Assembly: GCA_018265615.1 (NCBI GenBank) | Contig: JABLYX010000019.1 | Location: forward strand, 13,165-77,164 | Source of the DNA: Lentisphaeria bacterium | GTDB taxonomy: Bacteria > Verrucomicrobiota > Lentisphaeria > Victivallales > Victivallaceae | Direction: 5' to 3' | DNA length: 64,000 bases | Part shown: positions 1 through 64,000 of the stretch, in pieces | How positions within the stretch are numbered: position 1 is the stretch's first letter | How the letters are laid out: each line of letters begins with the position of its first letter | Program-made: the position numbers and the translations under genes | The notes under the pieces: model-generated | Databases searched by the model: none | The model's input: only the letters and a program-made list of their open reading frames with translations | Told to the model about the DNA's origin: nothing

Positions 1-2382
1 CGCTCCGCGGAGCAGTTCACCGGATTGGCGGCCGCGGATGTCCTCGGAAAAACCGATTACGAGCTGAGCTGCTACCGGGAACAGGCGGACGAGTTCCTGC
101 GGAACGACCGGGTCGTCTGCGAGACCGGCGGAATGCGGCTCGATGAAGAATTCACATTCCTGGACGGCACCCGGCACAACATGCACACTTTGCTGACCCG
201 GGTCGACAACGCGGCCAGCGCCCCGCTCGTACTGGTATTGGGCCTCGACGTCACGGAGGAAAAACAGCGCGAGGCGGAGCGTCAGAAGCTGCTGGAAGAC
301 CTCAGCACTCATGCGGAGCAGGACCGCCGGCTGAACTCCTGCCTCGAAACGATCATGCTGCACGAGGATGAAGACACCGCCATCCGCACCGTCCTGCAGA
401 CCGTCTGCACCCACCTGAACTTCAGCCGGGCCTATGTCATGAGGTACGACCACGGGAATCACCTGCAGATCCCGCTGCACGAGTGGTATCAGGCGGGAAA
501 AGATTCGGTTTTCGCAAACCAGGCGCCGAAGCCGCTTTCAGAATCCGACATCTGGTATGACCGGATCCGGCAGAACGGCATCTGGGGCGGCCATCGCTCC
601 GAACGGTTCTTCGAAGAGCTGGGGAGTTGGGAACCCATTGTCCGCGAAACCCGGATCCAGTCGCTGCACTGCGCGGTCATCCGCCTCTCCGGCGAATTCT
701 GGGGCCACATCGGCATCGCCAACGAGGAGAACGCCGAACGGGTATTTTCCGAGCCGGACGAGCAGTTTCTGCGCGCAGCCGCCCATATCGTGGAAATCAT
801 CCTCTCGCGCCAGGCGAGCCGGGCCCGTCTGGAGCGCAGCGAATATGAGAAGCTCCTCATCATGGATTCGATCCGCATTCCGATCATGCTCTTCGACGCG
901 GACCAGAATCTGGTGCGCGTCAACAACGCCGCGCAGGAGCTCTCCTCCGCATCCGAGGAAGAGACGCCCGGCAACCGGTGCAACCGGAAGTTCTGCGGCT
1001 GCCATGAACGCCCCTACGACTGTCCGGTCGGGCAGACGCGGCAGGATCTTCAGGAGCACACCAGCGAACGGCGCATCAAAGGGCACGACTTCCTGCTGAC
1101 CAGTTACCCGATCATGATTGACGGCAAGCTCGCCTATGTGCTGAAAACCATGGTCGACATGACCGATTTCAACGAATCCCAGCGGCAGCTGGCCCGCGCA
1201 CTCACAGAAGCGCAGAATGCGAACAAGGCGAAGAGCCTCTTCCTCGCAACCATGAGCCATGAGCTCAGGACTCCGCTGAATGCGGTCATCGGCTTCAGCG
1301 AGCTGCTGCGCGACAACCCGGTGCCGCCGGAGGAGCTGAATGAATACCTGCAGTCGATCAACCTTGCCGGGAATACGCTGCTAAAGCTGATCAACGACAT
1401 CCTCGACCTCACGAAAATCGACGCCGAGCAGATGAAGCTCACGCCGGAGCCGACCGACATGATGATCCTGACGCGCGAGCTTGAAACGATATTCCGGCCG
1501 CGCATCGGCAGCAGGCGGCTCGAATACCGGGTCGTCCGTAAAAACGATCTGCCCATCCTGATGATGGACGGGCTGCGCCTCCGCCAGATCCTGCTGAACC
1601 TGGTCGGAAACGCCCTGAAATTCACGGAAGAGGGAGTGGTCGAAGTCACCGTGTCGTTCGAGGAACGGCAGGAGAACCGGGGAGACCTCACAATACGTGT
1701 CGCCGACACAGGTTCCGGAATCTCGCAGGAAACGCAGAAGGATATCTTCGAACCGTTCGTGCAGGAGGACAAGACCAGAAACAATCGGATCCTCAAAGGG
1801 ACCGGGCTCGGGCTCGCGATTTCCCGTCGTCTCGCCAGAAACATGGGCGGCGACATCACGCTCGAGAGCACCCCCGGCAAAGGCAGCGTGTTCACGCTCC
1901 GGCTCGACAACATCGGAATCGTCTCCCCGCAATCCGGCGAGGCCGTGCAGGAGCACTCCGCGCCGCAGCAGGAGATGAAGCTCAGCGTATTCCTGGCCGA
2001 CGACGTCCCGATGAACCTGAAGGTGCTCTCCTCCATGCTGAGGAAGCTCGGCGCCGACGTCAAGACGGCCGTCTCCGGCGAAGAGATGCTCCAGCTTCTG
2101 CAAAGCGGCGTTCCGGACATCCTGATGACCGACATGTGGATGCCGGAGATGAACGGAACGGAGCTGGCCGGAACCATCCGCGCGAACCCGGCCTTCCGCA
2201 ACCTCTGGATCGTCGCGGTCACGGCGGACACCGAGAGCGAGACGAATTTCGACCTGTCGGCATTCGACGGCATCCTGCTGAAGCCGATCACGATGGATAA
2301 GCTCAGGAAGGTGCTGTCGCACATCCGGAACAGCAAGGCCGCGGGGGAACGCCCCGGCCGGGGCCCGCAGAACTTCGAGTGA
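1..2382 (+). CDS. Hybrid sensor histidine kinase/response regulator (PAS/GAF - HisKA - HATPase_c - REC); 5' end runs off the window
   Basis: The frame is open from nt 1. HisKA H-box ([19 protein letters not shown]); HATPase N/G-box motifs ([37 protein letters not shown]); C-terminal receiver with phosphoacceptor region (FLADDVPMN...[12 protein letters not shown]). Confidence 0.85.
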
Positions 2383-2415
2383 CCTCCGTGCCGATCCGCC
2401 GAAAGCGCATCAGCG

Positions 2416-3660
2416 TCAGGCGGAGAAACGCCTGTCGCGGAAAGCGAAGGCGGAGAGCGCGACAACCAGTCCGCCCGCCAATACCAGCAGCGCCTGCACA
2501 GGGAAGAAATCAGCCAGCGGCCCGAACAGCACCATACCGAGCGGCAGCGCACAGGAGTTCGAGACCTGGACGAGGCTGAACACCCTGCCATGCATCTCCG
2601 GCTCGACCTTTTCCTGCAGCAGCGCGGTCAGCGGGGCGTTGAAGCACGGCATCGTGACGCCGATCATGAAGTTGGCCGCCAGATAAAGCCAGAACAGCGG
2701 CGCCGCCCCGATGCCGATCATGAAGAGCCCGTACAGCGACCCGGCGAAGACCGTCGTGCGGACCTTGCTGCTGAAACCGCCCCAGGCGGCGATCAGGAGC
2801 CCGCCGGCGGCCGCGCCGGCGCTGAACGTCATCTCGCTGGCCGAGAGCCGCCACACCTCATCCCCGAACGAGCGCCCGACCAGCAGCGGCGTCAGGAACG
2901 CGGCGGGGCTGATCGAAACCATGAGCGCAAAAAGGAACACCAGCAGCCGGCGGATCAGGGCGTGATTGCGCAGATAGCGGAACCCCTCCCGGATATCCTC
3001 CCAATTCGATGTTTTCCGTTTTTCGCCCGTTCCCGGAAGCGCCGGAACCGCCAGAAAGAGCAGGATCCCGATCCCGGCGGCGGCGGTGACGATGTCGATG
3101 AAAAACGTCGCCTCCAGCGCGGCGACCGAGAGGATCGCGGCGCTCGCCGCGGGGGAGAGGAACATCATCAGCGACGAAATGGTGCTGTAGATGCCGTTCA
3201 CGCGCATGAGCTTCTCCGGCGGAACCAACTGCGGAATCAGCGCATTGACCGCCGGAGTCTGGATCCCGGTCCCGGCCGAGCGGACTGCAAGAACCGCGAA
3301 AAGCAGCCAGAGCTCCCGGTATCCGGCCAGGAACAGCAGCGCGACGGTCAGCGTGGAGAGCGCGATCGCGCCGTCCGCCAGAATGATCATCCGTTTGCGG
3401 CTGTGGCGGTCGATCCAAACACCCGCGAAAAGGGAGATCGCGATCTGCGGAAAGAATCCGCAGACCGTGGAAATCGTCATCATGCTCCCGGAAAGCGTGG
3501 AAAGCGTGATGTGCCAGATGATCGCATACTGAACCAGGGACGATCCGAACAGGGAGACGGTCTGGGCGGCGAGGAAGAGCGAAATCCTGCCCTTCCAACC
3601 GCCGGAAGAACCGGGAACGGCATTCATGAAGACCTCCGCTGCGGATTTATTTCCCGGCAA
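2416..3660 (-). CDS. MFS transporter (12-TM, EntS/macrolide-efflux-like)
   Basis: 414 aa, hydrophobic throughout, two 6-TM halves, typical MFS loop motifs. Start may be the internal Met (MNAVPG...). Confidence 0.75.
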   Translation of the reverse strand: MPGNKSAAEVFMNAVPGSSGGWKGRISLFLAAQTVSLFGSSLVQYAIIWHITLSTLSGSMMTISTVCGFFPQIAISLFAGVWIDRHSRKRMIILADGAIALSTLTVALLFLAGYRELWLLFAVLAVRSAGTGIQTPAVNALIPQLVPPEKLMRVNGIYSTISSLMMFLSPAASAAILSVAALEATFFIDIVTAAAGIGILLFLAVPALPGTGEKRKTSNWEDIREGFRYLRNHALIRRLLVFLFALMVSISPAAFLTPLLVGRSFGDEVWRLSASEMTFSAGAAAGGLLIAAWGGFSSKVRTTVFAGSLYGLFMIGIGAAPLFWLYLAANFMIGVTMPCFNAPLTALLQEKVEPEMHGRVFSLVQVSNSCALPLGMVLFGPLADFFPVQALLVLAGGLVVALSAFAFRDRRFSA

Positions 3661-4231
3661 ATTTCACAACCATATAGACCTCCGCGGGCGTATCGGCGGG
3701 ATTCGCGATCCCGTGCGGGACGTCGCTCTCGAAAAAGATGAAATCGCCCGCCCGCAGCTCCGCGCAGTTCTCCCCCGCCTCCACCCGGATCCCGCCCGAA
3801 AGAACGGTCAGGAACTCCTCCGTTCCCGGCGTGTGCGCCTGCGAACGATGCACGCACCCCGGCGCAAGCGCAAGGCGGTAAAGCTCGAGGTTCCCGGCCA
3901 TTGTGACCGGCGAAAGTACCTGAAACACCGCGCCCGACTCCTGCGTCGTGATCGACGTGATGCTCTCCCGCCGGTTCACCTCGAACCGCTTGGAACGCGC
4001 CCCCTCCCCCTTCAGCAGCGTCTCGAAGCTGATGTTCAGCGCATGTGCGATCTTCCACATCGTCGCGATCGTCGGGTTCACCTTGTCGGACTCGATCTGG
4101 GAAAGCATCGCCTTAGAAACCCCGCTCGCGGCGGCCAGCGCGTCAAGCGACAGCTGCTGCCGCCGCCGTTCCCTGTGCAGGTTTGCCCCGACCGCCGGAA
4201 TATCCGGCAGCTTTTTCTGCTTGTTCATCAT
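3647..4231 (-). CDS. XRE-family HTH transcriptional regulator with C-terminal cupin domain
   Basis: N-terminal HTH_3 (LSLDALAAASGVSKAMLSQIESDKVNPT), C-terminal cupin_2 (GTEEFLTVLSGGIRVEAGE...DVPHG). Confidence 0.8.
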   Translation of the reverse strand: MMNKQKKLPDIPAVGANLHRERRRQQLSLDALAAASGVSKAMLSQIESDKVNPTIATMWKIAHALNISFETLLKGEGARSKRFEVNRRESITSITTQESGAVFQVLSPVTMAGNLELYRLALAPGCVHRSQAHTPGTEEFLTVLSGGIRVEAGENCAELRAGDFIFFESDVPHGIANPADTPAEVYMVVKFAGK

Positions 4232-4265
4232 ATCGAATTTTTGTAAAATATATCAAATATCCGGA

Positions 4266-4292
4266 TTGCATCTTTTTAAAACCGGTGTATAA
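4266..4292 (+). promoter_or_regulatory. Candidate sigma70 promoter (TTGCAT - 16 nt - TATAAT) upstream of the marC-family gene, flanked by three direct ATATCAAA repeats
   Basis: AT-rich divergent intergenic region 4232-4346. The TTGCAT/TATAAT hexamers with a 16-nt spacer, and the ATATCAAA copies, were read by eye. Confidence 0.35.
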
Positions 4293-4346
4293 TATATCAA
4301 ACAAAATCCAGGATATCAAACCCCAAACCGAATTTTTCCGGAGAAA

Positions 4347-4958
4347 GTGACGACTATGACCCTCACGCTGATGACCTCGATTCAGATTCTCGTGCTGCTG
4401 AACCCGTTTGCGGTGCTTTCGACCTTCCTTGCGATGACGCCGGAGTGTACGGAGCATGACCGGCGGCAGATCGTGCTCCGCGCGATGGCGGCGGTCGTCG
4501 TCTCCGGGATTCTGCTCTTCTTCGGCGGAAGCGTGATCTTCTCGCTCTTCGGCATCAACATCGACGTGTTCCGCATCGGCGGCGGCGTGATCCTGATGGT
4601 ATGCTCGATCCTGCTGGTATGGGGGAAACCGGAGCCGAAGCGGGAGAACGGGAACGACCCCGGACACGACATCGCCGTGGTTCCGATCGCGATTCCGATG
4701 GCGGTCGGCCCCGGAACCGCGGCCGGACTGATCGTGATCGGCATCGAGAGCCGCGGCGTCTGGGCGACGCTCTCGAACCTCTTCGCACTCTGCCTCGCCG
4801 CCGGACTCCTGACCATGCTGCTCCTGTTCGGAAGCAGGGCCGAACGGCTGCTGCGCAAACAGGGCATTGCGATCATCACGAAGCTGACCGGGCTCTTCCT
4901 CTCCGCCATCGCCGCGAGCATGATCCTCGAAGGGATCCGCAACTTCTTCTCCCTCTGA
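4347..4958 (+). CDS. MarC-family (UPF0056) integral membrane protein
   Basis: 203 aa, ~6 TM helices, characteristic MarC N-terminus (ILVLLNPFAVLSTFLAMT). Confidence 0.8.
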   Translation: MTTMTLTLMTSIQILVLLNPFAVLSTFLAMTPECTEHDRRQIVLRAMAAVVVSGILLFFGGSVIFSLFGINIDVFRIGGGVILMVCSILLVWGKPEPKRENGNDPGHDIAVVPIAIPMAVGPGTAAGLIVIGIESRGVWATLSNLFALCLAAGLLTMLLLFGSRAERLLRKQGIAIITKLTGLFLSAIAASMILEGIRNFFSL

Positions 4959-4975
4959 GCCGTCCCGCCCCGCGC

Positions 4976-5010
4976 ATAAAAAATGACAGCGGAGCAGAGC
5001 TGCCGCCGTC
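4976..5010 (-). terminator. Possible rho-independent terminator for the pilT-like gene (imperfect 8-bp stem + U-run on the minus strand)
   Basis: Minus-strand RNA reads gacggcgg-cagctctgct-ccgctgtc followed by AUUUUUUA. Confidence 0.35.
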
Positions 5011-5037
5011 ATCGGTTGCCCGGTATCTTTCCGGATA

Positions 5038-7248
5038 TCAGTAGGCGTCGTCGGCCTTGTAGTCGAGCATGTAAGTCTGCATCTCCTCAAGGCTGATCTT
5101 GCCTTCGCTGTAGAGCGTTTCGAGGGACTTCTGCATCGTGATCATGCCGTCCTTCGCGCCGGTTTCAAGCAGCGACTGCAGCATTGCGGTCTTGCCTTCA
5201 CGGACCAGCGCCTGAACCGGCGGGGTCCCGACGAGAATTTCGAACGCGGCCACGCGCCCCTTGCCGTCCACGGTCGGCAGCAGCCGCTGCGAAATGATCC
5301 CGAGGATCACGCTCGCGAGCTGCAGCTTGATCTGGTTCTGCTGGTGCGACGGGAACGAGTCGATGATACGGTCGATGGTCTGCGGCGCGCTGTTCGTGTG
5401 CAGCGTGCCGAACACGAGGTGGCCCGTTTCCGCCGCGGTCAGCGCCGCCGCGATGGTTTCGGTATCGCGCATTTCGCCGACGAGGATCACGTCGGGGTCC
5501 TCGCGCAGCGCGTACTTCAGCGCCGCCGAGAACGAGTGCGTGTCGGAGTGGACCTCGCGCTGTTCGATCAGCGACATGATGTTGCGGTGCACGTATTCGA
5601 TCGGGTCCTCGATCGTGATGATGTGCTCCGCCTTGTTGCGGTTGATGAAGTCGATCATACTCGCAAGGGAGGTCGACTTACCGCTGCCGGTCGGACCGGT
5701 GATCAGGATCAGCCCCTGCTGCTTCGACGTGAGCTGCAGGATCTGCGGCGGCAGATTCAGGTCCTCCGGCTTCGGAATCTTGCTGACGATCACGCGGCAG
5801 ACGATGCCGACGGTTCCGCGCTGGTGGAAGCCGTTCACACGGAAACGCCAGTTTTCGCTTTCGCCGGTCTCCTGGTTCATCACCAGCGAGATCGAAAGCG
5901 CAAGGTCGACTTCACGGTTCTCTTCGAATTCAACGCGCTGCACGGGGTTCAGGATGCTGTTCAGCAGCCGGGCGGTATCCGCCCCGGCCAGAACCGGCAG
6001 CTCCAGCGGGCGCAGCTCGCCGTGGATGCGCAGCACCGGACTCGAACCCGCCGAAAGCAGAAGGTCCGATGCACCGGTTTTCACGGCCGTTTTCAGCAGC
6101 CGGCTCATGTCGATGAACTGGATATCCGGATCTTCCGCATCCTCGGCGCTGCCGTACTGGCTCGCAAAGGAGTCGACGCCCGACTCCATGCCCTTGAGCA
6201 TGAGCTGCAGCTCGTCGCGGTTCGAAACCGCCTCGTTCGCCTCTTCCAGTGAAATGAATCCCTCTTTATAAAGGCGGAAGATCGCGCGCGTGAAGGTCAT
6301 CATGCCGCTCGTGCCGCCGCGCTTGATCGCCTCGGAGAGCGAACGCATGTCGCGGTCCCCCACCAGCTTCTTGACCGTCGGCGTGCCGACCATGACCTCG
6401 AGCGCCGGAACCATCCCCTGCCCGTCGGCGCGCGGAATCAGCCGCTGCGCGACGATGCCGACCAGCGAGTTGCCCAGGTCGCTCGCGATCTGGAGCCGCT
6501 GCTCCTCCGGATAGAGGTCGACGATACGCTCGACCGCCTGCACGGTGTCGCCGGTATGCACGGTCGTGATGACGAGATGCCCGGTCATGGCGGCGGCGAT
6601 CGCCACCTGCACGGTATCCATATCGCGCATTTCGCCGATGACGATCACATCGGGGCTCTCGCGCAGGGCCGCGCGCAGGGCGTCGGAGAAGCTTGTGGTG
6701 CTGGAATTGAGCTCACGCTGCGTCACCAGGCAGTTGATGTCGCGGTGCAGGAACTCGATCGGGTCCTCGATCGTGATGATGTGCTTGTTGAAATTGTGGT
6801 TGATGTAGTTGACCATCGCCGCCAGCGTGGTCGATTTGCCGCTGCCGGTGGAGCCGACCACGACGATGATGCCGTTCTTCTGCGCGCACATCTCGGTCAA
6901 TGTCGCGGCGGGGAGCCCGAGCTCCTCGAAAAAGAGCGCTTCACCGGGATAGACCGGACGCGCGACGAAGGCGGGCCCGGCCAGCGTATCGAGAAAGTTC
7001 AACCGGAAGCGTTCCCCGGTCGGCAGCGTGAACGCCGCGTCATAGCTGCCGCGGCTGCGGTAATCCTGCTCGGCCTTCGAAGAGATGCACTGCTTGCGGA
7101 ACGCATCGATTTCCTGCGCGGTCAGGAGCTCCTCGCCCTCCGGCAGCACCAGTCCGGAGCGCCGGAACGCGGGCGGTTTCCCCGCGGAAGCGAAAAGGTC
7201 CGATGCCGCCGATTCCATGGCGTATTGCAGAAGTGCGCTGATGTCCAT
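5038..7248 (-). CDS. Tandem-fused double PilT-type twitching-motility / type IV pilus retraction ATPase (two complete PilT modules in one 736-aa polypeptide)
   Basis: Two full sets of PilT motifs. Walker A: GSTGSGKST and GPTGSGKST. Walker B / Asp box: HIITIEDPIEF and HIITIEDPIEY. His box: GHLVITTVHT and GHLVFGTLHT. PilT C-terminal AIRNLIRE-like segments occur in both halves. Confidence 0.85.
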   Translation of the reverse strand: MDISALLQYAMESAASDLFASAGKPPAFRRSGLVLPEGEELLTAQEIDAFRKQCISSKAEQDYRSRGSYDAAFTLPTGERFRLNFLDTLAGPAFVARPVYPGEALFFEELGLPAATLTEMCAQKNGIIVVVGSTGSGKSTTLAAMVNYINHNFNKHIITIEDPIEFLHRDINCLVTQRELNSSTTSFSDALRAALRESPDVIVIGEMRDMDTVQVAIAAAMTGHLVITTVHTGDTVQAVERIVDLYPEEQRLQIASDLGNSLVGIVAQRLIPRADGQGMVPALEVMVGTPTVKKLVGDRDMRSLSEAIKRGGTSGMMTFTRAIFRLYKEGFISLEEANEAVSNRDELQLMLKGMESGVDSFASQYGSAEDAEDPDIQFIDMSRLLKTAVKTGASDLLLSAGSSPVLRIHGELRPLELPVLAGADTARLLNSILNPVQRVEFEENREVDLALSISLVMNQETGESENWRFRVNGFHQRGTVGIVCRVIVSKIPKPEDLNLPPQILQLTSKQQGLILITGPTGSGKSTSLASMIDFINRNKAEHIITIEDPIEYVHRNIMSLIEQREVHSDTHSFSAALKYALREDPDVILVGEMRDTETIAAALTAAETGHLVFGTLHTNSAPQTIDRIIDSFPSHQQNQIKLQLASVILGIISQRLLPTVDGKGRVAAFEILVGTPPVQALVREGKTAMLQSLLETGAKDGMITMQKSLETLYSEGKISLEEMQTYMLDYKADDAY

Positions 7249-7379
7249 AACTCACGTTTCCTCATTGTTGTATGTAAATATCATTGAAGTAAGTCCATGC
7301 CTCTGCTTGAAAAGCACAAGTATATCTGTTACTTTAAGTGTAATATCGCACGAAAGCAACCCCGGAAGCTCACAAAATC

Positions 7380-7823
7380 ATGAAAAAGTTGCAGATAAAG
7401 ATCAAAATGGCCGAAAACTGCGCCGATCTCACTCCGGCAAAAGCGCATCCCGACGATGCGGCGTTCGATCTCCGCTCCCGCGTGGAAGCGGAGCTGCCTC
7501 CGGGAAAGAGCGTACTGGTCCCGACCGGGCTGTTCATCGAGCTGCCGCCCGGCTATGAGGCGCAGGTGCGCCCCCGCAGCGGGCTCGCGCTCAAACACAA
7601 TCTCATGCTGACGAACTCCCCCGGCACGATCGACGCGGGTTATCGCGGCGAAGTCGGGGTCATCATGTTCAACGCGGGCAAAGAGCCGTTCCCTGTGCGG
7701 CGCGGCGACCGCATCGCGCAGATGGTGATCGCGCAGCTGCCGGAAATCGAGCTCGCCGCCGCGGAGGATCTTTCGGAGACGGGGCGCGGCGCGGGCGGCT
7801 TCGGCAGCACCGGCCGCAGCTGA
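7380..7823 (+). CDS. dut: dUTP diphosphatase
   Basis: 147 aa; conserved dUTPase motifs ([45 protein letters not shown]). Confidence 0.9.
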
Positions 7824-7830
7824 CCCCGAT

Positions 7831-8565
7831 ATGATCGACCTGCATTCGCACATCCTGCCGGGAATCGACGACGGCGCGGCCGACTTCGAAGCCGCCTGCC
7901 GGATGCTGGCGGCGGCGAAGCGCGACGGAGTTATGATGCTCGCCGCGACGAGCCATGCTTCCGCCCCGGCGGCGGACTACGATGCAGCGTTCGCCCGGCT
8001 TGAACCGGAGGCCGCGAAGTTCGGGATCACGCTGCTGCGCGGCCTCGAATACGATTACTGCCGGCTCGAACCGGAGCTCCCTTTCGTGACGCTCGGCGCG
8101 ACGCGGTTCATCCTGCTCGACTTCGCGCAGCCGTCGCTTCCGCCCGGAGCGGAGGCAATGCTCTTCACGCTCGCGCAGAGGGGATTCCGGCCCGTCGTCG
8201 TACATCCCGAGCGGCTGTTCGCGACGGACCCGCTCCGCACGCTCGAGCCGATCGCCGGGCTGGATCCGGTGTTCCAGCTCAACAGCGGCAGCATCCTCGG
8301 GCGATACGGAAAAAAAGTGCGAGAATCGGCCCTCCGGCTGATCGACGGCGGCTGCTGCCACTTCTTCGCGAACGATGCGCACAACGAAAACGGCTTCCGT
8401 TTGACGGAGTGCCGCGCCCTGCTGTCAAAGCGCTATCCGCCGGAAACCGTGACGCTCTGGTTCGAAGAGAATCCTGCCCGGATCCTCGCCGGAGAAGAGC
8501 CGCTGCCCGTGCGCCCTCCCCGCCCCGGAGTGCTCGGGAAACTCCGTGCCCGGCTCGGGCTCTGA
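7831..8565 (+). CDS. PHP-family Mn-dependent protein-tyrosine phosphatase (CpsB/YwqE-like)
   Basis: N-terminal MIDLHSHILPGIDDGA motif typical of CpsB/YwqE; ~244 aa. Confidence 0.75.
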   Translation: MIDLHSHILPGIDDGAADFEAACRMLAAAKRDGVMMLAATSHASAPAADYDAAFARLEPEAAKFGITLLRGLEYDYCRLEPELPFVTLGATRFILLDFAQPSLPPGAEAMLFTLAQRGFRPVVVHPERLFATDPLRTLEPIAGLDPVFQLNSGSILGRYGKKVRESALRLIDGGCCHFFANDAHNENGFRLTECRALLSKRYPPETVTLWFEENPARILAGEEPLPVRPPRPGVLGKLRARLGL

Positions 8566-8582
8566 CACGCCGGAAAAACCGA

Positions 8583-8605
8583 GGAGGAGGTGTCCCCCCT
8601 CCTCC
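8583..8605. terminator. GC-rich perfect hairpin between convergent genes (putative bidirectional terminator)
   Basis: ggaggagg-tgtcccc-cctcctcc, 8-bp perfect stem. No strong U-tract follows. Confidence 0.35.
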
Positions 8606-8620
8606 GGGTGTTCCTGAGGC

Positions 8621-9115
8621 TTACAATGCACCGGTGAGCCGGGCGCACCACCTGTCGATGCGTCCGGCGGTTTCACCGGGTTCGTTGTCGTCGTCGAGGG
8701 CGAGCCCGACAAAGACATCGCCCTCGTCGGCGGTGGAGGCGGAGTGGGTGTAACCCGCATTGCTCCATTTCCCGACGATTTCGGCGCCGGCGGCTTTCGC
8801 TTTTTCCGCGAGGTCGGCCATGCCGTTCACGAAGGTGTCCGCGAAGCCGGCGGAGTCGCCGAGCCCGAAAAGGGCGACCTTGACGCCGGAAAGATCGGCG
8901 GCTTCGAGCATCGGGAGCGCGCTCTGCCAATCGTCCTGAAGCTCGCCGTACCCCCAGGTGGAGGTGCCGAGAATCAGAAGGTCGGCCTTGAAATCGTCCG
9001 GGCCGGCGTCTGCGACGTTGATCGCTTCGCCGCCGAGCTTCGCGGCGACGGCCTCCGCCGCGCGCTTCGTGTTGCCGGTGCTTGAACCGTAAATGACTTT
9101 GACGGATTTGCCCAT
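8621..9115 (-). CDS. Flavodoxin (long-chain)
   Basis: MGKSVKVIYGSSTGNTKRAAE... FMN-binding T/S-x-T-G-x-T motif. Start set at the internal ATG preceded by AAGGAAAC. The tracked ORF has a 33-aa upstream extension that is unlikely to be real. Confidence 0.8.
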   Translation of the reverse strand: MGKSVKVIYGSSTGNTKRAAEAVAAKLGGEAINVADAGPDDFKADLLILGTSTWGYGELQDDWQSALPMLEAADLSGVKVALFGLGDSAGFADTFVNGMADLAEKAKAAGAEIVGKWSNAGYTHSASTADEGDVFVGLALDDDNEPGETAGRIDRWCARLTGAL

Positions 9116-9149
9116 GGGAACAGTTTCCTTTCGTTTCGCCGTCCGCGGC

Positions 9150-9758
9150 TTAAGCGGCGGACGCGGTGTTATGGATTTTACGCAGGGTCGCCGCAAGCGG
9201 CTTCCCGCAGTCAACCAGCTCTTTCACATAATTTTCGGCGCCGCGGTACGCCTCCATGACCGCGAGGGACTCGGCGGGATCACCGGCCACGCGCCAGAGG
9301 CCGCGGGGAACCGCGAGGCAGCCCGCCGGATTTTCGAGGAACCCGCGCACATCCTTCAGCGGGTACCCGAGAAACGCCCCGATCTCATGCGGGAACCCGC
9401 CCTCCCCGCGGCAGCGCCGGACGAGTTCATCGAGCTCGGAGCCGGAACGGTAGCCGCGCTCCCGCAGGAACTCCGCCGTCTCCGGCCGCGCCAGGTGCGC
9501 CCCCAGCACATCGCGGCGGAAGAAAAAAACCACGAGGTTGCCGCCGTTCCGCTTCAAGATCAGGCATTCGAGCTTCAGCGCATCGAGGATCTCCTGCTGA
9601 TGGACGCAGAAAAGGTCGAACTGCCTGCCGCCCGCGAGGTGCCGGCAGTTCGTCAGCCGCAGCAGCCCGGAGGGCTTCACGCCGAGGATCACCGGTGCGA
9701 GCTTCACAAGCAGATGCCGGATCAACCGGTGTGTGTTCGGGCAGTTCGTCAGTTTCAT
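9150..9758 (-). CDS. DUF3793-family hypothetical protein
   Basis: 202 aa with an LGYP motif region; no other recognisable domain. Confidence 0.5.
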   Translation of the reverse strand: MKLTNCPNTHRLIRHLLVKLAPVILGVKPSGLLRLTNCRHLAGGRQFDLFCVHQQEILDALKLECLILKRNGGNLVVFFFRRDVLGAHLARPETAEFLRERGYRSGSELDELVRRCRGEGGFPHEIGAFLGYPLKDVRGFLENPAGCLAVPRGLWRVAGDPAESLAVMEAYRGAENYVKELVDCGKPLAATLRKIHNTASAA

Positions 9759-9870
9759 GTGAGCTCCTCAACCGCAATAATTAGTTACATCTAACTTTCT
9801 GTGCAAATAAAAAATCCGTTCATCCATGCATCAATATATATGCGCGGGGAACGGATTTCAAGCCCCGGAA

Positions 9871-10170
9871 TTAGAAAAGGCTAACTTTTTCCGGTTCGAT
9901 CCTGTGCACGGTGAACGGTTCGGAGGTGTATTCGTTGACGCACCCCGCGAAACCGAGGAAATGGCTGGTCTGGTTGTGCTCTTCGAGCGCCTTGTCGCTC
10001 TCCCAGGTTTCGAGGATGATGTAGAGGTTCGGGTGCAGGACATCGGGATAGATGTCGTAGCTGATGTTGCCTTTCTCCCGGCGGGAGTTCTCGACGAGCG
10101 GCTTCACCATCGCTTCGAAGGCGACGGCTTTTTCAGGACGGACCGGAACGGTGACAATGAGTTTGAACAT
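9871..10170 (-). CDS. Antibiotic-biosynthesis-monooxygenase (ABM) domain protein
   Basis: 99 aa ferredoxin-like ABM fold pattern (MFKLIVTVPVRPEK...ILETWESDKALEEH). Confidence 0.65.
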   Translation of the reverse strand: MFKLIVTVPVRPEKAVAFEAMVKPLVENSRREKGNISYDIYPDVLHPNLYIILETWESDKALEEHNQTSHFLGFAGCVNEYTSEPFTVHRIEPEKVSLF

Positions 10171-10174
10171 GATA

Positions 10175-10717
10175 CTACTCCTCTTTCGGTTCGGAAGCGG
10201 GAGCGGCCGGAGCCCGGGGGCCGGGACCTTCCTGCTTCGGTTGTTCGAGCAATTGCCGCTTCTGCATCTCCTGCTGCATCTGCTGCTGGAAATGCGGCAT
10301 ATTCTCTTCCATTTTCCGCCGCGTGACTTCCGCGACGGCGACGGCGATCCGCGTCCCGGCGGCGGCCTTCCTGCGGCCGATGGGGGATTGGTAGAAACGG
10401 ATCAGCTCGCGGATTTCGTCCGGCGTGTAAATGTCGAGGTAGATCTTCGCAAGCTCCTCCTTCTGCGCCTCATACGAAATGGTCCGGCGCAGATACGATT
10501 CGAACGCCTGCCGGTACGGCTGCAGCTCCGGAGCGCTTTTGAGCTGAGCGTCAAGGCTGGTCTGCAGCGTCTGCTCCATCATGCGCGGCGTGCCTTCGGC
10601 CTCGAGCAGCGCATAGGCGAGCATCATCTCCTCAAGGCGGTAGCTCTTCACCGGTTCGGCGGCCGCGAAAACGCAGGATGCGAACGATAATACGGCAATC
10701 ATCAGGCGGGACTTCAT
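10175..10717 (-). CDS. Secreted DUF2059-domain protein
   Basis: N-terminal signal peptide (MKSRLMIAVLSFASCVFAAA), DUF2059-like core, Gln/Glu-rich low-complexity tail. Confidence 0.55.
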   Translation of the reverse strand: MKSRLMIAVLSFASCVFAAAEPVKSYRLEEMMLAYALLEAEGTPRMMEQTLQTSLDAQLKSAPELQPYRQAFESYLRRTISYEAQKEELAKIYLDIYTPDEIRELIRFYQSPIGRRKAAAGTRIAVAVAEVTRRKMEENMPHFQQQMQQEMQKRQLLEQPKQEGPGPRAPAAPASEPKEE

Positions 10718-11580
10718 GGTTTCTCCTCCGTGGAAGGCGCACCGGCGAGCCGGATTCCGTCGTCCGAAATCACGATTTTACGCTCTTTGTAAAGTATGCC
10801 GATGAGCTGTTTGAATACACGTTTGCTGAAGCTGAAATAGTCGCGGATCTCCTCGAGGCTGCTTTTCGCGTTCAGCGGCAGGAAGCCGCCCGCATCCTCA
10901 AGCGCGTCGAGGATCACCGGCTTGTATGCCGCGACTCCTCCGAAGCCGTCGGGGCGGAGCCGGACGTCGACCCGGTTCTCCTCCTGCCGGACCGCATGGA
11001 CGTACCCGGTCAGGCGGTCGCCGGGGCGGACGGACTGGAAAAGCTCGTTATAATAGATGATTCCGATATATTTATCCTCGACGATCACACGCCAGCCGAG
11101 CCGCGCTTTGTCCCAGACCGTCACGCGGACTTCGCTGTTCGGCGCGAGCTCCGACACATCGCCCTTGTAGAAGCGGCTCAGGCGGCGCGACGCGGCGATG
11201 CGCCCGGTCAGTTGATCGATATAGAGGCGGACGAGGCAGGTTCTGCCCGCTTCGACCCGCTCCGGCTGCTCGCGGAACGGCAGCAGCAGATCCTTGTCGA
11301 GTCCCCAGTCGAGGAAGGCGCCGATCTTCGTAATTTCCTTCACGCGCAGCAGCGCGAGCGTATCCACCTCGGCCTTCGGCTTCTGCGTGGTCGCGACGGG
11401 GCGGTCCTCGGAGTCGAGCGACAGGAATACGTCGATCTCATCCCCCTCCGCGAAACCCGCCGGAACGAATTTTTTCGGCAGCAGGACGGTCTCCCGGTGA
11501 TTGCGCCCGTCGGAGAGGAAGAAGCCGAATTCGGTCTCCTTCTCCGCTGTGAGGCGCTGGTGTTTTCCGATATTGAGCAT
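10714..11580 (-). CDS. S1 RNA-binding domain protein (CvfB/YitL family)
   Basis: 288 aa with multiple S1-like repeats and a C-terminal winged-helix region characteristic of CvfB. Confidence 0.7.
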   Translation of the reverse strand: MLNIGKHQRLTAEKETEFGFFLSDGRNHRETVLLPKKFVPAGFAEGDEIDVFLSLDSEDRPVATTQKPKAEVDTLALLRVKEITKIGAFLDWGLDKDLLLPFREQPERVEAGRTCLVRLYIDQLTGRIAASRRLSRFYKGDVSELAPNSEVRVTVWDKARLGWRVIVEDKYIGIIYYNELFQSVRPGDRLTGYVHAVRQEENRVDVRLRPDGFGGVAAYKPVILDALEDAGGFLPLNAKSSLEEIRDYFSFSKRVFKQLIGILYKERKIVISDDGIRLAGAPSTEEKP

Positions 11581-11583
11581 GTT

Positions 11584-12441
11584 CTAAAGATTCTTTCCGA
11601 TAATTTTGATCGAGCCGAGCGGGCTCGCGACGCGCTGCGAAACAACCTGGCACTTCACGCGCAGCAGGAAAAAAACCGGGCGCTCGGTAAACCCCTCGTC
11701 GAGCGACTCGAAGTTCCCCTGCCCCTTGGAGACAACCACATCCGCGCGGCGCATCGCATCGAGCAGCTCCCGGCTGCTGTTGCGCAGCGAGACGCCGGGC
11801 GCACGGTCGCCGGTGTCGACGACCGGCACCCCCGTGATCCCGGAGAGCGCCGCTTCGCGCCGGGTCACGTCGTTCAGGATCGGCAGCCCGCGAACGCCGA
11901 TCGTGATCTTGTCGCGGTAACGCTCGATCAGCAGCCGGTCGATGACCGCTTCGCCGCAGTTGTCGAGCATGTAAAAGACCGACTGCGCCGCGTCGAGCCG
12001 GCGCTTGAACTCCGCGCACAGCCCGCGGTCGAACGGCAGGTCGAAAACCTCGCGGATCTTCTCCTCCGCCTCGCACAGGTCGAAGTTCGGATTCACGCCG
12101 TAATCGATGATGTTCCCGCCGATCGCCAACCGCACGGCGGCCTCGAACGGATCGGGCGCCTCCTCCGCCATGCGCCGCAGGTCGGGCAGCAGCGCAAGTC
12201 CGAGCTCGGTCGAACGCTCCTTGATCTCGCGCAGCGGATCATCCACGCCGGAGAGCCCGGAGACGATCGAGTGAAACATCGACGCGAATTCAGGCGGAGT
12301 CGTCTCTTCGTCCGCCTCGAGCACAAGCCGCAGCAGCCGTTTCACGAGGGCATGCTGCGCATCGGCGGAGCCGGCCGCTTTTTTCGCAAGCTCCGAGAGC
12401 TGCGAAAGGATGCAGGGGTAACAGTCAACCTGGACACGCAT
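11584..12441 (-). CDS. DUF89 (ARMT1-like damage-control phosphatase) family protein
   Basis: 285 aa; conserved DUF89 features (CYPCILSQ N-terminus, MLDNCGE, VSKGQGNFE). Confidence 0.7.
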   Translation of the reverse strand: MRVQVDCYPCILSQLSELAKKAAGSADAQHALVKRLLRLVLEADEETTPPEFASMFHSIVSGLSGVDDPLREIKERSTELGLALLPDLRRMAEEAPDPFEAAVRLAIGGNIIDYGVNPNFDLCEAEEKIREVFDLPFDRGLCAEFKRRLDAAQSVFYMLDNCGEAVIDRLLIERYRDKITIGVRGLPILNDVTRREAALSGITGVPVVDTGDRAPGVSLRNSSRELLDAMRRADVVVSKGQGNFESLDEGFTERPVFFLLRVKCQVVSQRVASPLGSIKIIGKNL

Positions 12442-12442
12442 G

Positions 12443-12940
12443 CTACACCTCGCTCCAGCCGGCGCGCAGGAGTCCGGCGGTCGCCTCCAGCGCTTCCGGC
12501 ACGCAGCGGATGTCCGCGAGCACCGGCATGAAGTTGGTGTCCCCGTTCCAGCGCGGCACGATATGCATATGCAGATGGTCCGCCACGCCCGCGCCGGCCG
12601 CGGAGCCGATGTTGAAGCCGATGTTGAAGCCGGCCGGCTCCATGGTTCTGCGCAGCGTGAGCTCGGCCCTCATGCAGAGCTCAAAGAGCTCCGTGCGCTC
12701 CTCCGCCGACAGCAGCGGCAGATCGCCGGCATGGCGGTACGGGACTGCGAGCAGATGCCCCATGTTGTACGGGTAGCGGTTCAGCATCACAAAAGCGGTT
12801 TTGCCGCGGTGGATGACAAGCGCATCCTCCGGCTTGCCGGCGGGCGCCTCGTTGCCGCAGAGAAAACACTCCTCAGGCCGCTCGCCGCGGATGAAATCGA
12901 CGCGCCACGGGGCCCAGAGCGGCCGGTTGGATTCCTGCAT
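12443..12940 (-). CDS. HIT-family nucleotide hydrolase/transferase
   Basis: Histidine triad HLHMHIVPR near the C-terminus; 165 aa. Confidence 0.85.
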   Translation of the reverse strand: MQESNRPLWAPWRVDFIRGERPEECFLCGNEAPAGKPEDALVIHRGKTAFVMLNRYPYNMGHLLAVPYRHAGDLPLLSAEERTELFELCMRAELTLRRTMEPAGFNIGFNIGSAAGAGVADHLHMHIVPRWNGDTNFMPVLADIRCVPEALEATAGLLRAGWSEV

Positions 12941-12951
12941 GGTTGAGCTCC

Positions 12952-14700
12952 TCAGTTGGTTTCCGTTTCAAGCCGGCGCCGGAAAAAACGTTTCCGGCAG
13001 ACGAAATTGCGCACGGCGAAGAGCCACCATGCCGCACACCCGAGCGCGAGCAGCAGCACGAACCATTCGCCGAACCGGACGAAAAAAGTGCTCCCGGGCC
13101 GCGTCGGAACGCTGACCGCGACCGTGCGGATCCCGCGCCCGCGCCGCAGCTCAGGCCGCTTCCCGGGCCCGGGAACCTCGAGCACCTGCGTGATCTCCCC
13201 GGTCGGAAGCACGACGAGCGAGCCGCCGTTGTTCCCGCAGCGGACCATGGAGAGGCCCGTCTCAACCGCGCGCATGACGGCGTTCGCGAGATGCTGCTCG
13301 GGTTCGCTGCTGGCCGGATACCACGCATCGTTCGAGATCACCACAAGCACGTTCGCGCCGCGCAGCGCGAACGCGCGGGTCAGGTAGCTGAAGATCCCCT
13401 CGTAGCAGATCGCGACTCCGGCGCGCACCCCGTCCCCGAGCGGAACCGGGTTGAAATTCGTGCCGGGCGCAAGGTCGCGGCTCATATCGATGCGCCGGAT
13501 GACGAACTCCGGCAGGATGCTGCGGAACGGCACATACTCGCCGAACGGCACCCTGTGGATCTTGTCATATTTGTGCAGAAGTTTGCCCGATCCGTCGAAA
13601 TGCAGCGCGCTGTTGGTCACTTTCAGGTTCCTGCCGTCCGGCGGCAGCGGATCCTGAAAATCGATCGCGCCGATCAGCATCGGAACGCGGCAGGAGAGCG
13701 CAAGCGCCTGAACCACTCCGCGGAACTGCGCCGAAACCGGGTGCGCCGCGCGGAACGGAACCGGCACCGCCGACTCCGGCCAGATCACGATATCGGGCTT
13801 CGGCTCGCGCGTCATCGCCTCCCGCGCGAGCGCGGCATAGATGTCGAGCGCCTCCTTCGCCTCGCCGATGTTCGCGCTGCGCCGCTGCGAGATATCGCCC
13901 TGCAGCAGCGTCGGGAACCAGTTCGCCCGCCCGGCCGGAACGCGGCTGAGATAGAGCAGGAGCCCGGCCGCATGCAGCAGTGCGAAGAAGGCCGCCGCGA
14001 GCAGCAGCAGCTTCACGCCCGGCAGCCGGAAGCGCACCGCGGCCGCCGTGCCGAGCGCGGTTCCGGAAAAGGCGACCGTGAACATGATCCCGAAGTGCCC
14101 GGTGAACGACGTGAGCTGGATCAGCGGGATGTCGCGCCACATCGTGATTGAAAGGTCGTTCCACGGGAACAGCCGCGACCGGGTCCACTCGACGAGCGTA
14201 TAAAGCGCCGCGGCGCCCGCCGCAAAAACGAGCAGCCGCCCGAACGCCTTCGCCGTGCCGAGAAATTTCATGCGCGACTCATATCCTTCGAGCTCGACGG
14301 CGGCGGGAAACACCGTGTTGCGCCAGAGGAACGGCAGAAGCGCGGCCCAGGCGGCGGGCCAGAGCGAGATGGCCCACGGCATGAGGAACGGAATCACCGG
14401 ATCGATCTCCCGCAGAAAGCGGAAAGCGAAAAGCGACCAGCCGAAGCCCCAGACGTAGCCGCAGAGCGCCGTGAACTTCCAGCGCGAGCGGCAGGCGACG
14501 GCGACGACCGGGGCGAGCGCGGCGAGCGCGAGGAAACTCCAGTTCAGCGGCGGCAGCGCGGCAGCGAAGCAGCCGCCCCCCGCAAAGCAGCCGAGCAGAT
14601 CGAGCAGGCGGAAGCGAAGCGCCGCGCGGCGGACTTCATTCGGCTCTTTTTTAGCCGTTTCTTTCGGTTCCCGGGAAAAAATCTTGCGTAATTTCAACAT
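12952..14700 (-). CDS. lnt: Apolipoprotein N-acyltransferase
   Basis: N-terminal polytopic membrane region followed by a CN-hydrolase domain (ICYEGIF, VISNDAWY). Start set at the internal ATG (MLKLRKIF...). The tracked ORF extends 23 codons further upstream. Confidence 0.8.
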   Translation of the reverse strand: MLKLRKIFSREPKETAKKEPNEVRRAALRFRLLDLLGCFAGGGCFAAALPPLNWSFLALAALAPVVAVACRSRWKFTALCGYVWGFGWSLFAFRFLREIDPVIPFLMPWAISLWPAAWAALLPFLWRNTVFPAAVELEGYESRMKFLGTAKAFGRLLVFAAGAAALYTLVEWTRSRLFPWNDLSITMWRDIPLIQLTSFTGHFGIMFTVAFSGTALGTAAAVRFRLPGVKLLLLAAAFFALLHAAGLLLYLSRVPAGRANWFPTLLQGDISQRRSANIGEAKEALDIYAALAREAMTREPKPDIVIWPESAVPVPFRAAHPVSAQFRGVVQALALSCRVPMLIGAIDFQDPLPPDGRNLKVTNSALHFDGSGKLLHKYDKIHRVPFGEYVPFRSILPEFVIRRIDMSRDLAPGTNFNPVPLGDGVRAGVAICYEGIFSYLTRAFALRGANVLVVISNDAWYPASSEPEQHLANAVMRAVETGLSMVRCGNNGGSLVVLPTGEITQVLEVPGPGKRPELRRGRGIRTVAVSVPTRPGSTFFVRFGEWFVLLLALGCAAWWLFAVRNFVCRKRFFRRRLETETN

Positions 14701-14865
14701 TTCGGAACGATTCCCATTGACATAAACATGCTTTCGGTGTAATTTACACTGCTTTGCAGATAAATTCAAAAGATCCGCCGGATTTATCGCAGGAAAGAGG
14801 AGTCATATATCGTGCCCGCCTCCGGAAACGAGGCGCCGCCGGTTTATTAATTGCAGAAAAAAATT

Positions 14866-16518
14866 ATGAAAATCGCAGAAATTCAGGAATTCGACCATCT
14901 GGTGATCGGCAGCGGCCTGGCCGGCTTGTCGAGCGCGCTGCACCTGGCGGAGTCGGGCCGCAGCGTGGCGGTCGTGACCAAGCGGGAAATTTACGAGTGC
15001 AACAGCCGGCTCGCCCAGGGCGGCGTCGCCTGTGTGATGGACAGCCTCGACACATTCGAAGAGCATGTCAAGGACACGCTCGAAGCCGGAGCGGGGCTCT
15101 GCGACGCCGGAGCGGTCCGCGCGATCGTCGAGGCCGGTCCGGAGGCGATCCGCGAGCTCATCGACCTCGGCGCGAAGTTCACGACCCGCGGCGACCTCGG
15201 CTACACCGAGGAGCCGGAGGAGTACGACCTCGGGCGCGAGGGCGGCCACCACAAACGCCGCATCCTGCACGCCGGGGACATCACCGGCGCGGAGCTCGAG
15301 CGCGTGATGATTGAGGCGGTCCGCTCGAAGCCGAACATCACGGTCTTCGAGTTCCATGTCGCAGTCGACCTCGTGGTCAGCTCGCGCCTGAGCCTCGGCG
15401 GGACGAACCGCTGCTTCGGCGCATATGTGCTCGACGAGAAGAGCGGGAACATCGTGACGATCCTTTCAGCCTCCACCACGATCGCGTGCGGCGGTGCAGG
15501 CAAGGTCTATCTGTACACGAGCAATCCGGACGTCGCGTGCGGCTCCGGCGTGGCGATGGCCTACCGGGCCGGGGCGAAGATCGCGAACATGGAGTTCATC
15601 CAGTTCCACCCCACGATCCTCTATCACCCGACGATCCGCTCGTTCCTCATCAGCGAAGCGCTGCGCGGCGAAGGAGCCGTGCTGAAGTGCCGCGAGTCCC
15701 GCAATGCCGAGCCGGTCGAATTCATGCAGAAGTACCACCCGATGAAGAGCCTTGCGCCGCGCGACGTCGTGGCGCGCGCGATCGACTCGGAGATGAAGCG
15801 CACCGGCGAAGAGTGCGTCTACCTCGATATCCGCCACCACGATGAAGAGACGCTGCGCCGTCGCTTTCCGAACATCTTCGCGAAGTGCCTCGAAGCGGAA
15901 ATCAACATGGCGAAGGACCTGATTCCGGTGGTCCCGGCCGCGCATTTCGTCTGCGGCGGCATCAAAACCGATGTGAACGGCGAGTCGAGCATCCAGGGGC
16001 TCTACGCAGTCGGGGAGTCCGGCTGCACAGGGCTGCACGGGGCGAACCGCCTCGCGAGCAACAGTTTGCTCGAGGCGCTCGTGGTTTCGAAATTTTCCGC
16101 GCGGGAGATCGACCGCAAGTACCCGATGTTTCTGGCGGGCCGGCCGCCGGCCGAAACAGCGCTGAACTGGACGACCGGGAACGCGATCGATTCCGACGAA
16201 CAGGTGGTCATCACCCACAACTGGGATGAGATCCGCCGTTTCATGTGGGATTACGTCGGCATCTACCGCACAAACAAGCGCCTCGAACGCGCGAAAAACC
16301 GTATTAAGATGATCCGCAAGGAGATCGAGAAATACTACTGGGATTTCCTGGTCACCGCCGAGCTTGTTGAATTGCGCAACATCGCGACGGTCGCGGAGCT
16401 CATCATCGATTGTTCGCTCCTGCGGCACGAGAGCCGCGGGCTACACTATAACGCCGATTATCCATACAAAGACCCCGAACTCGAATGTGTGGATACGGTC
16501 ATTCAACGGAAACTGTGA
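14866..16518 (+). CDS. nadB: L-aspartate oxidase
   Basis: FAD-binding GSGLAGL motif, fumarate reductase/succinate dehydrogenase flavoprotein family signatures (RLAQGGVA, HPT, GGI, GLYAVGE...GANRLASNSLLE). Confidence 0.9.
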   Translation: MKIAEIQEFDHLVIGSGLAGLSSALHLAESGRSVAVVTKREIYECNSRLAQGGVACVMDSLDTFEEHVKDTLEAGAGLCDAGAVRAIVEAGPEAIRELIDLGAKFTTRGDLGYTEEPEEYDLGREGGHHKRRILHAGDITGAELERVMIEAVRSKPNITVFEFHVAVDLVVSSRLSLGGTNRCFGAYVLDEKSGNIVTILSASTTIACGGAGKVYLYTSNPDVACGSGVAMAYRAGAKIANMEFIQFHPTILYHPTIRSFLISEALRGEGAVLKCRESRNAEPVEFMQKYHPMKSLAPRDVVARAIDSEMKRTGEECVYLDIRHHDEETLRRRFPNIFAKCLEAEINMAKDLIPVVPAAHFVCGGIKTDVNGESSIQGLYAVGESGCTGLHGANRLASNSLLEALVVSKFSAREIDRKYPMFLAGRPPAETALNWTTGNAIDSDEQVVITHNWDEIRRFMWDYVGIYRTNKRLERAKNRIKMIRKEIEKYYWDFLVTAELVELRNIATVAELIIDCSLLRHESRGLHYNADYPYKDPELECVDTVIQRKL

Positions 16519-16527
16519 TCTTCAACC

Positions 16528-17787
16528 ATGAAACATGAACTGCCGGTGCCCCGCCACGTCGTCGAGCTGATTTCGGAACTGCAGGAGGCGGGCTATGAAT
16601 CGTACATCGTCGGCGGAGCGATCCGCGACCTGCTGCTGGGGCGGGCCCCCAAGGACTTCGACATTTCAACCTCGGCCACGCCGGAAGAGGTGCGCACCGT
16701 CTTCGGCCGCCGTTCGGCCAGGATCATCGGGAAGCGGTTCCGGCTGGTCCATGTGACCTGGAGCGGCGAGCTCTTCGAGGTGAGCACGTTCCGGCAGGCG
16801 CCGGTACACAACGGAGCGAACGCGAAAAAGGACGTGCCGGAGAATCTGATCCTCTCGGACAACTCGTTCGGTACGGCCGAAGAGGATGCGTGGCGGCGTG
16901 ACTTCACGGTCAACGCGCTCTTCTTCGACCCGGTCAGGAGTGAACTCATCGACTTCACGGGCAAGGGGGTCGAGGATATCCGGAACCGGGTGGTCCGCGC
17001 GATCGGGGACCCCGGGATCCGCTTCGAAGAGGATCCCGTGCGCATGCTGCGCGCGCTGAAGCTCATCGGGCAATATGACTTCACAATGGAGTCGGCGACG
17101 GAAAACGCGCTCTTCGCGCACCTCGAACTGATCCGGGTCGCCGCCACGTCGCGCCTCGCGCTCGAACTGGAGAAGATCCTCGCAAGCGCCTACGGCGACA
17201 AGCATCTTCAGGCGTTCCACGACTACGGGCTGCTGCCGTTCTTCCTGCCGGAGCTGAACGCCGCGTGGGATACGCCGCACGGCGACTACGCGCTGAATCT
17301 GCTGAACGAGCGCAACTGCCGGGTGCGGGAAGGCATCTACCGCAACAGCATCTCTCTGGCGATGGCGGCGCTGGCGCTGCCGTTCGTCGAGAAGGAGTGC
17401 GAACATAATCCCGGCGAGCTGTGGGCGCCGGGGCCGGATTCCACGGCCGCGATCCGCGGGGTGCTGGGCCGGCTCTTCAAACCCCAGACGATGATGAACC
17501 GCATGACGCTTTCGGCGGAGCGGGTGCTGATTCTGCAGCCGCTGTTCCGCGACGAAAAGGCGAAGCCGAAGCTGATCGAAACAAAATCATATCCGCACAG
17601 CCGCGAGCTCCTGCTGATCCGCACCGCTGTCTCGGAGGAAGAGACGGCGGCCGTCGAACAACTGTGGCCGCCTGCGCCGCGCCGCCGTTCCGCTTCGATG
17701 CGAAGCGAAGAGAGCGAGCGCCCCCCGAAACGCCGCAGGCGCAGCGGCCGTTCGCGCCGGGGGAAGGAAAAGGAGAAGGAGGCGTAA
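16528..17787 (+). CDS. Poly(A) polymerase / tRNA nucleotidyltransferase-family protein (PcnB-like) with an Arg/Lys-rich C-terminal tail
   Basis: PolyA_pol head domain (GGAIRDLLLG...DFDIST), RNA-binding region, basic C-terminus (PKRRRRSGRSRRGKEKEKEA). Confidence 0.75.
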   Translation: MKHELPVPRHVVELISELQEAGYESYIVGGAIRDLLLGRAPKDFDISTSATPEEVRTVFGRRSARIIGKRFRLVHVTWSGELFEVSTFRQAPVHNGANAKKDVPENLILSDNSFGTAEEDAWRRDFTVNALFFDPVRSELIDFTGKGVEDIRNRVVRAIGDPGIRFEEDPVRMLRALKLIGQYDFTMESATENALFAHLELIRVAATSRLALELEKILASAYGDKHLQAFHDYGLLPFFLPELNAAWDTPHGDYALNLLNERNCRVREGIYRNSISLAMAALALPFVEKECEHNPGELWAPGPDSTAAIRGVLGRLFKPQTMMNRMTLSAERVLILQPLFRDEKAKPKLIETKSYPHSRELLLIRTAVSEEETAAVEQLWPPAPRRRSASMRSEESERPPKRRRRSGRSRRGKEKEKEA

Positions 17788-17791
17788 CGGA

Positions 17792-19141
17792 ATGACGGTT
17801 CCGGGAATGAGGTTCTTCCGCCTCCTGCCGCTTCTGTTGGCGGGCTGCTGTGCATTCGGAGCGGGGGAAAGTGTCCTCACGCACCCCGTGACGGGCAAGC
17901 CGGTCGCCTATGGCGGAAAATTCTCAAACGCGAAAGTGACCGTTCCGGACGCCTACCGGCCCAGGGCGCGTGAGATGCGCGGCGTCTGGGTCGCGACCGT
18001 CGAGAACATCGACTTCCCGGCGCACAACAGCGCCGCCGCGTTCCAGCGCGATTACATCACGGTCGTGAACAACCTGAAAAAAACGAACTTCAACACGATC
18101 CTCTTCCAGGTACGGCCGATGAACGACGCGTTCTACCCGTCGAAACTGAACCCCTGGTCCCGCTGGATGACGGGGACGGAGGGGAAGTCACTCGGGGGCT
18201 TCGACCCGCTCGCATTCATGGTCTCCGAAACGCATAAGCGCGGCCTCGAATTCCATGCGTGGCTGAATCCGTACCGGATCGTCTCTTCCACAAAGCTGCG
18301 CAAGGCGGCTTACCTGAAAACGCTCGACGACAGGAATTTCGCGAAACGCAATCCGCATCTCGTGCTCGAGGTCAGGCGGAAAGACGGCACCTACTCGCTG
18401 CTGCTGAACCCCGGCGAACCGCGCGTCGTGCGCCACATCCTTGCAACGGTGCAGGAAATCGTGCAGAACTATCCGGTCGATGCGATCCACTTCGACGACT
18501 ACTTCTACCTTTACGGCGGCGTGGGGGACGCGGACCACAACACGTTCCGGCAGTACAACCCGCGCAAACTCACGCTTGAGGAGTGGCGGCGCGCGAACGT
18601 CGATGCCGTGATCCGCGGCGTGAAGCAGGAGCTGACCGCGCACAATCGCCGGACCGGGCGTAAGGTCGCATTCGGCGTGAGTCCCTTCGGCATCTGGGCG
18701 AACCGGAAAAGTATGTCGGCGGGATCACTGACGGGAGGGCTCCAATCGTTCTTCGCCCAGTATGCGGATACGCGCGGCTGGGTCAAAAAAGGTTGGGTCG
18801 ACTATATCGTACCGCAGCTCTACTGGCCGTTTTCGATGGACGTCGCCGCGTATGCGGCGCTGGCCGACTGGTGGGCGGAGGTCGTAAGGGGGACGGATGT
18901 GAATCTGTACATCGGCCACGGCGCCTACCGGCTCGGCGCGGACCGGAACTGGCACCGCGGAGAGCTGGCGGACCAGCTCCGGTACAATACGAAGCTGCGC
19001 GAGGTGGACGGCTCGATCCTCTTCTCCTACCGCAACATCTTCACGCCCTCGAACCAGGTCATGAAGGAGGGCACGGGCAGGATCCTGAACGACTACTGGC
19101 GTACGCCGGCGCAGTGCCCGCCCTGCCGGAATGTCCGCTGA
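17792..19141 (+). CDS. Glycoside-hydrolase-like GHL10 family lipoprotein (YddW/UPF0748)
   Basis: Lipoprotein signal with LAGC lipobox; conserved GHL10 TIM-barrel segments (RGVWVATV, NTILFQVRP, HAWLNPYR, IHFDDYFY). Confidence 0.7.
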   Translation: MTVPGMRFFRLLPLLLAGCCAFGAGESVLTHPVTGKPVAYGGKFSNAKVTVPDAYRPRAREMRGVWVATVENIDFPAHNSAAAFQRDYITVVNNLKKTNFNTILFQVRPMNDAFYPSKLNPWSRWMTGTEGKSLGGFDPLAFMVSETHKRGLEFHAWLNPYRIVSSTKLRKAAYLKTLDDRNFAKRNPHLVLEVRRKDGTYSLLLNPGEPRVVRHILATVQEIVQNYPVDAIHFDDYFYLYGGVGDADHNTFRQYNPRKLTLEEWRRANVDAVIRGVKQELTAHNRRTGRKVAFGVSPFGIWANRKSMSAGSLTGGLQSFFAQYADTRGWVKKGWVDYIVPQLYWPFSMDVAAYAALADWWAEVVRGTDVNLYIGHGAYRLGADRNWHRGELADQLRYNTKLREVDGSILFSYRNIFTPSNQVMKEGTGRILNDYWRTPAQCPPCRNVR

Positions 19142-19235
19142 TTCTCTTGAAATTCCGTTTGCGCCGCCGCGGATAGCGGGATATATTATCCGGAACGGTA
19201 TTCAGTCTTGAAGCAACGGAAAGAGGGTCCGGTCC

Positions 19236-20417
19236 ATGAAAGTCGCGGTCGTCTCGAACCCCCGCCATCGCGCCGGGGACATGATCGAATTCCTGCTCCT
19301 GCGGGCAATCCACACGTTCAACAAATTCGTCCCGGCCGACCTGCTGATCGTCGAAGGCGAGCTCGGTGAAACGGAAACCGGATTCCTGTCGGAGCTGTTC
19401 AGGTCGGTGAAGAGCCGCAAGGTTCCGCTGCCGGTCATCTGGCCGGCCCGGGACGGAGGCGGCCCCCTGCCCCCGGCGCCGGAGCGGATCGCCGTCAACG
19501 GAACGGAGGAGGAGCCGGCGGCGCTCGTCGAGCGGATCCGCGCCGCGGCAGGCGGTTTCCCGGAGTTCCGGCGCGCCCCCTTCGAAGCGATACTGGCCGA
19601 GCTCGCCGCCGACGGCTCGATCCGGACCGAACGCTGCGCGATGGCCGTGCCGGAGGTTCCCGGAGTCGGCGACTTCCACGTGCATACCCGCATGGCCTAC
19701 TGCAGCGAAAACATGGACATCCCGAAGGCGCTCGAAATGGCGAAGCTTTCGAATGTCGGGACGGTCGCGTTCACCGAACACTCCGGCCAGCTCTATTTTG
19801 AAGCTCCCGACTACTGGAGCGGCCGCTACGTCTGGCGCACGCGCGGCATGACCGGCGGCTGCCCCGTCATCCGCCGCATGGAGGGATATGAGGAGACGCT
19901 CCGGCAGGGGGCGCGCTCCGGGCGCTTTCTGCACGGCTTCGAGCTCGACGTCGACCGCAACGGCGACGTGGCGCTCGACGGGGCGGACCGCCGTCTCGCG
20001 CAGGTGCGGCTCGGCGCCGTGCATCACATGGCGGAAAAGTACGACCCGCACATCGCCTCCCGGCAATTCCTGTACTGCACGGAGTCGCTGCTGAAATACG
20101 GCGTCCACATTCTCGCGCACCCGTTCCGCATCTTCGCGTGGTCCGGCCTGCCGAAGGCGCCGGAGCTCTTCGAGCCGGTCGCGGAGCTGCTGAGGCGGTA
20201 CGGCGCGGCGGCGGAGATCAACTTCCATCAGAACGACCCCGAGCCGGAATTCTTCGAGCTCTGCCTGAAGAAAGGCGTGAAGCTTTCGCTCGGCAGCGAT
20301 TCGCACAACCTCTACGAGGTCGGATTCTTCCTGCCGCACTTCCGTTTCCTCAAAAAACTCGGAGTCGCGGGGCGGCTCGACGAGGTATTGTTCCAGTTCA
20401 AAGAAAACATAAAATAA
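19236..20417 (+). CDS. PHP-domain metal-dependent phosphoesterase with an N-terminal domain of unknown function
   Basis: DFHVHT...FTEH...HILAHP...SLGSDSH. These are the PHP (polymerase/histidinol-phosphatase) His/Asp metal ligands. Confidence 0.65.
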   Translation: MKVAVVSNPRHRAGDMIEFLLLRAIHTFNKFVPADLLIVEGELGETETGFLSELFRSVKSRKVPLPVIWPARDGGGPLPPAPERIAVNGTEEEPAALVERIRAAAGGFPEFRRAPFEAILAELAADGSIRTERCAMAVPEVPGVGDFHVHTRMAYCSENMDIPKALEMAKLSNVGTVAFTEHSGQLYFEAPDYWSGRYVWRTRGMTGGCPVIRRMEGYEETLRQGARSGRFLHGFELDVDRNGDVALDGADRRLAQVRLGAVHHMAEKYDPHIASRQFLYCTESLLKYGVHILAHPFRIFAWSGLPKAPELFEPVAELLRRYGAAAEINFHQNDPEPEFFELCLKKGVKLSLGSDSHNLYEVGFFLPHFRFLKKLGVAGRLDEVLFQFKENIK

Positions 20418-20423
20418 GGAAGA

Positions 20424-21422
20424 ATGAACATGTTTTATAAACCGGATGAAAGCCGCTATTCGGCCATGAGCTTCCGCCGCTGCGGAAAAAGCGGACTGAA
20501 GCTCCCGGCCGTCTCTCTCGGGCTCTGGCACAACTTCGGCAGCGCCGACGTCTACGACAACGCCCGCGCGATGGCGCAGACCGCCTTCGACCTCGGCATC
20601 ACGCACTTCGACCTCGCGAACAACTACGGGCCGGAACCGGGCTCGGCGGAGATCACCTTCGGCCGCATCCTGAAACAGGACCTCGCGCCGTTCCGCGACG
20701 AGCTCGTGATTTCGAGCAAGGCCGGCTATACGATGTGGCCCGGACCGTACGGCGACTGGGGTTCGCGCAAATACCTCGTCGCAAGCTGCGAACAGAGCTT
20801 GAAGCGCATGAACCTGGAATATGTGGACATCTTCTACCACCACCGCTACGATCCCGAGACCCCGATCGAGGAGTCGATGGGGGCGCTCGACCATCTTGTG
20901 CGCTCCGGCAAGGCGCTCTACGCCGGGATATCGAACTATCCGCCGGAAAAAGCCGCCGAAGCGTTCCGGATCCTGCGCGAGCTCGGCACGCCGTGCGTGC
21001 TGCACCAGATCCCGTACAACATGCTGAACCGCTCGCACGAGCAGCAGGGCTCGTTCCGGCTCCTCGAAAAGGAGGGCGTCGGCGGCATCGTCTTTTCGCC
21101 GCTCGCGCAGGGACTCCTGACGAACCGCTATCTCGAGGGAATTCCGAAGGATTCGCGGGTCATGCGCAACGGGTTCCTCAAGAAGGAGGCGCTGACCCCC
21201 GCCGTGCTTGCGAAGATCGGCAAGCTCAACGCGGTCGCGTCCGGCCGCGGCCAGACACTGGCCGAAATGGCGATCGCCTGGCTGCTGAACCGCCCCGGCG
21301 TAACCTCGGCCCTGATCGGCGCGAGCCGGCCGGAGCAGATCCGCGACGTCGTCGCGGGGCTCGGGAAGCTCGACTTCCCGACGAACGAGCTCGTGCACAT
21401 CGACGCGATCCTCGCGGAGTAG
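20424..21422 (+). CDS. Aldo/keto reductase (L-glyceraldehyde-3-phosphate reductase YghZ/Gpr-like)
   Basis: AKR motifs (GITHFDLANNYG, ISSKAG, NYPPEKAAEAFRIL, IVFSPLAQGLLT). Confidence 0.85.
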   Translation: MNMFYKPDESRYSAMSFRRCGKSGLKLPAVSLGLWHNFGSADVYDNARAMAQTAFDLGITHFDLANNYGPEPGSAEITFGRILKQDLAPFRDELVISSKAGYTMWPGPYGDWGSRKYLVASCEQSLKRMNLEYVDIFYHHRYDPETPIEESMGALDHLVRSGKALYAGISNYPPEKAAEAFRILRELGTPCVLHQIPYNMLNRSHEQQGSFRLLEKEGVGGIVFSPLAQGLLTNRYLEGIPKDSRVMRNGFLKKEALTPAVLAKIGKLNAVASGRGQTLAEMAIAWLLNRPGVTSALIGASRPEQIRDVVAGLGKLDFPTNELVHIDAILAE

Positions 21423-21429
21423 CGTTCTC

Positions 21430-22293
21430 ATGCGCGGCATATTCGCACTCATCCTGTGCCTGCTGCCGGTCATCGCGCAGGCGCTCTCCTGCGCCGTGTG
21501 CGGCCGGGAGATCAAAGGGCAGTACCTGCGCTCCGGCGGCAGGGTCCTCTGCTCCGGGGAGTGCTGGGAGAAGCTCCTGCCGCACTGCTCCCTCTGCGAC
21601 GCGCCGCTGGCCGGACGGTACCTGATGTTCAAATCCGGCGGGGAGAAGCATCTGTACTGCCTGAAGTGCTCGGAGCTGCCGCGCTGCTTCTCCTGCGATC
21701 TGCCGACAGACGGCAGAGCGCTCCCCGACGGCCGCGTCTTCTGCCGCGCCTGTTCGAAGGACGCGGTCACGGATCAGGGGGAAGCTGAAACGCTCTACCG
21801 GCAGGCGGAGGCCGATGCGTTCCGGATCATCGGCTCCTCCGGGTGCGGCCGCACCCGGTTCGTCCTCTGCGACCTCGAAACCCTGAATCACGGGCGCAAA
21901 GTCGAAAAGGGGGAGAAATTCGAGCTCGGGCGCTGCCAGTATGAGTACCGGACCCGGGGCCTCCCCGGCCGCCCCCCGAAAACCGTTTCGGAGAAATGCA
22001 CGGTCTACATCCTCGACTCGCTCCCGAAGGCCCAGTTCATCGAGGTCGCCGCGCACGAGGCCGCGCACGACTGGCTGAACCACCATACAAAGGATGTTCC
22101 CCCGCTCTGGAACGAGGGGTTTGCGGAATATATCGCAAGCCTTGTGAACAAACAACACGGGAACAGCTCACGGAACCTGCGCATGGAGGAGAATGAAGAC
22201 CCCGTCTATGGCGCCGGCTACCGCACGGTCCGCGACTACGCCGAAAAGCACGGCTTTGCCGCCCTGCTCGCCCGGCTGAAAGGGAAGTGGTGA
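21430..22293 (+). CDS. Secreted protein with two LIM-like double zinc fingers fused to a DA1-like HExxH metallopeptidase domain
   Basis: Signal peptide; four C-x2-C...C/H-x2-C units (CAVC...CSGEC, CSLC...CLKC, CFSC...CRAC); C-terminal HEAAHDWL...EGFAEY resembling the DA1-like peptidase HEMMHAWL motif. Confidence 0.55.
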   Translation: MRGIFALILCLLPVIAQALSCAVCGREIKGQYLRSGGRVLCSGECWEKLLPHCSLCDAPLAGRYLMFKSGGEKHLYCLKCSELPRCFSCDLPTDGRALPDGRVFCRACSKDAVTDQGEAETLYRQAEADAFRIIGSSGCGRTRFVLCDLETLNHGRKVEKGEKFELGRCQYEYRTRGLPGRPPKTVSEKCTVYILDSLPKAQFIEVAAHEAAHDWLNHHTKDVPPLWNEGFAEYIASLVNKQHGNSSRNLRMEENEDPVYGAGYRTVRDYAEKHGFAALLARLKGKW

Positions 22294-22299
22294 AAAGCA

Positions 22300-22330
22300 G
22301 GTGACGGCGGCCGCAACGGCCGCCGTCACC
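22300..22330. terminator. Perfect 13-bp GC-rich hairpin between convergent genes (bidirectional terminator)
   Basis: ggtgacggcggccg-caac-cggccgccgtcacc; on the minus strand it is followed by UGCUUUUCA. Confidence 0.55.
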
Positions 22331-22359
22331 TGTAATCGCAGCTGTCCCGGCCGGACCGG

Positions 22360-22458
22360 TTACTCTCCGCGTTTCGCGCGCTTCTCGGCGCGCTTTTCCT
22401 TCAGAGTTTTGGCAGGGGCCTTCTTGACATCTTTCTTCACATCGTGACTTTTGCTCAT
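22360..22458 (-). CDS. Small (32-aa) highly basic lysine-rich protein, unknown function
   Basis: Found by manual translation: MSKSHDVKKDVKKAPAKTLKEKRAEKRAKRGE*. A consensus AGGAGG RBS sits 6 nt upstream of the ATG. It is below the ORF-track length cut-off. Confidence 0.45.
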   Translation of the reverse strand: MSKSHDVKKDVKKAPAKTLKEKRAEKRAKRGE

Positions 22459-22512
22459 GGAACACCTCCTTCTGGTTTCTGAACGAACATTACTAAGATA
22501 CCACCGTCTCCG

Positions 22513-22625
22513 GCAATGTCAAGCGTTCATCGCCTGAAATGCGCCGCAACAGCCGCAAACCGGATGAATATCACATCAACCCTCCCGGCAATGTCGCGTT
22601 CACCGTCAGAAATGCGATGTAACAG
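22513..22625. repeat. Imperfect ~50-bp direct repeat: the 3' end of the antiporter gene is duplicated just downstream of its stop codon
   Basis: ccggcaatgtcaagcgttcatcgcctgaaatgcgccgcaacagccgcaaa versus cccggcaatgtcgcgttcaccgtcagaaatgcgatgtaacagccgtaaa. The second copy encodes the antiporter C-terminus ...FLTVNATLPGGLM*. Confidence 0.45.
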
Positions 22626-23533
22626 CCGTAAAGCAGCAGCAGCAGCGCGCCCTCCCGGCGAACCACCCTTCTGCCGGTCATCATGAACGGCAGCAGCAAA
22701 ACCGTCGAAAACAGCAGGACGCCCCAGTCGACCGCCGAGATTCCGGCGGCGGAAACCGGCCGGATCAGCGGCGCAACGCCCATGATCCCGAGCGTATTGA
22801 ACATGTTCGAACCGACCACGTTGCCGACCGCGATATCCTGCTCCCCGCGGCAGGCGGCGACGATGCTTGTCGCAAGCTCCGGCAGGCTGGTTCCGACCGC
22901 GACGATCGTAAGGCCGATCACAGCTTCGGAGAGACCGGCCATGCGGCCGAGCCCGACCGCGCCGTCCACCATGAGTTTCCCGCCGAGCACCAGCGCGGCG
23001 AGCCCGCCGAGCACAAGGAGGATGCTGAGCCAGAACGGCCGCGCCTTCGTCTGCGTGGCTTCCTCCGGCGGCGGCGCGTTCATGCGCTTCTCCATGCGGA
23101 TGTTCACAAGGAGGTACGCGATGAGCCCGGCGAAGAAAATCCCCCCGGTGATCCGGCTGAAGCCGCCGAGGAGACACCCGGCCGCCGCCATGGCCACGGT
23201 CGCGCCGATCAGGATCGGCATATCGAACCTTATGACCTTGCGGTGCACGGCAAGCGGCGTAATCACCGCCGAAAGGCCGAGAATCAGCGCAATGTTGCAG
23301 ATATTCGAACCGACCACGTTGCCGATGCTGATGTCCCCGGAGCCGGCAAGCGCGGCCTGCACGCTGACCACAAGCTCCGGCGCACTTGTGGCAAACGCGA
23401 CCAGCGTAAGCCCGATGATGAGCGGGGAAACACCGAAGCCGGCCGCGATCGACACGCCGCCCCTGACCAGGAATTCCGCTCCGAAATAGAGCAATACAAC
23501 GCCGGCGGCAAGCAGGAGAATGATGGTAAGCAT
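22571..23533 (-). CDS. Ca2+/cation antiporter (CaCA / YrbG family)
   Basis: Two alpha-repeat regions (GNVVGSNICNIALILG and GNVVGSNMFNTLGIMG), ~10 TM helices. The tracked ORF begins with a non-ATG start 9 codons upstream; the ATG at MLTIILLLAAG is preferred here. Confidence 0.8.
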   Translation of the reverse strand: MLTIILLLAAGVVLLYFGAEFLVRGGVSIAAGFGVSPLIIGLTLVAFATSAPELVVSVQAALAGSGDISIGNVVGSNICNIALILGLSAVITPLAVHRKVIRFDMPILIGATVAMAAAGCLLGGFSRITGGIFFAGLIAYLLVNIRMEKRMNAPPPEEATQTKARPFWLSILLVLGGLAALVLGGKLMVDGAVGLGRMAGLSEAVIGLTIVAVGTSLPELATSIVAACRGEQDIAVGNVVGSNMFNTLGIMGVAPLIRPVSAAGISAVDWGVLLFSTVLLLPFMMTGRRVVRREGALLLLLYGCYIAFLTVNATLPGGLM

Positions 23534-23534
23534 A

Positions 23535-24158
23535 TCAGAACTCCGCCGCGAGCGCCGCAATCTCCGCGCGGGCGGCCGCTTCGTTCTTTGCGAGAAGCTC
23601 TCTGCCGAGGTTCGTCCCCTCGAGCGAAATGAACTCCGCGTCGAGCCCGTTGAATTCCGCCCAGAAGCGGAGATAGGGCCGCAGATGATCGAGCTTCTGC
23701 GCCTCCGGCGTGTCGTAAACGCTCCCTGCCGCGCAGAGAAAGAGCGCCTTTTTCCCGCCGAGCAGCGGAAGATACCCCTTCTCCGGATCGACGCCGAAGC
23801 TCCAGCCCGCCTGCGTGACCCGGTCGATCCACTGCTTCAGGAAACAGGGCATGGAGAAGTTCCACATCGGCGTGCTCAGCACGAGGCGGTCGGCCCTCTT
23901 CAGCTGTTCGAACGAGACGCGCGCGGCGTTCCACTCGCCCGCCTCGGCGCCGTCGAGCGCGATGCCGCGTCCGGACTTGAACTTCGCCGCCGCGCCGGCC
24001 TCCCCGAAGCGCGGCTGCCGGACCGCGCCGATGTCGATCTCCTCGATGGTGTAATCCGGATTCCGTTTCAGGAACGCGGCGATGAACTCTTTCGCGAGCC
24101 GCCGCGAATGCGAACGTTCGAGCCGCGGGGAAACCGCGACATGCAACAGGGTCTTCAT
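23535..24158 (-). CDS. FMN-dependent NAD(P)H azoreductase/quinone reductase (flavodoxin-like fold)
   Basis: MKTLLHVAVSPR...STPMWNFSMP. This is the AzoR/ACP-phosphodiesterase-like family pattern. Start set at the internal ATG with an AGGAGA RBS. Confidence 0.7.
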   Translation of the reverse strand: MKTLLHVAVSPRLERSHSRRLAKEFIAAFLKRNPDYTIEEIDIGAVRQPRFGEAGAAAKFKSGRGIALDGAEAGEWNAARVSFEQLKRADRLVLSTPMWNFSMPCFLKQWIDRVTQAGWSFGVDPEKGYLPLLGGKKALFLCAAGSVYDTPEAQKLDHLRPYLRFWAEFNGLDAEFISLEGTNLGRELLAKNEAAARAEIAALAAEF

Positions 24159-24281
24159 GATTCGATTGCCTCTCCTTGTTGAATGGGAACCAACCAAGTA
24201 TACCACAAATCCGGGAAAATTCAATCGCCGGGGATGGCAATTTCGGAAGATCGAAGTATATTATGCATCACACCGGAGAGC

Positions 24282-25784
24282 ATGAGGCTCCCCGGTTCGA
24301 AGACGCTCTTCATGCCGAACCGTATTTTTTCTAAAATTCCCGGCTATTTCAGCCGCCGCCAGTTCTTTGAACCGGGCGGGTACCGTGAAATCTGGAAGAT
24401 CGCGTGGCCGCTCGTCGTCCTGAACGCGAGCAACACGGTCATGATGATCACGAACCGCGTGTTCATCGCGCAGAGCTCCTCCGAGGAGATCGCCGCGGCG
24501 ATGCCGGCCGGGCAGATGTTCTTCACGCTGATGGCGTTCTTCCTCATCACCACAAGCTTCACGGCGACAATCGTGGCGCAGTACCACGGCTCGCGCGACA
24601 GCGCGGGGTGCGTCCGCGCGGCGTGGAACGGCTTCTACTTCGGCACGGCGGTCGCGGCGCTGCTCGCGTTCCTGCTCCCGGCGGGCGGTTTCTGGATCAT
24701 CATGCACAACGGCCACTCCCCGCTCATCGCGATGCACGAGGCGGATTACTTCGTCGCGATGGCGCCGTGCGCGGGCTTCACCTGCATGGAGACCGCGCTG
24801 CTCTCGTTCTTCACGGGGCGCGGCAAAACCGCGCTCGTGGCGGGGATCAAAGTCACGGGGTGCATCGTCAGCATTCCCCTGAACTACATCCTGATCTTCG
24901 GTAAATTCGGGCTGCCCGCGCTCGGCATCCTCGGCGCGGGGCTGGCGAACTCGTTCGCGAACCTGTGCACGCTGCTCATCGCGATGGCGTTCTTCCTTTC
25001 GGTACGGCAGTCGGAGTATCCGACCCGGAGCAATAAGAAGCTCGAATGGAAGTTCATCTCCAAGCTCCTGCGGTTCGGAATGCCCGCCGGATTCCAGACC
25101 TTCCTGCGCAACGCGGCCTTCGCGGTCGTGGTCATGATGATCGGCAAGCTCGGCGACGAAGAGCTTGCCGCGACCAGCATCGCACTTTCGATCAACATGA
25201 TCGGCAACATGCCGATGATCGGGCTCATGGATGCGACCAGCGTGATCACCGGGCAGTACATCGGCCGGCGGAGGCTGCTGGTCGTCGAACACATCTCCGG
25301 GCGCTCGTGGCGGATGCTGATGTGCTGGACGCTGACGATGGGGATCCTCTACGTGCTCGCGCCGGAACTCCTGATCAGGCTCTTCGGCTCGCGCAATTCA
25401 AGCTCGGCGACGATGAACATGCCGGAGGTTATCGATTATGCGGTCACGGTCCTGCGCTACGCGGCGGTCTTCAACATCCTCGACGCGACCCGGTTCATCG
25501 CGATGGGCAGCCTGCGCGGAGCGGGCGACACGACCGTGCCGCTCTGGATCGGCATGGCGACCTCGTGGCTGATCCAGATTCCGGGAACCGTGCTGCTGGT
25601 CTATGTGTTCCATGCGAGCATCGGCGCGGTCTGGGCGCTCATCACGTTCTATATCGCGGTCGACGCCGCGCTGATGGTCTGGCGCCGGCGCTCCGGCGCG
25701 TGGAAGAAAATCAAGCTCATCGACCTGCCGCCCGCCTCGCCCGAAAAAGAGCTGCGCGAATATCCGGAGGACGCTCTGACATGA
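24282..25784 (+). CDS. MATE-family efflux transporter
   Basis: 12-TM MATE topology with duplicated halves. The start is uncertain among several in-frame Met codons at 24282-24312. Confidence 0.8.
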   Translation: MRLPGSKTLFMPNRIFSKIPGYFSRRQFFEPGGYREIWKIAWPLVVLNASNTVMMITNRVFIAQSSSEEIAAAMPAGQMFFTLMAFFLITTSFTATIVAQYHGSRDSAGCVRAAWNGFYFGTAVAALLAFLLPAGGFWIIMHNGHSPLIAMHEADYFVAMAPCAGFTCMETALLSFFTGRGKTALVAGIKVTGCIVSIPLNYILIFGKFGLPALGILGAGLANSFANLCTLLIAMAFFLSVRQSEYPTRSNKKLEWKFISKLLRFGMPAGFQTFLRNAAFAVVVMMIGKLGDEELAATSIALSINMIGNMPMIGLMDATSVITGQYIGRRRLLVVEHISGRSWRMLMCWTLTMGILYVLAPELLIRLFGSRNSSSATMNMPEVIDYAVTVLRYAAVFNILDATRFIAMGSLRGAGDTTVPLWIGMATSWLIQIPGTVLLVYVFHASIGAVWALITFYIAVDAALMVWRRRSGAWKKIKLIDLPPASPEKELREYPEDALT

Positions 25785-27088
25785 TCCGCAAACAGCCCCT
25801 GACCGCCGCGCAGCGCGAAGCGTCGCAGCATAATTACAACATCTTCAGCCTCATCAACGGGCTCTCCTACATGTGCCTCGGAGAGACGGTGCTGATCCTG
25901 CTCGCGGTGCGGCTCGGCTGCCCGGACTACATCGTTTCGACGCTCGGGGCGATGATCTATTTCGGCTTCCTGCTGCTGCCGCTCGGAAAAATCGTCACGG
26001 CCCGGACCGGGGCCGCCCGCAGCCAGTCGATCTTCTGGGTCGCGCGGAACGCGGCGGCGCTGCTGGTCGCCGGAGCCGCGCTCGTGAGCCTTGCCGGCTT
26101 CCGCGAAACGGCGATGGGGCTGCTGCTGATCGGGGCGTTCTTCTTCTACGGCTTCCGCGCGGCGGGCGTCGTGATGTCGCAGCCGCTGGTCGGAAACATC
26201 ACAACCGACGCCGACCGCGGCAGGGTCATCGGCATCAGCACAGGACTCTTCTACGTCTCCTGCCTCGTGGCGCTCGTGACGATCAGCCTGCTGCTGAAGC
26301 TCAGCGACAGCCTCGGGATGCTGACCGGGATCATCGTCACCGGCGCGCTGTGCGGCTTCACCTCGTCGCGCTTCATCAACCGCATCGACGAGACCGAAAG
26401 CATCCGCGACTCGGCCCGGAAGCCGATCGGCGGGGAGTTCCGCAAGGTGCTGCGCGACAAATCGCTGCTGCGGCTGCTCGCGGCCGGCTTCTCGATCAAC
26501 CTCGCGGTCATCATGCTGATCCCGATTTCGATGCTCGCGCTGAAGCGCGGCTGCGGAGTCAGCGACACGGAGGCATTGCTTTACGCGCTCGTCCAGTTCG
26601 GCGCAAGCGCGGTCGCGTCGTTCCTGTCGGGGAAGGTCGCCAATACGATCGGCCCGCGCAAAACGATGCTCTACGCCTACACGCTGCTGCTCGCGGCCGG
26701 CGCGGTCTGGCTCGTTGCCCCGGCGCAGTTCAACCCGTACTATATGATCCTGCCGTTCCTGATCGCGGGGAGCACGTACATCGGAACCACGAACTCGGTC
26801 ACGCACTATTTCCTGCAGACCGTCCCGGAGGAACGCCGCGTGGCAAGCTCGATGTTCATCGCCGTCATCAACGGCGCGGGCGCGGGCATCATCGGCATGC
26901 TGCTGGCCGGGACGCTGCTCGACTTCAGCGCCGGGTTCGCGCCGGAGGGGAACGCGCTTTACGGCTACCGGATCTACTTCGCGGTTTCGACGCTCCTGCT
27001 CTCCGCCGGGGTGTGGGTCATCGGCCGCCTTGCGCCGCTCCCGCTCGAAAAGCGGAAGATCAAAAAGAGCTGGAACGAAACCGTCTGA
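25781..27088 (+). CDS. MFS transporter
   Basis: 436 aa, 12 TM helices. Its ATG overlaps the MATE stop in an ATGA arrangement, which implies translational coupling. Confidence 0.75.
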   Translation: MIRKQPLTAAQREASQHNYNIFSLINGLSYMCLGETVLILLAVRLGCPDYIVSTLGAMIYFGFLLLPLGKIVTARTGAARSQSIFWVARNAAALLVAGAALVSLAGFRETAMGLLLIGAFFFYGFRAAGVVMSQPLVGNITTDADRGRVIGISTGLFYVSCLVALVTISLLLKLSDSLGMLTGIIVTGALCGFTSSRFINRIDETESIRDSARKPIGGEFRKVLRDKSLLRLLAAGFSINLAVIMLIPISMLALKRGCGVSDTEALLYALVQFGASAVASFLSGKVANTIGPRKTMLYAYTLLLAAGAVWLVAPAQFNPYYMILPFLIAGSTYIGTTNSVTHYFLQTVPEERRVASSMFIAVINGAGAGIIGMLLAGTLLDFSAGFAPEGNALYGYRIYFAVSTLLLSAGVWVIGRLAPLPLEKRKIKKSWNETV

Positions 27089-27091
27089 GCC

Positions 27092-27556
27092 TCACCGGCG
27101 GCCGGGAGCCGCAGGGAGGCCCTTCTCGAACGCCTCCTGGTATTTGACCGAGGTTTCGACCAGCGCCTCGAGCTCGGCGGCGGAGAGCGCCTCCATCGCT
27201 GCGATTTCAAACGAAGTCACCTCGTCGAGCACCTCCGAAGCGAACGCCCGCCCTTCCCCGGTCAGGGTCACGATCTTGCGGCGGCGGTCGGTTTCATGCG
27301 GCGTGCGGCAGAGATATCCGCGCTTCTCGAGCTGGTCGAGCGTGACGGTCATGGTCTGCCGCAGCATGTTCACCTGGTCCGCGAGGACCGCCGGCTCATC
27401 GCCCTCCGGATTGCGCAGCAGGTGCTCAAGCACCCAGAGCGTATTGATGGAAATATCCCACTTCTTCAGCAGCCGGCAGTAGTTCCGGTCGAGCTTGTAC
27501 CAACTGTCCATGAACCGCCTGTGCTGGCGGATCGCATATGCCCTGTCAACATCCAT
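27092..27556 (-). CDS. MarR-family transcriptional regulator
   Basis: Winged-helix MarR core (INTLWVLEHL...LADQVNMLRQTMTVTLDQLEKRGYLCRTPHETDRRRKIVTLT). Confidence 0.8.
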   Translation of the reverse strand: MDVDRAYAIRQHRRFMDSWYKLDRNYCRLLKKWDISINTLWVLEHLLRNPEGDEPAVLADQVNMLRQTMTVTLDQLEKRGYLCRTPHETDRRRKIVTLTGEGRAFASEVLDEVTSFEIAAMEALSAAELEALVETSVKYQEAFEKGLPAAPGRR

Positions 27557-28868
27557 TCAGAACCCTCACGCTGCCCGCTTCGTACCGTCGCCGCAGGAAA
27601 AGCAGCAGCAGTCCGAAGAGGAAAACCCTTGAAACCGGCATCGCCGCCCAGACTCCGTCGAGCCCGAAGAACAGCGGCAGCACCAGCAGACACAACGGCA
27701 ATATACAGAAAGAATCGCCGTAAATCAAGACCGAAGCCGGAATAATCCGCCCCGAAGCCTGAAAATAAACGCTTCCGACCCGGACCACGCCGAGCAGCAG
27801 GAACGCCGAGGAGCCGATCAGGAGCCCGCGCGCGGCCTCCGCCGCCGCCTCCCCTTCGAGCCCCATGCTCCACGGCACGAAGCGGCAGGCGACCATGGAG
27901 CCGGCCATCATCACGATGCCGAGCAGAAATGCCGCCACCATGCCGTAGCTGCCGATCCGGTGCCCGCGCCTGCGGCGGCCGCCGCCGAAAAAATAGCTCA
28001 CGAGCGGCTGGATGCCGGCTCCCATGCCGGTCATGAGCATGGAACCCATCGATTCGACCGTGCTGATGACCGTGTACGCCGCCAGCGCCGCGACGCCGCC
28101 GTAGGCGAGGCTCTGCCAGTTGTGGAAGAACAGCATCGCGCCGATCGAGAGCTGATTGCCGAAGGTCGGGACTCCGAGCGTCAGAACCCGCAGGCAGCTT
28201 CGCGAAAAGCGCATCTCGGAGAACCGGACCCGCAGCCCCGCGTTTTTCGTGAAGAAGTAGCCGAGCGAACACGCCATCGCCATCCCCTGCGCCAGCACCG
28301 TCGCGACAGCCGCGCCGGTCACTCCCCAGCCGAGCACCATCATGAAGAAAGCGTCAAGCACAATGTTCGCAACCAGCCCGACCACGACGAGCCACATCGC
28401 CAGCACAGGCCGCCCGTCATTGCGGATCGCGGTCATGAGCCCCATCGCAACCATCTGCATGACGCCCGCGGCAAGCAGGATCGCCGTGTATGCGTATGCG
28501 TCCGGCAGCAGCTCCGCCGTCGCGCCGGAACCGGTCAGCAGCGGCCCGAGCACCGGGATGACGAGAAGCGGGAGCAGCCCCCCCGCCGCAAGCTCCATCA
28601 GCAGCATCCGGTTGAAGAAGCGGTTCGCTCCGGCGAGGTTCCCGCAGCCCCGCTCCTGCGAAATCATGATCCCCGCGCCGGTGCCGATCAGGTCGCCGAT
28701 GCCGTAGACCAGCATCACGACCGGAAACGCCAGCGTAATCGCCGCCAGCCCCTTCTCACCCGTCGTGATCCCGACGAAAAAGATGTCCACGATGCTGTAG
28801 ACCCCCGCAATCAGCATCCCCAGCATCGACGGGGTGATGTAACGGAAAAACAGCTTCAGGTCGCTCAT
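27546..28868 (-). CDS. MATE-family multidrug efflux transporter
   Basis: 440 aa, 12 TM helices, MATE N-terminal pattern (FFRYITPSMLGMLIAGVYSIVDIFFVG). Confidence 0.85.
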   Translation of the reverse strand: MSDLKLFFRYITPSMLGMLIAGVYSIVDIFFVGITTGEKGLAAITLAFPVVMLVYGIGDLIGTGAGIMISQERGCGNLAGANRFFNRMLLMELAAGGLLPLLVIPVLGPLLTGSGATAELLPDAYAYTAILLAAGVMQMVAMGLMTAIRNDGRPVLAMWLVVVGLVANIVLDAFFMMVLGWGVTGAAVATVLAQGMAMACSLGYFFTKNAGLRVRFSEMRFSRSCLRVLTLGVPTFGNQLSIGAMLFFHNWQSLAYGGVAALAAYTVISTVESMGSMLMTGMGAGIQPLVSYFFGGGRRRRGHRIGSYGMVAAFLLGIVMMAGSMVACRFVPWSMGLEGEAAAEAARGLLIGSSAFLLLGVVRVGSVYFQASGRIIPASVLIYGDSFCILPLCLLVLPLFFGLDGVWAAMPVSRVFLFGLLLLFLRRRYEAGSVRVLNGC

Positions 28869-29071
28869 ACGGTCCTCACGGCTCCTTTAAACAAGTCAAA
28901 TTATTGATTATATCGGTTTGTAATATAATCTGATTGATCATAAATTCAAGTATTATCAGGATGAAAATGCGGGAATTATTTTTTTTCGAAAATAAATTAT
29001 TCCGCTCTTGCTTTTTCATCGGTTCTGCATCATAATTAATTTACGAAAATAAATCACCGAAGGAGCCGAAA

Positions 29072-30109
29072 ATGGCAAGACATAAAAAAGAGATCAACAT
29101 CAAGCTGGTGGCGGAGGAAGCGGGGGTCTCCCTCGCGACGGTGTCGCGCGTGATCAACAACCGGACCGACGTGAGCGAGGCGATGCGCCGCAAGGTTTCC
29201 GCCGTGGTGGAAAAGTTCAATTTCGCGCCGACCAAGGGCAGCGAGCGCCGGTTCAACATCGGCGTCATCGTGGTGATGGACACGTCGCTCGTGAACGAGT
29301 ACATCTCGCAGGTGCTCGACGGCGTGGCCGATTACAGCGACGGGGGCCTGCTCGACGTGACGGTGATCTTCTACCGCATCGCGCCGGACGCGAAGCCGCT
29401 GCTGCAATTGATCCGTGAACGGCGCTGCGACGCGGTCGTGCTGTTCCCGCCGGAACGGGTCACGGAACAGATTCCGCAGCTTATCGAAGCCGAAATACCG
29501 GTCATGCTGGTCAACGGCAACACGAGCGCCCCGAAGATGGGGTTCCTGAACAACGAATCCTACACCGGGGCGGTCAAGGCGATGGAGCATCTCGCGAAGT
29601 GCGGCCACCGGAACATCGGCTTCCTCTGCAACGCGCTCGAAAACAGCGAGAACCACCAGCAGCGGCTGCAGGGCTACCTCGACGTGATGGCGCGGATCAA
29701 CCCGGACCGCAGAACGCAGTGGATCGTCCCGCATCAGCCTACTCCCGAGACGACCGAAGCCGGCTACAACCAGTGCATGCAGCTGCTGCTGACCTGCCCG
29801 GAAGTGACCGCGATCTTCTGCACGAACGACGAAATGGCGGTCGGCGCGGTCAAGGCGTGCTGGGATTCGAAGCTGCGGGTTCCGGAGGATATCTCCATCG
29901 TCGGCTTCGACGACATCCCGTACGGCCGCTATCTGCACCCGGCGCTGACCACGGTCAAACAGCCGCTGACCGAATTCGGCTACCGCGCCGTAAAGTACCT
30001 CGACGAGCTGCTGAAAAACCGGCGGGACGACCTGCCGTGCGAGACGATGGGGACCAGCCTGGTCATCCGCGATTCCGTCATGAACATAACCGGGGAGAAA
30101 CAACCATGA
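29072..30109 (+). CDS. LacI-family transcriptional regulator
   Basis: N-terminal HTH (IKLVAEEAGVSLATVSRVINN) plus a periplasmic-binding-protein-like sugar-binding domain. Confidence 0.85.
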   Translation: MARHKKEINIKLVAEEAGVSLATVSRVINNRTDVSEAMRRKVSAVVEKFNFAPTKGSERRFNIGVIVVMDTSLVNEYISQVLDGVADYSDGGLLDVTVIFYRIAPDAKPLLQLIRERRCDAVVLFPPERVTEQIPQLIEAEIPVMLVNGNTSAPKMGFLNNESYTGAVKAMEHLAKCGHRNIGFLCNALENSENHQQRLQGYLDVMARINPDRRTQWIVPHQPTPETTEAGYNQCMQLLLTCPEVTAIFCTNDEMAVGAVKACWDSKLRVPEDISIVGFDDIPYGRYLHPALTTVKQPLTEFGYRAVKYLDELLKNRRDDLPCETMGTSLVIRDSVMNITGEKQP

Positions 30110-33100
30110 AACGATCCGCCATACTGATTTCAGGAGCGCTGCTGCTCGGAAGCGCGCTCGGCGCGGCCGACTTCCTGCTGACCGGCAATGCGCGCCCGGG
30201 CTGGAGCTCGAATACCTTCGCCGCGGACGAACCGCGCCTCGAAACCGGCGCGACGCTGTCGCCCGTCACGGAGGGGGAGTTCGCATGCAGCCCCGAATTC
30301 ATCAAGACCGCCGCCGCTCCCGACGGAACGTTCCGCGCGCTGCTGGACGGACGGCGCGGGCCGGAGGGCGACTGCCAGGGCTTCGGCTCATGGCAGCCGA
30401 AAACCCGCTGTGAAAGCTTCATCATCGACCTCAGGAAGCCGTATGACCTGACCCGCGCCGCCGTCTGGGCGCAGTTCAATCAAAACCAGAAATCGGGCGA
30501 CGTGGAGATCCTGGCCGGCCCGGACGGCAAGACGTTCACCCCGGCCGCCAAGGGGGCGTTCCCCGACGGGCTCTCAACGGAAGAAACCCGGCTCGGCGTT
30601 CCGCTCGAACTCAAATTCGAAAAGCCGGTCACGGCGCGGTTCGTCCAGTTCCGGGTCAAGGTGCGCGACGGCTCGCGGCAGCAGGTCATCTCTGAAGCCG
30701 CAGTCTGGGGCAACGAGGCGGAAAACGCCGAAGGTGCCGGGGCGATCGCGCTCCCGGCCGCGCCCGATCTGAAGATCGAAGAGAAGCTCCTGAGCGGGAA
30801 TCCCCCCGGGAACACCTTTCCCGCCGACGGCAGAAGCATCGCGACGGGAGCGACGCTCCGCTGGATCACCGACGGACCGTATGCCACGAAATCCGAAGAG
30901 ATGCTGAAAACCGGCTCGCGCCCGGACGGCACGAACCGCGTGCTGCTCGACGGGCGGCGCGGCACGGACGGCAGCTGCCAGGCGTTCGGCAACTGGGGCG
31001 GCCAGTACTTCGCGACCTTCACACTCGATCTGCAGGAGCCACGCCTCGTCACGCGCGCCGCAATCTGGTCGCAGCAGACAAAAACGCAGGGCTTCGAAAC
31101 CTTCGAGCTGCTTCTCTCGACGGACGGCGAAAAGTTCGTCTCGGTCGGCAGCGTAAAGTGTCCGGAGGGGCTGCTGAACAAGGCCGAAAAACTCGGGGAG
31201 CCGGTCGAACTCAAGCTCGAAAAGCCGGCGGCGGCGCGCTATGTGCAGTTCCGCGTGAAGAAGCATCCGGCGCGCATGCAGATGATCCTCTCGGAGGTCG
31301 CGGTCTGGGGGGACAACCTGCCGCAGGGAGCGGACCGGAGCGCTCTTCTGCCCGAAAACCAGCGGCCCGAAGTCGCCGTGCGCGGTACCGGAATCGGCTC
31401 CGGGGCGCTGAAGCTCGACTGGAGCGGCTTCGGCTCCGCCTCGCAGGTGAAGAAGTTCCGGCTCTACCGCGCCGCGAAACCGTTCGGAAACATCACCGAC
31501 GAAGGCGTCGGGCGGATCGGGGAGTTCCCCGCCGGCGCAACGCAGTTCACCGTCTACCCGCTGATCCCCGGCGTGGAGAGCTCCTACGGCGTCACCGCCG
31601 TCTATGAGGACGGAGAGTACCCGGCCGTGAAGCCGTTCACCTTTGCGCCGCCAGGCCCGGTCGACGTGAAGACATTCGGGGACATGCTCGCGATCAACCA
31701 CTTCTGGGGCGGCGGCGGCGCGCGCCACGCGAAGCGCACCCGGGAGTGGGAGACCGTCGCACTCGACCTGCTTGCCGAAACCCCGTTCAAAACGATCCGC
31801 TGGTGGGAGAGCCATCCCGAGATCGTCAGGAAATTCTATGACCGCGGCATCGCGGCGACCACTTTCTCCGGCCGGCGCAACTACAATAACGGCAAGCAGA
31901 TGGGGATCCACCTCTACGGAGCCGGCAACGAACCGCACCTGCACGGCATCCAGGGGGCCGACTATGCCGGGCGCGTCGCGGCAATCAACAAAGAGCTCAA
32001 GGCGGCCGTGCCGCATGCGCTGCTCTACGCGCCGACCGTCTGCCTCGACGGCCGTTCACTCGACTTCCTCGAAAAATTCTACGCGGCGGGCGCAAAGGAG
32101 CACTTCGACGTGCTCGACATCCACAACTATCTCGGCAACACGACAGAGTTCGTCTATCCGCCCGGCTACCCCTCCGGCAGCCCCGAGGGGCTGTTCGAAC
32201 GCATCGCGAAGATCCGGGCGATCATGGCAAAACACGGCGACGCCGGCAAGCCGATGATCACGACCGAGTTCGGCTACACCGACTGCAACGTCGCGAATCC
32301 GGTCGGGGAGATGACGCCGGAGCGCAAGGCGGCGTTCCTCGTGCGCGGCCTCGTCATCCAGCACGTGCTCGGCTTCCGCCGCGTCTTCGTCTACAGCTTC
32401 TGGGACGAGGGGCAGGATGAGAACTACACCGAACACTACTTCGGCATGCTCGATTACGACGGCCAGAAGAAGCCCGCCTACTTTGCGTGCCAGGTGCTCG
32501 GGCGCGAGCTCGGGCCGTGCGTGTTCGACGCGAAGATGAAAGGCTCCGACGAGGTGAACTTCGGCTATGTCTACCGGAATCCGGAGACGGGCCGGTACAT
32601 CACGGTCGTCTGGAACGGCGCTTCCGAGATGGCCGGGAACTTCCGCACGAAGCCCGGAACCGTCACAGTGACCTCGATGGCGGGAGAGAAGAAAGAGATC
32701 CGGACCGCGGCGGACGGAACGTTCCGCACGGTTTACGGCCCCGCCCCGGTCTATCTCGAAAGCGCCGCGCCGGCCGAACTCGTCAAAACAATCAAAGTCG
32801 AAGCGAAAGCCGCCTCCGACCGCGTCATCCTCACTCCGGACGCCCCCGTCGTCGTAACCGGAGCCGGACATCAGGCGGAGATCGGCGCGACGCTCGCGAA
32901 CCCGACCGCCGATCCGCTCGAGGTGCACCTTTCGCTCGAAACGCCCGAAGGCAGAACGCTCGCCTCGAAAACCGTGAAGCTCGCACCGGGCAAAAGTGAA
33001 CGCGCCGCGCTTGCAATTCCGGCCCCCGCCGGATTGATTCTCGACCGTTATGAGCTCGCAATCAATTACGAAGGCAGATACGAAAGCAGCTCCGGCAAGG

Positions 33101-33873
33101 CCACGGTCTTCGTCCGCCGCCTCGCGGAGAAGCCCGGCGTCGCCGCAGCGAAGATGCACGGCTGTAAAAACAGCGTCTACGTGCTCTCGGACGACGCGCT
33201 CGAAGTGACCGTCGATCCGCAGCGCGGCGGGCGCATTCTCGAAATCTACGACCGCCGCACCGGGAAAAACCAGATCACGGTTCCGTACGACCGGCTCGCC
33301 GGGCTGCACAACATCGCATTCTACTACTGTATCTGGGACGAGGTCAGAGCTCCGCGCGGATACGGGATCGGCCGCAACACGCCGTACCGGGTGAAGGTGC
33401 TTCCGGACGGACTCGAGCTGTCCGCCGAAAATCCCGGCAAACTCGCGGTGGCGAAGCGGCTGACGCTCGGCGGAAAGGGTGTGCTGAAACTCGATGTGAC
33501 GGTGAAGAACCTCAGCGGCGAAACGGTCGGCTGCTCGTGGTACATGCACCCGGAGTACACGGTCGGCGGGGAAGCGGTCAGCCATTCGGACCTGCTGAAG
33601 CTGCCGATCGGCGGGAAGGAGCTTGAGATTCCGTACTGGACGGGACTCGGCGACCGTTCCACGCCGGAGTTCTCCGCCGGCTACTGGGAGCTTGCGAGCC
33701 CGTCGAAGAAATACGGCATCCGGCAGGAATTTTCGCAGGATAAGTTCCGCAAGCCGCGCCTCTGGTTCGGAATCGGCTGCTGCAACCTCGAAATGGAGAG
33801 CAGCAAGGATCTGAAGCTCGCCCCCGGACAAAGCTGGAACGGCGAACTCAAGTGGATCTTTTCCGTAAAATAG
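30106..33873 (+). CDS. Secreted multidomain glycoside hydrolase: two discoidin (F5/8 type C / CBM32-like) domains, an FN3-like domain, a clan GH-A catalytic domain and C-terminal beta-sandwich domains
   Basis: The ATG overlaps the lacI-family stop (ATGA). Signal peptide MKRSAILISGALLLGSALG. Two ~180-aa internal repeats with conserved DG(T/S)xRxLLDGRRG...CQxFG...RAA(V/I)W...RxVQFRVK. Catalytic NEP (GAGNEPHLHG) and nucleophile ITTEFGY, typical of GH5/GH39-like enzymes. Confidence 0.75.
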   Translation: MKRSAILISGALLLGSALGAADFLLTGNARPGWSSNTFAADEPRLETGATLSPVTEGEFACSPEFIKTAAAPDGTFRALLDGRRGPEGDCQGFGSWQPKTRCESFIIDLRKPYDLTRAAVWAQFNQNQKSGDVEILAGPDGKTFTPAAKGAFPDGLSTEETRLGVPLELKFEKPVTARFVQFRVKVRDGSRQQVISEAAVWGNEAENAEGAGAIALPAAPDLKIEEKLLSGNPPGNTFPADGRSIATGATLRWITDGPYATKSEEMLKTGSRPDGTNRVLLDGRRGTDGSCQAFGNWGGQYFATFTLDLQEPRLVTRAAIWSQQTKTQGFETFELLLSTDGEKFVSVGSVKCPEGLLNKAEKLGEPVELKLEKPAAARYVQFRVKKHPARMQMILSEVAVWGDNLPQGADRSALLPENQRPEVAVRGTGIGSGALKLDWSGFGSASQVKKFRLYRAAKPFGNITDEGVGRIGEFPAGATQFTVYPLIPGVESSYGVTAVYEDGEYPAVKPFTFAPPGPVDVKTFGDMLAINHFWGGGGARHAKRTREWETVALDLLAETPFKTIRWWESHPEIVRKFYDRGIAATTFSGRRNYNNGKQMGIHLYGAGNEPHLHGIQGADYAGRVAAINKELKAAVPHALLYAPTVCLDGRSLDFLEKFYAAGAKEHFDVLDIHNYLGNTTEFVYPPGYPSGSPEGLFERIAKIRAIMAKHGDAGKPMITTEFGYTDCNVANPVGEMTPERKAAFLVRGLVIQHVLGFRRVFVYSFWDEGQDENYTEHYFGMLDYDGQKKPAYFACQVLGRELGPCVFDAKMKGSDEVNFGYVYRNPETGRYITVVWNGASEMAGNFRTKPGTVTVTSMAGEKKEIRTAADGTFRTVYGPAPVYLESAAPAELVKTIKVEAKAASDRVILTPDAPVVVTGAGHQAEIGATLANPTADPLEVHLSLETPEGRTLASKTVKLAPGKSERAALAIPAPAGLILDRYELAINYEGRYESSSGKATVFVRRLAEKPGVAAAKMHGCKNSVYVLSDDALEVTVDPQRGGRILEIYDRRTGKNQITVPYDRLAGLHNIAFYYCIWDEVRAPRGYGIGRNTPYRVKVLPDGLELSAENPGKLAVAKRLTLGGKGVLKLDVTVKNLSGETVGCSWYMHPEYTVGGEAVSHSDLLKLPIGGKELEIPYWTGLGDRSTPEFSAGYWELASPSKKYGIRQEFSQDKFRKPRLWFGIGCCNLEMESSKDLKLAPGQSWNGELKWIFSVK

Positions 33874-34151
33874 CGCCGCTGCGCCGAATGCGCAGTATGT
33901 AATGCAGCATAATTGCCGCCCGGCGGGAAAGCGCGGCAGGCGCCGCGGAGCGGATGTGAACGGACAACACGGTTCGGCGCAGCCGAAGCGCGTTGCAGGG
34001 AGTGAATACGACGCAGGTGAACGCAGCGCAGCGAAGGCCCCCTGCCGCAGCCCGCGAAGCCCGCGACAAATTAACGTACATAACGCAGAAAAAACAAATA
34101 AAGCAGTTTAACCGCCAGAGTCCGAAAGCTCAATTCAACCAAAGGAGTTGC

Positions 34152-34910
34152 ATGATGAAAAATCCGAACCGCTCCCATCGCATACTGCGCATGATGCGCC
34201 TGTGCCCGTTCACATTGATCGAGCTCCTCGTCGTGATCGCGATCATCGCAATCCTCGCGGCGATGCTGCTGCCCGCGCTGCAGCAGGCGCGGGAACGCGG
34301 ACGCAGCTCCAACTGTCAGGGAAACCTCAAACAGCAAGGGATGCTCGGGCAGATGTACAGCAGCGACTTCAAAGACTACATCATGCCGGCACGCGGTGGA
34401 AACTGGTCGCGCAATCATGGATACATGCTGAAAAACAGGGCAGGATATCAGTTCGACGCCAAAATTTTCCAGTGTCCCAGCCAGACCGCCAAAAATTTCG
34501 CCGAAGATCCGGAAAAATTCCGGGGCAGCTACGGGATGAATGCCTGCAACCAGAAAGCAGTCGACGGAGAGAATCCCGCCGGCCTGATGGCCAGCCTCAC
34601 CGACCTGCCGGATAAGACTCTCCCCAGCCGCAAGTTGACACAGATTAAAAGCGCTTCATCCGTACTGATGATTCTGGAACTCTCCGCCAATTCAGTCGCC
34701 TATTATGCCAGCGGAGACATCAGAACCGTTTATCCGTCAACCGGTCAGACCGGCGTCCGCCATGCCGGATCGGCGAATTTCTGCTTTGTCGACGGCCACG
34801 TCTCCAGCTACAGACAGGCGGTCGTTTTCAGCGAAATCGCCTATGACGCCAGCAATTACAATGGACCGCTCTGGTACAAATATACCGGACACATGAAAGC
34901 AAACAAGTGA
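34152..34910 (+). CDS. DUF1559 protein with a prepilin-type N-terminal cleavage/methylation domain (H-X9-DG family)
   Basis: [28 protein letters not shown] class-III signal, followed by a DUF1559-like body. AAGGAG RBS before the ATG. Confidence 0.75.
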
Positions 34911-34923
34911 AAGAACCAAGTTC

Positions 34924-35898
34924 ATGAGCATTGAAATCACGGGGAGCCCCCTCCCCTCGATCCCGTGGCAGGAGCGCCCCGCCGGATCGGACGAAACGGT
35001 CTGGCGCTACAGCGGCAACCCCGTCATCGGGCGCGACGCGACCCCGACCTCGAACAGCGTATTCAACAGCGCGGTCGTGCCGTTCGGCGACGGCTTCGCC
35101 GGCGTGTTCCGCGCCGACGACCGCCGCCGCCATATGCAGCTTCACACAGGTTTCAGCAGAGACGGGATCAACTGGGAACTCACGCCGGAACCGATCCGGT
35201 TCATCCCGGAGTGCCCCTCCGCCGGAAGCTTCACGCAGGGCTACGATCCGCGTGTCGTATGGCTCGAGGACCGCTGGTACATCATCTGGTGCAACTGCGT
35301 GAACGGCCCGACCATCGGACTTGGTTACACATTTGACTTCAAGGAGTTCCACCAGCTTCCGAACGCGTTCCCGCCGTTCAACCGCAACGGCGTGCTCTTT
35401 CCGCGCAGGATCGGCGGAAAGTACGCCATGCTGAACCGCCCGAGCGACAACGGGCACACTCCGTTCGGGGACATCTTCTACTGCGAAAGCCCCGACCTGC
35501 GTTACTGGGGATATCACCGTCACGTCATGGCGGGCACCGACGGGTGGCAGCAGACCAAGATCGGCGCTGGCCCCATCCCCATCGAAACCTCCGAAGGGTG
35601 GCTGCTCTTCTATCACGGCGTGCTCACAAGCTGCAACGGCTTCGTCTACAGCTTCGGGGCCGCGCTGCTCGACCTCGAGGAGCCGTGGAGGGTGATCGCC
35701 CGGTCGAAGAGCTACCTGCTCGCCCCGCGCGAGCTCTACGAGTGCGTCGGAGACGTCCCGAACGTCGCCTTCCCGTGCGCCGCCCTGTGCGACGCCCCCA
35801 CCGGACGCATCGCCCTCTATTACGGATGCGCCGACTCCGTGACGGGGCTCGCGTTCTGCCGCGCCTCCGAAGTCATCTCCCGCATTCTTTCGGAATAG
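34924..35898 (+). CDS. GH130-family glycoside hydrolase / mannoside phosphorylase-like protein
   Basis: Conserved GH130 beta-propeller segments ([56 protein letters not shown]). Confidence 0.8.
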
Positions 35899-35949
35899 AT
35901 CCTGAGGGCCGGGCCGCCGTCTCCATACAGGGGAGCCCGGCCCGGCAGA

Positions 35950-36633
35950 TCACGCCCAGAAGCCCTTTCCCCGGGCGTCATTGCGCTGGATATGGTGCTT
36001 GATGAAATTCATGATGAACTCCTGCTTTTCGCGGTCGAGGTTCCGGGCGATGAAACGTTTCCGGCCATTTCCCGGCCGGATCGCGACTCCGTATACGGGA
36101 GTGTCGTTCTGCCGGATTCCTGTGGCCTCCACCGCGACCTTGCCGATTTCGGAGAGTTCGCAGACACGGGTGACGCCGAAGCGGCCGATGCCGGAAAAGA
36201 CCTCCAGTCTGCCGCCGTTGATCCGCAGTTCACCTTTTCCGAAGAGCATCATCACGGTTCCGCCCAGGATGCCGAGTCCGACCAGCTGGAACGGGATGAG
36301 GAACAATTTCATCGGCCATGGAGCGCCGCTCCCGAACCATACGGCCGACGTGAAACCAGCGACCGCACCGCACCAGAACAGGCAGAAGAAGCAGAGCACC
36401 CACACCGTGTGCGAATAATAGCGGAAGCACAGGACCTCTTCATACGGGGGAACCGCTTCCACCCGGATCCCATGCGGCGGCAGGTCGGCCCGGAACAGCC
36501 GCTCTTCCCCCGCCGCCCGGGCCAGCTCCGCATAGCTGTGATTGGTTTTGCAGCCGCGGCAGTAGGCGAGGTCCGAGGAAACATTGAAATCCTCCTCCGG
36601 AATCTCCCGCCCGCATTCGGGACAATGAATCAT
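35950..36633 (-). CDS. Zinc-ribbon / 2-TM / PH-like domain membrane protein, paralog 1
   Basis: N-terminal CPECGREIP...CRGC zinc ribbon, two hydrophobic helices, C-terminal ~90-aa domain. It shares architecture with the two genes upstream. Confidence 0.5.
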   Translation of the reverse strand: MIHCPECGREIPEEDFNVSSDLAYCRGCKTNHSYAELARAAGEERLFRADLPPHGIRVEAVPPYEEVLCFRYYSHTVWVLCFFCLFWCGAVAGFTSAVWFGSGAPWPMKLFLIPFQLVGLGILGGTVMMLFGKGELRINGGRLEVFSGIGRFGVTRVCELSEIGKVAVEATGIRQNDTPVYGVAIRPGNGRKRFIARNLDREKQEFIMNFIKHHIQRNDARGKGFWA

Positions 36634-36738
36634 ATGCGTCCGTATCCTTTCATCCGTTTCGGGGAAGAACATAGCGTGTCTTCCGTAAAAATGCAAATCG
36701 GAACCCGGAAATTCAGCATCGGCACTCCGGGCTGCGGA

Positions 36739-37380
36739 TCACACGTCCTCCCGCTTCCGGGAGGCAACACGGGGAAACGGCGCGGAATCCGGATTTTCCC
36801 CGCCCGGTTCCAGGATCCGGCTTTCCAGCCATCGGACGGCGGCGGCAAGGCGGACCGGAGGCAGGCCAGTCCCGAACCGCTCCACGGTTCCGCTCCTCAA
36901 CAGGCAGTCGATCCGGTACACATAGCCGTTCCGGGAGCAGCTGCGCCCCAACTTGAAGAGCCGCACCTCATCCACCGGAATCTTCCGGAGGAAAACTCCG
37001 CGGGAAACGAGAAAGAAGCCGGGTACACGCCGGATCACCAGATGTCCGAAGAGCGACTGCAGCATAATCAGCAGCAGTATTACCCAGAAAATCAGCTGCA
37101 CCCACCACAGCGCCGGATCGTGCCGCACACTTCCCGAAACACAGACCGCTGTATACGCAGTCAGCACCAGCGGCATGAGGCAGCTCTCCGGCGTGATGCA
37201 TCCGACCCGCAGCGTCCGGCTCTCATCCAGCTCGCGTACCTGCGGCACCGTCCGCCGACCGGACAGCGCCGCAAGCCCGGCGGACGGACAGCGGCAGCCG
37301 CAGAAGGAACACCTGACCCAGGAACCCATTTTCGCCTTCCGGGGAATTTCTTTCGCACAGAACGGACATTTCAGCATCAT
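36739..37380 (-). CDS. Zinc-ribbon / 2-TM / PH-like domain membrane protein, paralog 2
   Basis: CPFCAKEIP...CSFCGC zinc ribbon, two TM helices, C-terminal domain (RLFKLGRSCSRNGYVYRI...). Confidence 0.5.
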   Translation of the reverse strand: MMLKCPFCAKEIPRKAKMGSWVRCSFCGCRCPSAGLAALSGRRTVPQVRELDESRTLRVGCITPESCLMPLVLTAYTAVCVSGSVRHDPALWWVQLIFWVILLLIMLQSLFGHLVIRRVPGFFLVSRGVFLRKIPVDEVRLFKLGRSCSRNGYVYRIDCLLRSGTVERFGTGLPPVRLAAAVRWLESRILEPGGENPDSAPFPRVASRKREDV

Positions 37381-37445
37381 GCATCCTCCCCTGTCATCTC
37401 CGCACCCCCGGCAACCCTCCGTAACCCGGCAACGGAAAATGCGGA

Positions 37446-38088
37446 TCATGCGTCTTTGTCCTTCCAGCCCGTAACCTTCGCCAAATCCGGCGGCGCCTCG
37501 TCCATGCGCCGGTTCATCCAGTCAATCGCGGCGGCGAAGCGGTACGGGGAGCGCTCGCCGCCGACCGAAAATGAACTGCTGTCCCAAAGTGTAAACCCGA
37601 TCCGGAAATGCCGGCCGAACCGGCCATACTCGAAATATTCAAGCGCGATCTGTCTGATCCCGTCAAACGGGATGCGTCTCTCCCGGAATCCCGCTTTCAG
37701 CACAAACATCCGCCCTTCGCACGTGATCCGCATCGGCCCGGCCCCCCCCGGAGCAAAGCGAATAAAGCCGGAAAGCGCCGCATCCCGCCAGCATGAGCAG
37801 AACGGCAAACAGCGCCGGGATGAAAAACATCCCCGCAAAGCATGCCGCGCAACCGGCGGCCAGCCCTCCGAGGAGAATCTTCTCCGCGCCGGTCTCCGCC
37901 GAAAGCACCAGGTCCCCCGACGAATTTCCGGCGATGTCGGCCACCCGCACCATCCCGCCGGAACAATACTCTGCAAGCTCGTCCTCGTCGAACTCACAGC
38001 CGCAATCGGCGCACCGCAAAGGAGTGTCCTGAAGAAGCAGCCTCCTTTGAACCAGTTCACCGCAGCAGCAGAGACATTTCAAAGACAT
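37446..38088 (-). pseudogene. Paralog 3 of the zinc-ribbon/2-TM/PH-like family, split by a frameshift at a G8 homopolymer (coding-strand Gs = Cs at 37742-37749)
   Basis: N-terminal part (MSLKCLCCCGELV...CADCGC + TM helices) is in the frame of ORF 37663..38118. C-terminal part (PMRITCEGRMFVLKAGF...) is in the frame of ORF 37446..38060. Both frames read through the C8/G8 run. A 1-nt contraction (G7) or 2-nt expansion (G10) would fuse them. Confidence 0.45.
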
Positions 38089-38308
38089 ACTCTCACTCCC
38101 GCTGAGAATTCGCAGCAAACCGCGTCCGAATCATCCGGAACCTCACAACAGAAAGTACCGTTTTTTTCTGCGAATGCAAGCTCAGGGGAAAAAAAGTCGT
38201 TTTTTTTGTTTGCAGGGGGGAATTGCACTTTGATTTTAGCGGAAAATGTGATAACATAAAAACAGGGCTGATCCCCGTCGAACAACCCCGAACGAAAGGA
38301 GGCGAATC

Positions 38309-38884
38309 ATGTGGCAGGAGATCAATGAATTTCTGGCCGGCGGACGCAATATTTATCTGTTTATCGCCGTGACCGGCAGCGTGATTCTCGCTCTGCAGTT
38401 CATCCTCAGCATGACCGGGCTTCATGCGGATGTCGATGCGGACGCCTCCGGAGCCGATTTCGACGTGAACGCGAACGACGCCGCCGATGTGGCGGGTTTG
38501 AACTTCTTCTCGCTGAAGGCGATCATGGCGTTCATCACGTTCTTCGGCTGGGGCGGCTTCTTCTACGGCCACCTCGGCATCGGGGGGCTCGGCGTCGCCG
38601 TCATCAGCGGAACGGTCATGATGATCCTCACGGCGCTCCTCGTCTCGCTCATGCTGAAGCTCCAGCAGTCGGGCAACATCACGCCGCAGGAGCTCATCGG
38701 CAAACACGGAACCGTCTACCTGACGATTCCGGCCGGGCGCGCGCCGGGCGGAATGGTGACGGTCAGCCTGCCGGGCTGCACCCGGCAGATCAGCGCGCGC
38801 GCCGATATCGAATTCACGACCGGCAGCTCCGTCGTAATCACCAGAGACCTCGGCGACGGCAGTTACCTCGTCGGCCGAAGCTGA
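38309..38884 (+). CDS. NfeD-like (YqiJ-type) membrane protein with a C-terminal OB-fold; partner of the downstream flotillin
   Basis: Membrane helices followed by an NfeD beta-barrel segment (GKHGTVYLTIPAGRAPGGMVTVSLPG...). Position upstream of an SPFH gene matches the yqiJ-yqiK arrangement. Confidence 0.65.
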   Translation: MWQEINEFLAGGRNIYLFIAVTGSVILALQFILSMTGLHADVDADASGADFDVNANDAADVAGLNFFSLKAIMAFITFFGWGGFFYGHLGIGGLGVAVISGTVMMILTALLVSLMLKLQQSGNITPQELIGKHGTVYLTIPAGRAPGGMVTVSLPGCTRQISARADIEFTTGSSVVITRDLGDGSYLVGRS

Positions 38885-38930
38885 ACCGGAGAATACCGCA
38901 TTGAAAATCTTTCTCAATTATCTGCCGATC

Positions 38931-39062
38931 ATGGTCGGCGTCGCCGCGGGCGTTTCCGCAGCGTTTCTGTTCACCTTCTACCTGAACCGGAAAAAGAAAA
39001 AGAAGCTCAGGCGGAAGAACAAGTACGCAGTCAATCCGAATCCATATAATTTTCACCCTTAA
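38931..39062 (+). CDS. Possible small single-TM protein with a poly-Lys tail between the nfeD-like gene and flotillin
   Basis: Manual translation: MVGVAAGVSAAFLFTFYLNRKKKKKLRRKNKYAVNPNPYNFHP*. An in-frame TTG at 38901 would add 10 aa. No clear RBS. Confidence 0.3.
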   Translation: MVGVAAGVSAAFLFTFYLNRKKKKKLRRKNKYAVNPNPYNFHP

Positions 39063-39084
39063 CGAATCAAGGAGTTTGTCAAGC

Positions 39085-40668
39085 ATGGGAGTCGTCATCA
39101 TCGCAACCATCGCCGGGTTCGTCATCCTGATGTTCTTCATCTCGCTGGTGACCTGGTACCGCAAGTGCCCTTCCGACCGGATCATGATCATCTACGGCAA
39201 GACCGGCGGGAACCAGGCTGCGAAGTGCATCCACGGCGGTGCGAAATTCGTCTGGCCCGTCGTGCAGGACTACGGATACATCTCACTGCGTCCGCTGCAG
39301 ATCGCCGTGAATCTCGACAACGCGCTGTGCAAACAGAATATCCGCATCAACGTGCCGTCGGTCTTCACAGTCGGCGTGTCGACAAGCCCCGAGATCATGG
39401 GCAACGCAGCCGAGCGCCTGTTCGGCCAGAGCCCCGAAGCGATCGCCGAGCTCGCAAAGGACATCATCTTCGGCCAGCTGCGTCTCGTCATCGCCTCGAT
39501 GATGATCGAGGAGATCAACGCCGACCGCGAAACCTTCCTGCGCGCCGTCGAAGCGAACGTGGCCGAAGAGCTCAAAAAGATCGGCCTTGAACTCCTGAAC
39601 GTGAACATCACCGACATCACCGACGAATCCGGCTACATCTCGGCCATCGGGCAGCGCGCCGCCGCGGGCGCGATCAACAAAGCGAAGGTCGACGTGGCCG
39701 AAGAACAGCGCAAGGGCAGCATCGGTGCGGCCGAGGCGAACAAGCTCGAACGCGTCGCCGTGGCGAAAGCGGAGGCCGAAGCCGCCTCCGGCGAGGCCGA
39801 TGCAGACCGCGAACGGCGCATCGCCGTCAAGCAGGCCGAAGCTGCCGCAATCGCGGGCGAGGCCGACGCCGACCGCGCCCAGCGCATCGCCGTCAAACAG
39901 GCCGAAGCCGCCGCGGCGGCGGGCGAAGCCGACGCCGACCGCGACCGCCGTATCGCCGTCAAACAGGCGGATTCGACCGCGACCCAGGGCGAGAACGTCT
40001 CGGCGATCGAAATCGCGCAATCCAACGCCACGCGCTCCGAACAGGAAGCCGAGGCGTACCGCCGCGCCGAAGCGGCCCGCCAGGTGGCGGCCGCCCAGAT
40101 CGAAAAGGCGAAGTACGAGGCCGAAGCCGACGCCCAGATCTCCCGCGCGAAGATGGAGATGGAGCGCCAGCGCGCCGAAGTCATCGTCCCGGCGGAAATC
40201 CAGAAGAGCCAGATCGAAATCGCGGCCGACGCCGAGGCCGAAAAGCTGCGCCGCGAGGCGAAAGGCGAAGCCGATGCGATTTTCGCGAAGCTCGAAGCCG
40301 AGGCGCGCGGCAATTACGAGATCCTGAAAGCGAAGGGCGAGGGCTATCGCGCCATTATCGAAGCGTGCGAGAACGACTCGAACTCCGCCTCGAAGATGCT
40401 GCTCATCGAAAAGCTCCAGGAGATCGTCGCACTGCAGACCGAAGCGATCAAGGGCATCAAGATCGACAAGGTCACAGTCTGGGACGGCGGCAGCAAGACC
40501 GCCGACGGCAAGACCACCACGGCGAACTTCCTCTCCGGCATGCTGCAGAGCCTGCCGCCGCTGCACGATGTCGCCGGCATGGCCGGGCTCGACCTGCCGG
40601 ATTACCTCGGCAAGGTCAAGAGCGACAAACGCGACACGGTCGAGGCGGAAGCGACTCCCGCCGAATAA
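39085..40668 (+). CDS. Flotillin-family SPFH/band-7 protein (YqiK/FloT-like)
   Basis: N-terminal TM anchor, SPFH domain, long Ala/Glu-rich coiled-coil with EA repeats, conserved C-terminal region. AAGGAG RBS before the ATG at 39085. Confidence 0.85.
   Translation: MGVVIIATIAGFVILMFFISLVTWYRKCPSDRIMIIYGKTGGNQAAKCIHGGAKFVWPVVQDYGYISLRPLQIAVNLDNALCKQNIRINVPSVFTVGVSTSPEIMGNAAERLFGQSPEAIAELAKDIIFGQLRLVIASMMIEEINADRETFLRAVEANVAEELKKIGLELLNVNITDITDESGYISAIGQRAAAGAINKAKVDVAEEQRKGSIGAAEANKLERVAVAKAEAEAASGEADADRERRIAVKQAEAAAIAGEADADRAQRIAVKQAEAAAAAGEADADRDRRIAVKQADSTATQGENVSAIEIAQSNATRSEQEAEAYRRAEAARQVAAAQIEKAKYEAEADAQISRAKMEMERQRAEVIVPAEIQKSQIEIAADAEAEKLRREAKGEADAIFAKLEAEARGNYEILKAKGEGYRAIIEACENDSNSASKMLLIEKLQEIVALQTEAIKGIKIDKVTVWDGGSKTADGKTTTANFLSGMLQSLPPLHDVAGMAGLDLPDYLGKVKSDKRDTVEAEATPAE
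39791..39988 (+). repeat. 3 x 66-bp in-frame tandem repeat inside the flotillin gene, encoding GEADADRxRRIAVKQAEAAAxA
   Basis: Units at 39791-39856, 39857-39922 and 39923-39988 are ~85% identical at the DNA level. Confidence 0.7.
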
Positions 40669-40682
40669 AACTGTTCCCCATA

Positions 40683-40709
40683 CGCCCGGCGCAATCCGGG
40701 CGTTTTTTC
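40683..40709 (+). terminator. Rho-independent terminator after the flotillin gene
   Basis: cgcccgg-cgcaat-ccgggcg followed by TTTTTTC. Confidence 0.65.
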
Positions 40710-40732
40710 TTTCAGCCTGAGGAGAGAACCGT

Positions 40733-41542
40733 ATGAGAACCCGCATGATTTCCGCTTTTTTCGCTGCCGCGCTTCTCGGAGGCGGCTGCAGCACCGTTCC
40801 GTCGGCGCCGGAGGGAGTAATCCCATTCACAGAAATGACGGTCAGCCCCGGAGTTCAGGCTCCGGACACCCGGCTTCAGGCGGCGGCGGCTTCCGGTGAC
40901 GCGGATGCCGCATTCCGCTACGGCCTGCGGCTGCTTTTTTCCGGCGACAGCGGCCGGCCGGAGCTCCTGCCGGAATTTCCGGGGGGGGCGCCGTACGGAC
41001 TGGATTCTGCCAACCGGAGCTATCTGTGGATCGCAAAAGCCGCCGGACTCGGCAACCCCGCGGCCAAATACTGCATGAGCGTTTTCCTGCTGCAGAACGG
41101 AGAACGGCCCGGGGAGGCGATCCGGCTGCTGCAGGAAGCGGCGGAAGCCGGGGAACCCCATGCCCGGAACAGCCTGGGCGCCTGTCATTATTTCGGATAC
41201 GGTGTCGAACCCGATGAAACCAGAGCCGTGATGCTTTTCGCCTCGGCGGCGGAACAGGGACATCCGGCGGCGCTGTATAATCTCGGCGTCTGCCTGTTGA
41301 ACGGCCGCGGCGTGCGGCCGGATCCGGAAGCCGCGGCCGGACTGTTCCGGAAAGCCGCTTTCCGCGGAGTGAAACCCGCCCGGACAAACCTGGCGTGGTG
41401 TTACCGGAACGGAGTCGGTGTCGAAGCTTCCGCCGACAAGGCGAAATTCTGGGAGGAAACCGAACTTCCGGGACCGGACGGCACGGAGGAAAGGTTTCCG
41501 GAACCGGAGGGGCGGCTTGACATTCCGGGCAAACAGCAGTAA
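40733..41542 (+). CDS. Sel1-repeat (SLR/TPR-like) lipoprotein
   Basis: Lipoprotein signal (LLGGGCS) plus ~5 Sel1-like repeats (AxxxYxLGxCYxxGxGVxxDxxxAxxWFxKAAEQG pattern). Confidence 0.7.
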   Translation: MRTRMISAFFAAALLGGGCSTVPSAPEGVIPFTEMTVSPGVQAPDTRLQAAAASGDADAAFRYGLRLLFSGDSGRPELLPEFPGGAPYGLDSANRSYLWIAKAAGLGNPAAKYCMSVFLLQNGERPGEAIRLLQEAAEAGEPHARNSLGACHYFGYGVEPDETRAVMLFASAAEQGHPAALYNLGVCLLNGRGVRPDPEAAAGLFRKAAFRGVKPARTNLAWCYRNGVGVEASADKAKFWEETELPGPDGTEERFPEPEGRLDIPGKQQ

Positions 41543-41572
41543 ATTATTCTGTTCAAGTCTGGAGAAAAACAA

Positions 41573-43411
41573 ATGATGATGCGATTCCTGTTCATTGCCG
41601 CCTTATCCGCCGCCGCGCTGTTCCTCGCGGCGGGAGAGCTCAAAATCACTGTGCTGTCGGATATCCACGTCTCGCCGGGAAACGGGAACGACAAGCTCAT
41701 GCCGCAGTTGATCGACGAAATCAACGCGAATGATTCCGATCTCGTCGTCGTGACCGGCGATCTCACGAACCGCGGCGCGGACGCCGAGCTCAAACACATT
41801 CACAACGTGCTCTCCGGAATCAGAAAACCGGTTTACGCCATCACCGGCAACCACGAGACGAACTGGTCCGAGAGCGCGGGGCAGACTTTCGCAAAGCTGT
41901 GGGGCAGCGAAAACTTCGCCTTCAGGCACGACGGCGTCGTATTGATCGGATTCTCGACCGGCCCCTACCTGAAAATGGGAGACGGCTATGTGCGCAGCGA
42001 AGACGTCGCTTTCCTGAAGGAGTCCCTCAAGCGCCTCGCCGGAGCGGGGGAGCCGGTGCTGATCTTCTGTCACTATCCGTTGGCCGACGAGCTCGGCAAC
42101 GGAGCCGCCATCGCAAAGATCCTGCGGAAATACAATGTCATCGCCGTCGTCTCCGGGCACACGCACCGGCAGTTCCGGCAGCGCATCTACGGGCTCGACA
42201 GCGTCGTCTGCCGCACCATCACGGACAGCCGCAAAACTCACGGCTACAACCTGCTCCGCTTCGACGGCGAAAAAACGCTTGAAGCATTCGAAAAACGCCT
42301 CGGCGGCGAAATCCTGCCGATCGAACAGCTCAAGCCGTATGAAGAGAGGCCGTTCCCGGCGGAGGCGCCACTCCCCGACCATGTGGAACTGACCCTGCTG
42401 CACGCCGACCCGGCTTCGGTTTTCACCGGGGCAGCGGTCACGGAAAACGGCATCTATTACGGAACCAGCGACGGCCGGTTCGTCGCCCTCTCCCCCGACG
42501 GGAAAAATGTCCTGTGGGAGAAGAAATTCGGCACGCCGCTCCACTCCACCCCCGCCGCCTTCGACGGTACGGTCGCAATCGGTACAACCGCCGCTCCGGA
42601 CGGCCAGGAGGGAGGCGGCGGCATCGCCCTCTTCTCGGAGCGCGCCCGAACGCTGCTGAACTGGCTCGCGACGCCGGCCCCGGTCATCGGCGGCGGCACA
42701 ACGGCCAATGGTGAACTCTACATCGGCGGCGGAAGCAAACTCTTCTGCCGCATCGACAGAAACGGCGGCTGCGTCACAGCCTCCGGCGAGGATTTCGGCC
42801 CGATGCAGGGGCGTCCGGCCGTCGGGAACGGAGTCGTGGTGTTCGGCGCGTGGGATACGAACCTCTACGCCCTCGACGCCGAAACGCTCGAGCCGCTCTG
42901 GAAGTGGAACAACGGGAAAAAGCAGATCCTCTACTCCCCCGGCAACGTGAACCCGGTCATCGCGAACGGCCAGGCGATCATCGTCGCTCCGGACCGGTTC
43001 ATGACCGCAATCGACCTCAAAAGCGGCAAACAGGTCTGGCGCAGCAACGCATATAAATTCCGCGAATCGCTCGGCGGCAGCGAGGACGGCGGAACCGTCT
43101 ATGCGAAAACCATGGACGGCGAACTTGTCGCGGTCGAAACCGGCAGGCCGGAATTCACCCTGAAGTGGCGGTGCGACCTGAAGTTCGGCTACGACCACTC
43201 CCCCTGCCCCGTCCTCGAAGCGGACGGAGTCATTTACGCGGGCAGCCGCAACGGCGTCATCGCCGCGGTGGACGCCGTGAACGGAACGCTGCTCTGGAGG
43301 TTCCGCGGCGGCGACTCCGCCGTGAACGGCTTCACCCGGGGCCCCGACGGCAGTGTCTACGCAACACTGATCGAGGGAAAGCTCTACCGGATCAGCGGAA
43401 GAACTCCCTGA
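41573..43411 (+). CDS. Secreted calcineurin-like metallophosphoesterase fused to a PQQ-like beta-propeller repeat domain
   Basis: Signal peptide; MPP motifs (ITVLSDIHV, VVTGDLTNRG, ITGNHE, SGHTHR); C-terminal repeated YxGxxDGxLxAxDxxxGxxxW blocks typical of PQQ/BamB-like propellers. Confidence 0.7.
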   Translation: MMMRFLFIAALSAAALFLAAGELKITVLSDIHVSPGNGNDKLMPQLIDEINANDSDLVVVTGDLTNRGADAELKHIHNVLSGIRKPVYAITGNHETNWSESAGQTFAKLWGSENFAFRHDGVVLIGFSTGPYLKMGDGYVRSEDVAFLKESLKRLAGAGEPVLIFCHYPLADELGNGAAIAKILRKYNVIAVVSGHTHRQFRQRIYGLDSVVCRTITDSRKTHGYNLLRFDGEKTLEAFEKRLGGEILPIEQLKPYEERPFPAEAPLPDHVELTLLHADPASVFTGAAVTENGIYYGTSDGRFVALSPDGKNVLWEKKFGTPLHSTPAAFDGTVAIGTTAAPDGQEGGGGIALFSERARTLLNWLATPAPVIGGGTTANGELYIGGGSKLFCRIDRNGGCVTASGEDFGPMQGRPAVGNGVVVFGAWDTNLYALDAETLEPLWKWNNGKKQILYSPGNVNPVIANGQAIIVAPDRFMTAIDLKSGKQVWRSNAYKFRESLGGSEDGGTVYAKTMDGELVAVETGRPEFTLKWRCDLKFGYDHSPCPVLEADGVIYAGSRNGVIAAVDAVNGTLLWRFRGGDSAVNGFTRGPDGSVYATLIEGKLYRISGRTP

Positions 43412-44489
43412 CCGCCGCAATCACGCAATCGGCCTCCTCCGGCTTCAGATGGGGGCCGATCGGCAGGCTCAGAACCGTCTCCGCCATCCGTTCCGACAAC
43501 GGGAAATCCCCGCGTTTGAAATTCATATCCGCATACGCCTGCGACAGATGCGGGGGGATCGGGTAGTGGATCATCGTCTGGATTTCACGCTCCGTCAGGA
43601 ACCGCTGAAGCTCATCCCGCCGGTCGCACCGGACGATGAACTGATGCCAGACGCTCTCCTCCAACGCGGCGCCGGGCAGCTCAAGCTCCCCGATTCCGCG
43701 GAGGCCTTCGAAATAACGTGCGGCGATTTTCCGGCGGCGTTCGTTCCACTCATCGAGATACCTGAGCTTCACGCCGAGGAAGGCGGCCTGCATCGAATCG
43801 ATGCGCCGGTTGTACCCTTTCATCTCATTGTGGTACTTCTTCTTCGAACCGTAATTGCGCAGCATGCGCACCTTGTCCGCAATGGCGGGGTCGTCGGTCG
43901 TGACGGCCCCGGCCTCCCCGAACGCGCCGATGTTCTTGCCCGGATAGAAGCTGAGCGCCCCGGCATGCCCGAGCGCACCGGTCCGTTTGCCGCGGTAGAG
44001 CGCCCCCTGGGACTGCGCGTTGTCCTCGAGGACAAACAGCCCGTGCTTCTCCGCAATCTCCATGACGGGAGCCATATCGACCGGGACTCCGTAAAGATGG
44101 ACGACCGCAATCGCACTCGTCCGCGGCGTAATCGCCTCCTCGATCCGGGCGGGATCGATGTCGAAGGTTCCCGGAGCCGGCTCGACCGGAACCGGCACCG
44201 CGCCGACCTGAGAAACCGCCAGCCACGTGGCGATGTAGGTGTTGGCCGGAACGATCACCTCGTCCCCTTCCTTCACCCCGCCGGCCTCAAGGCCGAGGCA
44301 GAGCGCATCGAGCCCGTTCGAAACGCCGACGCAGAACTTCGTCCCGCAGTATTCCGCAAACGCCTTCTCAAACGCCTCGGTCTCCGGCCCGAGTACATAC
44401 CAGCCGGAGTTCATGAACCGGAAATATGCCTCATCCAGCTCACCCTTCAGCTCCAGATAGGGAGCCTTCATATCCAGAAATTGAATCAT
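43392..44489 (-). CDS. DegT/DnrJ/EryC1/StrS-family PLP-dependent sugar aminotransferase (FdtB/WecE-like)
   Basis: 365 aa; conserved N-terminus ([38 protein letters not shown]) and the Lys-containing [17 protein letters not shown] motif. Confidence 0.85.
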
Positions 44490-45334
44490 TTGTCTTCGCT
44501 CTTGTATTTCAAGAATTCATTGTAGTCCCGAATATAATCATCCGGCTCATAACCGCGCGAGGCCAGCACCAGCAGCACGCAGTCGGCCGAGTGCTTGTAC
44601 TGGATTCCCCAGCAGCCGGAGGGCAGATGCAAACCGCGTGTCGGCGTATCGAGCACATATTCCCCGCGTTTCCTGCCGTCATCGACAATCACATGCAGAG
44701 AGCCGTGAAGCGCAATCAGGAACTGTTCGCAAACTTTGTGCGCATGCTCGCCGCGAACCTCCGAAGAACCGACGCCATACGTGTAAAAAATCCGCTTCAC
44801 CGGAAACGGGAGCAGTTTTTCGAATTCCAGAACGCTCAGATCCCCGCGGATATCGGAAAAGCTCGGGATCGAATACAGAAGCTTCGATTCGCCGGCGGAC
44901 GCACGATCCCCCTGCCCCTGCCCTCCGGTCAATTCAGCGCCGACATACCCGACGATGCGCGCCGGATTCCCGACCACAATCGCATAAGGCGGAACATTTT
45001 TCGTGACGACCGCCCCGGCCCCGACCATCGCATGAGCGCCGATCGTCACAGGCAGGATCGTCGCATTCGCCCCGATCACAGCTCCGTTGCCGATCCGCAC
45101 AAATTTCGCGGTATCCGGATCAGCCATAAGAACGGCAGAATCCCCGATCCGAACCGAATCCTCCAGAATCGCCCCGCCCGGGATCACACACAGTGAACCG
45201 ATTTTCACATCGCTGCCGATCTCCGCCCGGGGACCGATGCAAACCCACTCGCCAAGCTGAACCCGTTCCCCGATCCTGGCTGAGTCATCAACAACAGCCG
45301 CTGTTTTCCTTAAATTCATGACGATTCCCCGCAT
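44486..45334 (-). CDS. Bifunctional protein: N-terminal hexapeptide-repeat (LbH) N-acetyl/acyltransferase fused to a C-terminal FdtA/QdtA-like dTDP-4-keto-6-deoxyhexose 3,4-ketoisomerase (cupin)
   Basis: N-terminal half is [LIV]G-x4 hexapeptide repeats ([26 protein letters not shown]...). C-terminal half has the FdtA-type RGEHAHK active-site histidines and a WxcM-like cupin. The module order is reversed relative to Xanthomonas WxcM. Confidence 0.7.
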
Positions 45335-45840
45335 CTGACAAGAAACTGTTGAAATATGGACTTTTCAAACATATCCCGAGTAAATTCGAAATAAATGAAT
45401 TTATCGTCCCGCGCAATTTCCTTCGCATAACAACGATGAAAACGAATCACCTTCCGGTTCTCCAGCATTACCTCAAAGCGGCAAATATCCAGATCCAGCT
45501 GACGGAAACCGTATTCATATCCCTGAGCAACAGACTCCTGGGCAGCCATGAGCGGCGCGCCCGGCATCAGCAGCCAGCTGCCGATGGTGAACGATCTGCG
45601 TCCGCGGTCAATATGGTAAAGGCGAATCATTCCCCATGGAGTCGCCCGGTAATCCTCGATGATGAAATAATACTCTTCGCCGGCTTCAAACCGCCGCAGA
45701 TATCCTTTCAGCCAATCCCGCTGATCTTCCACTGTGCCATTCACCGGGGACAGGAACTGATTGCGGCTGCCTTCCCGGCGGGCCTGAAAAATGAACTCCG
45801 CATCTGACAGTTCCACAGGCCGCAGCCGGATTTCCATCAT
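45316..45840 (-). CDS. GNAT-family N-acyltransferase
   Basis: ~175 aa acyl-CoA N-acyltransferase fold. Confidence 0.65.
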
Positions 45841-45876
45841 CAATTCCCCATGTACACTCGATTTCATTGCAACCCC

Positions 45877-46653
45877 TCAACGCCTCAGCCGGTAACCGCC
45901 GTCGACACACAGGTCGGTTCCGGTAATCCATCCCGCGGCATCCGACAACAGGAAAACGGCCGGCCCGGCGACATCGTCCGGCTCTCCCATCCCCAGCGGA
46001 TGGTCCTCTTCTATTCGCCGCCGTCCCTCCAAGGTCAGCCTGTCCAGATCGTCCCGGGTGATTCCGGTATTGGCAACATAACCGGGCGAAACCGTATTGA
46101 CGCGGATTTTCCGTCCGGCAAGTTCCGCGGCCAACGCACGGGCGCCGCTCAGCAGAGCTCCCTTTGTGGCCGAATAACTGCATTTTCCCGCTGTGCCGAC
46201 GCCGGCCGTCACCGAACTGATGAAAACAAAAGAGCCGCCGGACGGGATCGAATATTTTTTCTTCGCAACAATACCGGCCAAACCGAATCCGGCCGCAACG
46301 TTAAGCTGGTAAGCCGCCAGGAAATCAGTCAATGCTGTCACCTTCAGGGGACAGGAGAAAGCTGTTCCCGCCGCATGCACCAACCCATCGATTTTTCCCA
46401 ATTCAGCAACGGCCTCGGCGATGGCCGGCTCCATTTCCGCAAAATCATGGAGTGCAGTAAAATCAATGCTGATCATATGCGAACGGACACCGGCCGGAAA
46501 CGCCGCGACGCACTCTTCCAGCCGCTCACAGCACCGCCCCATCACAATCACATCGGCGCCGGCATCGGCGCATCTCCGCGCAATGGCACGACCAATTCCG
46601 GAAGAGGCGCCGGTCACGATGATTTTCTTCCCGGTCAAAGTAAAATCAATCAA
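45877..46653 (-). CDS. SDR-family oxidoreductase (FabG-like 3-oxoacyl-ACP reductase)
   Basis: TGASSGIGRAIA Rossmann motif; catalytic YSATK. Confidence 0.85.
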   Translation of the reverse strand: MIDFTLTGKKIIVTGASSGIGRAIARRCADAGADVIVMGRCCERLEECVAAFPAGVRSHMISIDFTALHDFAEMEPAIAEAVAELGKIDGLVHAAGTAFSCPLKVTALTDFLAAYQLNVAAGFGLAGIVAKKKYSIPSGGSFVFISSVTAGVGTAGKCSYSATKGALLSGARALAAELAGRKIRVNTVSPGYVANTGITRDDLDRLTLEGRRRIEEDHPLGMGEPDDVAGPAVFLLSDAAGWITGTDLCVDGGYRLRR

Positions 46654-46882
46654 AATTCTCCCTCCCGATCACATCCATCAGGGAGCCGACAGTATCAACT
46701 TCACTCAACTGCGCACCGGAAAGCTTCCGAGAAAAATTCCGGTCTGCAAACGCGACGATCGACATGATCGCAAGGGAATCGAACTCTTCGAAATCCTTCA
46801 GATCCGTCGTTTCCGACAACGTCACATCATCATCCAGTTCAAGAAGTTCCACAAGTTTTTCAAAAAATTCATTCTTTTTCAT
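46646..46882 (-). CDS. Acyl carrier protein
   Basis: 78 aa; phosphopantetheine-attachment DSL motif (EFDSLAIMSIV). Confidence 0.8.
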   Translation of the reverse strand: MKKNEFFEKLVELLELDDDVTLSETTDLKDFEEFDSLAIMSIVAFADRNFSRKLSGAQLSEVDTVGSLMDVIGRENFD

Positions 46883-46896
46883 AACAACTCTCCATG

Positions 46897-47868
46897 TTAT
46901 TTCTGTCTCTGCCGGCAGGTCAAAACGGTTGCTCCATATGAATAACCGACGCCAAAACCGGCAATCAAGATACGCTCTCCACTCCGAAACACATTTTCCG
47001 CCTGAAGCTTGTGCAGCAGAATCGGAATGCTCGACGATACCGTATTACCCGTTTCTGCAAGGTCGATATGAAAACGGGAATCTTCCACCCCCAACTTTTC
47101 CTGCAGATACCGCAACATATACTTGTTCGCCTGATGAAAGACATAATGATCGATGTCGTCAGGAACAAGCCTGTTCCGCTCCAACGTCTTTTCAACCAGC
47201 GCAGGAACCGTCTCAATTGTAAAGCTGAAGATCTCAGGACCATTCATATAAAGGAAAGGCGAACCGGATTCCCCATCCGCCCGGGCTCTTCCGCCTCCTC
47301 CTCTGACAATCAGATTCTCCGCCCCCCGGCCATCGGTTCCCAGGACGAATTCACCAACATCAAATAACGAATCCGCCTCCAGGATAACCGCTGCGGCCGC
47401 ATCTCCGAAAATGGAGCGGTTCCCCTTATCGGACGGATCAAGATAGCGGGAATAGGTTTCCGCCGTAATCAGCAGGATATGCTCCGCGACGCCTCCGGCA
47501 AGCAGGCCTTTGGCGACAGCAAGCCCGTAAACAAAACCGGAGCAACCCAGGTTGAAGTCAAAAGCCCCGACCCCGGTTGAAAGCCCGAGACGACTCTGAA
47601 GCAGCGACGAGGTCCCCGGCAGCGGATAATCGGGGCTCTGCGTACACAGCAGCAGAAAATCGATCTTCGAGCGTTCGAAGCCATCCAGAACTTTTTCTCC
47701 GGCCCTGACCGCCATATCGAGAACAGTCTCGCCCGGAGCAGCCAGATGCCGGTTCCGGATGCCGACCTTCTTCTCGATTTTCTTCGCGGAAAAATCGGAA
47801 AACTCCTCTTCCAGCATCCCGTTGGACAGCAGGCCTTCCGGCAAATAATAGGCAGATTTCCCAATCAT
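46897..47868 (-). CDS. 3-oxoacyl-ACP synthase III-like (FabH/KAS III-family) enzyme
   Basis: Active-site Cys region (NLGCSGFVYGLAVA), His (HYVFHQANKYM) and Asn (GNTVSSSIPILL) triad positions conserved. Confidence 0.85.
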   Translation of the reverse strand: MIGKSAYYLPEGLLSNGMLEEEFSDFSAKKIEKKVGIRNRHLAAPGETVLDMAVRAGEKVLDGFERSKIDFLLLCTQSPDYPLPGTSSLLQSRLGLSTGVGAFDFNLGCSGFVYGLAVAKGLLAGGVAEHILLITAETYSRYLDPSDKGNRSIFGDAAAAVILEADSLFDVGEFVLGTDGRGAENLIVRGGGGRARADGESGSPFLYMNGPEIFSFTIETVPALVEKTLERNRLVPDDIDHYVFHQANKYMLRYLQEKLGVEDSRFHIDLAETGNTVSSSIPILLHKLQAENVFRSGERILIAGFGVGYSYGATVLTCRQRQK

Positions 47869-48296
47869 ACTTCACCAGCCTTTCGATGTCTTGTCAAAAT
47901 ACGGTCAATCAGGATAAAGTTCCACAGCATCGTAACCGGAATGACCGCACAGCTCAGCAATGTCCGGTTTCCCCCGGGCAGGCCGGCGATCAGAATCGCC
48001 AGTATACCGGTTCCAAGCAGCATTCCACTCAGGTACGATACGAAATAACCCGCCAGCTTCCGCAATGACATTGCGGACTGAAACACAAAACGGGAATTCA
48101 GCCAGTACGACAGCAGCAGTGTCAGGAGATAGGATGTGCAATAAGAGAGATATGCATTCCATCCGCACACGTCATTCAGGAGAAACAGCAGCACAATGGA
48201 TACCAGCGTCACAGATGCACCGACCAGAGAGAAGCCGCTGAACTTCAGAATCAGCACACGCCAGTAAGATGGTATCTGCACTTTATTCATTTTCAT
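47865..48296 (-). CDS. GtrA-family polyprenyl-phosphate-sugar flippase
   Basis: 143 aa, 4 TM helices; GtrA-like N-terminus (KFSGFSLVGASVTLVSIVLLFLL). Confidence 0.8.
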   Translation of the reverse strand: MKMNKVQIPSYWRVLILKFSGFSLVGASVTLVSIVLLFLLNDVCGWNAYLSYCTSYLLTLLLSYWLNSRFVFQSAMSLRKLAGYFVSYLSGMLLGTGILAILIAGLPGGNRTLLSCAVIPVTMLWNFILIDRILTRHRKAGEV

Positions 48297-49281
48297 CTTT
48301 TCGCTTGATGATATAGCCGGGACGCCCCTTCACCTCTTCATAGATTCTCCAGATATACTCGGCAATCACGCCGAGCGACAGAAGGATCAGGCCGCTGAAA
48401 AAGGAGATGAAGAGAATAATGGAGGTCCAGCCAGGGACGGTAAGCCCCCAGAACCGGCTGTCTCCCCAGATCGCGATATACAGATAAAAAATAATGATGA
48501 TCAGGGAAAAGCCGGAAAACAGCAGCCCCATGCGGTTGATCATCATAATCGGGAAGGAGGAGGACGAAAAAAACGTATCCTTGGCCAATCGCAATTTCTT
48601 GCGGAACGACCAGCGGGAACTCTTCCTGTTGAGCCCCAACGGGCGCGAATACTGATAATAATACGGTTCGAATCCCAACCGCAGCACTTCGGAAATCGTC
48701 GCTGTGTTGATCGGGTGGATTTTCCGGTTGATGATATCAATCACCTCACGGTCAATAAAAAAGGTATCGGCTCCTCCGACCGGATACCTGACCTCCGAGC
48801 ACCAGTTCATCACAGTATAGAAGCATTCTGAAAAAATGCGGCTGAAGAGAGGGTCTTCCCGGTTGATGCGGTGCGGAATAATGATCTTATGCCCGTTCTC
48901 CCACAGGCGATACATGTCAACGATCGTCTCGTAAGGCTGCTGCTCATCATCCGGAATCGGCATGGCGCAGGCGCCGCGCACGACGGAAAGCCCGGCGAAG
49001 ATCGAGTAGTGGCTCGTGTAATTCCTGCTCAACTGGTAGGCGCGGACATTCGGAAACTTCTTTTCCAGTTCCAGCGCCATGCGGTATGATTCATCTTTCG
49101 AGCCGTCGTCCATCACGATGAACTCAAACGGAATCTTCTCCCGTTCCAGAAGTTCCTTCAACTTCAAATACGCTTTCCGAATCCGTTCTTTGCTGTAATA
49201 GGACAACAATATCACAGAAAGCGTCTTATCATCTTTCTTGCCGCCAACTGCTATATTCAACATGGTTTGACCTTTCGTCAA
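48283..49281 (-). CDS. GT2-family polyprenyl-phosphate glycosyltransferase (GtrB/CsbB/DPM1-like)
   Basis: GT-A motifs (LSVILLSYYS...DDGSKD) and two C-terminal TM helices, typical of GtrB-type UndP-sugar synthases. Confidence 0.85.
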   Translation of the reverse strand: MTKGQTMLNIAVGGKKDDKTLSVILLSYYSKERIRKAYLKLKELLEREKIPFEFIVMDDGSKDESYRMALELEKKFPNVRAYQLSRNYTSHYSIFAGLSVVRGACAMPIPDDEQQPYETIVDMYRLWENGHKIIIPHRINREDPLFSRIFSECFYTVMNWCSEVRYPVGGADTFFIDREVIDIINRKIHPINTATISEVLRLGFEPYYYQYSRPLGLNRKSSRWSFRKKLRLAKDTFFSSSSFPIMMINRMGLLFSGFSLIIIIFYLYIAIWGDSRFWGLTVPGWTSIILFISFFSGLILLSLGVIAEYIWRIYEEVKGRPGYIIKRKDENE

Positions 49282-49347
49282 TCATACTTCCGACTCAGAG
49301 CCATGCCCCGGATAAAAGGGCGTTCCCGTTTCTTTTCAACTGATTTA

Positions 49348-52300
49348 CTATTTTTCCATTATTTTGCAGAGTTCATAATTCTTTCTTCGCATGAACACAA
49401 AGCAGAGTCCACCTGTAATCAAAATCCCAAAAACCGATAAAATGTTTCCAACATGAGCTCCCGGAGCAGACCAGCGAACAGTAACCTCATGCTCGCCGGG
49501 AGGAACGGGGATTCCCAACAGACCATTGTTGATTCCGTAAACCTTTTCCGCCCTGCCGGAAACAGTCGCCTGCCAACCATCCTGGAAAGTTATGGGAATG
49601 CAAAGCATTCCGAACCTCCCCGAACGGTTATCCACTTTCCCCCGCCATGTCGAATGTGCATAACTGATGTTTGTCACGGGAGAAGATTTAAATGCGGCTG
49701 CTGCAGCATCAATTACCTTGTCAAAATCTTTTTGACGAATCAGAGAAAGTGACATCAACCTTGAGTTGTGATTAATACTTCTATTATTTACCATAAAACA
49801 AATCTCGGAAACAGTTTCCGACGGTAACGCCATTCGGTAAACCCTGCGTCCGGGCTCAGTCCGGAACACTCGCATATGCCCATCACAAATTGTTAAAAAT
49901 TCACAGGGGTATCTTCCGTCGTATTCAAGCTCAAGCATATGGAACCCCGATTGCGGATCTGCAATTGATACAGTTCCGGAATAAGACAATTTTCCTGAAA
50001 CATTTTGAGGTAAGGAAACTCTATTCTTTGTCGTTATGGGTGAACCGTTTCTGATGAGAGGAATACTTTCCTGAGGTAATGCTTCCTGTTTAGGGAATGA
50101 TTCAGGGAATAAGCTCGCAACAGCCGCTGCGTCAGAGCCGTCAACAAAATTAAAATGAGAAAGCCGCACACGAGAAAGCTCTTCATTCGTAAAACACTTA
50201 AGTTGATCGATGCTGATCCGATGCGTGTACAAATAGCCGAAGGGTAACTCCGTTTGCCGTGTTGATTTCCAAACCCCATTCAGGTTTTCCGGTTCCCCGT
50301 AACCAAATAATTTTGCTCCGGAATCAATGGAAATATGTGTGGAAATTCCCAGCAAAAGCTCTGTCGCGGGGTCAAGAAGAAATGAAAATTTGTTAGAATT
50401 GAAAACATCAACGGCTTCCGGCGCATATTTTTTTATCGTCGCGGGAAAAAGTGAATTATATGTGCTGACCCCCGAATAATTGTAAATCAACGGCCAGCCG
50501 TAGTGTTGAATCTTATCCCTCGAAGGCAAAAACAAGATCCTGCCGTCCGCACTCGATTCATCTACCACAGGTTTGACTTTGTGATAGATATCCCCTTGAA
50601 AAGCTCGAAAATTAAAAAAAGTCTTCTGCAAAGGGTGTCGTTGATTAATGGTCGGATTGTGCACTAAAAAAAGTTCGATTGCAACAACGCCCATCAATAA
50701 AAACGGTAAAAAACGGCAAATTCGACTTGCGGCCAGCCAGGAGAAAAATAAAAGATATATTCCAGACAAAATGGTAACATAAAGCAATACAGAAGAGCAT
50801 ACAGAAAAATATGCATATAATATAACCAAAACAAAAAACAAAAACATTAATGCAAATACATTAACTTGCCGATTTCTTTTCGGTTCCTTTATGTAATCTT
50901 CCAGAAAATTTACAATAATGACAATAGAAGAAAAAACAAAAATAAATGTCCAGCGATAAGCAAAGACATGTCGAAAGAAAAGCACAGCCAGTGGCAGAAC
51001 CATCATACCGGCAATGAACCAATATCGCCATTGGGGCCGAATGAAAAGATAATAGGCTGCGGCCCAAAAAACCAAAAGGCTGCTTGCCAAAACGGTCGCT
51101 TCATAATAATTATGTTGCACAAAATGAGATAAGACGCCAAAGTAATTGTTCGATATAAGCCGCCCCAGATAAATCATTACATCTTCAAAAGATGTGACTG
51201 CAAGAAAATTAGCTGCAGCCTTGGCGCCAACATCACTACGTCCCGATTTGCCGAAAAGCACCAGCCACGGTACGCTGATCCAGGCACTGATCATAAATCC
51301 AAGCATTCCGTTCAGAAACAATTGCAACTCATCCGTCAACCATTTTTTCAAGCGAAATCCGCGGAGTAACGAACGCGCCAGAAGATAAAATGCGGAAAAT
51401 ATTCCAATCATACTGAAGAAGTAAACAGAAAACATGCTCAATAACGCATAATTGAGCACACAGAAGAAAAAACTTTTCCTTTTATCAGATAATAGGAGTT
51501 CCAGCAAATACATGTTGATTGTAAAGAAAACCATCGCAGTCAAAAACTGGTAATGCTGCCCCCATAAAACATTGTAACTGGAAAAAGTCCACAGCATCAC
51601 CCCAATCCAAATAAAATAAGGATTACGGGCAATACGTTTAAAATAAAGCCAGGAGAAACATGCAATAACCAGATATTTCACCAATGCAATCCAAATCATA
51701 GCCTCCATAAACCGGTCAAGAGGCACAAAGAACAGAAGCAGTGAAAAGGGGTCCAGCAACTGCATCGTCAAAGTTACTGCTGAAACCCCTAAGCCCATTT
51801 GCCACAGCATCATTTGAAATGAGCCGCTTTTTAAATTCTCAATCAGGAATCGATAATATGGCAGATAACTTCGGATTGTATCGGATCCGATATCCTGAAA
51901 GCAGTAATAATACGGTCCCCAAATGTAATTCCGATAAAGCAGAAAGAAAATAATCAAGACGGATAGAATGATTCCATGAAAGGGATGGCGGGAAAAATAG
52001 TCCTCACTCTTTTTCAAAGCCCATTTCCCGGCAGAAAATATCTCTTCCAACCATCGTCCGACACAGATCGACAGCAGTAAAATCACAAACTCCGCCAGAG
52101 AGACCAGCAAAAGATTGATCCACAATATTGATTCGCACGGATACTGCTGAAAAAATTTCGAATTTGAAACCAGATAACAATCATTTCCGGAGGAACTCCA
52201 TTCACTTCCACGAGCAGTTTGCTTCCAATCCGCAACATGATTCCGACTGACAAAAACATCGGAAATTTTTTCACCGGAAATAAAATATGAAAAAATGAAA

Positions 52301-52665
52301 TTACGCTGGATGCGAATCGCACGAAGAGAAAATTGTTCTCCACTCCGGCTTCCGAAGTCAAACCGGAGCCGACGATATTCAACACTGGCGGGCAAACGGA
52401 AATGAAGAGCAGCAAATCTTCCGGGCGAATTGTACTCTTTCGTTTCACTCGCCTTTTGAGAATAAGTATCGGGAGAAAAAAAGGGATCGAGATAAAAAAC
52501 CTGGACAGCAGTGTCTCTCGTGGAAGACATCTCTACAAACACATCTGTTTTCAGGATGAACTGCAAAAGAATCGCATTTAAAACAACGAAGCAGAGAATG
52601 CCGATGCCAACACCCTTCGCATGCAATAGCCGCGATACAATACTCGGAGTAAACGCTTTTGCCAT
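49348..52665 (-). CDS. YfhO-family GT-C-type membrane glycosyltransferase (1105 aa; extra ~180-aa N-terminal domain; C-terminal TM anchor)
   Basis: ~13 TM helices, a large extracytoplasmic C-terminal domain, and a final TM helix (VGNILSVFGILITGGLCFVFMRRK), which matches YfhO topology. The coding DNA is conspicuously AT-rich (~35-40% GC). Confidence 0.7.
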   Translation of the reverse strand: MAKAFTPSIVSRLLHAKGVGIGILCFVVLNAILLQFILKTDVFVEMSSTRDTAVQVFYLDPFFSPDTYSQKASETKEYNSPGRFAALHFRLPASVEYRRLRFDFGSRSGEQFSLRAIRIQRNFIFSYFISGEKISDVFVSRNHVADWKQTARGSEWSSSGNDCYLVSNSKFFQQYPCESILWINLLLVSLAEFVILLLSICVGRWLEEIFSAGKWALKKSEDYFSRHPFHGIILSVLIIFFLLYRNYIWGPYYYCFQDIGSDTIRSYLPYYRFLIENLKSGSFQMMLWQMGLGVSAVTLTMQLLDPFSLLLFFVPLDRFMEAMIWIALVKYLVIACFSWLYFKRIARNPYFIWIGVMLWTFSSYNVLWGQHYQFLTAMVFFTINMYLLELLLSDKRKSFFFCVLNYALLSMFSVYFFSMIGIFSAFYLLARSLLRGFRLKKWLTDELQLFLNGMLGFMISAWISVPWLVLFGKSGRSDVGAKAAANFLAVTSFEDVMIYLGRLISNNYFGVLSHFVQHNYYEATVLASSLLVFWAAAYYLFIRPQWRYWFIAGMMVLPLAVLFFRHVFAYRWTFIFVFSSIVIIVNFLEDYIKEPKRNRQVNVFALMFLFFVLVILYAYFSVCSSVLLYVTILSGIYLLFFSWLAASRICRFLPFLLMGVVAIELFLVHNPTINQRHPLQKTFFNFRAFQGDIYHKVKPVVDESSADGRILFLPSRDKIQHYGWPLIYNYSGVSTYNSLFPATIKKYAPEAVDVFNSNKFSFLLDPATELLLGISTHISIDSGAKLFGYGEPENLNGVWKSTRQTELPFGYLYTHRISIDQLKCFTNEELSRVRLSHFNFVDGSDAAAVASLFPESFPKQEALPQESIPLIRNGSPITTKNRVSLPQNVSGKLSYSGTVSIADPQSGFHMLELEYDGRYPCEFLTICDGHMRVFRTEPGRRVYRMALPSETVSEICFMVNNRSINHNSRLMSLSLIRQKDFDKVIDAAAAAFKSSPVTNISYAHSTWRGKVDNRSGRFGMLCIPITFQDGWQATVSGRAEKVYGINNGLLGIPVPPGEHEVTVRWSAPGAHVGNILSVFGILITGGLCFVFMRRKNYELCKIMEK

Positions 52666-53019
52666 AATTATTCGAACCAGTCATTCACTCCGGCTGTTCA
52701 AGTTCTTTCAATTGCTCTATTGACGACGAGATCCGACATCACACTTTCCGCAGAATGTAATATACTTCATAAAATAAGTTTTACAACTTCAGCAATCCAT
52801 TTTGTCCGTTAAACGGCAAAGAATGCCGATGAGTTTCCCGAATCAAATATACCGTCAGCGCTGAAGTCGGTGCGGAAAGCGCAACAGCAGCAATTCCATC
52901 AACCCAAGCCGCCAGACCGGAAGCGGAAAAATTGTGGAAGAAGCATTGCTTTTTTATAATCCTCTAATTATGGATTGTCATCCATATTGATTTCCCTGCA
53001 AAAGCCACTATATTGAATC

Positions 53020-53850
53020 ATGGGACAAATGATAAAACTATTGTTTTGGATTGCCATGTTCGCCGCGCTTTTTCCGGCAGCTGCCGAGAGGGTGGTTTCT
53101 CTCAGCCCCAATCTGACCGAAACCATCGTCCGTCTCGGCGCGGAAGAACAGCTGGCCGGGCGCTCGGAATTCTGCGATTATCCGGAGAGCGTGAAGAAGG
53201 TCCCGGTTGCCGGGCGGTTCGGCGTTCCCGCGCTCGAGCCGCTGCTCGCGGTGCGGCCGACGCTGGTCGTTTCGGAAACGCTGCGCGACCGTAATGCGGC
53301 GGAACGGCTCCGGGAGCTCGGCATCCGCTGCGAGGAGTTTCCCGCCCGGAGTTTCGAAGACTATTTCACAAACCTCGAACGGCTCGGAAAACTGCTGGAA
53401 AAAGAAGAGGAATCCCGCCGGGAGATCGAACACGGGCGCGCGCTCATCGCGCGATGGGAGGCGGCAAACAGCGCCGTCCCGGCGGCAAAGCGGCCGGCGG
53501 TGCTCGTCGTCATCGGAACCTCCCCGGTCATCACGGCGGGGAAGCAGAGCTTCCTCACCCGGCTGCTGGAACTCGCCGGGGGCCGCAACCCCGCCGCCGG
53601 GGTTGACCGGAACTATTTCAGCTGTTCGTTCGAACAGATCCTGCTCTGGCGGCCGGAGGTGATCCTCGCGCCCGGCCTGCCGGCGGAACAGTTCCGCGAA
53701 CTCGAAAAAACTCCGGGGTGGTCGTCACTTCCAGCGGTGAAAAACAAGCGTGTCATCACCGGCTTCGACGCGGATCTGCTCTACCGGCTCGGACCGCGCA
53801 GCTTCGACGGAGTCGAAAAGCTGCGCACGCTTCTCAGACCTCAAGAGTGA
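53020..53850 (+). CDS. Periplasmic substrate-binding protein of the TroA/BtuF class (cobalamin/Fe-siderophore-type ABC transporter SBP); no cognate permease or ATPase nearby
   Basis: Signal peptide; class III SBP pattern (ERVVSLSPNLTE, RPTLVV). Confidence 0.7.
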   Translation: MGQMIKLLFWIAMFAALFPAAAERVVSLSPNLTETIVRLGAEEQLAGRSEFCDYPESVKKVPVAGRFGVPALEPLLAVRPTLVVSETLRDRNAAERLRELGIRCEEFPARSFEDYFTNLERLGKLLEKEEESRREIEHGRALIARWEAANSAVPAAKRPAVLVVIGTSPVITAGKQSFLTRLLELAGGRNPAAGVDRNYFSCSFEQILLWRPEVILAPGLPAEQFRELEKTPGWSSLPAVKNKRVITGFDADLLYRLGPRSFDGVEKLRTLLRPQE

Positions 53851-54670
53851 AGCCGTCGCAGGCGACTTCGATTCCGTGCGGGGTAAAGAATTTCACAAGG
53901 TCGTCGTGGTTCGCGCCGCAATTGTGCGTAAAGTGATTCACGACAGCCGGAGCATCCGGCGCAAGGCAGCCCATCTCGACGAGCCTCTTCCGGAATGCGA
54001 CGCTGGTGTTCGCCCCCATGTGCCCGTCGCGCCAGTCCGCCCCCTTCAGCCCGCCCGTGCTTTCGATCACGGCCGCATCGAGCTTCACGCCCTCGAGCAG
54101 CTTCCAGGACTCCTCGGAGAGCCAGCCGGTATCGTTCGCGACGAAGATGCTCTTCCCGCCGCGCGTGAACACATAGACCAGGGGATCGGAATGCCGGTCA
54201 TGGTTCGCACGGAGCGGCAGCAGCTCGAGATCGCCGTCCTTCAGCCGCTCGCCGGAACGCGCATGGACCGGCCGGATGAAGAGCTCGGCAAGGTCGCTGA
54301 CCGCTCCGCCTTTCGCCGCATGTTCAATGATCGTGCTGAAAATCCGGCGGTCGCCGATCACGGTCAGCGGCTTCGTCACCTGCGAAAAGTACGGGGAGCG
54401 CCGCCAGTAGACATCCGCCGGATTCAGGTGGTCGCTGTGCGAATGGGTGAAGACGATCCGGTCGATCGCCGTGAGGTCAATCCCGAATGCGATGCTCTGC
54501 CAGTAAGCGTCCGGACCGAAATCGATCAGCGTGTCGCCGTCGAGCAGATAGCTGCAGCGCCGCCGGATCTCCTTTCCGCCGAGCGTCTTCGCTTTCCTGC
54601 AAACCTCGCACTCACACCACAGCGCCGGAATCCCCTCCGCCGCCGCCGTCCCCAGAAACGTCAGTTTCAT
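53834..54670 (-). CDS. MBL-fold metallo-hydrolase (PhnP-like)
   Basis: HSHSDH metal-binding motif; beta-lactamase-fold segments. Confidence 0.8.
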   Translation of the reverse strand: MKLTFLGTAAAEGIPALWCECEVCRKAKTLGGKEIRRRCSYLLDGDTLIDFGPDAYWQSIAFGIDLTAIDRIVFTHSHSDHLNPADVYWRRSPYFSQVTKPLTVIGDRRIFSTIIEHAAKGGAVSDLAELFIRPVHARSGERLKDGDLELLPLRANHDRHSDPLVYVFTRGGKSIFVANDTGWLSEESWKLLEGVKLDAAVIESTGGLKGADWRDGHMGANTSVAFRKRLVEMGCLAPDAPAVVNHFTHNCGANHDDLVKFFTPHGIEVACDGFTLEV

Positions 54671-54808
54671 CGAACCATGCTCCCGATTTCAGTTGGTTGT
54701 TCCTGCAATGTAGCCCAACTCCACATCGAAATCAAGCCCGGAACTCACGTTTTTCTCATTTGCATTCCGGCGGCGGCGACCGTATATTACCTGAACAGGA
54801 GAAAATGA

Positions 54809-56488
54809 ATGAAACCAAGTGAAGAACCGAAATGCATTTTCGTCTCCGGGCACCGGAACCCGGACATCGACAGCATCGCCGGGGCTTATGCGCTCGCCGA
54901 ACTGCGCCGCCGTCAGAGCAGCATCCCGGTCACCGCGCTCTGCCCCGGCATCCTTCCGGACCGTGCGGCATATCTCTTCAAACGCTTCCGGCAGAAGCCG
55001 CCCGCGAGCCGCAACGACATCTATCTCCGGATCCGCGACATCCTCGAACCCTGTACCGTCGTCGAAGCCGGAACCACGCTGTTCGAAGCCGTCAACCTGC
55101 TGCGCGACTCCGGCATGCTGCGGCTGCCCGTCGTCGGGCATGACGGCAGGTTCCTCGGCATGCTGAGCTCGCTCTCGCTGCTCTCGCAGCTGCTGAACAT
55201 CGGCAGCTCCGACGGCAGCGACCTCGCCGGGCGGCGCATCCACAGCTCGATCGATCTGATCCGCGGCGTGCTTGAAGCGGAGGTGCTGACCGGCGCCGAC
55301 ACCGCGGACGAACAGGATTTCGACGTCTATGTCGCCGCAATGGGGCTCGACAGCTTCGAGGAGCACATTCCTGCGGGCAACCGCAACCTCGCGCTCATCG
55401 TCGGCGACCGCCCCGAGATCCACCTGCGCGCGCTGCACCGCGAGCTGCGGCTGCTGATCGTGACCGGCAACCGTCCGGTCGACCCGCTGATCCTCAAGGA
55501 GGCCGCCGCGCACCGGGTTTCGATCCTGAAAACCGGCCTCGACTCGGCCACCGTCATCCGCCGGCTGAAGTTCAGCACACCGGTCGAATTCACGCAGTTC
55601 CCGGACAACGACCTCACGCTCTCGCCGGACGACCGGCTGCGCGACCTGCGAAGCCGCATCCTCGCGTCTCCCGCCGACATCCTGCCGGTGCTCGACGCGC
55701 AGGGGCGCCTGGCCGGCGTCGTATTGAAGAAACAGCTCTCGGAGCAGCCGCCGTACCGCATGATTCTCGTCGACCACAACGAGCCGGAGCAGAGCCTCCC
55801 CGGCGTCGAGGAGATTCCGGTCGTCGAAGTCGTCGATCACCACCGCATCGGAATGATGCCGACCGCCGCGCCGATCCGCTTCACCGCGGACACCGTCGGC
55901 AGCAGCTGCACACTGATCGCGATGATGTACCGCAGCTGCGGCGAAAGCCTCACGCCGGAGCTGGCCGGGCTGCTGCTCGGGGGGATCGTCTCGGATACGC
56001 TGCTCCTCAGGTCCCCGACCACCGCGCCGCTCGACCGGCGCATGTGCGAGTGGCTCGAAAAGCTCTCCGGCGTCACCGGCGAAGAGCTCATGACCGAGCT
56101 CATGCAGATCGACTCCCCGCTCGCGGTCAAACCGGCCGGGGAGGTAATCGGCGGCGATTGCAAGACCTACACCGACGGCGACTACAAATTCGCGCTGTCG
56201 CAGGTGGAGGAGACGAATCTCGAGCTGCTGCACCAGCGCCGCGACGAACTCGCGGAAGAGATCCGCCGCCGCATCGAAGAGGAGAAGCTCGACTTCTTCG
56301 GGCTGCTCGTGACCGACGCGGTCCGCGAGAATTCCGAGCTGCTCGCGCTCGGCAGCGGCGACATCGTGCGCAGCCTGCCCTATGCGCCGGCCGGACCGGA
56401 CCTCTTCGCGCTGCCCGGAGTGCTCTCGCGCAAAAAGCAGCTGCTGCCGCAGATGCTCGCGATCACGGCGGCGCTCCGCCAGGAGTGA
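54809..56488 (+). CDS. CBS-domain-containing family II (Mn-dependent, DHH-DHHA2) inorganic pyrophosphatase
   Basis: DHH motif (FVSGHRNPDIDSIAGA), CBS pair and DRTGG insert, DHHA2 C-terminal domain (VDHHRIG, GGIVSDTLLL). Confidence 0.85.
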   Translation: MKPSEEPKCIFVSGHRNPDIDSIAGAYALAELRRRQSSIPVTALCPGILPDRAAYLFKRFRQKPPASRNDIYLRIRDILEPCTVVEAGTTLFEAVNLLRDSGMLRLPVVGHDGRFLGMLSSLSLLSQLLNIGSSDGSDLAGRRIHSSIDLIRGVLEAEVLTGADTADEQDFDVYVAAMGLDSFEEHIPAGNRNLALIVGDRPEIHLRALHRELRLLIVTGNRPVDPLILKEAAAHRVSILKTGLDSATVIRRLKFSTPVEFTQFPDNDLTLSPDDRLRDLRSRILASPADILPVLDAQGRLAGVVLKKQLSEQPPYRMILVDHNEPEQSLPGVEEIPVVEVVDHHRIGMMPTAAPIRFTADTVGSSCTLIAMMYRSCGESLTPELAGLLLGGIVSDTLLLRSPTTAPLDRRMCEWLEKLSGVTGEELMTELMQIDSPLAVKPAGEVIGGDCKTYTDGDYKFALSQVEETNLELLHQRRDELAEEIRRRIEEEKLDFFGLLVTDAVRENSELLALGSGDIVRSLPYAPAGPDLFALPGVLSRKKQLLPQMLAITAALRQE

Positions 56489-56493
56489 TCCGG

Positions 56494-57273
56494 ATGGCGT
56501 TCACGTTCGAACCGGTCGGCTTTGTGAAGTCCGGCGGCGGGAATTATCCGCAGGAGGCGCCGCGCCAGGCCGTATTCGCCCGGAACGAGGGCGTCATCGA
56601 GCTCCTGCCGGGCCGCTGTTTCGAACAGGCGCTCGAGGACCTCGCGGGATTCGAGCGTATCTGGCTCGTCTTCGTCTTCGACCGGAACAGCCGCTGGAAG
56701 CCGAAGGTGCTCCCGCCGGACGGCAGCAGCCGCAAGCGCGGGCTCTTCGCGACCCGTTCGCCGCACCGCCCGAATCCGATCGGAATCTCGGCGGTCGAGC
56801 TGGCCGGAGTCGAAGGCAGGAGGCTCTTCATCCGCAATTTCGACCTGCTCGACGGCACGCCGATCCTCGATATCAAGCCGTACGTTCCGGCAGCGGACGC
56901 ATTCCCCCTGGCGAAAGCCGGGTGGCGCGAAGAAGCGGGCCAGACCGTGCGCGCCGTCACCCTTTCCCCGGAAGCGGCGGCGGCGGCGGCATGGATTCTC
57001 GCCCGCGGCGGGCCGGATCTGGAAAACACCGCGCGCGTCCAGCTCGGCACCCGGGAGCCGGACGCCAGGCGCCAGCGCCTCGAACAGCTCCCGCAGCCGG
57101 GCCGCCGTCTCCTTGCGTTCCGCACCTGGCGCTTCGAATTCGAAGAAAAGGATGAGGCGGTGCATATCCATGCCATCATCTCCGGCTACACGGAGCCTGA
57201 GCTCGCGCCGGACGCGCCGGATCCATACGCCGACAAAGAGCTGCACCGGGCTTTCCGGCTGCGGTTCCCATAA
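56494..57273 (+). CDS. trmO: TsaA/YaeB-family tRNA (adenine37-N6)-methyltransferase
   Basis: Conserved TsaA core (FERIWLVFVFDRN, RSPHRPNPIGISAVEL, GTPILDIKPY). Confidence 0.8.
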   Translation: MAFTFEPVGFVKSGGGNYPQEAPRQAVFARNEGVIELLPGRCFEQALEDLAGFERIWLVFVFDRNSRWKPKVLPPDGSSRKRGLFATRSPHRPNPIGISAVELAGVEGRRLFIRNFDLLDGTPILDIKPYVPAADAFPLAKAGWREEAGQTVRAVTLSPEAAAAAAWILARGGPDLENTARVQLGTREPDARRQRLEQLPQPGRRLLAFRTWRFEFEEKDEAVHIHAIISGYTEPELAPDAPDPYADKELHRAFRLRFP

Positions 57274-57330
57274 AAAACGCCCCGCGAAGCAGACGCTCGG
57301 CGAGGCATTTACGTTCAAAAAGCGGAAAGC

Positions 57331-57906
57331 TTACCAGTTCTCGGCGAGAACCTCGAAGTGAGCCTGCGGATGCGCGCAGGCCGGGCAGACGTTCGGAGCC
57401 TCGAAGCCGACATGCAGATAACCGCAGTTCAGGCAGCGCCAGACGATCTCCTTCGGTTTCTTGAAGACGGTCGAGTTCTTCACATTCTCAAGAAGCGCGC
57501 GGTAACGGCGCTCATGCTGCTTCTCCGCGACGCAGACATGGTCCCACACCGCCGCGATCTCGGGGAAGCCCTCTTTGCGGGCGACTTCCGCGAACGCGGG
57601 ATAGAGGTTGTGCCACTCGTCATATTCGCCGCCGGCGGCTTCGGTCAGGTTCGTCGCCGTGTCGGAGATGATTCCGGCCGGGAAGCTCGCGGTGATTTCG
57701 AGTTCTCCGCCCTCGAGGAACTTGAAGAAGCGCTTCGCGTGCTCCTTCTCCTGGTTCGCGGTCTCTTCGAAGATATTCGCAATCTGGACGAAGCCCTCCT
57801 TGCGGGCGACGCCGGCGAAATAGGTGTAGCGGTTCCGCGCCTGGGATTCCCCGGAAAAGGACTTCAGAAGATTCTTTTCGGTTTCAGTGCCTTTGACGGA
57901 TTTCAT
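57331..57906 (-). CDS. Rubrerythrin
   Basis: Ferritin-like di-iron ExxH motifs (EKEHAKRF, EKQHERRY) plus a C-terminal rubredoxin-like CLNCGY...CPAC. Start set at the internal ATG with a GGAGGA RBS. Confidence 0.85.
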   Translation of the reverse strand: MKSVKGTETEKNLLKSFSGESQARNRYTYFAGVARKEGFVQIANIFEETANQEKEHAKRFFKFLEGGELEITASFPAGIISDTATNLTEAAGGEYDEWHNLYPAFAEVARKEGFPEIAAVWDHVCVAEKQHERRYRALLENVKNSTVFKKPKEIVWRCLNCGYLHVGFEAPNVCPACAHPQAHFEVLAENW

Positions 57907-58043
57907 AATGCATTTTCCTCCATATTGGTGTGCAATCTCATCACCGTGCGGGTCACGGTGCTCCAGCATGCTATACAGTAGCAGGCCTTTCGGAAAAAGT
58001 CAAGCCAACCGCCCCCGAAACTCCGGACGAATGGCGGCATTCC

Positions 58044-58577
58044 TCACTTCCACGCCTCGGAGAACTCGCGTTCACTGAACGCCTCGGCCAGCCCCCCGAT
58101 CTGGGAGAGGCGCAGCACCTCGTCCGGCTCCATGCCGAGGCTGCGGCCGATCTTCGCGTCGTTCCAGTTGCGCCGCTTCAGGTCGAGGATGATTTTACTC
58201 ATCTCCATGATCTGGTGTTTACCGCGGGCGCGGTTGTGCCGGACGGTTGCGGCCATCCGTTCGTTCCGGTCGTCCTCGCCGCGGTTCAGCACGACGCAGG
58301 GCAGATGGGTGAGCCCGAGCTTCCGGCCGACCTTGCTGCGGTGGAAGCCGTCCACGACTTCGAAGCGGCCGTCCTCACGCAGCCAGACCACGATCGGCTG
58401 CGTGAAGCCGTCCTCGCGGATCGAGAGCTCCAGCAGTTCCATTTCAGGAGGCGCCACGACATTCGGATTGTAGTCATTGGCCTCGATCTGCCCGACCGGG
58501 ATCCAGTAGATCCGGATGACCGGGTGCTCGTACGCCCACTCCGGAACCTTTTCGTAGCAACTCAGATCAACTGCCAT
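58044..58577 (-). CDS. ParB/sulfiredoxin-like nuclease-domain protein (IbrB / YbdM-like)
   Basis: 177 aa; ParB N-terminal-domain pattern (...DGFHR...RNRARGKHQI). It overlaps the upstream PAPS-reductase-like gene by 16 nt. Confidence 0.65.
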   Translation of the reverse strand: MAVDLSCYEKVPEWAYEHPVIRIYWIPVGQIEANDYNPNVVAPPEMELLELSIREDGFTQPIVVWLREDGRFEVVDGFHRSKVGRKLGLTHLPCVVLNRGEDDRNERMAATVRHNRARGKHQIMEMSKIILDLKRRNWNDAKIGRSLGMEPDEVLRLSQIGGLAEAFSEREFSEAWK

Positions 58578-59773
58578 AACTTCCTCCTTTGCGCCATGAG
58601 TTCACAATATCGCCGGTACGCCGCGGTCCTGGTCGGGGAGAAACAGAGCGTCCGGCACCAGTAATCGTTTTTGAGCAGGCACTTGCAGATGCGCCGCCAA
58701 CTGGGGACATCCTTCGACCCGGTGTCGCCCTGCTGCTCGTCCGGAATGCCCTCCGGGAACCCTCCTTTCGTGGTCCACCAGCGCAGGTATACTGCGATCT
58801 TGTTGCGGTAATGCTCGGCGGTGTTCCGGGGCATCGATTCAAGCAGCAGCATCGCAAAGCTTTTCCAGGTGTGGTTGTCCGGTTTGGAGATGCGGTAGTT
58901 GCCGAGCACGATCCCCCGCTCACGCGCATAGACCGAACCGAAATTCGCGCCGTTGACCCGGGCGACCATGCGTCCCCAGGTCTCCGGCTCGATGATCTGC
59001 CAGTAGTCGAGGGACTGGCGCTGCTCGTTCCCGAACGGCTCGCAGATCCGCATGCGGCTCAGCGGGACCCCCGCCTGGTAGAAGCGGTCGTAAAGCTTGT
59101 TGTAGATTTTACCGAACTTGCCGCAGTAGGTCCAGATGTCCTCGGTCGTCCAGTCGTAAAGCGGATACGCGTTGCAGAGCACATAGTTGAACAGCGTAGT
59201 CCAGCGCCTCCCCTTGCAGGTCCGTTTGACGCGGCCCGGCGCGACAGTCGCCCAGCGGTTCAGGGATTCGGCGGCGCGGATCCCGACGAAGCAGGCGGCC
59301 TTGCGCTTCCCGGCGTACCAGAAGCCGAATTCGACCACGAACTCCTCGAAAGTCATGCCGGGGACATAGAACGGAAAGTAGCGGCCATCCTTGATCGCGA
59401 TGTCCGGCTTTTTGCGGATCCACTCCTTGCCCTCCTCCCACGAGGTCCACTCCGGCTCGAAGACACTGACCGCATTCACGGTCCGCAGCGGAATGCAGCA
59501 CCAATAGGGCTCGACGACGTCGGAATATTCCTCGAACATCTCCGCGACATGGTCGATGGTCAGCTTATACTGACACTCCCAGTCGATGAAAAGCACTCCG
59601 AACTTCCGGCCGAGCTTCCGCGCGGCTTCCGCGCAAAGGTGGAACATGACGGTGCTGTCTTTCCCGCCGGAAAATGAAAGATAGACCTGAGAAAACTCTT
59701 CAAAAATCCATGCGATCCGGCTGCGGGCACCGACAAGCACATCATAACCGAGATAAGTCTTACCTCTGCCCAT
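58562..59773 (-). CDS. PAPS-reductase-like ATP-pyrophosphatase-family protein with a C-terminal DUF3440-like extension (IbrA / YbdN-like)
   Basis: PP-loop SFSGGKDSTVM near the N-terminus; PAPS reductase fold; ~160-aa C-terminal extension. Confidence 0.7.
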   Translation of the reverse strand: MGRGKTYLGYDVLVGARSRIAWIFEEFSQVYLSFSGGKDSTVMFHLCAEAARKLGRKFGVLFIDWECQYKLTIDHVAEMFEEYSDVVEPYWCCIPLRTVNAVSVFEPEWTSWEEGKEWIRKKPDIAIKDGRYFPFYVPGMTFEEFVVEFGFWYAGKRKAACFVGIRAAESLNRWATVAPGRVKRTCKGRRWTTLFNYVLCNAYPLYDWTTEDIWTYCGKFGKIYNKLYDRFYQAGVPLSRMRICEPFGNEQRQSLDYWQIIEPETWGRMVARVNGANFGSVYARERGIVLGNYRISKPDNHTWKSFAMLLLESMPRNTAEHYRNKIAVYLRWWTTKGGFPEGIPDEQQGDTGSKDVPSWRRICKCLLKNDYWCRTLCFSPTRTAAYRRYCELMAQRRKLWQLI

Positions 59774-59996
59774 TACGGCTCAGTCCCCTCTGTTCACCGA
59801 ATACTGAATACCCCACTCTTCAGTTTCTGCATTTTATTACTTTACCATGAAAAACTTTCCTTTTCAATAATTGCAACGAGTAAATTCATGAAAAAAACAA
59901 CCGGTTCCGCGTAACCATATTCTTTCTCCGCGGTCTTGCATTCCGCCGCAGCGCCCTTATATTAACGCATAACAACATTGACGAACGGAGTTTATC

Positions 59997-61484
59997 ATGT
60001 CGAAAGAATTCAAGAAACTGCTTACGCTGATCTACGAAATCCGCGATCTCGCCGCGGCGCTCGCGCTGCTGGAATGGGACATGCAGACTTACCTCCCATC
60101 CGGCGCCGCCGAGGGGCGCGGCAGGCAGATGGAGGCCCTCGCCGGGGTCATGCACGAAAAGCTCACAAGCCGCGCGTTCGCCGGAGCGCTCGCGGCGCTC
60201 GGCAAAACCGAATTCGAACCGGGCTCGTTCGAAGCGGCGCTGCTGCGCAAGGTCCGGCACGACTATGAGAAGGAACGGAAAATGCCGCCCCGGCTGGTCC
60301 GCGAGCTCGGAGCGGCGAGCTCCGCCGCCTACGGCGCATGGCTTCAGGCGCGCGAGGAGCAGAATTTCGCCCGGTTCGCGCCGAACCTCGAACGTCTGCT
60401 TGAGCTGCGCCGGGAACAGGCCGCCCTGCACGCGCCCGCCGGGCACCCGCTCGATCCGCTGCTGGACGATTACGAGGAGGGGCTGACCGTCGCGGAGATC
60501 GACCCGGTTTTCGCCGTCCTGCGGCGCGAGCAGACCACGCTGGTCCGCGAGGCGGTGAAGCGGGGACAGCCGGACGCGGCGTTCCTCCATGCCGCTTTTC
60601 CGCCGCAGAAGCAGTTGAAGCTCGCAGAGCAGGTCGCACGGAAGATCGGGTACGATTTCACACGCGGACGCATCGACCTGACCGAGCACCCGTTCACGAC
60701 GAGCTTCGGGCTCACGGATGTGCGGATCACGACAAAGGTGTTCCCGCAGCTGCCGCTGTCGTGCCTCTTCAGCACGATCCATGAGGCGGGACATGCGATC
60801 TACGAGCAGGGGATCGACCGGAAATTCGACCGCACGCCGCTGGCGGACGGCGCGTCGCTCGCGTTCCACGAGTCGCAGTCGCGGCTGTGGGAGAACCAGC
60901 TCGGCCGCAGCCTGCCGTTCTGGCGCTGGCTCTACCCCGTCATGCAGAAGAAATTCGCGGGGGAGCTCGGCGGAATCCCGCTTGAAACGTTCTATCGCGC
61001 GATGAACCGGGTCGAGCCGTCGCTGATCCGCATCGAGGCGGATGAAGCGACCTACAATCTGCACATCCTGCTGCGCTATGACCTCGAAAAATCGCTGTTC
61101 GACGGAACACTCTCCGTCGCGGAGCTGCCCGGGGCATGGAACGCGAAGATGAAGGAGTATCTCGGAATCACACCGCCGAACGACCGGCTCGGCGTCCTGC
61201 AGGATGTCCACTGGACCAGCGGCGGCTTCGGCTATTTCCCGACCTACGCGCTCGGAAACCTCATCGCCGCGCAGGTGTGGCAGCTCGCGCACGAAGCGAT
61301 CCCGGGGTTGGACGAGGAGTTCGCGGCAGGAAAATTCGATGCATTCCGCACCTTCCTGCGCGAAAATATTCACAGCTACGGTGCTTCGCTGCCGCCGAAG
61401 GAGCTGCTGCGCCGCCTCACAGGTTCGGACCGGATCAACCCCGCCCCGTTCCTCGCATACCTGCGGAGCAAATACCTCGCCTGA
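59997..61484 (+). CDS. M32-family carboxypeptidase (carboxypeptidase Taq-like)
   Basis: HEAGHAIYE zinc motif; conserved M32 segments (DYEKERKMP, HESQSRLWEN, IRIEADEATYNLHI). Confidence 0.9.
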   Translation: MSKEFKKLLTLIYEIRDLAAALALLEWDMQTYLPSGAAEGRGRQMEALAGVMHEKLTSRAFAGALAALGKTEFEPGSFEAALLRKVRHDYEKERKMPPRLVRELGAASSAAYGAWLQAREEQNFARFAPNLERLLELRREQAALHAPAGHPLDPLLDDYEEGLTVAEIDPVFAVLRREQTTLVREAVKRGQPDAAFLHAAFPPQKQLKLAEQVARKIGYDFTRGRIDLTEHPFTTSFGLTDVRITTKVFPQLPLSCLFSTIHEAGHAIYEQGIDRKFDRTPLADGASLAFHESQSRLWENQLGRSLPFWRWLYPVMQKKFAGELGGIPLETFYRAMNRVEPSLIRIEADEATYNLHILLRYDLEKSLFDGTLSVAELPGAWNAKMKEYLGITPPNDRLGVLQDVHWTSGGFGYFPTYALGNLIAAQVWQLAHEAIPGLDEEFAAGKFDAFRTFLRENIHSYGASLPPKELLRRLTGSDRINPAPFLAYLRSKYLA

Positions 61485-61520
61485 CGCCACTGCAATCTCG
61501 CTGAAACCGCCGCGGGACTC

Positions 61521-61544
61521 GGAGGGGGTACTTCGTCCCCCTCC
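61521..61544. terminator. Perfect 8-bp GC hairpin in the convergent intergenic region
   Basis: ggaggggg-tacttcgt-ccccctcc. Confidence 0.3.
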
Positions 61545-61581
61545 GAACCTCCCCCTGACCGGCAAGGTGCCGGTGCCGACG

Positions 61582-61606
61582 CCTCAAAAAGCTGCGCTTT
61601 TTGAGG
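61582..61606. terminator. Perfect 11-bp palindromic hairpin in the convergent intergenic region
   Basis: cctcaaaaagc-tgc-gctttttgagg. Confidence 0.35.
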
Positions 61607-61692
61607 CTGACTTTTACTTGGCTGAGTCATGCCGGGTCGTGTCTGCGCCAAATAACGCGAGAAGGCACAATTTTCTTATTCAGCGATAAGCC

Positions 61693-62259
61693 CTAAGCCT
61701 GACGCAGCAGGGCGAGCAGCTGCCGGAGCCATTCCGGGTGCGCGGGCCAGGCGGGGGCGGTCACGAAGTGGCCGTCCGTCACGGCGCCGGTCATCGGCAG
61801 TTCGACATAGGTTGCCCCGGCCATTTCGACTTCGGGTTTCACGGCCGGATACGCGCTGATTTTCCGCCCGGCGATGATTCCGGCGGCGGTCAGCAGCTGC
61901 GGACCGTGGCAGACCGCGGCGATCGGCTTCTTCTGCTGGTCGAACATCCGGATCATCTCAAGCACGCGGACATCGAGCCGCAGGTATTCCGGCGAACGCC
62001 CGCCCGGCAGCACGAGCGCGTCGAACTTCTTCACATCGACGAGGTTGAAGTCGCCGTTCAAAGTGAAGTTGTGCCCGCGCTTCTCGGAGTAGGTCATGTC
62101 GCCCTCGAAATCGTGAACCGCCGTGCGGATCACCTCCCCCGGCTTTTTGTCCGGCGCGACCGCGACGACCTCGCAGCCGGCCACCTGCAGCGCCTGGAAC
62201 GGCACCATCATTTCGTAATCCTCGACGAAATCACCGGCGATCATCAGAATTTTTTTCAT
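61693..62259 (-). CDS. DJ-1/PfpI-family protein (PfpI-type intracellular protease / glyoxalase III-like)
   Basis: MKKILMIAGDFVEDYE..., nucleophile elbow AAVCHGPQLL. Start set at the internal ATG; the tracked ORF adds 16 upstream codons. Confidence 0.85.
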   Translation of the reverse strand: MKKILMIAGDFVEDYEMMVPFQALQVAGCEVVAVAPDKKPGEVIRTAVHDFEGDMTYSEKRGHNFTLNGDFNLVDVKKFDALVLPGGRSPEYLRLDVRVLEMIRMFDQQKKPIAAVCHGPQLLTAAGIIAGRKISAYPAVKPEVEMAGATYVELPMTGAVTDGHFVTAPAWPAHPEWLRQLLALLRQA

Positions 62260-62285
62260 TGCGCTTTCCTCTTCGTTTTCGTATT

Positions 62286-63818
62286 TTACTCTCCGTCGGC
62301 ATACCACTCCGGGGTAATGCCGAGTTTTCCGATTTTGTAATGAATCACGCGCGGCGAGAGCCCGAGGCCCCGGGCGGCGGCCGACATGTTGCCGGAGTTC
62401 CGCTTCAGCGCCTCGACGATGAGCTCGCGCTCATAGGAATCCACCAGCGTGTTGAACGACGCCCTGCCGTCCGGCAGCAGCTCCGTGCCGGACTCCCCGC
62501 CGGTCTGCAGCGACGGCGGCAGGTTGTAGCCGTGGATGCACTCGTCCTGCGCGGTCAGCACCGCGCGTTCGACGCAGTTCTCAAGCTCGCGCACGTTGCC
62601 GGGCCAGTGGTAGGCCATAAGCATATTGATCGCGGGCGTCGAGAGCCGCGAAACCTTTTTGCCGTACTTCACGTTCATCTTTTCGATGAAGTGTTCGGCA
62701 AGCAGGATGATGTCGCTCTTTCGCTTCGCCAGATCCGGCATCACGATCGGAAAGATGTTCAGCCGGTAGTAAAGGTCCTCCCGGAACAGTTTTCTGCTCA
62801 TAAGCTCCTCGAGGTTCCGGCTCGTCGCGGCGAGGAAGCGCACGTCAGAACGCAGCTCGGCGTTGCTGCCGACCCGCGAAAATGTGCGCTCCTGGATGAA
62901 ACGCAGCAGCTTGACCTGCGTCTGCAGCGAAAGGTCGCCGATCTCATCGAGAAAGAGCGTGCCGCCGTCGGCCGCCTCGGCGCGCCCGATCCGGCGGCCC
63001 GTCGCACCCGTAAAGGCCCCCTTTTCGTGGCCGAAGAGTTCGCTCTCGACGAGGTTCTCCGGCAGCGCCGCGCAGTTCAGGCAGATGAACGGCTTCTCAC
63101 GCCGCCCCGAAAGGTTGACGATCGCGCGGGCGACCAGCTCCTTGCCGGTGCCGGAGCTGCCGCGGATCAGCACGGTCGCATCCGACGGCGCGACCTGCCG
63201 GACGAGCTCGTAGACCTGCTGCATCGCGCGGCAGTTGCCGACCATCTCGCCGGGATTCTCCGAGAGCATCTCGCGCAGCCTGCGGTTCTCTTCGAGCAGG
63301 CTTTCGCGCTCCTCGTGCTCCTTCCGCACGACGGCGACGGCTTCGGCCGTGATGTTGCCGATGATTTCGAGCAGCGCCATGTCGTTTTCCAGATCCGTAT
63401 CCGGCTCGATGAGCCGGTCGATGCTCAGGGTGCCGATCACCTGCTCGAGATGGATGATCGGTACGCAGATGAAGGCGACGGGCTGTTTGCGGTCGCGCGA
63501 CCTCGTGCGGTTCAGGAAACGGCTGTCGCGGCGGATGTCCGGAATCAGGTGCGGGCGGCCGGTTTCGGCCACGTGCCCGGTGATCCCCTCCCCGATATGG
63601 TATCGGCCGAGCTGCTTCTCCGCCTCGTCGAGCCCCTGCGAGGCTTCGATGGCCAGCGTGTCGCCCTGCAGCAGCGTAAAGGTTCCGCGCAGCATGCCCA
63701 TGCGGCGGTTCAACACGTCGAGGACCTTGTTGAGGAGCGCATCGACGTTGCGCTCGTGCACGATCGCCGAGCTGATCTCCTGCAAAACGGTGATTTCGGA
63801 CTTCAGTTGTTCATCCAT
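62286..63818 (-). CDS. Sigma-54-dependent Fis-family transcriptional activator with an N-terminal GAF domain
   Basis: GAF sensor, AAA+ sigma54-interaction domain ([29 protein letters not shown]), C-terminal Fis-type HTH ([18 protein letters not shown]). Confidence 0.85.
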
Positions 63819-63828
63819 TGTCGCTCCT

Positions 63829-64000
63829 CAGGCGAAAAGCTCCGTGCTCCGGATGCGTTCCACCGCTTCAGCCGTGCGCTCCCGTCCGCCGAAAGCGGTC
63901 AGCCGGAAATATCCCTCGCCGCCCGGGCCGAACCCGACGCCGGGGGTTCCGACCACCCGGCACCGTTCCAGTAATGTATCAGAAAAACGCATGGAGTCAA
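63829..64000 (-). CDS. 3' end of a class I/II PLP-dependent aminotransferase gene; 5' end lies outside the window
   Basis: Reverse-strand translation ends ...[41 protein letters not shown], a typical aminotransferase C-terminus. Confidence 0.55.

Follow-up and report, generated by a model that had tools for sequence, protein, structure and literature searches.

Retraction ATPases of the PilT type, as known from P. aeruginosa (3JVU/3JVV), A. aeolicus (2EWV/2GSZ) and G. metallireducens (PilT4, 6OJX), are single-module chains of ~345-385 aa which combine an N-terminal (N2D) domain with a CTD and assemble into homohexamers. Single chains with two P-loop ATPase modules and stacked rings are found in KaiC and in type II AAA+ proteins (p97/NSF/ClpB), which belong to a different branch of the ATPase superfamily from PilT. 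A diverged second PilT paralog, PilU (P. aeruginosa 9N32, V. cholerae structures), acts as partner of PilT. It is the product of a separate gene and forms its own homohexamer; both homohexamers interact, while mixed rings are not formed (PMC6821130). Modelling suggests stacked PilT/PilU hexamers, with the disordered C-terminal tail of PilU wrapping PilT (PMC12607626). With regard to the cooperation of the two motors, it is debated whether their rings are mixed or separate, in which orientation they stack, what their stoichiometry is and what the PilU tail does (PMC6821130, PMC12607626).

In the protein described here, two PilT-type modules are covalently joined. The window, i.e. the whole 64-kb stretch of DNA analysed, originates from a gut bacterium, Victivallis, of the phylum Lentisphaerota. 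The ORF scan of this window gives a complete minus-strand ORF (5038..7248) with ATG start, 736 codons plus stop and zero internal stops. The encoded chain starts with an N-module (aa 1-352; 6193..7248, minus strand) comprising an N2D domain (aa 1-~101) and a CTD (aa ~107-352), which is followed by a linker (aa 353-379; 6112..6192, minus strand) and a C-module (aa 380-736; 5041..6111, minus strand) with its own N2D domain (aa 380-~487) and subsequent CTD. A single-chain double PilT motor is a design without published description in the searchable literature, where no account of a tandem PilT or of Victivallis pili was found, and the tandem fusion was likewise not found among solved structures.

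Both halves exceed the curated cutoff (319.1 bits) of the PilT/PilU family model TIGR01420, the N half with 390.7 bits over model positions 2-343 of 343 and the C half with 457.2 bits over positions 2-334 of 343; the gene as a whole reaches 842.6 bits in two stretches. Both modules share with the known PilTs the N2D+CTD fold and the complete set of catalytic motifs, namely Walker A (GSTGSGKST in the N-module, GPTGSGKST in the C-module), Asp box (IITIEDPIEF and IITIEDPIEY, respectively), Walker B (GEMRD in both) and His box (TGHLVITTVHT and TGHLVFGTLHT), and both can be aligned end to end with solved PilT structures. Within 122 family proteins, K136, E159/D160/P161/E163, E204/R206/D207 and H222/H229 as well as the arginine residues R80/R82/R97/R176/R194/R239 (numbering according to PaPilT) are 100% conserved in both modules. 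Judged by sequence, both modules keep every residue for ATP binding and hydrolysis and are apparently active. Structure prediction by AF2 gave a mean pLDDT of 88.4 for the whole chain and ~90 for the N-module, and Foldseek returned a TM of 0.91 and rmsd values of 1.6-2.6 Å against whole PilT4, PilT2 and PilU chains, with ~2 Å for PilT4. The description given in the earlier note, i.e. one 736-aa polypeptide with two complete PilT modules carrying N2D domains and the quoted Walker A, Asp box and His box motifs, is thus borne out by the ORF and the two above-cutoff matches. Its further statement that neither half is a degenerate duplicate agrees with the 100% catalytic conservation in 122 members, by which degeneration of one half is ruled out for the Lentisphaerota family, and with purifying selection on both. 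Membership in a defence system was also considered, but the best PADLOC match (mad8) reached only 53.5 bits, confined to P-loop regions, compared to 842.6 bits for the PilT family.

Six independent assemblies of Victivallis show the same in-frame junction without internal stops, and the full-length orthologs from Victivallis MAGs are 88-94% identical. Additionally, 117 further full-length homologous protein clusters with 46-93% identity, named Lentisphaerae, Lentisphaeria or Victivallaceae, were found, and the single frame of ~730 aa is retained throughout these Lentisphaerota clusters. Hence, a missed stop or frameshift between the halves, as considered in the earlier note, is excluded, and the tandem gene is genuine and conserved across the phylum Lentisphaerota. 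The same fusion, which the earlier note had proposed to look for in related genomes, is therefore real but not an oddity of the Victivallis genome; it defines a phylum-wide family. Neighbouring but separate pilT-like genes do exist at an Opitutaceae locus (L041) of a related phylum, where the gap amounts to 20 nt, and two such genes could in principle be joined falsely by an error of sequencing or assembly at their boundary. The chance of such an artefact is nonetheless practically nil, given that the uninterrupted frame recurs in the six assemblies of Victivallis and, across different projects, in over 115 clusters and that the protein sequence of the linker is conserved, with synonymous-only change in two comparisons. 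Values of dN/dS between 0.03 and 0.2 in N-module, linker and C-module indicate strong purifying selection, and those of the N-module are as low as those of the C-module. The Opitutaceae pair was rejected as direct precursor of the fusion, as both of its genes lie outside the N clade. Two loci with long tblastn matches (L008 and L012; Planctomycetota, Coxiellaceae) turned out to hold separate pilT, pilB and pilC genes instead of extra fusions.

N-module and C-module share 41% identity and fall into separate clades (bootstrap 83 for N, 70 for C), which rules out a recent internal duplication. By these measures, the two halves are to be regarded as old, diverged paralogs. The N clade comprises only tandem proteins and no free-standing members. 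Deep nodes of the tree have less than 5% bootstrap and fit a fusion of two paralogs or a duplication and fusion with asymmetric divergence. In its sequence, the C-module is a canonical PilT, being 47-50% identical to known PilTs (50% to G. metallireducens PilT4, TM 0.91), while the N-module scores below it on PilT models in every case. A PilT-PilU-like pairing, as brought up in the earlier note, holds up only loosely. The N-module resembles PilU in the tail motif L-x-L-M-[IL]-K-x-G-x-E-S, a Walker A without Pro, I202 and S226. In contrast, PilU displays GATGTGKS, GE[IV]R[DS] and HLC, where the N-module has GEMRD and HLV, and R294 is kept by PilU but lost by the N-module. Moreover, the PilU-clade HMM scores the N-module 56 bits below the PilT-clade HMM, and the node uniting the N clade with the group around PilU has a bootstrap of 4%. 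Orthology of N-module and PilU is therefore unsupported. While PilU forms a homohexamer of its own, the N-module is part of the tandem chain.

Apart from the covalent joining, the deviations from known PilTs concern five conserved charged CTD residues lacking in the N-module, E219, D242, R253, R276 and R294, and an extra hairpin in the N2D domain of the C-module. In the N-module, E219 is replaced by L/M (100%), D242 by N (64%), R253 by A (92%), R276 by M (94%) and R294 by A/G/S. The C-module, in contrast, has E219, D242 and R294 at 100% and R276 at 98%, with position 253 being R in 75% and K in 25% of cases (K in the window protein). For the open/closed interface set E219, D242, R239 and R294, this means 100% conservation of each residue in the C-module, whereas the N-module keeps R239 only. 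E219, D242 and R294 are inter-protomer residues of the open/closed interface which were mutated in P. aeruginosa PilT; most of these charge-reversal interface mutants lost twitching, although E219K was unstable and is hard to interpret (PMC6858323). In the AIRNLIRE region (PaPilT 288-295), the C-module reads PVQALVRE and retains the R-E core (R294 100%, E/D295 100%) while the motif is divergent in its first half; the corresponding N-module stretch is PTVKKLVGD. The hairpin insertion in the C-module N2D domain is family-specific and spans ~10 residues (aa ~457-467), and non-conservative compensating changes at conserved positions are absent from the C-module. Due to the altered inter-protomer surface, the N-module would be mechanically non-equivalent to the C-module. 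The two modules are accordingly alike in their intact catalytic residues but not in this surface.

The tether between both modules, of ~25 residues, starts with the conserved (K)GMESGVDxF, in which G353 and M354 are invariant, and continues with a variable acidic stretch up to the C-module. Residues 356-377 are predicted to be disordered. Two comparisons revealed 0 nonsynonymous versus 13-14 synonymous changes, and the spacing of the module envelopes is tightly constrained to 19-26 residues. The conserved tether start corresponds to the PilU/Aquifex-type tail motif (ELQLMLKGMESGVDS vs DLRLMIKLGSESDAD in PaPilU).

As a whole, the locus is probably best explained by two anciently diverged PilT-family retraction ATPases which share one chain and work as a retraction motor. 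The order in the chain is divergent N-module, conserved tether of ~25 residues and canonical C-module. Such chains are expected to assemble into one or more hexameric rings of the PilT type which sit at the base of a type IV filament machine with genes elsewhere in the genome and which spend ATP on returning pilin or pseudopilin subunits to the membrane. The C-module would act as the classical PilT ring engaging the platform protein, and the N-module as a permanently attached second motor in fixed 1:1 ratio with an auxiliary, PilU-like role, e.g. adding force. The analogy to PilT/PilU may fail here, as the N-module is no ortholog of PilU. A connection with a filament system draws on family membership and on one prepilin-type DUF1559 gene of the window, at ~34.2-34.9 kb and thus distant from the tandem gene. 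Genes for PilB, PilC, PilMNOPQ or additional PilT were not found in the 64-kb window by PilB/PilC tblastn and Pfam, and T4P or T2SS machinery genes are absent within 10 kb here and at the loci of four other family members. Generally, pilT is frequently unlinked from other pil genes.

Regarding assembly, we lean slightly towards two tiers over a single ring: by analogy, six chains may quite possibly form an N6 ring and a C6 ring held together by the tethers. This lean draws on the separate, interacting rings of PilT and PilU, the PilU-type tail serving as tether, the canonical surface of the C-module and the lack of docking in an AF2 sub-construct (see below). KaiC and type II AAA+ proteins resemble the tandem chain in their short linker and in having one canonical and one specialised module. 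As N2D:CTD packing units are shared by neighbouring chains in PilT-type rings, a single alternating ring is geometrically possible, too. As in the trimer of dimers put forward in the earlier note, three chains would then build a pseudo-hexameric N-C-N-C-N-C ring of obligate C3 symmetry with two kinds of interfaces, in which the altered N-module surface would make alternate interfaces static or differently gated. This is a plausible arrangement, though only tentatively proposed. It is in line with a loss of interface residues confined to one surface of the N-module, whose ATP-site residues are all retained, with a linker of 19-26 residues being long enough to reach the neighbouring protomer, and with an N clade devoid of free-standing members, as expected after duplication and fusion within one ring; an origin by duplication, fusion and divergence would in turn favour alternation. 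PilT4 and PilU hexamers also often crystallise with C3 symmetry and alternating open and closed interfaces, OCOCOC (PMC6858323, PMC12607626). On the other hand, in vivo work led to the conclusion that PilT requires C2 and C6 states with all protomers equivalent (PMC6858323), mixed PilT/PilU rings do not form (PMC6821130), and the C-module lacks the compensating changes mentioned above. AF2 placed neither module confidently relative to the other in the monomer (pTM 0.53). A sub-construct of N-module CTD, linker and C-module N2D remained undocked at pTM 0.64, about the value for two undocked domains. Both pTM values are uninformative on assembly rather than negative. Published interface contact pairs were of no help in telling one ring from two, as conservation of the core contact residues extends to both modules. 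Moreover, N2D-CTD contacts may be intra-chain, judging from where the nucleotide binds in this ATPase family, and hence possibly non-discriminating. Arrangements other than the two-tier or the alternating ring are unlikely.

A different reading takes the C-module as the only working motor and assigns to the N-module the role of an ATP-binding regulatory or scaffold pseudo-motor, e.g. as adaptor to the platform or a regulator, or places the protein in a non-pilus process. The missing R294 of the AIRNLIRE region as well as E219 and D242, the consistently lower scores on PilT models and the absence of pilus genes nearby would all fit. Distant tandem relatives, partly degenerate, occur outside Lentisphaerota, Verrucomicrobiota included, and would fit this reading, too. 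P0152, P0143, P0130 and P0202 (Verrucomicrobiota and other lineages) have the same two-module layout, and their N-modules belong to the Lentisphaerota N clade (bootstrap 83), but in one or both modules other residues take the place of the Walker A Lys, the Walker B Glu and/or the His-box His, so these proteins are probably pseudo-ATPases. The Lentisphaerota motors, in contrast, are intact. As 100% conservation of the N-module catalytic residues in 122 sequences, together with a dN/dS as low as in the C-module, is not expected of a mere scaffold, a pseudo-motor is distinctly improbable, and a retraction motor with two active modules is preferred.

For such a retraction motor, it is conceivable, though rather doubtful at present, that the fusion combines a canonical PilT ring and a specialised second motor in one obligate 1:1 machine, either as C3 hetero-ring, with E219L, D242N, R276M and R294A rebuilding every other interface, or as tethered double ring. 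If true, it would represent the first asymmetric motor of the PilT type from nature and supply a ready-made sample of locked stoichiometry for studying how pairs of the PilT-PilU type achieve high retraction force. Two catalytically intact motors with a tether represent a natural complex of defined stoichiometry for cryo-EM and single-molecule work, and the N-module supplies natural variants of the interface. The family also indicates that selection can maintain a permanent physical link between two retraction ATPases. Furthermore, an unusual filament motor is thereby assigned to Lentisphaerota, a little-studied phylum of gut and environment in which pilin-like genes occur. Automated annotation masks the tandem architecture under the label 'PilT/PilU family type 4a pilus ATPase'.

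The surroundings of the gene correspond to the earlier note, according to which it is flanked by marC-family and dut genes and not by pilus genes. MarC is encoded at 4347-4958 and dUTPase (dut) at 7380-7823, both on the plus strand, while the tandem gene is located on the minus strand. A foreign origin was rejected, as its GC content of 0.61-0.65 is that of the surroundings. Downstream, 34 nt past the stop codon, a terminator-like hairpin with T-run (4985..5004, minus strand) was noticed, which is a weak consensus match only and, with 1 observed versus 2.3 expected in shuffles, alone not significant. Upstream, the tandem gene and dut share a divergent intergenic region of 131 bp (7249..7379), and the divergent dut/tandem-pilT pair is also present in a distant Lentisphaerota genome.

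The tandem PilT gene lies at positions 5038-7248 of the minus strand as a single ORF with an ATG start, encoding 736 amino acids without internal stop, and its GC content (0.61-0.65) is the same as that of its surroundings. Two T2SSE domains are detected in the protein by Pfam, and both halves match TIGR01420, the NCBIfam model of the PilT/PilU family (curated cutoff 319.1 bits), along its full length, with 390.7 bits over model positions 2-343 for aa 1-369 and 457.2 bits over positions 2-334 for aa 370-736. The presence of two PilT modules in one polypeptide, as claimed in the earlier note, is thus confirmed, and every Walker A, Asp box and His box motif quoted there was recovered. The halves share 41% identity over 346 compared residues, and each aligns along its whole length with solved structures of PilT, the best match being Thermus PilT2 for the N half (5FL3, 293 bits; PilU 240 bits) and G. 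metallireducens PilT4 and Aquifex PilT for the C half (~332 bits; PilU 272 bits). In an AlphaFold2 model of the tandem protein (118-sequence alignment, mean pLDDT 88.4), each module is predicted to superpose on whole PilT4, PilT2 and PilU chains with a target-normalised TM of ~0.85-0.93. Structure comparison of this model yielded no solved chain spanning both modules (query-normalised TM ≤0.45), and no two-module PilT chain is found in the PDB.

The fusion is real. Orthologs in six Victivallis/Victivallales assemblies, scanned with one genome per species, are 80-94% identical and run through residues 1-736 in a single frame without internal stop, which assigns the window to Victivallis (Lentisphaerota, PVC group), and at least 119 full-length tandem clusters (723-755 aa, 46-93% identity, 96-100% coverage) are present in a large protein collection, the named ones all being Lentisphaerae, Lentisphaeria, Victivallaceae or Lentisphaerota. 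Against six close relatives, dN/dS (Nei-Gojobori) amounts to 0.05-0.18 for the N-module (aa 1-352) and 0.03-0.20 for the C-module (aa 380-736), with similar or lower values for the linker (aa 353-379), where two comparisons gave 0 nonsynonymous versus 13-14 synonymous changes. Hence, a missed stop or frameshift at the junction, for which a check had been proposed, is excluded, and the proposed search for the same fusion in related genomes has revealed a family extending across Lentisphaerota.

When 1.84 billion representatives of clusters at 50% identity were searched exhaustively with HMMER, only ~15 of the best 150 matches were two-module proteins, all others being single-module PilTs, often with unrelated N-terminal extensions. 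One distant tandem protein, P0152, carries a Verrucomicrobiota name. In P0152 and three further distant tandems (P0143, P0130, P0202), one or both modules carry substitutions of the Lys of Walker A, the Glu of Walker B and/or the His of the His box, which makes them apparent tandem pseudo-ATPases and leaves the Lentisphaerota family as the case with both motors intact. The gene of P0152 (L077 987-3017) adjoins sigma-70, FHA, sigma-54, FliW and CsrA genes. Another distant member, P0124 (L078 10001-13075, 1024 aa), is a three-part variant in which a ~300-residue N-terminal extension, showing only a faint PatA_N-like signal, precedes the two PilT modules. Long matches in Planctomycetota and Coxiellaceae proved to be separate pilT, pilB and pilC genes. 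In an Opitutaceae MAG from a sister PVC phylum (L041 9635-12198), two separate pilT-like genes lie 20 nt apart, the first with a ~120-residue non-PilT N-terminal extension; as neither falls inside the N-module clade, this pair was ruled out as a direct pre-fusion state.

Residue conservation was assessed on an HMM derived from the sequences of five PilT/PilU proteins of solved structure, to which 122 modules of each type (N and C) and 143 single-module PilT/PilU-like proteins were aligned; all columns at least 85% conserved in the single-module proteins were inspected. In all 122 copies of either module, K136, E159, D160, P161, E163, E204, R206, D207, H222 and H229 (P. aeruginosa PilT numbering) as well as R80, R82, R97, R176, R194 and R239 are invariant, so that the full catalytic complement ascribed to each half holds family-wide and the ATP site of the N-module is kept. 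Judged by sequence, the modules are nevertheless not equivalent, with the C-module representing a canonical PilT. In N-modules, position 219, a Glu elsewhere, is Leu (84%) or Met (16%), R253 is replaced by Ala in 92%, R276 by Met in 94%, D242 by Asn in 64%, and R294 by Ala, Gly or Ser; these positions are near-invariant elsewhere and the changes are systematic across the tandem family. C-modules retain E219, D242 and R294 at 100% and R276 at 98%, while position 253 is Arg (75%) or Lys (25%), the window protein having Lys. E219 and D242 occupy both open and closed inter-packing-unit interfaces of PilT and R294 the open one (McCallum et al. 2019, PMC6858323). Mutation of most residues in this interface set abolished twitching in P. 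aeruginosa, the interpretation of E219K being complicated by reduced stability (PMC6858323). Loss of these interface residues with the ATP site intact points to a rebuilt inter-protomer surface of the N-module. Leu at position 219 also occurs in a PilB from another genome (locus L008). C-modules additionally carry a family-specific insertion of at least 4 residues in the N2D hairpin (PaPilT 75-79), found in essentially all 122 of them versus 2 of the 143 single-module proteins.

In a neighbour-joining tree (350 match columns, Kimura distances, 100 bootstraps, PilB outgroup), the N-modules form one clade (bootstrap 83) which takes in those of distant tandems P0123, P0124, P0125, P0130, P0143 and P0152 and whose single-module members are only truncated tandem fragments. 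The C-modules of the core family, P0123 and P0125 form a clade (bootstrap 70) nested among canonical PilTs. The earlier note had left a choice between a PilT-PilT and a PilT-PilU-like tandem, the latter of which fits only in a loose sense. As a PilU ortholog the N-module was rejected, since its clade joins the PilU-containing group at 4% support, in a tree resolving none of the deep nodes, and clade-specific HMMs give it a PilU score 56 bits below its PilT score (116 bits below for C-modules). Placement and scores together argue for a distinct, divergent PilT-family paralog with a few PilU-like characters. The tandem may have arisen by fusion of two existing paralogs or by duplication, fusion and asymmetric divergence, which the tree does not separate.

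How such chains assemble can be answered tentatively, with a slight preference for a two-tier arrangement in which six tandem chains would build two tethered rings, N6 and C6. Stacking is common among tandem ring ATPases, KaiC and type II AAA+ proteins for instance, and the fully canonical surface of the C-module also speaks for this arrangement. Moreover, PilT and PilU are separate, interacting homohexamers (PMC6821130), whose hexamers are stacked in published models (PMC12607626). The trimer of dimers proposed in the earlier note, a single alternating ring of three tandem chains, is a possible alternative and only somewhat less likely: crystals of PilT4 and PilU often show C3 symmetry with open/closed alternation, and a one-sided surface change of the N-module would fit two kinds of interface, but AlphaFold2 prediction of N-module CTD, linker and C-module N2D gave a pTM of 0.64, about that of two undocked domains, which lends no support to a cis heterotypic packing unit without refuting it. 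Published contact pairs did not tell the two arrangements apart.

The linker connecting the modules leaves a gap of 19-26 residues between module envelopes across the family, and residues 356-377 are predicted by AlphaFold2 to be disordered. Its start is conserved as (K)GMESGVDxF with invariant G353 and M354, and together with the preceding helix (ELQLMLKGMESGVDS) it resembles the C-terminal tail of P. aeruginosa PilU (DLRLMIKLGSESDAD) and likewise those of Aquifex PilT and several PilU- or PilT2-like single-module proteins, whereas canonical P. aeruginosa PilT and the C-modules have no such tail. The disordered tail of PilU has been proposed to wrap PilT in the stacked hexamer-hexamer complex (PMC12607626).

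Going by family membership, the protein most likely uses ATP to retract a type IV pilus or a pseudopilus. PADLOC returned only P-loop noise for the tandem protein, which was hence dismissed as a defence-system component. As noted earlier, the gene is flanked by a MarC-family gene (4347-4958, plus strand) and dut (7380-7823, plus strand); an XRE-cupin regulator, an MFS transporter and a hybrid histidine kinase lie upstream of the former, a CpsB-like phosphatase and a flavodoxin follow the latter. The reported lack of flanking pilus genes was borne out, no pilus or secretion genes occurring within 10 kb in the window or around four further members of the family, taken from different lineages. 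The divergent dut/tandem-pilT pair (5038-7823) is kept in Lentisphaerota ZTH (CP119760, L073 9342-12196), whose tandem protein shares only 58% identity; ispF is directly downstream there, and the pairing has no apparent functional link. A prepilin-type gene at ~34200-34910 (plus strand; class III signal sequence, DUF1559/SBP_bac_10 N-terminus) lies 27 kb away from the tandem ATPase gene; the window has no other gene resembling a type-IV-filament substrate, and this one indicates that such substrates exist in the organism. Full-text searches turned up no account of a naturally occurring tandem PilT, nor any of pili in Victivallis, and source annotations simply read PilT/PilU family ATPases; the conserved covalent coupling of two retraction motors, one of them seemingly remodelled, would thus be a novel form of a familiar kind of motor.

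No Rfam family reached its gathering score anywhere in window 1-64000. Between 45000 and 53000, a low-GC island is found, with GC dropping sharply from ~0.62 to 0.39-0.45 at 49-53 kb. On its minus strand are glycan/lipid-type genes for ACP-like (46646-46882), KAS-III-like (46897-47868), GtrA-like (47865-48296) and GT2-like (48283-49281) proteins, named from ORF translations alone, and it also encodes a 1105-aa polytopic membrane protein (49348-52665). The island resembles a surface-polysaccharide region gained by horizontal transfer. On the minus strand at 35950-38118, three small Cys-rich ORFs lie side by side (35950-36696, 36739-37449 and 37663-38118) and look like paralogous zinc-ribbon proteins.

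Follow-up and report, generated by a model that had tools for sequence, protein, structure and literature searches.

A putatively exported bacterial relative of plant DA1 with LIM-like zinc fingers and a predicted gluzincin peptidase domain in a Lentisphaeria bacterium

Plant DA1 and the DAR proteins form a subfamily of ubiquitin-activated peptidases in which one or more zinc fingers, a LIM-like double finger and a peptidase domain follow each other in a fixed order. The peptidase motif of DA1 has been described as HEMMH-x15-EE, its peptidase activity depends on both the HEMMH motif and Cys274, and the C274Y substitution abolishes the ubiquitylation as well as the activity of DA1 (Dong et al., 2017; PMC5322733). 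The same authors called the LIM-like domain ancient and presented, in their Supplemental Fig. S7, bacterial proteins from Roseiflexus and others that combine LIM-like and peptidase domains; bacterial homologues of the LIM-like/peptidase region of DA1 are credited, by the citation given there, to Burroughs, Iyer and Aravind (2011). Besides this work, the literature found on PF12315 (DUF3633) is concerned with plants only, the bacterial LIM-peptidases are not discussed in the other papers found from the Burroughs/Iyer/Aravind group, and no experimental work on any bacterial member was encountered in the literature searched. The protein analysed here is a divergent member of this already published bacterial family related to DA1, of which the family-wide signal peptide is the only aspect that may have been under-appreciated.

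The window, a stretch of 64,000 nucleotides from a contig of a Victivallis-related Lentisphaeria bacterium, contains an open reading frame of 287 codons plus a stop codon (Table 1), which starts 8 nt after the stop codon of an aldo/keto reductase gene and carries a GGAG sequence 10 nt 5' of its ATG. Its product has homologues with 30-100% identity, and those at 30-68% identity keep both HEAAHDWL and EGFAEY, which identifies the reading frame as a real gene. Antisense open reading frames of 310 and 903 amino acids were rejected as genes, since only the product of the plus strand has homologues, and are artefacts of the high G+C content. The longer of the two (19059-21770, minus strand) lies antisense to a PHP gene, to the aldo/keto reductase gene and to the start of the LIM-peptidase gene, all of which are supported by homology on the plus strand, and would be wrongly retained by a filter based on ORF length. 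The hairpin that follows the stop codon (Table 1) is the probable end of the transcription unit, and a second terminator-like stem, this one with a T-run, is found about 45 nt past it (22376-22393). Both sit between the LIM-peptidase gene and a convergent gene for a Na+/Ca2+ exchanger, the open reading frame of which (22571-23560, minus strand), if read from the first possible start codon, shares 26 nt with the end of the upstream gene for a flavodoxin-like FMN reductase of the azoreductase type (23535-24224, minus strand); the true start of the exchanger gene may be located further downstream. No Rfam families or tRNAs were detected in the window, and no paralogue of the LIM-peptidase was found within it.

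Table 1. Location in the window of the LIM-peptidase gene, of the regions and motifs that it encodes and of the adjoining hairpin
Feature	Position	Strand	Basis
Complete LIM-like/DA1-like peptidase gene	21430..22293	+	ORF list; homologues; DA1-like and LIM as top Pfam matches
Predicted Sec signal peptide, aa 1-18, MRG / IFALILCLLPVIA / AQA, cut after A18	21430..21483	+	Sequence reading
Single treble-clef-type zinc finger, C21-x2-C24-x16-C41-x3-C45	21490..21564	+	Conservation; BLASTP to DA1; pLDDT ~96
LIM-like double zinc finger, aa 53-108	21586..21753	+	Pfam LIM; conservation; DA1 alignments; Foldseek
DA1-like gluzincin peptidase domain, aa 111-287	21760..22290	+	
HEAAH zinc-binding/catalytic motif (H209, E210, H213)	22054..22068	+	Invariant in 50/50; aligned to HEMMH of DA1
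E229-G230, predicted third zinc ligand, next helix	22114..22119	+	Invariant in 50/50; aligned to the EEG that is invariant in plant DA1
DPVYGAGYR motif with Y260	22198..22224	+	Conservation; aligned to SPVYGDGFR of DA1
17-bp perfect hairpin, without U-tract, right after the stop codon	22297..22333	+	Fold dG -37.9 kcal/mol, z -8.3

The DA1-like and LIM assignments of the original prediction are supported by Pfam, in which these two models are the top matches of the window protein, each just under its gathering score. The DA1-like model (PF12315) reaches 24.5 of the 25 bits required (E = 2e-5) and the LIM model (PF00412) 22.0 of 22.9 bits (E = 1.9e-4), the latter over residues 53-110 and positions 1-55 of the 58 in the profile. 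Across 50 aligned family members, DA1-like is found in 38 at E<=1e-3 (best E = 6.3e-21) and LIM in 30 (best E = 1.2e-34). PF12315 is also part of the precomputed database annotation of an identical protein (P0001), and no NCBIfam model matched the window protein at E<=10.

A stretch of Arabidopsis DA1 served only as bait and retrieved plant DA1 proteins, among them an entry labelled 'DA1 protein [Arabidopsis thaliana]' (P0203), 100% identical to the bait. Fifteen of these plant proteins were aligned (A3), and hhalign matched them to the alignment of the bacterial family (A2) with a probability of 99.94% and E = 1.9e-36 over 297 columns; the match spans the LIM, LIM-like and peptidase regions up to the C-terminus. 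At the level of single sequences, BLASTP aligned residues 21-216 of the window protein collinearly with residues 199-425 of Arabidopsis DA1 (25% identity, E = 3e-8). In this alignment C21/C24 correspond to C199/C202, in the second finger of the canonical LIM domain, C53/C56 to C232/C235 and C86/C89 to C271/C274; PDGRVFCRACSKDAVTD of the window protein is aligned with NDGRKLCLECLDSAVMD of DA1, and HEAAHDWL with HEMMHAWM, in agreement with the earlier claim that the peptidase site mirrors that of plant DA1. In the hhalign comparison, further towards the C-terminus, Y260 corresponds to Y501, which is invariant in plant DA1, and DPVYGAGYR to the plant-invariant SPVYGDGFR. The family-invariant G167 is aligned by hhalign with DA1 G359, next to R358, the residue given for da1-1 (PMC5785342). 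An HMM built narrowly from angiosperm DA1 proteins did not match the window protein significantly (11.7 bits), so that it is the Pfam model, the BLASTP alignment and the hhalign comparison that carry the link to DA1. Ranked against the plant DA1 profile, the window protein takes position 152 among 202 bacterial members. Judged by these alignments, it is a true but distant relative of plant DA1, and is among the bacterial members that by sequence are least like it.

LIM domains conform to the pattern C-x2-C-x16-23-(H/C)-x2-C-x2-C-x2-C-x16-21-C-x2-(C/H/D), in which eight ligands make up two zinc sites. The 12 Cys residues of the finger region of the window protein are arranged in six knuckles that would form three Cys4 sites: the first, given in Table 1, ends in an FCS-like C-x3-C knuckle (LCSGEC), the second reads C53-x2-C56-x20-C77-x2-C80 and the third C86-x2-C89-x15-C105-x2-C108. 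The eight Cys residues between positions 53 and 108 fit the LIM pattern in their intra-finger spacings (x20 and x15), but the spacer between the two fingers has 5 residues instead of the canonical 2. The original prediction of four units forming two LIM-like double fingers thus has to be revised to three Cys4 sites, which is also the number that it listed itself. H74, within HLYCLKC, was considered as a zinc ligand and discarded, since it is not conserved across the family. In the 50 aligned members C21, C24, C86, C89 and C105 are invariant, C53, C56 and C108 nearly so, and position 41 is either His or Cys. Positions 41/45 and 77/80 divide the family into an all-Cys type, represented by 20 of the 50 members including the window protein and displaying the FCS-like 'CSxxC' knuckle, and a type that contains His and shows canonical LIM knuckles (YHxxC). 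Finger modules differ in number across the family, and many bacterial relatives have four or more zinc sites. Four more Cys residues of the window protein, at positions 139, 147, 169 and 190, are located in the peptidase domain.

An AlphaFold2 model computed from the 50-sequence alignment has a mean pLDDT of 94.1 and a pTM of 0.86; pLDDT drops under 70 in the signal peptide only. Residues 21-110 (pLDDT ~96) adopt a double treble-clef fold in the model, and for the N-terminal ~95 residues a Foldseek search of the PDB placed tandem LIM structures at the top, namely PINCH1 LIM4-5, Lhx4, Lhx3, LMO2/4 and Isl1, with E = 6.4e-4 and probabilities of up to 0.99. The predicted structure is therefore compatible with treble-clef fingers, as originally proposed, and the Cys spacing does not speak against them. 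When PDB sequences were searched with the family profile, LIM domains were matched (paxillin, E = 1.9e-13) and the HExxH-E region of M1 aminopeptidases was matched weakly (~3e-3), while the single sequence of the window protein gave only weak LIM matches (E >= 0.06) and no peptidase; neither Foldseek nor the family profile found a solved DA1-like structure in the PDB. Aminopeptidase N and collagenases were also named in connection with the AlphaFold2 model. The high pTM by itself suggests that in the model the fingers sit on the catalytic domain in one fixed orientation.

The N-terminus of the window protein, MRGIFALILCLLPVIAQA followed by LS, has on reading the n/h/c layout of a Sec signal with small residues at -3 and -1, which agrees with the signal peptide of the original prediction. 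R2 is placed in the n-region, and the h-region (I4-A16) comprises 13 residues, including a proline, and is followed by an A-Q-A site; at this length it is too short for a membrane helix. A lipoprotein signal was rejected because L-I-L-C10 has Leu at -1 and no lipobox, and a Tat signal because the segment contains just one Arg and lacks RRxFL. The best reading of this segment is a Sec signal peptide with predicted cleavage after A18. The feature is widespread in the family: a hydrophobic, uncharged run precedes the first CxxC in 163 of the 177 full-length representatives with HExxH (~92%), and the mean net charge around the run is +1.8 before and +0.6 after it.

If the hydrophobic N-terminus remained uncleaved, the same enzyme would be a membrane-tethered peptidase facing the periplasm, different in location only. 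The presence of this segment throughout the family, the positive charge on its N-terminal side and the fact that an obvious small-x-small site is seen in only 138 of the 163 representatives possessing it are all consistent with such an anchor, but in the window protein an h-region of just 13 residues, containing a proline and followed by a textbook A-Q-A, favours cleavage, and tethering is considered unlikely here. A location in the reducing cytoplasm, as for plant DA1, with the hydrophobic N-terminus acting as an N-out anchor or having no relevance, would suit zinc fingers of the Cys4 and Cys/His types, which are typical of cytoplasmic proteins. It would also agree with P0050, P0055 and P0194, which begin with the LIM domain without a hydrophobic N-terminus and are most like plant DA1. 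On the other hand, R2 ahead of the h-region, the neutral or acidic residues after it and the shortness of the h-region itself resemble a Sec signal, a signal-like segment is shared by ~92% of the representatives, and there is no downstream in-frame start that would retain the fingers, the next Met being M66; a cytoplasmic window protein is accordingly improbable. Export by the Sec pathway with cleavage remains the preferred reading for this protein. The signal-less members, which also include P0058, have a canonical LIM domain at their very N-terminus and score best with the plant DA1 profile, reaching 149 bits, far above the exported majority; if a bacterial lineage is to be named as nearest to eukaryotic DA1, they are the better candidates.

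Exported cysteines tend towards oxidation, and for this reason Cys4 zinc sites are unusual outside the cytoplasm. The replacement of all His ligands by Cys in the Victivallales clade, resulting in three Cys4 sites next to four Cys in the catalytic domain, could be an adaptation of the fingers to the exported state. If the window protein and its bacterial relatives are indeed exported, they would represent a rare case of LIM-type zinc fingers at work outside the cytoplasm.

In the peptidase domain, HEAAHDWL (H209-L216) and EGFAEY (E229-Y234) are both present as originally described, but they are separated by 12 residues and not by 22. The motif is thus HExxH-x15-E, running from H209-E-A-A-H213 through 15 residues to E229-G230, with the same spacing as in DA1. 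A thermolysin-like catalytic fold, in which one helix bears HExxH and the following helix the Glu ligand, places the domain among the gluzincins of clan MA(E). G167, H209, E210, H213, E229, G230 and Y260 are invariant in the 50 members, and within DPVYGAGYR G263 is conserved in 44 and R265 in 42 of them. M1 enzymes possess a catalytic Tyr that stabilizes the transition state, and by analogy we infer this function for Y260.

Taken as a whole, the gene is likely to encode a Sec-exported bacterial LIM-peptidase of the DA1-like type, with three Cys4 sites and a gluzincin domain, that functions as a zinc endopeptidase. The Sec pathway would export the protein and the signal peptide would be cut off, leaving a mature form of ~269 residues. 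Three structural zinc ions would fold the finger module into a single finger followed by a LIM-like double finger, the latter being the one that directly precedes the catalytic domain in DA1. H209, H213 and E229 would coordinate a fourth, catalytic zinc, E210 would act as the general base in the hydrolysis of peptide bonds, and Y260 would probably stabilize the transition state. Proteins of the envelope or of the extracellular space are the most likely substrates. [quoted passage not shown] They would probably bind an extended stretch of substrate, or else maintain the peptidase in a competent state as in DA1. A catalytically dead protein, serving as a zinc-binding scaffold or binding protein and not as a protease, has precedents in plants, where some family members, namely DAR3 and the integrated domain of DAR4, show no DA1-type activity or function as inhibitors (bioRxiv 10.1101/2022.06.21.497003). 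The intact and invariant H209, E210, H213, E229 and Y260 display instead the pattern of an enzyme selected for activity and make this alternative highly improbable, so that an active zinc endopeptidase is retained as the preferred reading.

Relatives of the window protein numbered 25 in a word-indexed search and 47 in a profile search, many of the latter bearing PF12315 and PF00412 in their precomputed annotation. When 1.84 billion cluster representatives were searched exhaustively with HMMER, 4835 clusters (50% identity) were matched at E<=1e-3, of which 2345 also passed 1e-10 and 677 passed 1e-30; the weaker part of this list probably takes in plain LIM proteins. The 677 clusters found at the strictest threshold contradict the earlier statement that the combination of LIM and peptidase is uncommon in bacteria. 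The phyletic distribution, which had been named as a check, reaches several bacterial phyla, with relatives in Victivallales, Acidobacteriota, Chloroflexota (Ktedonobacteria; L011 and L013), Zixibacteria, TA06, Spirochaetota and one Desulfocucumaceae MAG. Family members range from 285 to more than 400 residues, some having 645-795 residues and five matched stretches, and the clade of the window protein (285-296 residues) is the shortest form found here. The 90% cluster of the window protein contains MBS1370032.1, 'hypothetical protein [Lentisphaeria bacterium]'. The closest match among species-representative genomes is Victivallis vadensis, in which the LIM-peptidase is 42% and the adjacent aldo/keto reductase 78% identical. 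The V. vadensis homologue (L001, 5833-6933) has no Pfam match at E<=1e-3, an indication that members of the clade escape routine domain annotation. Two LIM-peptidase paralogues are found in tandem in the uncultured bacterium RUG12541 (L006, 4863-5660 and 5806-6825). In P0006 and P0012, both from short contigs, part of a LIM-peptidase is joined to a RecA-like N-terminus or to peptidase M29 and lipid A acyltransferase matches; these look like chimeric or frameshifted gene calls and not like true fusions.

Six unrelated-looking genes, separated by short gaps and all on the same strand (14851-22293, plus strand), form a run that ends with the LIM-peptidase gene; ahead of it lie, in this order, genes for a FAD_binding_2/Succ_DH_flav_C oxidoreductase, a PolyA_pol-type nucleotidyltransferase, a GHL10 protein, a PHP protein and the aldo/keto reductase. 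The order of the six genes is kept in a relative with a 68%-identical LIM-peptidase (L018, 1-6858), and only the aldo/keto reductase and LIM-peptidase genes remain adjacent in V. vadensis. Beyond close relatives, no recurrent neighbour was found across 17 loci from other phyla, and the genomic context consequently gives no clue to function. The window has a G+C content of 61%, and the GC3 of the LIM-peptidase gene (0.85) matches that of its neighbour (0.88), so that there is no sign of recent transfer. A recent acquisition from a plant or another eukaryote, which would explain an architecture best known from plants, is hardly conceivable given this match and the gene order conserved in relatives, the large and deep bacterial family (the 4835 and 677 clusters above) with members in Lentisphaerota, Acidobacteriota, Chloroflexota, Zixibacteria, TA06 and Spirochaetota, and the position of the window protein, with its 25% identity to DA1, among the least DA1-like bacterial members.

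The bearing on the origin of DA1 that had been attributed to this protein is small, since the bacterial link has already been published (PMC5322733) and a sequence of such low rank against the plant profile, among the least DA1-like of the bacterial members, adds little to the question; current views are left unchanged. On a broader scale it is possible, if rather doubtful, that bacterial LIM-peptidases of the DA1 type are mainly extracytoplasmic, that their LIM-type arrays, variable in finger number, constitute the substrate-guiding arm of a periplasmic or secreted gluzincin and that the cytoplasmic, ubiquitin-controlled DA1 of plants derives from the rare signal-less forms. In public records the window protein and its relatives bear the label 'hypothetical protein', for which 'DA1-like zinc metallopeptidase' could be substituted. 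Being small, the bacterial relatives might be suitable for structural and biochemical studies of the interplay between LIM-like module and gluzincin core.

In comparison with plant DA1, the window protein has the same collinear order of zinc finger, LIM-like double finger and peptidase. The two have in common the PRC-x2-C knuckle (C86/C89 and C271/C274, respectively), the DGRxxCxxCxxxAVxD motif, the strand that contains G167 (G359 in DA1), HExxH (HEAAH and HEMMH) followed by an invariant E-G, and (D/S)PVYGxG(F/Y)R. The window protein differs in having a signal peptide in place of the N-terminal cytoplasmic region and the ubiquitin-interacting motifs (UIMs) of DA1. Pfam matched no UIM in it and, with the first finger starting at C21 after the signal peptide, there is no space for such motifs; lacking them, the protein is not ubiquitin-activated, and the ubiquitin switch of DA1 would not apply to it. 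It has three zinc sites and not four, the canonical LIM domain being reduced to one half, its finger ligands are all Cys whereas DA1 and many bacterial relatives make use of His, and it lacks the long Ser-rich insert past the Glu helix. Without UIMs and without four zinc sites, it is not a member of the plant DA1/DAR subfamily.

Identity to the gluzincins of the M1, M30 (lugdulysin) and M4 groups is 11-20%, and the window protein is not a member of any of them. The spacing within the zinc-binding motif is x18 in M1 aminopeptidases (ERAP1, LTA4H and aminopeptidase N) and x19 in thermolysin (M4), in contrast to x15 in the window protein. Assignment as an M1 aminopeptidase was rejected on the basis of this spacing, of a missing GxMEN exopeptidase motif and of a Pfam Peptidase_M1 score of 14 bits against 27.7; the flanking M1 domains are also absent. 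With the LIM proteins of eukaryotes (paxillin, PINCH, LMO and LHX) it shares double treble-clef zinc fingers, although its longer inter-finger spacer (5 residues versus 2) sets it apart, its score falls 0.9 bit under the Pfam cut-off for LIM, and its first finger stands alone as half a domain, with C-x3-C as a knuckle. The bacterial LIM-like and peptidase proteins of Roseiflexus and others belong to the same family, with paired CxxC/H knuckles followed by a DA1-type peptidase, within which the window protein represents a short (285-296 residues), all-Cys, Victivallales-specific clade with a signal peptide.

Follow-up and report, generated by a model that had tools for sequence, protein, structure and literature searches.

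A polymorphic poly-G tract at the frameshift of a zinc-ribbon, membrane-hairpin, and PH-like protein gene in Victivallis-like Lentisphaeria

Two alleles of a gene encoding a predicted membrane protein, one ON and the other OFF, coexist in natural populations of a single species of Victivallis-like Lentisphaeria, and they differ by one nucleotide in a short run of G. The gene, hereafter gene 3, belongs to an array on the minus strand of the window, i.e., the whole 64,000-nucleotide stretch of DNA that was analyzed, and it is best explained as a genuine, recently functional, and promoter-proximal member of this three-gene array. Phase variation at gene 3 is plausible, and we give about even chances to the view that the run is a slippage hot spot toggling the gene between a full-length form and a form devoid of the PH-like domain.

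The gene array and its reading frames

The three consecutive genes, which span positions 35950-38088 (Table 1), share the same layout: a CxxC...CxxC ribbon is followed by two transmembrane (TM) helices and by about 90 aa that form the C-terminal domain. The initial annotation had already recognized this common architecture; it is seen in the sequence, and the homology is backed by the family HMM described below. Gene callers start gene 2 at the ATG at 37449, overlapping the stop codon of gene 3.

Table 1. Features of the array and of the adjoining region, in window coordinates
Feature	Position	Strand	Description
Gene 1	35950..36633	-	227 aa, start MIHCPECG; typical family member; ortholog of the single-copy gene in other Victivallis MAGs
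Gene 2	36739..37380	-	213 aa, start MMLKCPFC; divergent paralog
Gene 3, C-terminal frame	37446..37741	-	ORF 37446..38060; PH-like domain; stop at 37446
Poly-G tract	37742..37749	-	G8 in the window; junction of TM helix 2 and the PH-like domain of gene 3
Gene 3, N-terminal frame	37663..38088	-	ORF 37663..38118, ATG at 38088; Zn ribbon and two TM helices
Divergent intergenic and promoter region	38089..38308	.	A/T homopolymers; invariant among assemblies; partly conserved in L012
Divergent operon	38309..40668	+	191-aa membrane protein 38309-38884; 43-aa ORF 38931-39062; flotillin-like SPFH/Band_7 protein 39076-40668

The frame of gene 3 changes exactly at the G8 run of the coding strand, which appears as a C run on the forward strand, so that the coordinates of the two ORFs and the frame logic first assigned to this locus are correct. 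With eight G, the N-terminal frame gives a 141-aa product that ends in a 22-aa out-of-frame tail, and this fragment is annotated as MBS1370046.1 (HPZ91_08850) in a "Lentisphaeria bacterium" MAG. When one G is deleted, the sequence reads ...LYSLCSGGAGPMRITCEG... and the product is a protein of 213 aa; G7 is therefore in frame and G8 out of frame. The C-terminal frame has an internal ATG at 37729-37731, 8 nt past the G run.

As for the run itself, the window (61% G+C) contains two G/C runs of at least 8 nt against about 2.1 expected from a first-order Markov model, hence the G8 run by itself is not above chance. GGG accounts for about 20% of the Gly codons, and the G7/G8 run encodes a Gly-Gly linker placed directly after TM2, in a Gly motif that is conserved in the family (consensus LFGxGE); the presence of this motif accounts for the G run of gene 3. 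Moreover, in three other species the ortholog of gene 1 has an in-frame run of G6-G7 at the equivalent TM2/PH junction. This explanation of the run by a Gly motif, the shortness of G7/G8, and the lack of any excess of G/C runs in the window all speak against a slippage toggle.

The initial annotation had also counted the homopolymers upstream of gene 3 as part of a contingency signature, and this part of the proposal found no support. The forward strand has a T7 (38161-38167), an A7 (38189-38195), and a T8 run (38200-38207), in addition to a C6 run in coding orientation, and none of the seven assemblies that cover positions 38119-38308 fully, or of the two that cover them partially, has a length variant. 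The promoter homopolymers are thus invariant in length, and nothing in them points to phase variation of the promoter. In another species (L012), the region upstream of the single-copy ortholog is homologous to the entire intergenic region, A7 and T run included, and from this comparison the A/T runs seem to be ordinary elements of a divergent promoter region common to both species. A consensus scan of the region for sigma-70 promoters returned none at the scan thresholds, and the terminator-like predictions, which fall inside genes, were not credited.

Tract length and variation in natural populations

The comparison among strains covered every contig encoding members of the 90% cluster of the gene 3 fragment, i.e., ten independent metagenome assemblies (Logan, ENA) that share 98.9-100% identity with the window across up to 4.4 kb. 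This was the single cluster found when 5.8 billion proteins were searched with the repaired gene 3, and it consists of eight sequences, two of them with 213 aa and the others with 141, 85, 87, or 95 aa. The tract is G8 in the window and in eight assemblies (SRR24110886, SRR11805531, ERR13963995, ERZ28655844, ERZ27259157, ERZ27275924, SRR31366838, and SRR23294238; contigs L001, L002, L005, L006, L007, L008, L009, and L011), and G7 in ERR13988580 and ERR13960177 (L003 and L004). The OFF state is therefore the commoner one, with nine of the 11 sequences having G8 and two having G7. Both G7 assemblies encode exactly the predicted 213-aa protein (P0005 and P0006), which bears out the expectation that a 1-nt contraction restores full-length gene 3, and the variation in tract length that the initial annotation proposed to look for in related genomes is real. 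The accessions of these two assemblies and of the G8 assembly ERR13963995 fall in one ERR139xxxxx range, and the three possibly belong to a single project. No match was found when JGI metagenomes were scanned for the exact pattern of the left flank and the tract.

A sequencing or assembly artefact at the homopolymer, such that only one length is true and either the G7 or the G8 calls are wrong, is most improbable. Homopolymers are error-prone, and the small size of the G7 contigs (3.9 kb) hints at low coverage; against this, the nine G8 sequences come from NCBI, ENA, and Logan and from different assemblers, and G7 occurs twice, on different haplotypes. For the window in particular, the recurrence of G8 in eight other assemblies from several projects and assemblers excludes an assembly error, and with it the sequencing indel that had been considered at the outset. 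A Sel1-repeat gene at a distance of 3.2 kb contains a second G8 run (40981-40988). Direct reading gave G8 for this run both in the window and in one further sample (L001/L010), and both members of the Sel1 protein cluster (five contigs) are full-length at 269 aa; this consistency makes a general sequencing artefact at G8 runs less likely. The start of contig L009 lies 27 nt before the tract; the idea that it marks an assembly-graph bubble was rejected, its offset being unlike the branch point expected for k=31, presumably the value used for the Logan assemblies.

Aligned over 4.4 kb, the 11 sequences (the window and the ten assemblies) display 20 SNP sites, three of them adjacent to each other beside a 9-bp insertion, and three indel polymorphisms: the G7/G8 tract, the in-frame 9-bp insertion itself, which L005 and L008 carry at 37391 in the interval separating genes 3 and 2, and a G4-to-G3 deletion at 36949, which truncates gene 2 in L003 only. 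Beyond the tract, gene 3 has neither a stop codon nor an indel in any of the 11 sequences, and the additional disabling mutations by which a plain pseudogene was to be recognized are thus absent from every assembly. Its four SNPs (S2P, Q20L, A50V, and a synonymous one) all lie upstream of the tract. The 296 nt downstream of it, out of frame in G8, have no SNP in the 11 assemblies, an observation of little power because the overall divergence is just 0.1-1%.

Each tract state is found with either allele at SNPs 38085 and 37863, the latter being 114 bp from the tract, and G7 sits on two different local haplotypes. This pair of SNPs occurs in all four combinations and fails the four-gamete test, so that the different backgrounds of the tract states are explained by recombination as well as by recurrent slippage. 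In addition, five of the nine G8 sequences represent one near-identical haplotype, which reduces the effective sample to about four G8 haplotypes vs two G7 haplotypes.

These data bear directly on the possibility that gene 3 is a redundant paralog on its way to being lost, with G8 segregating as its null allele. In such a history G7 would be ancestral, a one-off slippage from G7 to G8 would have spread, and recombination would have moved G8 to other backgrounds, with no adaptive or frequent switching. We consider this history possible, although its chances are clearly below even. It agrees with the OFF majority, with the recombination evident from the four-gamete failure, with tracts not being enriched in the window, and with the proportion of nonsynonymous SNPs, which is 3/4 in gene 3 and 3/7 in gene 2; furthermore, disruptions without long repeats recur in the arrays of this family, as in gene 2 of L003 and in the first copy of L017, discussed in the next section. 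It is at odds with the occurrence of G7 on two different haplotypes and with the lack of a second lesion in any G8 copy, whose out-of-frame part is free of SNPs, with the small power noted above.

The reading preferred here, a slippage hot spot, starts from three features that gene 3 has in common with slipped-strand phase-variable genes: its coding region contains a simple repeat, the length of this repeat decides between an intact and a truncated frame, and close strains differ in that length. G7 gives the full 213-aa protein, and G8 gives the 141-aa protein, which keeps the ribbon and the TM hairpin and lacks the PH-like domain. The locus would then act as a simple intragenic poly-G phase-variable (contingency-like) gene, and the tract would toggle one module of a probable multi-module membrane complex composed of cytoplasm-facing Zn ribbon/TM hairpin/PH-like proteins. 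We infer an origin of the length change in replication slippage, its reversibility and high frequency, and a joint action of the modules. Of the phase-variable locus put forward in the initial annotation, the frameshift at the tract and the G7/G8 polymorphism between samples have stood, and a role of the promoter homopolymers has found no support.

Protein family, predicted fold, and genomic setting

The paralogs of the array are related to different degrees. Gene 2 can be aligned with the repaired gene 3 over the whole length, through the frameshift (26% identity, E=7e-7), and gene 1 has no significant similarity to either of them by BLASTP; when the gene 1 pair was compared with the gene 2/3 pair by hhalign, the ribbon alone was aligned, with a probability of 56%. 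When 1.84 billion cluster representatives were searched with a profile built from the four local sequences, 554 matched at E<=1e-3, almost all being 210-240 aa long and matched over their full length; the family comprises about 550 representatives at 50% identity. The family HMM scores gene 1 with 223 bits (E=1.5e-64), gene 2 with 32 bits over its full length (E=3.5e-6), and the repaired gene 3 with 15 bits over TM2 and the C-terminal domain, in a match that crosses the frameshift. Gene 1 is therefore a typical member, while genes 2 and 3 are strongly divergent and linked to gene 1 transitively. Word-based searches of 5.8 billion proteins matched genes 2 and 3 just within the same species, and gene 1 to one relative with 60% identity.

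Regarding the domains, the four Cys of the ribbon are invariant or at least 90% conserved among 104 members, and the Zn_ribbon models of Pfam and NCBIfam match subsets of these members; with its two conserved CxxC pairs, the N-terminal domain is a predicted zinc ribbon. When run on the three proteins and the 104 members, Pfam and NCBIfam returned the Zn ribbon only and no model for the TM and C-terminal part, and the family was rightly called uncharacterised at the outset. Scans with PADLOC and PHROGs were negative, and a sequence-profile search of the PDB gave zinc fingers and nothing more.

The AlphaFold2 model of the repaired gene 3, obtained with a 104-sequence alignment, has a mean pLDDT of 77.5, with values of about 85-94 over the C-terminal domain. 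From the N-terminus, the ribbon and a short strand (60-62) precede a pair of long helices (68-84 and 89-112), after which come six strands and, as the last element, the C-terminal helix (181-197). The confident modeling of the C-terminal domain, together with the HMM match across the frameshift, counts in favor of the slippage reading. As modeled, the predicted fold of the family is a PH domain with a TM hairpin, and EROS/CYBC1 is the closest known example. EROS has a PH domain separated by two membrane helices, which are followed by six strands and a C-terminal helix (PMC11161758), and it is reported to be the ortholog of the photosystem I assembly factor Ycf4 (PMC5379978); EROS/CYBC1 and Ycf4 (DUF4564) are membrane-complex assembly chaperones whose PH domain is interrupted by a TM hairpin (PMC11161758, PMC5379978). 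The gene 3 family has the same arrangement, a PH fold in which the TM hairpin precedes the six strands and the C-terminal helix, but the TM-score is just 0.40-0.49; moreover, the family differs in being bacterial, in its additional Zn ribbon at the N-terminus, and in its tandem arrays and fusions. The DUF4564 and Ycf4 Pfam models had no match, either by hmmscan at E<=10 on the TM-PH parts or at E<=0.01 on the 104 members, and the PDB profile search did not recover 8kei. The relation to EROS/Ycf4 is one of resemblance of fold and not of membership.

The initial annotation had suggested a bPH_2-like C-terminal domain, and the PH-like fold is indeed what AlphaFold2 predicts. Proteins of the bPH_2/YdbS-YdbT type likewise have two TM helices before a small PH-like beta-sandwich with a C-terminal helix; in contrast, membership in bPH_2 (PF03703) at the sequence level found no support, the TM and C-terminal part lacking any Pfam match even at E<=10. 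DUF2244 gave weak matches in just 2 of the 104 members. From the ribbon and the positive residues that follow TM2, both soluble parts of the protein are probably cytoplasmic. This location, unlike that of the surface structures that are usually phase-varied, is an observation that counts against a slippage toggle.

The surroundings of the array are partly conserved. In L012 and in the MAG L013, both Victivallis-like, a single 227-aa ortholog of gene 1 has as its divergent neighbor the operon that is also found in the window, with the 191-aa membrane protein, the small ORF, and the flotillin-like SPFH protein; the MAG L014 has a gene 1 ortholog with 58% identity. By this comparison, the window species has two extra, very divergent copies inserted between the shared promoter and gene 1. 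Tandem arrays occur elsewhere as well: L016 has at least three tandem copies, and L017 has three, with a closely similar flotillin-like gene directly upstream of them and on the same strand. Fusions of two or three whole modules are also found (P0030, P0035, P0042, and P0013, the latter of 703 aa). The recurrence of tandem and fused modules suggests that the modules of an array act together.

In L017 the first copy is present as two ORFs that overlap at ATGA, the ribbon lying in one of 50 aa and the TM-PH part in one of 162 aa; the split follows a short deletion and is not at a long repeat, with only a G4 run adjacent. This naturally split copy is relevant to another explanation, namely that the G8 allele is still expressed, via slippage of the RNA polymerase, +1 ribosomal frameshifting, or as a split gene producing the 141-aa ribbon-TM protein and a 95-aa PH-like protein from the internal ATG. 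The G run could serve this ATG as a Shine-Dalgarno mimic, a product of the 95-aa type is called by a gene caller (P0008), and the downstream frame is perfectly kept although G8 is widespread. Such frame preservation is, however, statistically weak, no stimulatory element was identified, and an intact G7 allele exists, which would be needless for a programmed event; overall, we hold expression from G8 to be quite unlikely.

Flotillin (SPFH) operons carry accessory membrane proteins, such as NfeD partners. Genes of the present family likewise adjoin an operon for a membrane protein and a flotillin-like protein in the window, L012, and L013, and in L017 the array is on the same strand as the flotillin-like gene; the differences are that the 191-aa neighbor has no NfeD Pfam match, and that the single family member of L015 has no flotillin gene nearby. 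On these grounds one might picture the array as a set of interchangeable modules of a bacterial EROS/Ycf4-like chaperone or scaffold working with the adjacent flotillin, in which poly-G slippage in the promoter-proximal module, possibly polar on genes 2 and 1, varies a cytoplasm-facing complex within the population; taken as a whole, this picture is unlikely to be right.

Relation to known contingency loci and significance

Intragenic poly-G/C contingency loci, at which slipped-strand mispairing causes phase variation, are well-known from Campylobacter jejuni, Neisseria, and Helicobacter, and their products are usually surface structures. Gene 3 resembles these loci in its intragenic G run, in the 1-nt frame toggle, and in the occurrence of both lengths in near-identical natural strains. 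It differs from them because its tract is short, G7/G8 being at the short end of the known phase-variable tracts, and without any tract excess in the window, because its product faces the cytoplasm and is neither a surface nor a glycan-modifying protein, and because its host is a Victivallis-like member of the Lentisphaeria, for which we know of no described phase variation. The frameshift of gene 3 is an ordinary and well-known kind of event, in a new host and in a new gene family.

If the tract really switches, this would be a first candidate contingency locus in Victivallis-like gut Lentisphaeria, and its target would be a membrane protein that faces the cytoplasm instead of a surface antigen. 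If the EROS/Ycf4-like modular reading were also true, an internal factor that organises membranes would be phase-variable, in a phylum without a described case of phase variation. Independently of switching, the analysis defines an unannotated and widespread family that combines a Zn ribbon with an EROS/Ycf4-like TM-hairpin PH fold and that offers a starting point for studies of its function. As a by-product, this family, which forms arrays and is linked to flotillin, is of more interest than the frameshift itself.

A second G8 run as a control

The Sel1-repeat gene of the window contains a second run of eight G, which lies in frame and served as the control for the tract in gene 3, the third of the tandem paralogs that combine a zinc ribbon, two transmembrane helices and a PH-like domain. 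This control run is G8 in the window and also in a second sample of the same species (contigs L001/L010), and the Sel1-repeat protein cluster has two members, from five contigs, both of them complete proteins of 269 aa.

Positions in the window of the control run and of a prepilin-type protein
Feature	Position	Strand	Remarks
Second G8 run, in frame (EFPGGAPY)	40981-40988	+	Within Sel1-repeat gene 40733-41542
Prepilin-type N-terminal cleavage/methylation protein	33993-34910	+	Sequence recognized by eye

Variation within the paralog array

In ERR13988580 (contig L003), one of two samples having an intact gene 3 (G7), gene 2 carries a 1-nt deletion within a G4 run (TTGGGGCGC to TTGGGCGC, window 36949), and its product is cut to 183 aa (L003:1271-1822); this truncation could be either genuine or a low-coverage assembly error. 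Two other contigs, L005 and L008, share an in-frame 9-bp insertion, GTTGAACGC, with three adjacent SNPs, at window 37391, i.e., between the stop of gene 3 and the MMLKC start of gene 2, within the 5' extension given to gene 2 by gene callers. In contig L009 (SRR31366838), only 27 nt precede the G tract of gene 3 (L009:1-35). Its start was considered as the boundary of an assembly bubble at k=31, which we take to be the value used for Logan assemblies, and was rejected as such because the 27-nt offset does not match expectation.

Surrounding regions

A block of about 40 nt, CCCTGTTTTTATGKTATCACRTTTTCCGCTAAAATCAAAG, is nearly identical between window 38220-38262 (minus strand) and positions 925-965 of L012, from another Victivallis-like species with a single-copy gene 1 ortholog. 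In both species it sits between the divergent genes, although their proteins share only ~60% identity, and it is probably a common promoter or operator that serves either the ribbon gene or the flotillin operon. Lentisphaerae and Verrucomicrobia typically encode prepilin-type proteins like the one tabulated, whose apparent presence here fits a Victivallis-like origin.

Tandem arrays and fusions in other genomes

In another genome (GCA_031547325.1, JAVBSD010000114.1; L017:1-3189), three copies of the family gene stand in tandem downstream of a flotillin-like gene, all in its orientation. The first copy consists of two separate ORFs that overlap at ATGA, one for the ribbon (50 aa) and one for the TM-PH part (162 aa). 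A CsgG-like gene is convergent to the array. Natural single-polypeptide fusions are also found among the database members of the family, with three complete ribbon-TM-PH modules in P0013 (703 aa) and two in P0030, P0035 and P0042 (445-461 aa); these module fusions parallel the tandem gene arrays of the family.

Follow-up and report, generated by a model that had tools for sequence, protein, structure and literature searches.

A nine-gene operon in a Lentisphaeria metagenome-assembled genome, the organism being uncultured, seems to encode lipid-carrier-mediated glycosylation of the Gtr type, together with the pathway that makes the donor sugar. On balance, we favour a pathway in which a 3-amino sugar, N-capped with a short hydroxyacyl group from a private acyl carrier protein (ACP), is attached to a surface molecule. 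The central reading of a preliminary description of this DNA, an N-acylated dTDP-3-amino-3,6-dideoxyhexose pathway, is thereby supported by the gene families, their catalytic residues, and the C-3 aminotransferase and FdhC relatives of two of the products.

The operon is transcribed on the minus strand from 52665 to 43392 of the window, the whole 64-kb stretch of DNA analysed. Its head consists of YfhO, GtrB-like and GtrA genes (47865-52665), while its 3' two-thirds are consecutive, tightly packed minus-strand ORFs filling exactly 43392-47868: KAS III, ACP, FabG-like SDR, FdhC-like GNAT, LbH–FdtA fusion and 3-aminotransferase. These are six genes encoding seven domains, rather than the seven genes first counted, and Pfam assigned the families originally named (DegT, Hexapep with FdtA, GNAT, SDR, ACP and KAS III). 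Similarly, the sugar genes had been placed upstream of the Gtr/YfhO trio; although their plus-strand coordinates are lower, they lie downstream in transcription, and the trio is 5'. The features are as follows:

52666..53019, minus strand: AT-rich intergenic region, presumed promoter region (354 bp separate the start of YfhO from a divergent gene)
49348..52665, minus strand: YfhO-family polytopic glycosyltransferase, 1105 aa, the operon's first gene (Pfam PF09586 YfhO, 1.3e-37)
48283..49281, minus strand: GtrB/ArnC/PgfS-like GT2 (Pfam Glycos_transf_2)
47865..48296, minus strand: GtrA-family small membrane protein (Pfam PF04138, 1.8e-15)
46897..47868, minus strand: KAS III-type condensing enzyme, 323 aa (Pfam ACP_syn_III and ACP_syn_III_C)
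46646..46882, minus strand: dedicated acyl carrier protein, 78 aa (Pfam PP-binding)
45877..46653, minus strand: FabG-like ketoreductase (SDR), 258 aa (Pfam adh_short_C2 and KR)
45316..45867, minus strand: FdhC-like GNAT, predicted 3-amino sugar N-acyltransferase (Pfam Acetyltransf_3)
44930..45334, minus strand: LbH (FdtC/WlbB-like) N-terminal domain of the fusion, residues 1-135 (Pfam Hexapep)
44486..44878, minus strand: FdtA-type cupin 3,4-ketoisomerase, C-terminal domain of the fusion, residues 153-282 (Pfam PF05523, 1.1e-47)
43392..44489, minus strand: DegT-family PLP aminotransferase of the C-3 (FdtB/QdtB/DesV) type, the operon's last gene (Pfam PF01041 DegT_DnrJ_EryC1, 9.7e-118)

In the proposed pathway, RmlA and RmlB, encoded elsewhere, would make dTDP-4-keto-6-deoxy-D-glucose, which the FdtA-type cupin would isomerise to a 3-keto sugar and the DegT enzyme would aminate at C-3, yielding dTDP-3-amino-3,6-dideoxyhexose, for which we prefer the galacto form (Fuc3N) to the gluco form (Qui3N). 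On the dedicated ACP, meanwhile, the KAS III is predicted to join malonyl-ACP to a short acyl-CoA primer, acetyl-CoA in the simplest case, and the SDR to reduce the resulting 3-oxoacyl-ACP to 3-hydroxyacyl-ACP, most simply 3-hydroxybutanoyl-ACP. As the cassette contains no dehydratase or enoyl reductase, the chain would stop at the 3-hydroxyacyl stage. The FdhC-like GNAT would transfer this group to the C-3 amine, the GtrB-like GT2 would load the N-acyl sugar onto undecaprenyl phosphate, GtrA would help translocate the lipid-linked sugar across the membrane, and the YfhO-family enzyme would hand the sugar over from the lipid carrier to a glycan or protein acceptor outside the cytoplasmic membrane. 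In this scheme we infer every substrate, how long the acyl chain is, which configuration C-4 has, what the acceptor is, and that the acyl donor is ACP-borne rather than CoA-borne. Neither rmlA nor rmlB lies within the 64-kb window; rmlBACD adjoins the cassette in a related locus (L008). The cassette encodes neither malonyl-CoA:ACP transacylase nor phosphopantetheinyl transferase, hence the dedicated ACP would need housekeeping enzymes.

The best solved relatives of the aminotransferase, which carries the SFYPGK lysine motif, are all C-3 aminotransferases (DesV, QdtB, WlaRG and WbpE), in agreement with its earlier designation as FdtB-like; matches to DesV (4.8e-124), QdtB (9.2e-115) and WlaRG (2e-104) compare with 1e-39 to 1e-59 for 4-aminotransferases. 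The isomerase forms part of a single 282-aa protein matching both Pfam Hexapep and FdtA. Its cupin domain is 55% identical to that of FdtD and 42% identical to FdtA, and its AlphaFold model lies ~1 Å from 2pa7 and 4zu4. The RGEHAHK signature described previously was located at residues 194-200, and the FdtA catalytic residues are kept: H197 and H199 match His49 and His51 of FdtA in the alignment (the positions altered in the mutant structures 2pae, 2pak and 2pam), R163 aligns with an FdtA arginine, and all three are invariant across 40 homologues. The whole fusion aligns colinearly with FdtD (4mzu), with LbH N-terminal and cupin C-terminal (8.4e-63; model TM-score up to 0.80), and Pfam names PF05523 'WxcM-like, C-terminal'; the module order is therefore the same as in WxcM, not reversed as had been proposed.

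The description of this protein as a fused FdtC-FdtA holds in that LbH and FdtA cupin domains share one polypeptide, but the FdtC-like half probably lacks the acceptor-binding loop. The LbH domain's best PDB matches are WlbB (3mqg) and FdtD, both of which have the F-T-N-D..P-R loop kept in 107 of the 120 closest LbH homologues; it is absent here around residues 70-73. In WlbB the loop carries Asn84 and Arg94, which we take to be the only residues touching the sugar. Judged from its sequence, the domain has probably ceased to be an amine N-acetyltransferase through loss of this loop, and it appears to be what remains of an ancestral Fuc3N N-acetyltransferase. Compared with the cupin half its dN is 2-2.7 times as high, and it is still under purifying selection (dN/dS about 0.12-0.28, a rough ratio given saturated dS), perhaps for oligomer assembly. 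With the loop missing from the LbH half, the GNAT is likely the N-acyltransferase of the pathway.

Translated from the ATG at 45867 the GNAT has 183 aa; gene calling starts it instead at the ATG at 45837 (173 aa). Its only close solved relative is FdhC (5kta, 7.5e-28). In a neighbour-joining tree, which carries no bootstrap values, the GNATs of six lineages with contiguous KAS III–ACP–SDR–GNAT genes form one clade, separate from the FdhC/Acinetobacter type (32-47% identity) and found only beside KAS III–ACP–SDR. FdhC itself reportedly takes acyl-CoA, as Salinger et al. are said to have found in 2016; it is from gene context alone that we infer acyl-ACP as the donor for the window's clade.

Alternatively, the LbH domain may transfer the ACP-borne acyl group, like the acyl-ACP-dependent LpxA and LpxD, leaving the GNAT some different task, such as N-acetylation or the acylation of another site. 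The domain's matches to LpxA and LpxD models (1e-12 to 1e-20) and its continued purifying selection are in keeping with this, as are the KAS III–ACP–SDR trios of Chryseobacterium, whose KAS III enzymes are 54-55% identical to that of the window and which adjoin LbH acyltransferases, not GNATs. The predicted ACP-dependent transferase WfpG of Flavobacterium psychrophilum is likewise PglD-like (LbH) (PMC6519341). Yet four observations make such a role quite unlikely. Firstly, two of the six lineages (L064, L065) have KAS III–ACP–SDR–GNAT without any LbH domain. Secondly, all four genes, GNAT included, are gained or lost together. Thirdly, the LbH domain here is without the loop bearing Asn84 and Arg94 in WlbB. 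Fourthly, among characterised enzymes the GNAT is closest to one that transfers hydroxybutanoyl to precisely this sugar, dTDP-3-amino-3,6-dideoxyhexose.

Transfer by the GNAT, as we favour, would draw on the three acyl-building genes, all of which retain the residues expected of their families. In the KAS III, C109, H245 and N275 align with C112, H244 and N274 of E. coli FabH and are invariant; its best PDB match is 3gwa (2.9e-80). That it is not a housekeeping FabH, as the preliminary description implied, is borne out by its 32% identity to E. coli FabH, a TIGR00747 fabH score of 236.6 against a cut-off of 292.1, the absence of fabD, fabF, plsX and acpP from the 64-kb window, and the location of its relatives in polysaccharide loci. 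The ACP has D35-S36 where E. coli AcpP has its phosphopantetheine attachment serine, although overall identity to AcpP is only 21%. The SDR carries a TGASSGIG motif, and its N118, S147, Y160 and K164 align with the catalytic residues of E. coli FabG (33% identical). Primer specificity differs among KAS III enzymes, and chain length is not fixed by anything in the sequence. The acyl group might be another short 3-hydroxyacyl chain, for example if the primer were propionyl or branched or if the KAS III acted more than once, with the rest of the model unchanged; a comparable gene set in F. psychrophilum yields 3,5-dihydroxyhexanoyl. We regard this as unlikely, as there is a single condensing enzyme here versus two in F. 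psychrophilum, and reports on characterised polysaccharides give 3-hydroxybutanoyl as the acyl group of Fuc3N and Qui3N (PMC4869667, PMC3726653).

Among related loci, the order GtrB–GtrA–KAS III–ACP–SDR–GNAT–fusion–DegT is syntenic in L006/L007 and L008/L009 (55-88% amino-acid identity), while two further lineages (L058, L038) have the same functions in a different order. Two Lentisphaerae loci, L015 and L067, are collinear with 82-92% nucleotide identity, differing by a 2.7-kb segment between the GT2 and fusion genes that is exactly KAS III, ACP, SDR and GNAT. Hence these four genes, present in one locus and missing from the other, behave as a cassette. L015 retains an intact LbH loop next to the GNAT; one locus can thus hold both acyltransferases, and the LbH domain may serve some other purpose.

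Such loci also bear on whether the fusion is bifunctional and makes plain dTDP-Fuc3NAc or dTDP-Qui3NAc, with the KAS III–ACP–SDR–GNAT block serving something unrelated, such as a lipid, an N-acyl metabolite or another glycan residue. In favour of this, the fusion is clearly homologous to FdtD, loci of the L067 type manage without the block, and the loop of L015 is intact. However, the block always lies between the GtrB/GtrA and isomerase/aminotransferase genes of one operon, with frames overlapping or nearly abutting; in most of the metagenome loci whose length allows a judgement, FdhC-like GNATs adjoin FdtA and DegT genes; and the window's LbH domain is without the conserved acceptor loop. 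An unrelated block is hence very unlikely. FdtA-type cupin, C-3 DegT and FdhC-family GNAT genes are also adjacent in Acinetobacter (L012, L013) and many metagenome loci.

At the head of the operon, the GT2 (326 aa from the gene-called start at 49263) matches the NCBIfam models PgfS (3.3e-39) and ArnC (1.2e-21), both below their cut-offs. Orthologues 67-74% identical lie immediately 5' of the cassette in L006, L008, L015 and L064, and GtrA orthologues occur in L006 and L008. The YfhO-family protein has ~19 hydrophobic segments by a crude hydropathy scan, and resembles PgfM1 and PgfM2 at its C-terminus. Whereas YfhO precedes the GtrB-like gene here, the polytopic enzyme in that 5' position is of GtrII type in L006 and belongs to an unannotated family of 707-716 aa in L015, L064 and L067; such swapping between lineages is as expected for the type-specific part of a Gtr-type system.

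All these parts are of known kinds, although their combination has not previously been described. The genes known for Fuc3N(R3Hb) synthesis are rmlA, rmlB, fdtA, fdtB and fdhC (PMC4869667; PMC3726653), FdhC being a 3-hydroxybutanoyl transferase acting on dTDP-3-amino-3,6-dideoxyhexose. This route to dTDP-D-Fuc3N(R3Hb), and the QdtA/QdtB/QdhC sets (E. coli O103, Salmonella O55, Acinetobacter, Hafnia alvei), share with the window a neighbouring cupin 3,4-ketoisomerase, C-3 DegT enzyme and FdhC-family GNAT. However, they lack ACP, KAS III and ketoreductase, whereas the window's GNAT belongs to a clade always joined to that trio, its isomerase is fused to an LbH domain, and its sugar genes belong to a Gtr-type operon, not to an O-unit or capsule locus. 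The bifunctional LbH N-acetyltransferase/cupin 3,4-ketoisomerases FdtD (Shewanella denitrificans) and WxcM have the same domains and order as the window's fusion, and FdtD shares its cupin His pair and Arg. The fusion is ~30 aa shorter than FdtD and lacks the latter's F-T-N-D..P-R-S LbH loop, making its acetyltransferase activity doubtful.

The wxc region 3 of Xanthomonas campestris, comprising wxcK (aminotransferase), wxcL (GT2), wxcM (bifunctional enzyme), wxcN and wxcO, is required for the FucNAc side branch on the rhamnan O-antigen (PMC4878081). Like the window, it groups an aminotransferase, LbH–cupin fusion, GT2 and membrane proteins in one block per 3-amino-3,6-dideoxyhexose, and its sugar is added separately from main-chain synthesis (PMC4878081; PMC13133917). 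It differs in having no acyl-building module, an N-acetylated product and a terminal membrane enzyme other than YfhO (WxcL, WxcN and WxcO being compared by description, not sequence); L067-type Lentisphaerae loci look like its direct counterparts. The wfpC-wfpG genes of F. psychrophilum encode two 3-ketoacyl-ACP synthases, an ACP, a 3-ketoacyl-ACP reductase and a PglD-like acyltransferase, predicted from genes and glycan structure only to make N-(3,5-dihydroxyhexanoyl)-Qui2NAc4N (PMC6519341). These genes share with the window a private type-II-FAS-like set, in their case within a polysaccharide locus, that is predicted to supply the short hydroxyacyl chain with which a nucleotide amino sugar is N-acylated, but F. 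psychrophilum uses an LbH acyltransferase rather than a GNAT, two condensing enzymes, and a UDP-linked 4-amino sugar.

Three-component GtrA/GtrB/type-specific Gtr systems and the CsbB/YfhO and PgfS/PgfM systems of Firmicutes combine, as here, a polyprenyl phosphate-loading GT2, a small GtrA-family protein and an outward-facing polytopic transferase. In these classical systems, the sugar is glucose or GlcNAc supplied as a UDP sugar, and there are no sugar-synthesis genes, whereas this operon contains a complete dTDP amino sugar tailoring line, in a PVC-group diderm. Rhizobial NodE, NodF and NodG pair a dedicated ACP with its own chain-building enzymes (PMC9048898). As proposed for the window, NodE/NodF(/NodG)/NodA feed an acyl chain that is amide-linked to a sugar amine. 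The same dedicated-ACP logic applies to RfbK-O of Vibrio cholerae O1, where tetronate is amide-linked to the amine of perosamine. The likeness of both is in logic only, as condensing enzymes, acyltransferase folds, sugars and acyl chains differ.

All six sugar and acyl genes are under purifying selection relative to orthologues in other metagenomes (dN 0.09-0.21, dS saturated). Sigma-70-like sequences, which are consensus matches only, lie 5' of the operon at 52786-52759 and 53035-53007. The compositional heterogeneity described earlier (~40-48% GC in the ACP and GNAT genes, ~55% in those for SDR and KAS III) was only roughly right, measured values being 44.7% for ACP, 51.5% for GNAT, 53.5% for KAS III and 58.6% for SDR. 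GC3 is 0.52-0.65 in these four genes and 0.70-0.86 in the flanking genes, with the lowest value in the region, 0.42, in the YfhO gene.

The amino-sugar and acylation genes at 43392-47868 of the window are the 3′ two-thirds of a nine-gene operon. The interval holds six consecutive minus-strand open reading frames, overlapping or almost touching, that encode seven domains, where the preliminary description had counted seven genes; the gene families it named were all assigned by Pfam and NCBIfam. Three further genes lie directly 5′, giving the following block in transcription order:

52665-49348, minus strand: YfhO, in the 5′ block of three
49281-48283, minus strand: GtrB/ArnC/PgfS-like GT2, in the 5′ block
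48296-47865, minus strand: GtrA, in the 5′ block, adjoining the KAS III gene
47868-46897, minus strand: KAS III, first of the six
46882-46646, minus strand: ACP, second of the six
46653-45877, minus strand: SDR, third of the six
45867 or 45837 to 45316, minus strand: GNAT, fourth of the six, with two candidate starts
45334-44486, minus strand: LbH–cupin fusion, fifth of the six
44489-43392, minus strand: DegT aminotransferase, sixth of the six

The biggest gap within these nine genes is 66 bp, and YfhO is preceded on its 5′ side by an AT-rich stretch of 354 bp. At the other end of the block, DegT and a convergent gene at 41573-43411 overlap by their last 20 bp (43392-43411), leaving no space between the two for a terminator; the product of the convergent gene joins a metallophosphoesterase to a PQQ-type beta-propeller. 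Hence the tight packing, the 354-bp 5′ region and the 3′ overlap define the nine genes as an operon. The sites returned by a terminator scan were not above chance expectation.

The central interpretation of the preliminary description, a pathway to an N-acylated 3-amino-3,6-dideoxyhexose, is supported, with corrections, by families, catalytic residues and synteny. Among solved structures, the 282-aa fusion protein is closest to FdtD of Shewanella denitrificans (4mzu, 8.4e-63), which its PDB entry calls 'a bifunctional ketoisomerase/N-acetyltransferase'. The two proteins align colinearly, the fusion having the N-terminal LbH and C-terminal cupin architecture of the FdtD/WxcM type, and an AlphaFold model of the fusion (pLDDT 86.8) gave a TM-score of up to 0.80 against 4mzu. 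The module order had been described as reversed relative to WxcM, which is wrong, as FdtD is colinear and Pfam itself names the cupin family 'WxcM-like, C-terminal'. The cupin half scores 161.5 bits against PF05523 (cut-off 23), and as modelled lies within about 1 Å of FdtA (2pa7) and the FdtD cupin (4zu4). Its H197 and H199, invariant in 40 homologues, align with His49 and His51 of FdtA, the positions mutated in PDB entries 2pae (H49N), 2pak (H51N) and 2pam (the double mutant); the FdtA catalytic residues, proposed earlier as a check on the assignment, are therefore kept.

The DegT enzyme (PF01041, 9.7e-118) has the DegT fold with its PLP lysine, and its best PDB relatives are C-3 aminotransferases, including DesV (4.8e-124), QdtB (9.2e-115), WlaRG and WbpE. 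The top six distinct PDB sequences are all 3-aminotransferases, at 1e-104 to 5e-124, whereas 4-aminotransferases match at 1e-59 or weaker. As to the identity of the sugar, the cupin is most similar to FdtD (1e-41) and FdtA (9e-29), which make galacto products, and less so to QdtA (1e-17). Arg163 stands at the position of QdtA Tyr17, and Gly243 at that of FdtA His95, where FdtD likewise has Gly; the QdtA points of comparison are Y17 and R97, supported in part by residue offsets. Overall, sequence comparison favours, without settling, Fuc3N over Qui3N as the product. Queries with the rmlA, rmlB, rmlC and rmlD proteins of L008, a related locus, found no match in the 64-kb window. In L008 itself, rmlB, rmlA, rmlC and rmlD follow an eight-gene block corresponding to all but YfhO, which supports a dTDP-sugar substrate.

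The KAS III retains a catalytic triad (C109, H245 and N275) equivalent to C112, H244 and N274 of Escherichia coli FabH, with which it shares 32% identity. Its score against the TIGR00747 fabH model, 236.6, is below the cut-off of 292.1, and in the 64-kb window E. coli FabD, PlsX and AcpP queries found no match, with fabF also absent. By its sequence, the low identity, the sub-threshold score and the lack of any other fab gene in the window, this protein is not a housekeeping FabH. The comparison with true FabH suggested in the preliminary description thus comes out against that identity: the cut-off is missed, there is no fab operon context, and the homologues at 54-85% identity are all in polysaccharide loci. 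The ACP has its attachment serine, and the SDR the catalytic residues of FabG. A KAS III–ACP–SDR trio 44-54% identical to that of the window was also seen in Chryseobacterium indologenes (L014, 9001-10993), in a polysaccharide locus where it adjoins LbH acyltransferases, MBOAT and Acyl_transf_3, with GNAT and FdtA absent; this Chryseobacterium KAS III is found in dozens of species of the genus.

The one closely related solved protein for the GNAT is FdhC of Acinetobacter nosocomialis (5kta, 7.5e-28, residues 15-173), whose acyl donor is 3-hydroxybutanoyl-CoA. For the GNAT of the window, the gene context points to acyl-ACP rather than CoA as the probable donor. In the Fuc3N(R3Hb) and Qui3N(R3Hb) pathways, 3-hydroxybutanoyl is transferred by FdhC and QdhC (PMC4869667), and the known gene set for Fuc3N(R3Hb) comprises five genes (PMC3726653). 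The GNAT gene adjoins FdtA/QdtA and FdtB/QdtB genes in the window, as it does in most of the related loci whose length allows a judgement. In a neighbour-joining tree without bootstrap values, the GNATs of six lineages (the window and the related loci L006, L008, L015, L064 and L065) form one clade, apart from FdhC, the Acinetobacter genes and the many metagenomic FdtA–GNAT–DegT trios that have no ACP. A profile search of genome contigs with a four-sequence GNAT alignment found three distant loci, none of the window's clade.

We propose the following mechanism. Computation established the families, catalytic residues, synteny and cassette behaviour, whereas the acceptor, the C-4 configuration, the length of the acyl chain, the role of the ACP as donor and all substrates are what we infer. 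Firstly, the cupin domain would convert dTDP-4-keto-6-deoxyglucose to the 3-keto sugar. Secondly, DegT would aminate this to a dTDP-3-amino-3,6-dideoxyhexose. Thirdly, the KAS III and ketoreductase would build a 3-hydroxyacyl group on the dedicated ACP, itself served by housekeeping FabD and phosphopantetheinyl transferase, and the GNAT would use this group to N-acylate the amino sugar. With a single condensing enzyme, and neither dehydratase nor enoyl reductase, the simplest acyl group would be 3-hydroxybutanoyl. Fourthly, the GT2 would move the sugar to undecaprenyl phosphate, with GtrA aiding translocation, before YfhO finally passes it to the acceptor.

Comparative genomics indicates that the acyl genes form a unit of their own. 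The block GtrB–GtrA–KAS III–ACP–SDR–GNAT–fusion–DegT recurs in two other metagenomic lineages, L006/L007 and L008/L009, at 55-88% amino acid identity, and KAS III–ACP–SDR–GNAT is contiguous in the same six lineages that share the GNAT clade, including L064 and L065, where the LbH domain is absent. In L058 the order is instead FdtA, two LbH proteins, KAS III, SDR, GNAT, DegT, GtrA and GT2. The most telling result is an indel pair in Lentisphaerae. Two loci, L015 and L067, are collinear, with 82-92% nucleotide identity on both sides of a site that separates the GT2 gene from the fusion (LbH–FdtA) gene. At this site L015 carries a 2.7-kb segment (8955-11690) comprising exactly KAS III–ACP–SDR–GNAT, and L067 has 94 bp (8934-9027). 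Hence the four genes behave as a discrete cassette, which an operon of the Xanthomonas wxcK–wxcM type, already in place, either gained or lost.

The LbH half of the fusion is also altered. Typical WxcM-like fusions have about 305-317 aa; this one and the four proteins most closely related to it have 274-282 aa, a shortfall of about 30 aa, and they lack a segment, F-T-N-D-K-F-P-R-S, that is near-unchanged in 107 of the 120 closest homologues, with FdtD and WlbB retaining it as F-T-N-D..P-R. In the window the loop has a deletion of 8-9 residues and an Ala replacing the Asn kept in those 107 homologues, and so the acceptor loop expected to be intact in an LbH of the FdtD/WxcM type is not. In the WlbB structure, Asn84 and Arg94 are the only residues known to touch the amino sugar. 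Once a tag offset of two residues is taken into account, they align with the N of F-T-N and the R ten residues on, in exactly the stretch absent from the window's LbH.

The LbH half evolves 2-2.7 times faster than the cupin half and is still under purifying selection, although dS is saturated between the available orthologues, making the dN/dS values rough only. As its dN is well below dS, the idea that the LbH half is a decaying pseudo-domain was rejected. Our reading is that N-acylation was probably taken over by the GNAT, with the LbH domain retained for another reason, perhaps oligomer assembly. Caution is needed over such a takeover: L015, which seems to have received the cassette recently, has its LbH loop intact, and another locus, L066, has a loop-less fusion with no obvious replacement acyltransferase. 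The fusions at L066 (8093-10990) and L068 (5354-8000) are other Lentisphaerae/Victivallaceae LbH–FdtA proteins without the F-T-N-D loop. A replacement lies beside the loop-less fusion in the window's clade (the GNAT) and in L068 (a separate LbH), but a general rule that every loop-less fusion adjoins one fails at L066, where the neighbour is an unannotated 178-aa protein that is not a GNAT.

The window also encodes a Gtr-type trio together, consisting of a GtrA-family protein, the GtrB-like GT2 and a polytopic transferase. Family membership would imply an undecaprenyl-phosphate-linked sugar, transferred outside the cytoplasmic membrane. The protein encoded 5′ of the GtrB-like gene is polytopic in all the lineages compared, yet is YfhO in the window, a GtrII-type protein (PF14264) in L006, a member of an unannotated 707-716-aa family in L015, L064 and L067, and an unrelated 644-aa protein in L058. 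Such a lineage-variable polytopic membrane enzyme is the pattern expected for the type-specific component of a Gtr system. An independent lineage (L038, 5027-11793, and also L040) has the order YfhO–DegT–GNAT–GT2–GtrA–FdtA–LbH, with KAS III and ACP absent; hence the link between YfhO/Gtr and 3-amino-3,6-dideoxyhexose genes is recurrent. The 707-716-aa polytopic proteins that take YfhO's place (L015 5869-8019, L064 6905-9028 and L067 5848-7998) have no Pfam match, and may be unannotated lipid-carrier-dependent glycosyltransferases.

All parts of this operon are of known kinds. FdtA/FdtB/FdhC sets occur without any ACP module, unlike the window's operon, while FdtD and WxcM share the fusion architecture but have an intact LbH loop. 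The Gtr, CsbB/YfhO and Pgf systems work by the same three-component logic, but the sugars that they transfer are common ones. To our knowledge, the one enzyme so far assigned to 3-hydroxybutanoyl on Fuc3N and Qui3N is the transferase (FdhC or QdhC), and central metabolism is presumed to provide the donor. Recognition of a surface glycan by antibodies and phages is affected by the short N-acyl groups of its amino sugars. The nearest system-level counterpart is Xanthomonas wxc region 3, which has neither acyl cassette nor YfhO; it is genetically needed for a FucNAc side branch whose attachment does not depend on the main chain (PMC4878081), and its WxcM carries the annotation of a bifunctional acetyltransferase/isomerase (PMC13133917). 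A literature search found no described KAS III/ACP sugar-acylation system. The published precedent is wfpC-G of Flavobacterium psychrophilum, a private KS/ACP/KR set feeding amino-sugar N-acylation that is itself predicted (PMC6519341), and which differs in its transferase, an LbH protein, and in its sugar, a UDP-linked 4-amino sugar.

What is new is the combination, the ACP-linked GNAT clade, the behaviour of the four genes as a cassette and a fused acetyltransferase domain that appears to be decaying. The operon and its relatives suggest, as a prediction, a second acyl route, with a private ACP supply and a distinct GNAT clade in a four-gene cassette. More tentatively, and at somewhat less than even odds in our estimation, KAS III–ACP–ketoreductase–GNAT would be a self-contained, transferable 'acyl-swap' cassette that, within a WxcM/WxcK-type Gtr operon, replaces N-acetyl by N-(3-hydroxyacyl) on the side-branch sugar, with the redundant LbH acetyltransferase domain then decaying, and the GNAT clade would be the first GNAT-fold nucleotide-sugar N-acyltransferases with a direct acyl-ACP donor. 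If confirmed, the system would provide a testable case of a GNAT sugar acyltransferase using acyl-ACP, a natural comparison, in L067 and L015, of the states before and after a swap of glycan tailoring modules, and a first functional lead on YfhO-type glycosylation in the Lentisphaerae, a poorly studied group. The system offers testable evolutionary and enzymological hypotheses, which would not surprise a specialist and open no long-standing question.

By composition, the operon looks like an acquired island, and its flanking genes have functions outside glycan synthesis. The heterogeneity noted in the preliminary description was borne out, with GC3 ranging over 0.42-0.86, although the measured values differ from the figures it gave. 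GC3 is 0.70-0.86 in the flanking genes, 0.80 in DegT, 0.52-0.68 in the run of genes that starts with the fusion and ends with GtrB, and 0.42 in YfhO, a stepwise drop along 43392-52665 from DegT through the middle genes to YfhO. These steps suggest a mosaic, horizontally acquired island with parts differing in age. Identical DNA (100% protein-level identity) is present in several public metagenome assemblies, and NCBI attributes the identical KAS III and fusion proteins to a Lentisphaeria metagenome-assembled genome. Elsewhere in the window, a flotillin/Band_7 gene (39076-40668, plus strand) has 3.1 tandem copies of a 66-bp repeat (39790-39993), coding for units of the GEADADR..RIAVKQAEAAA type.
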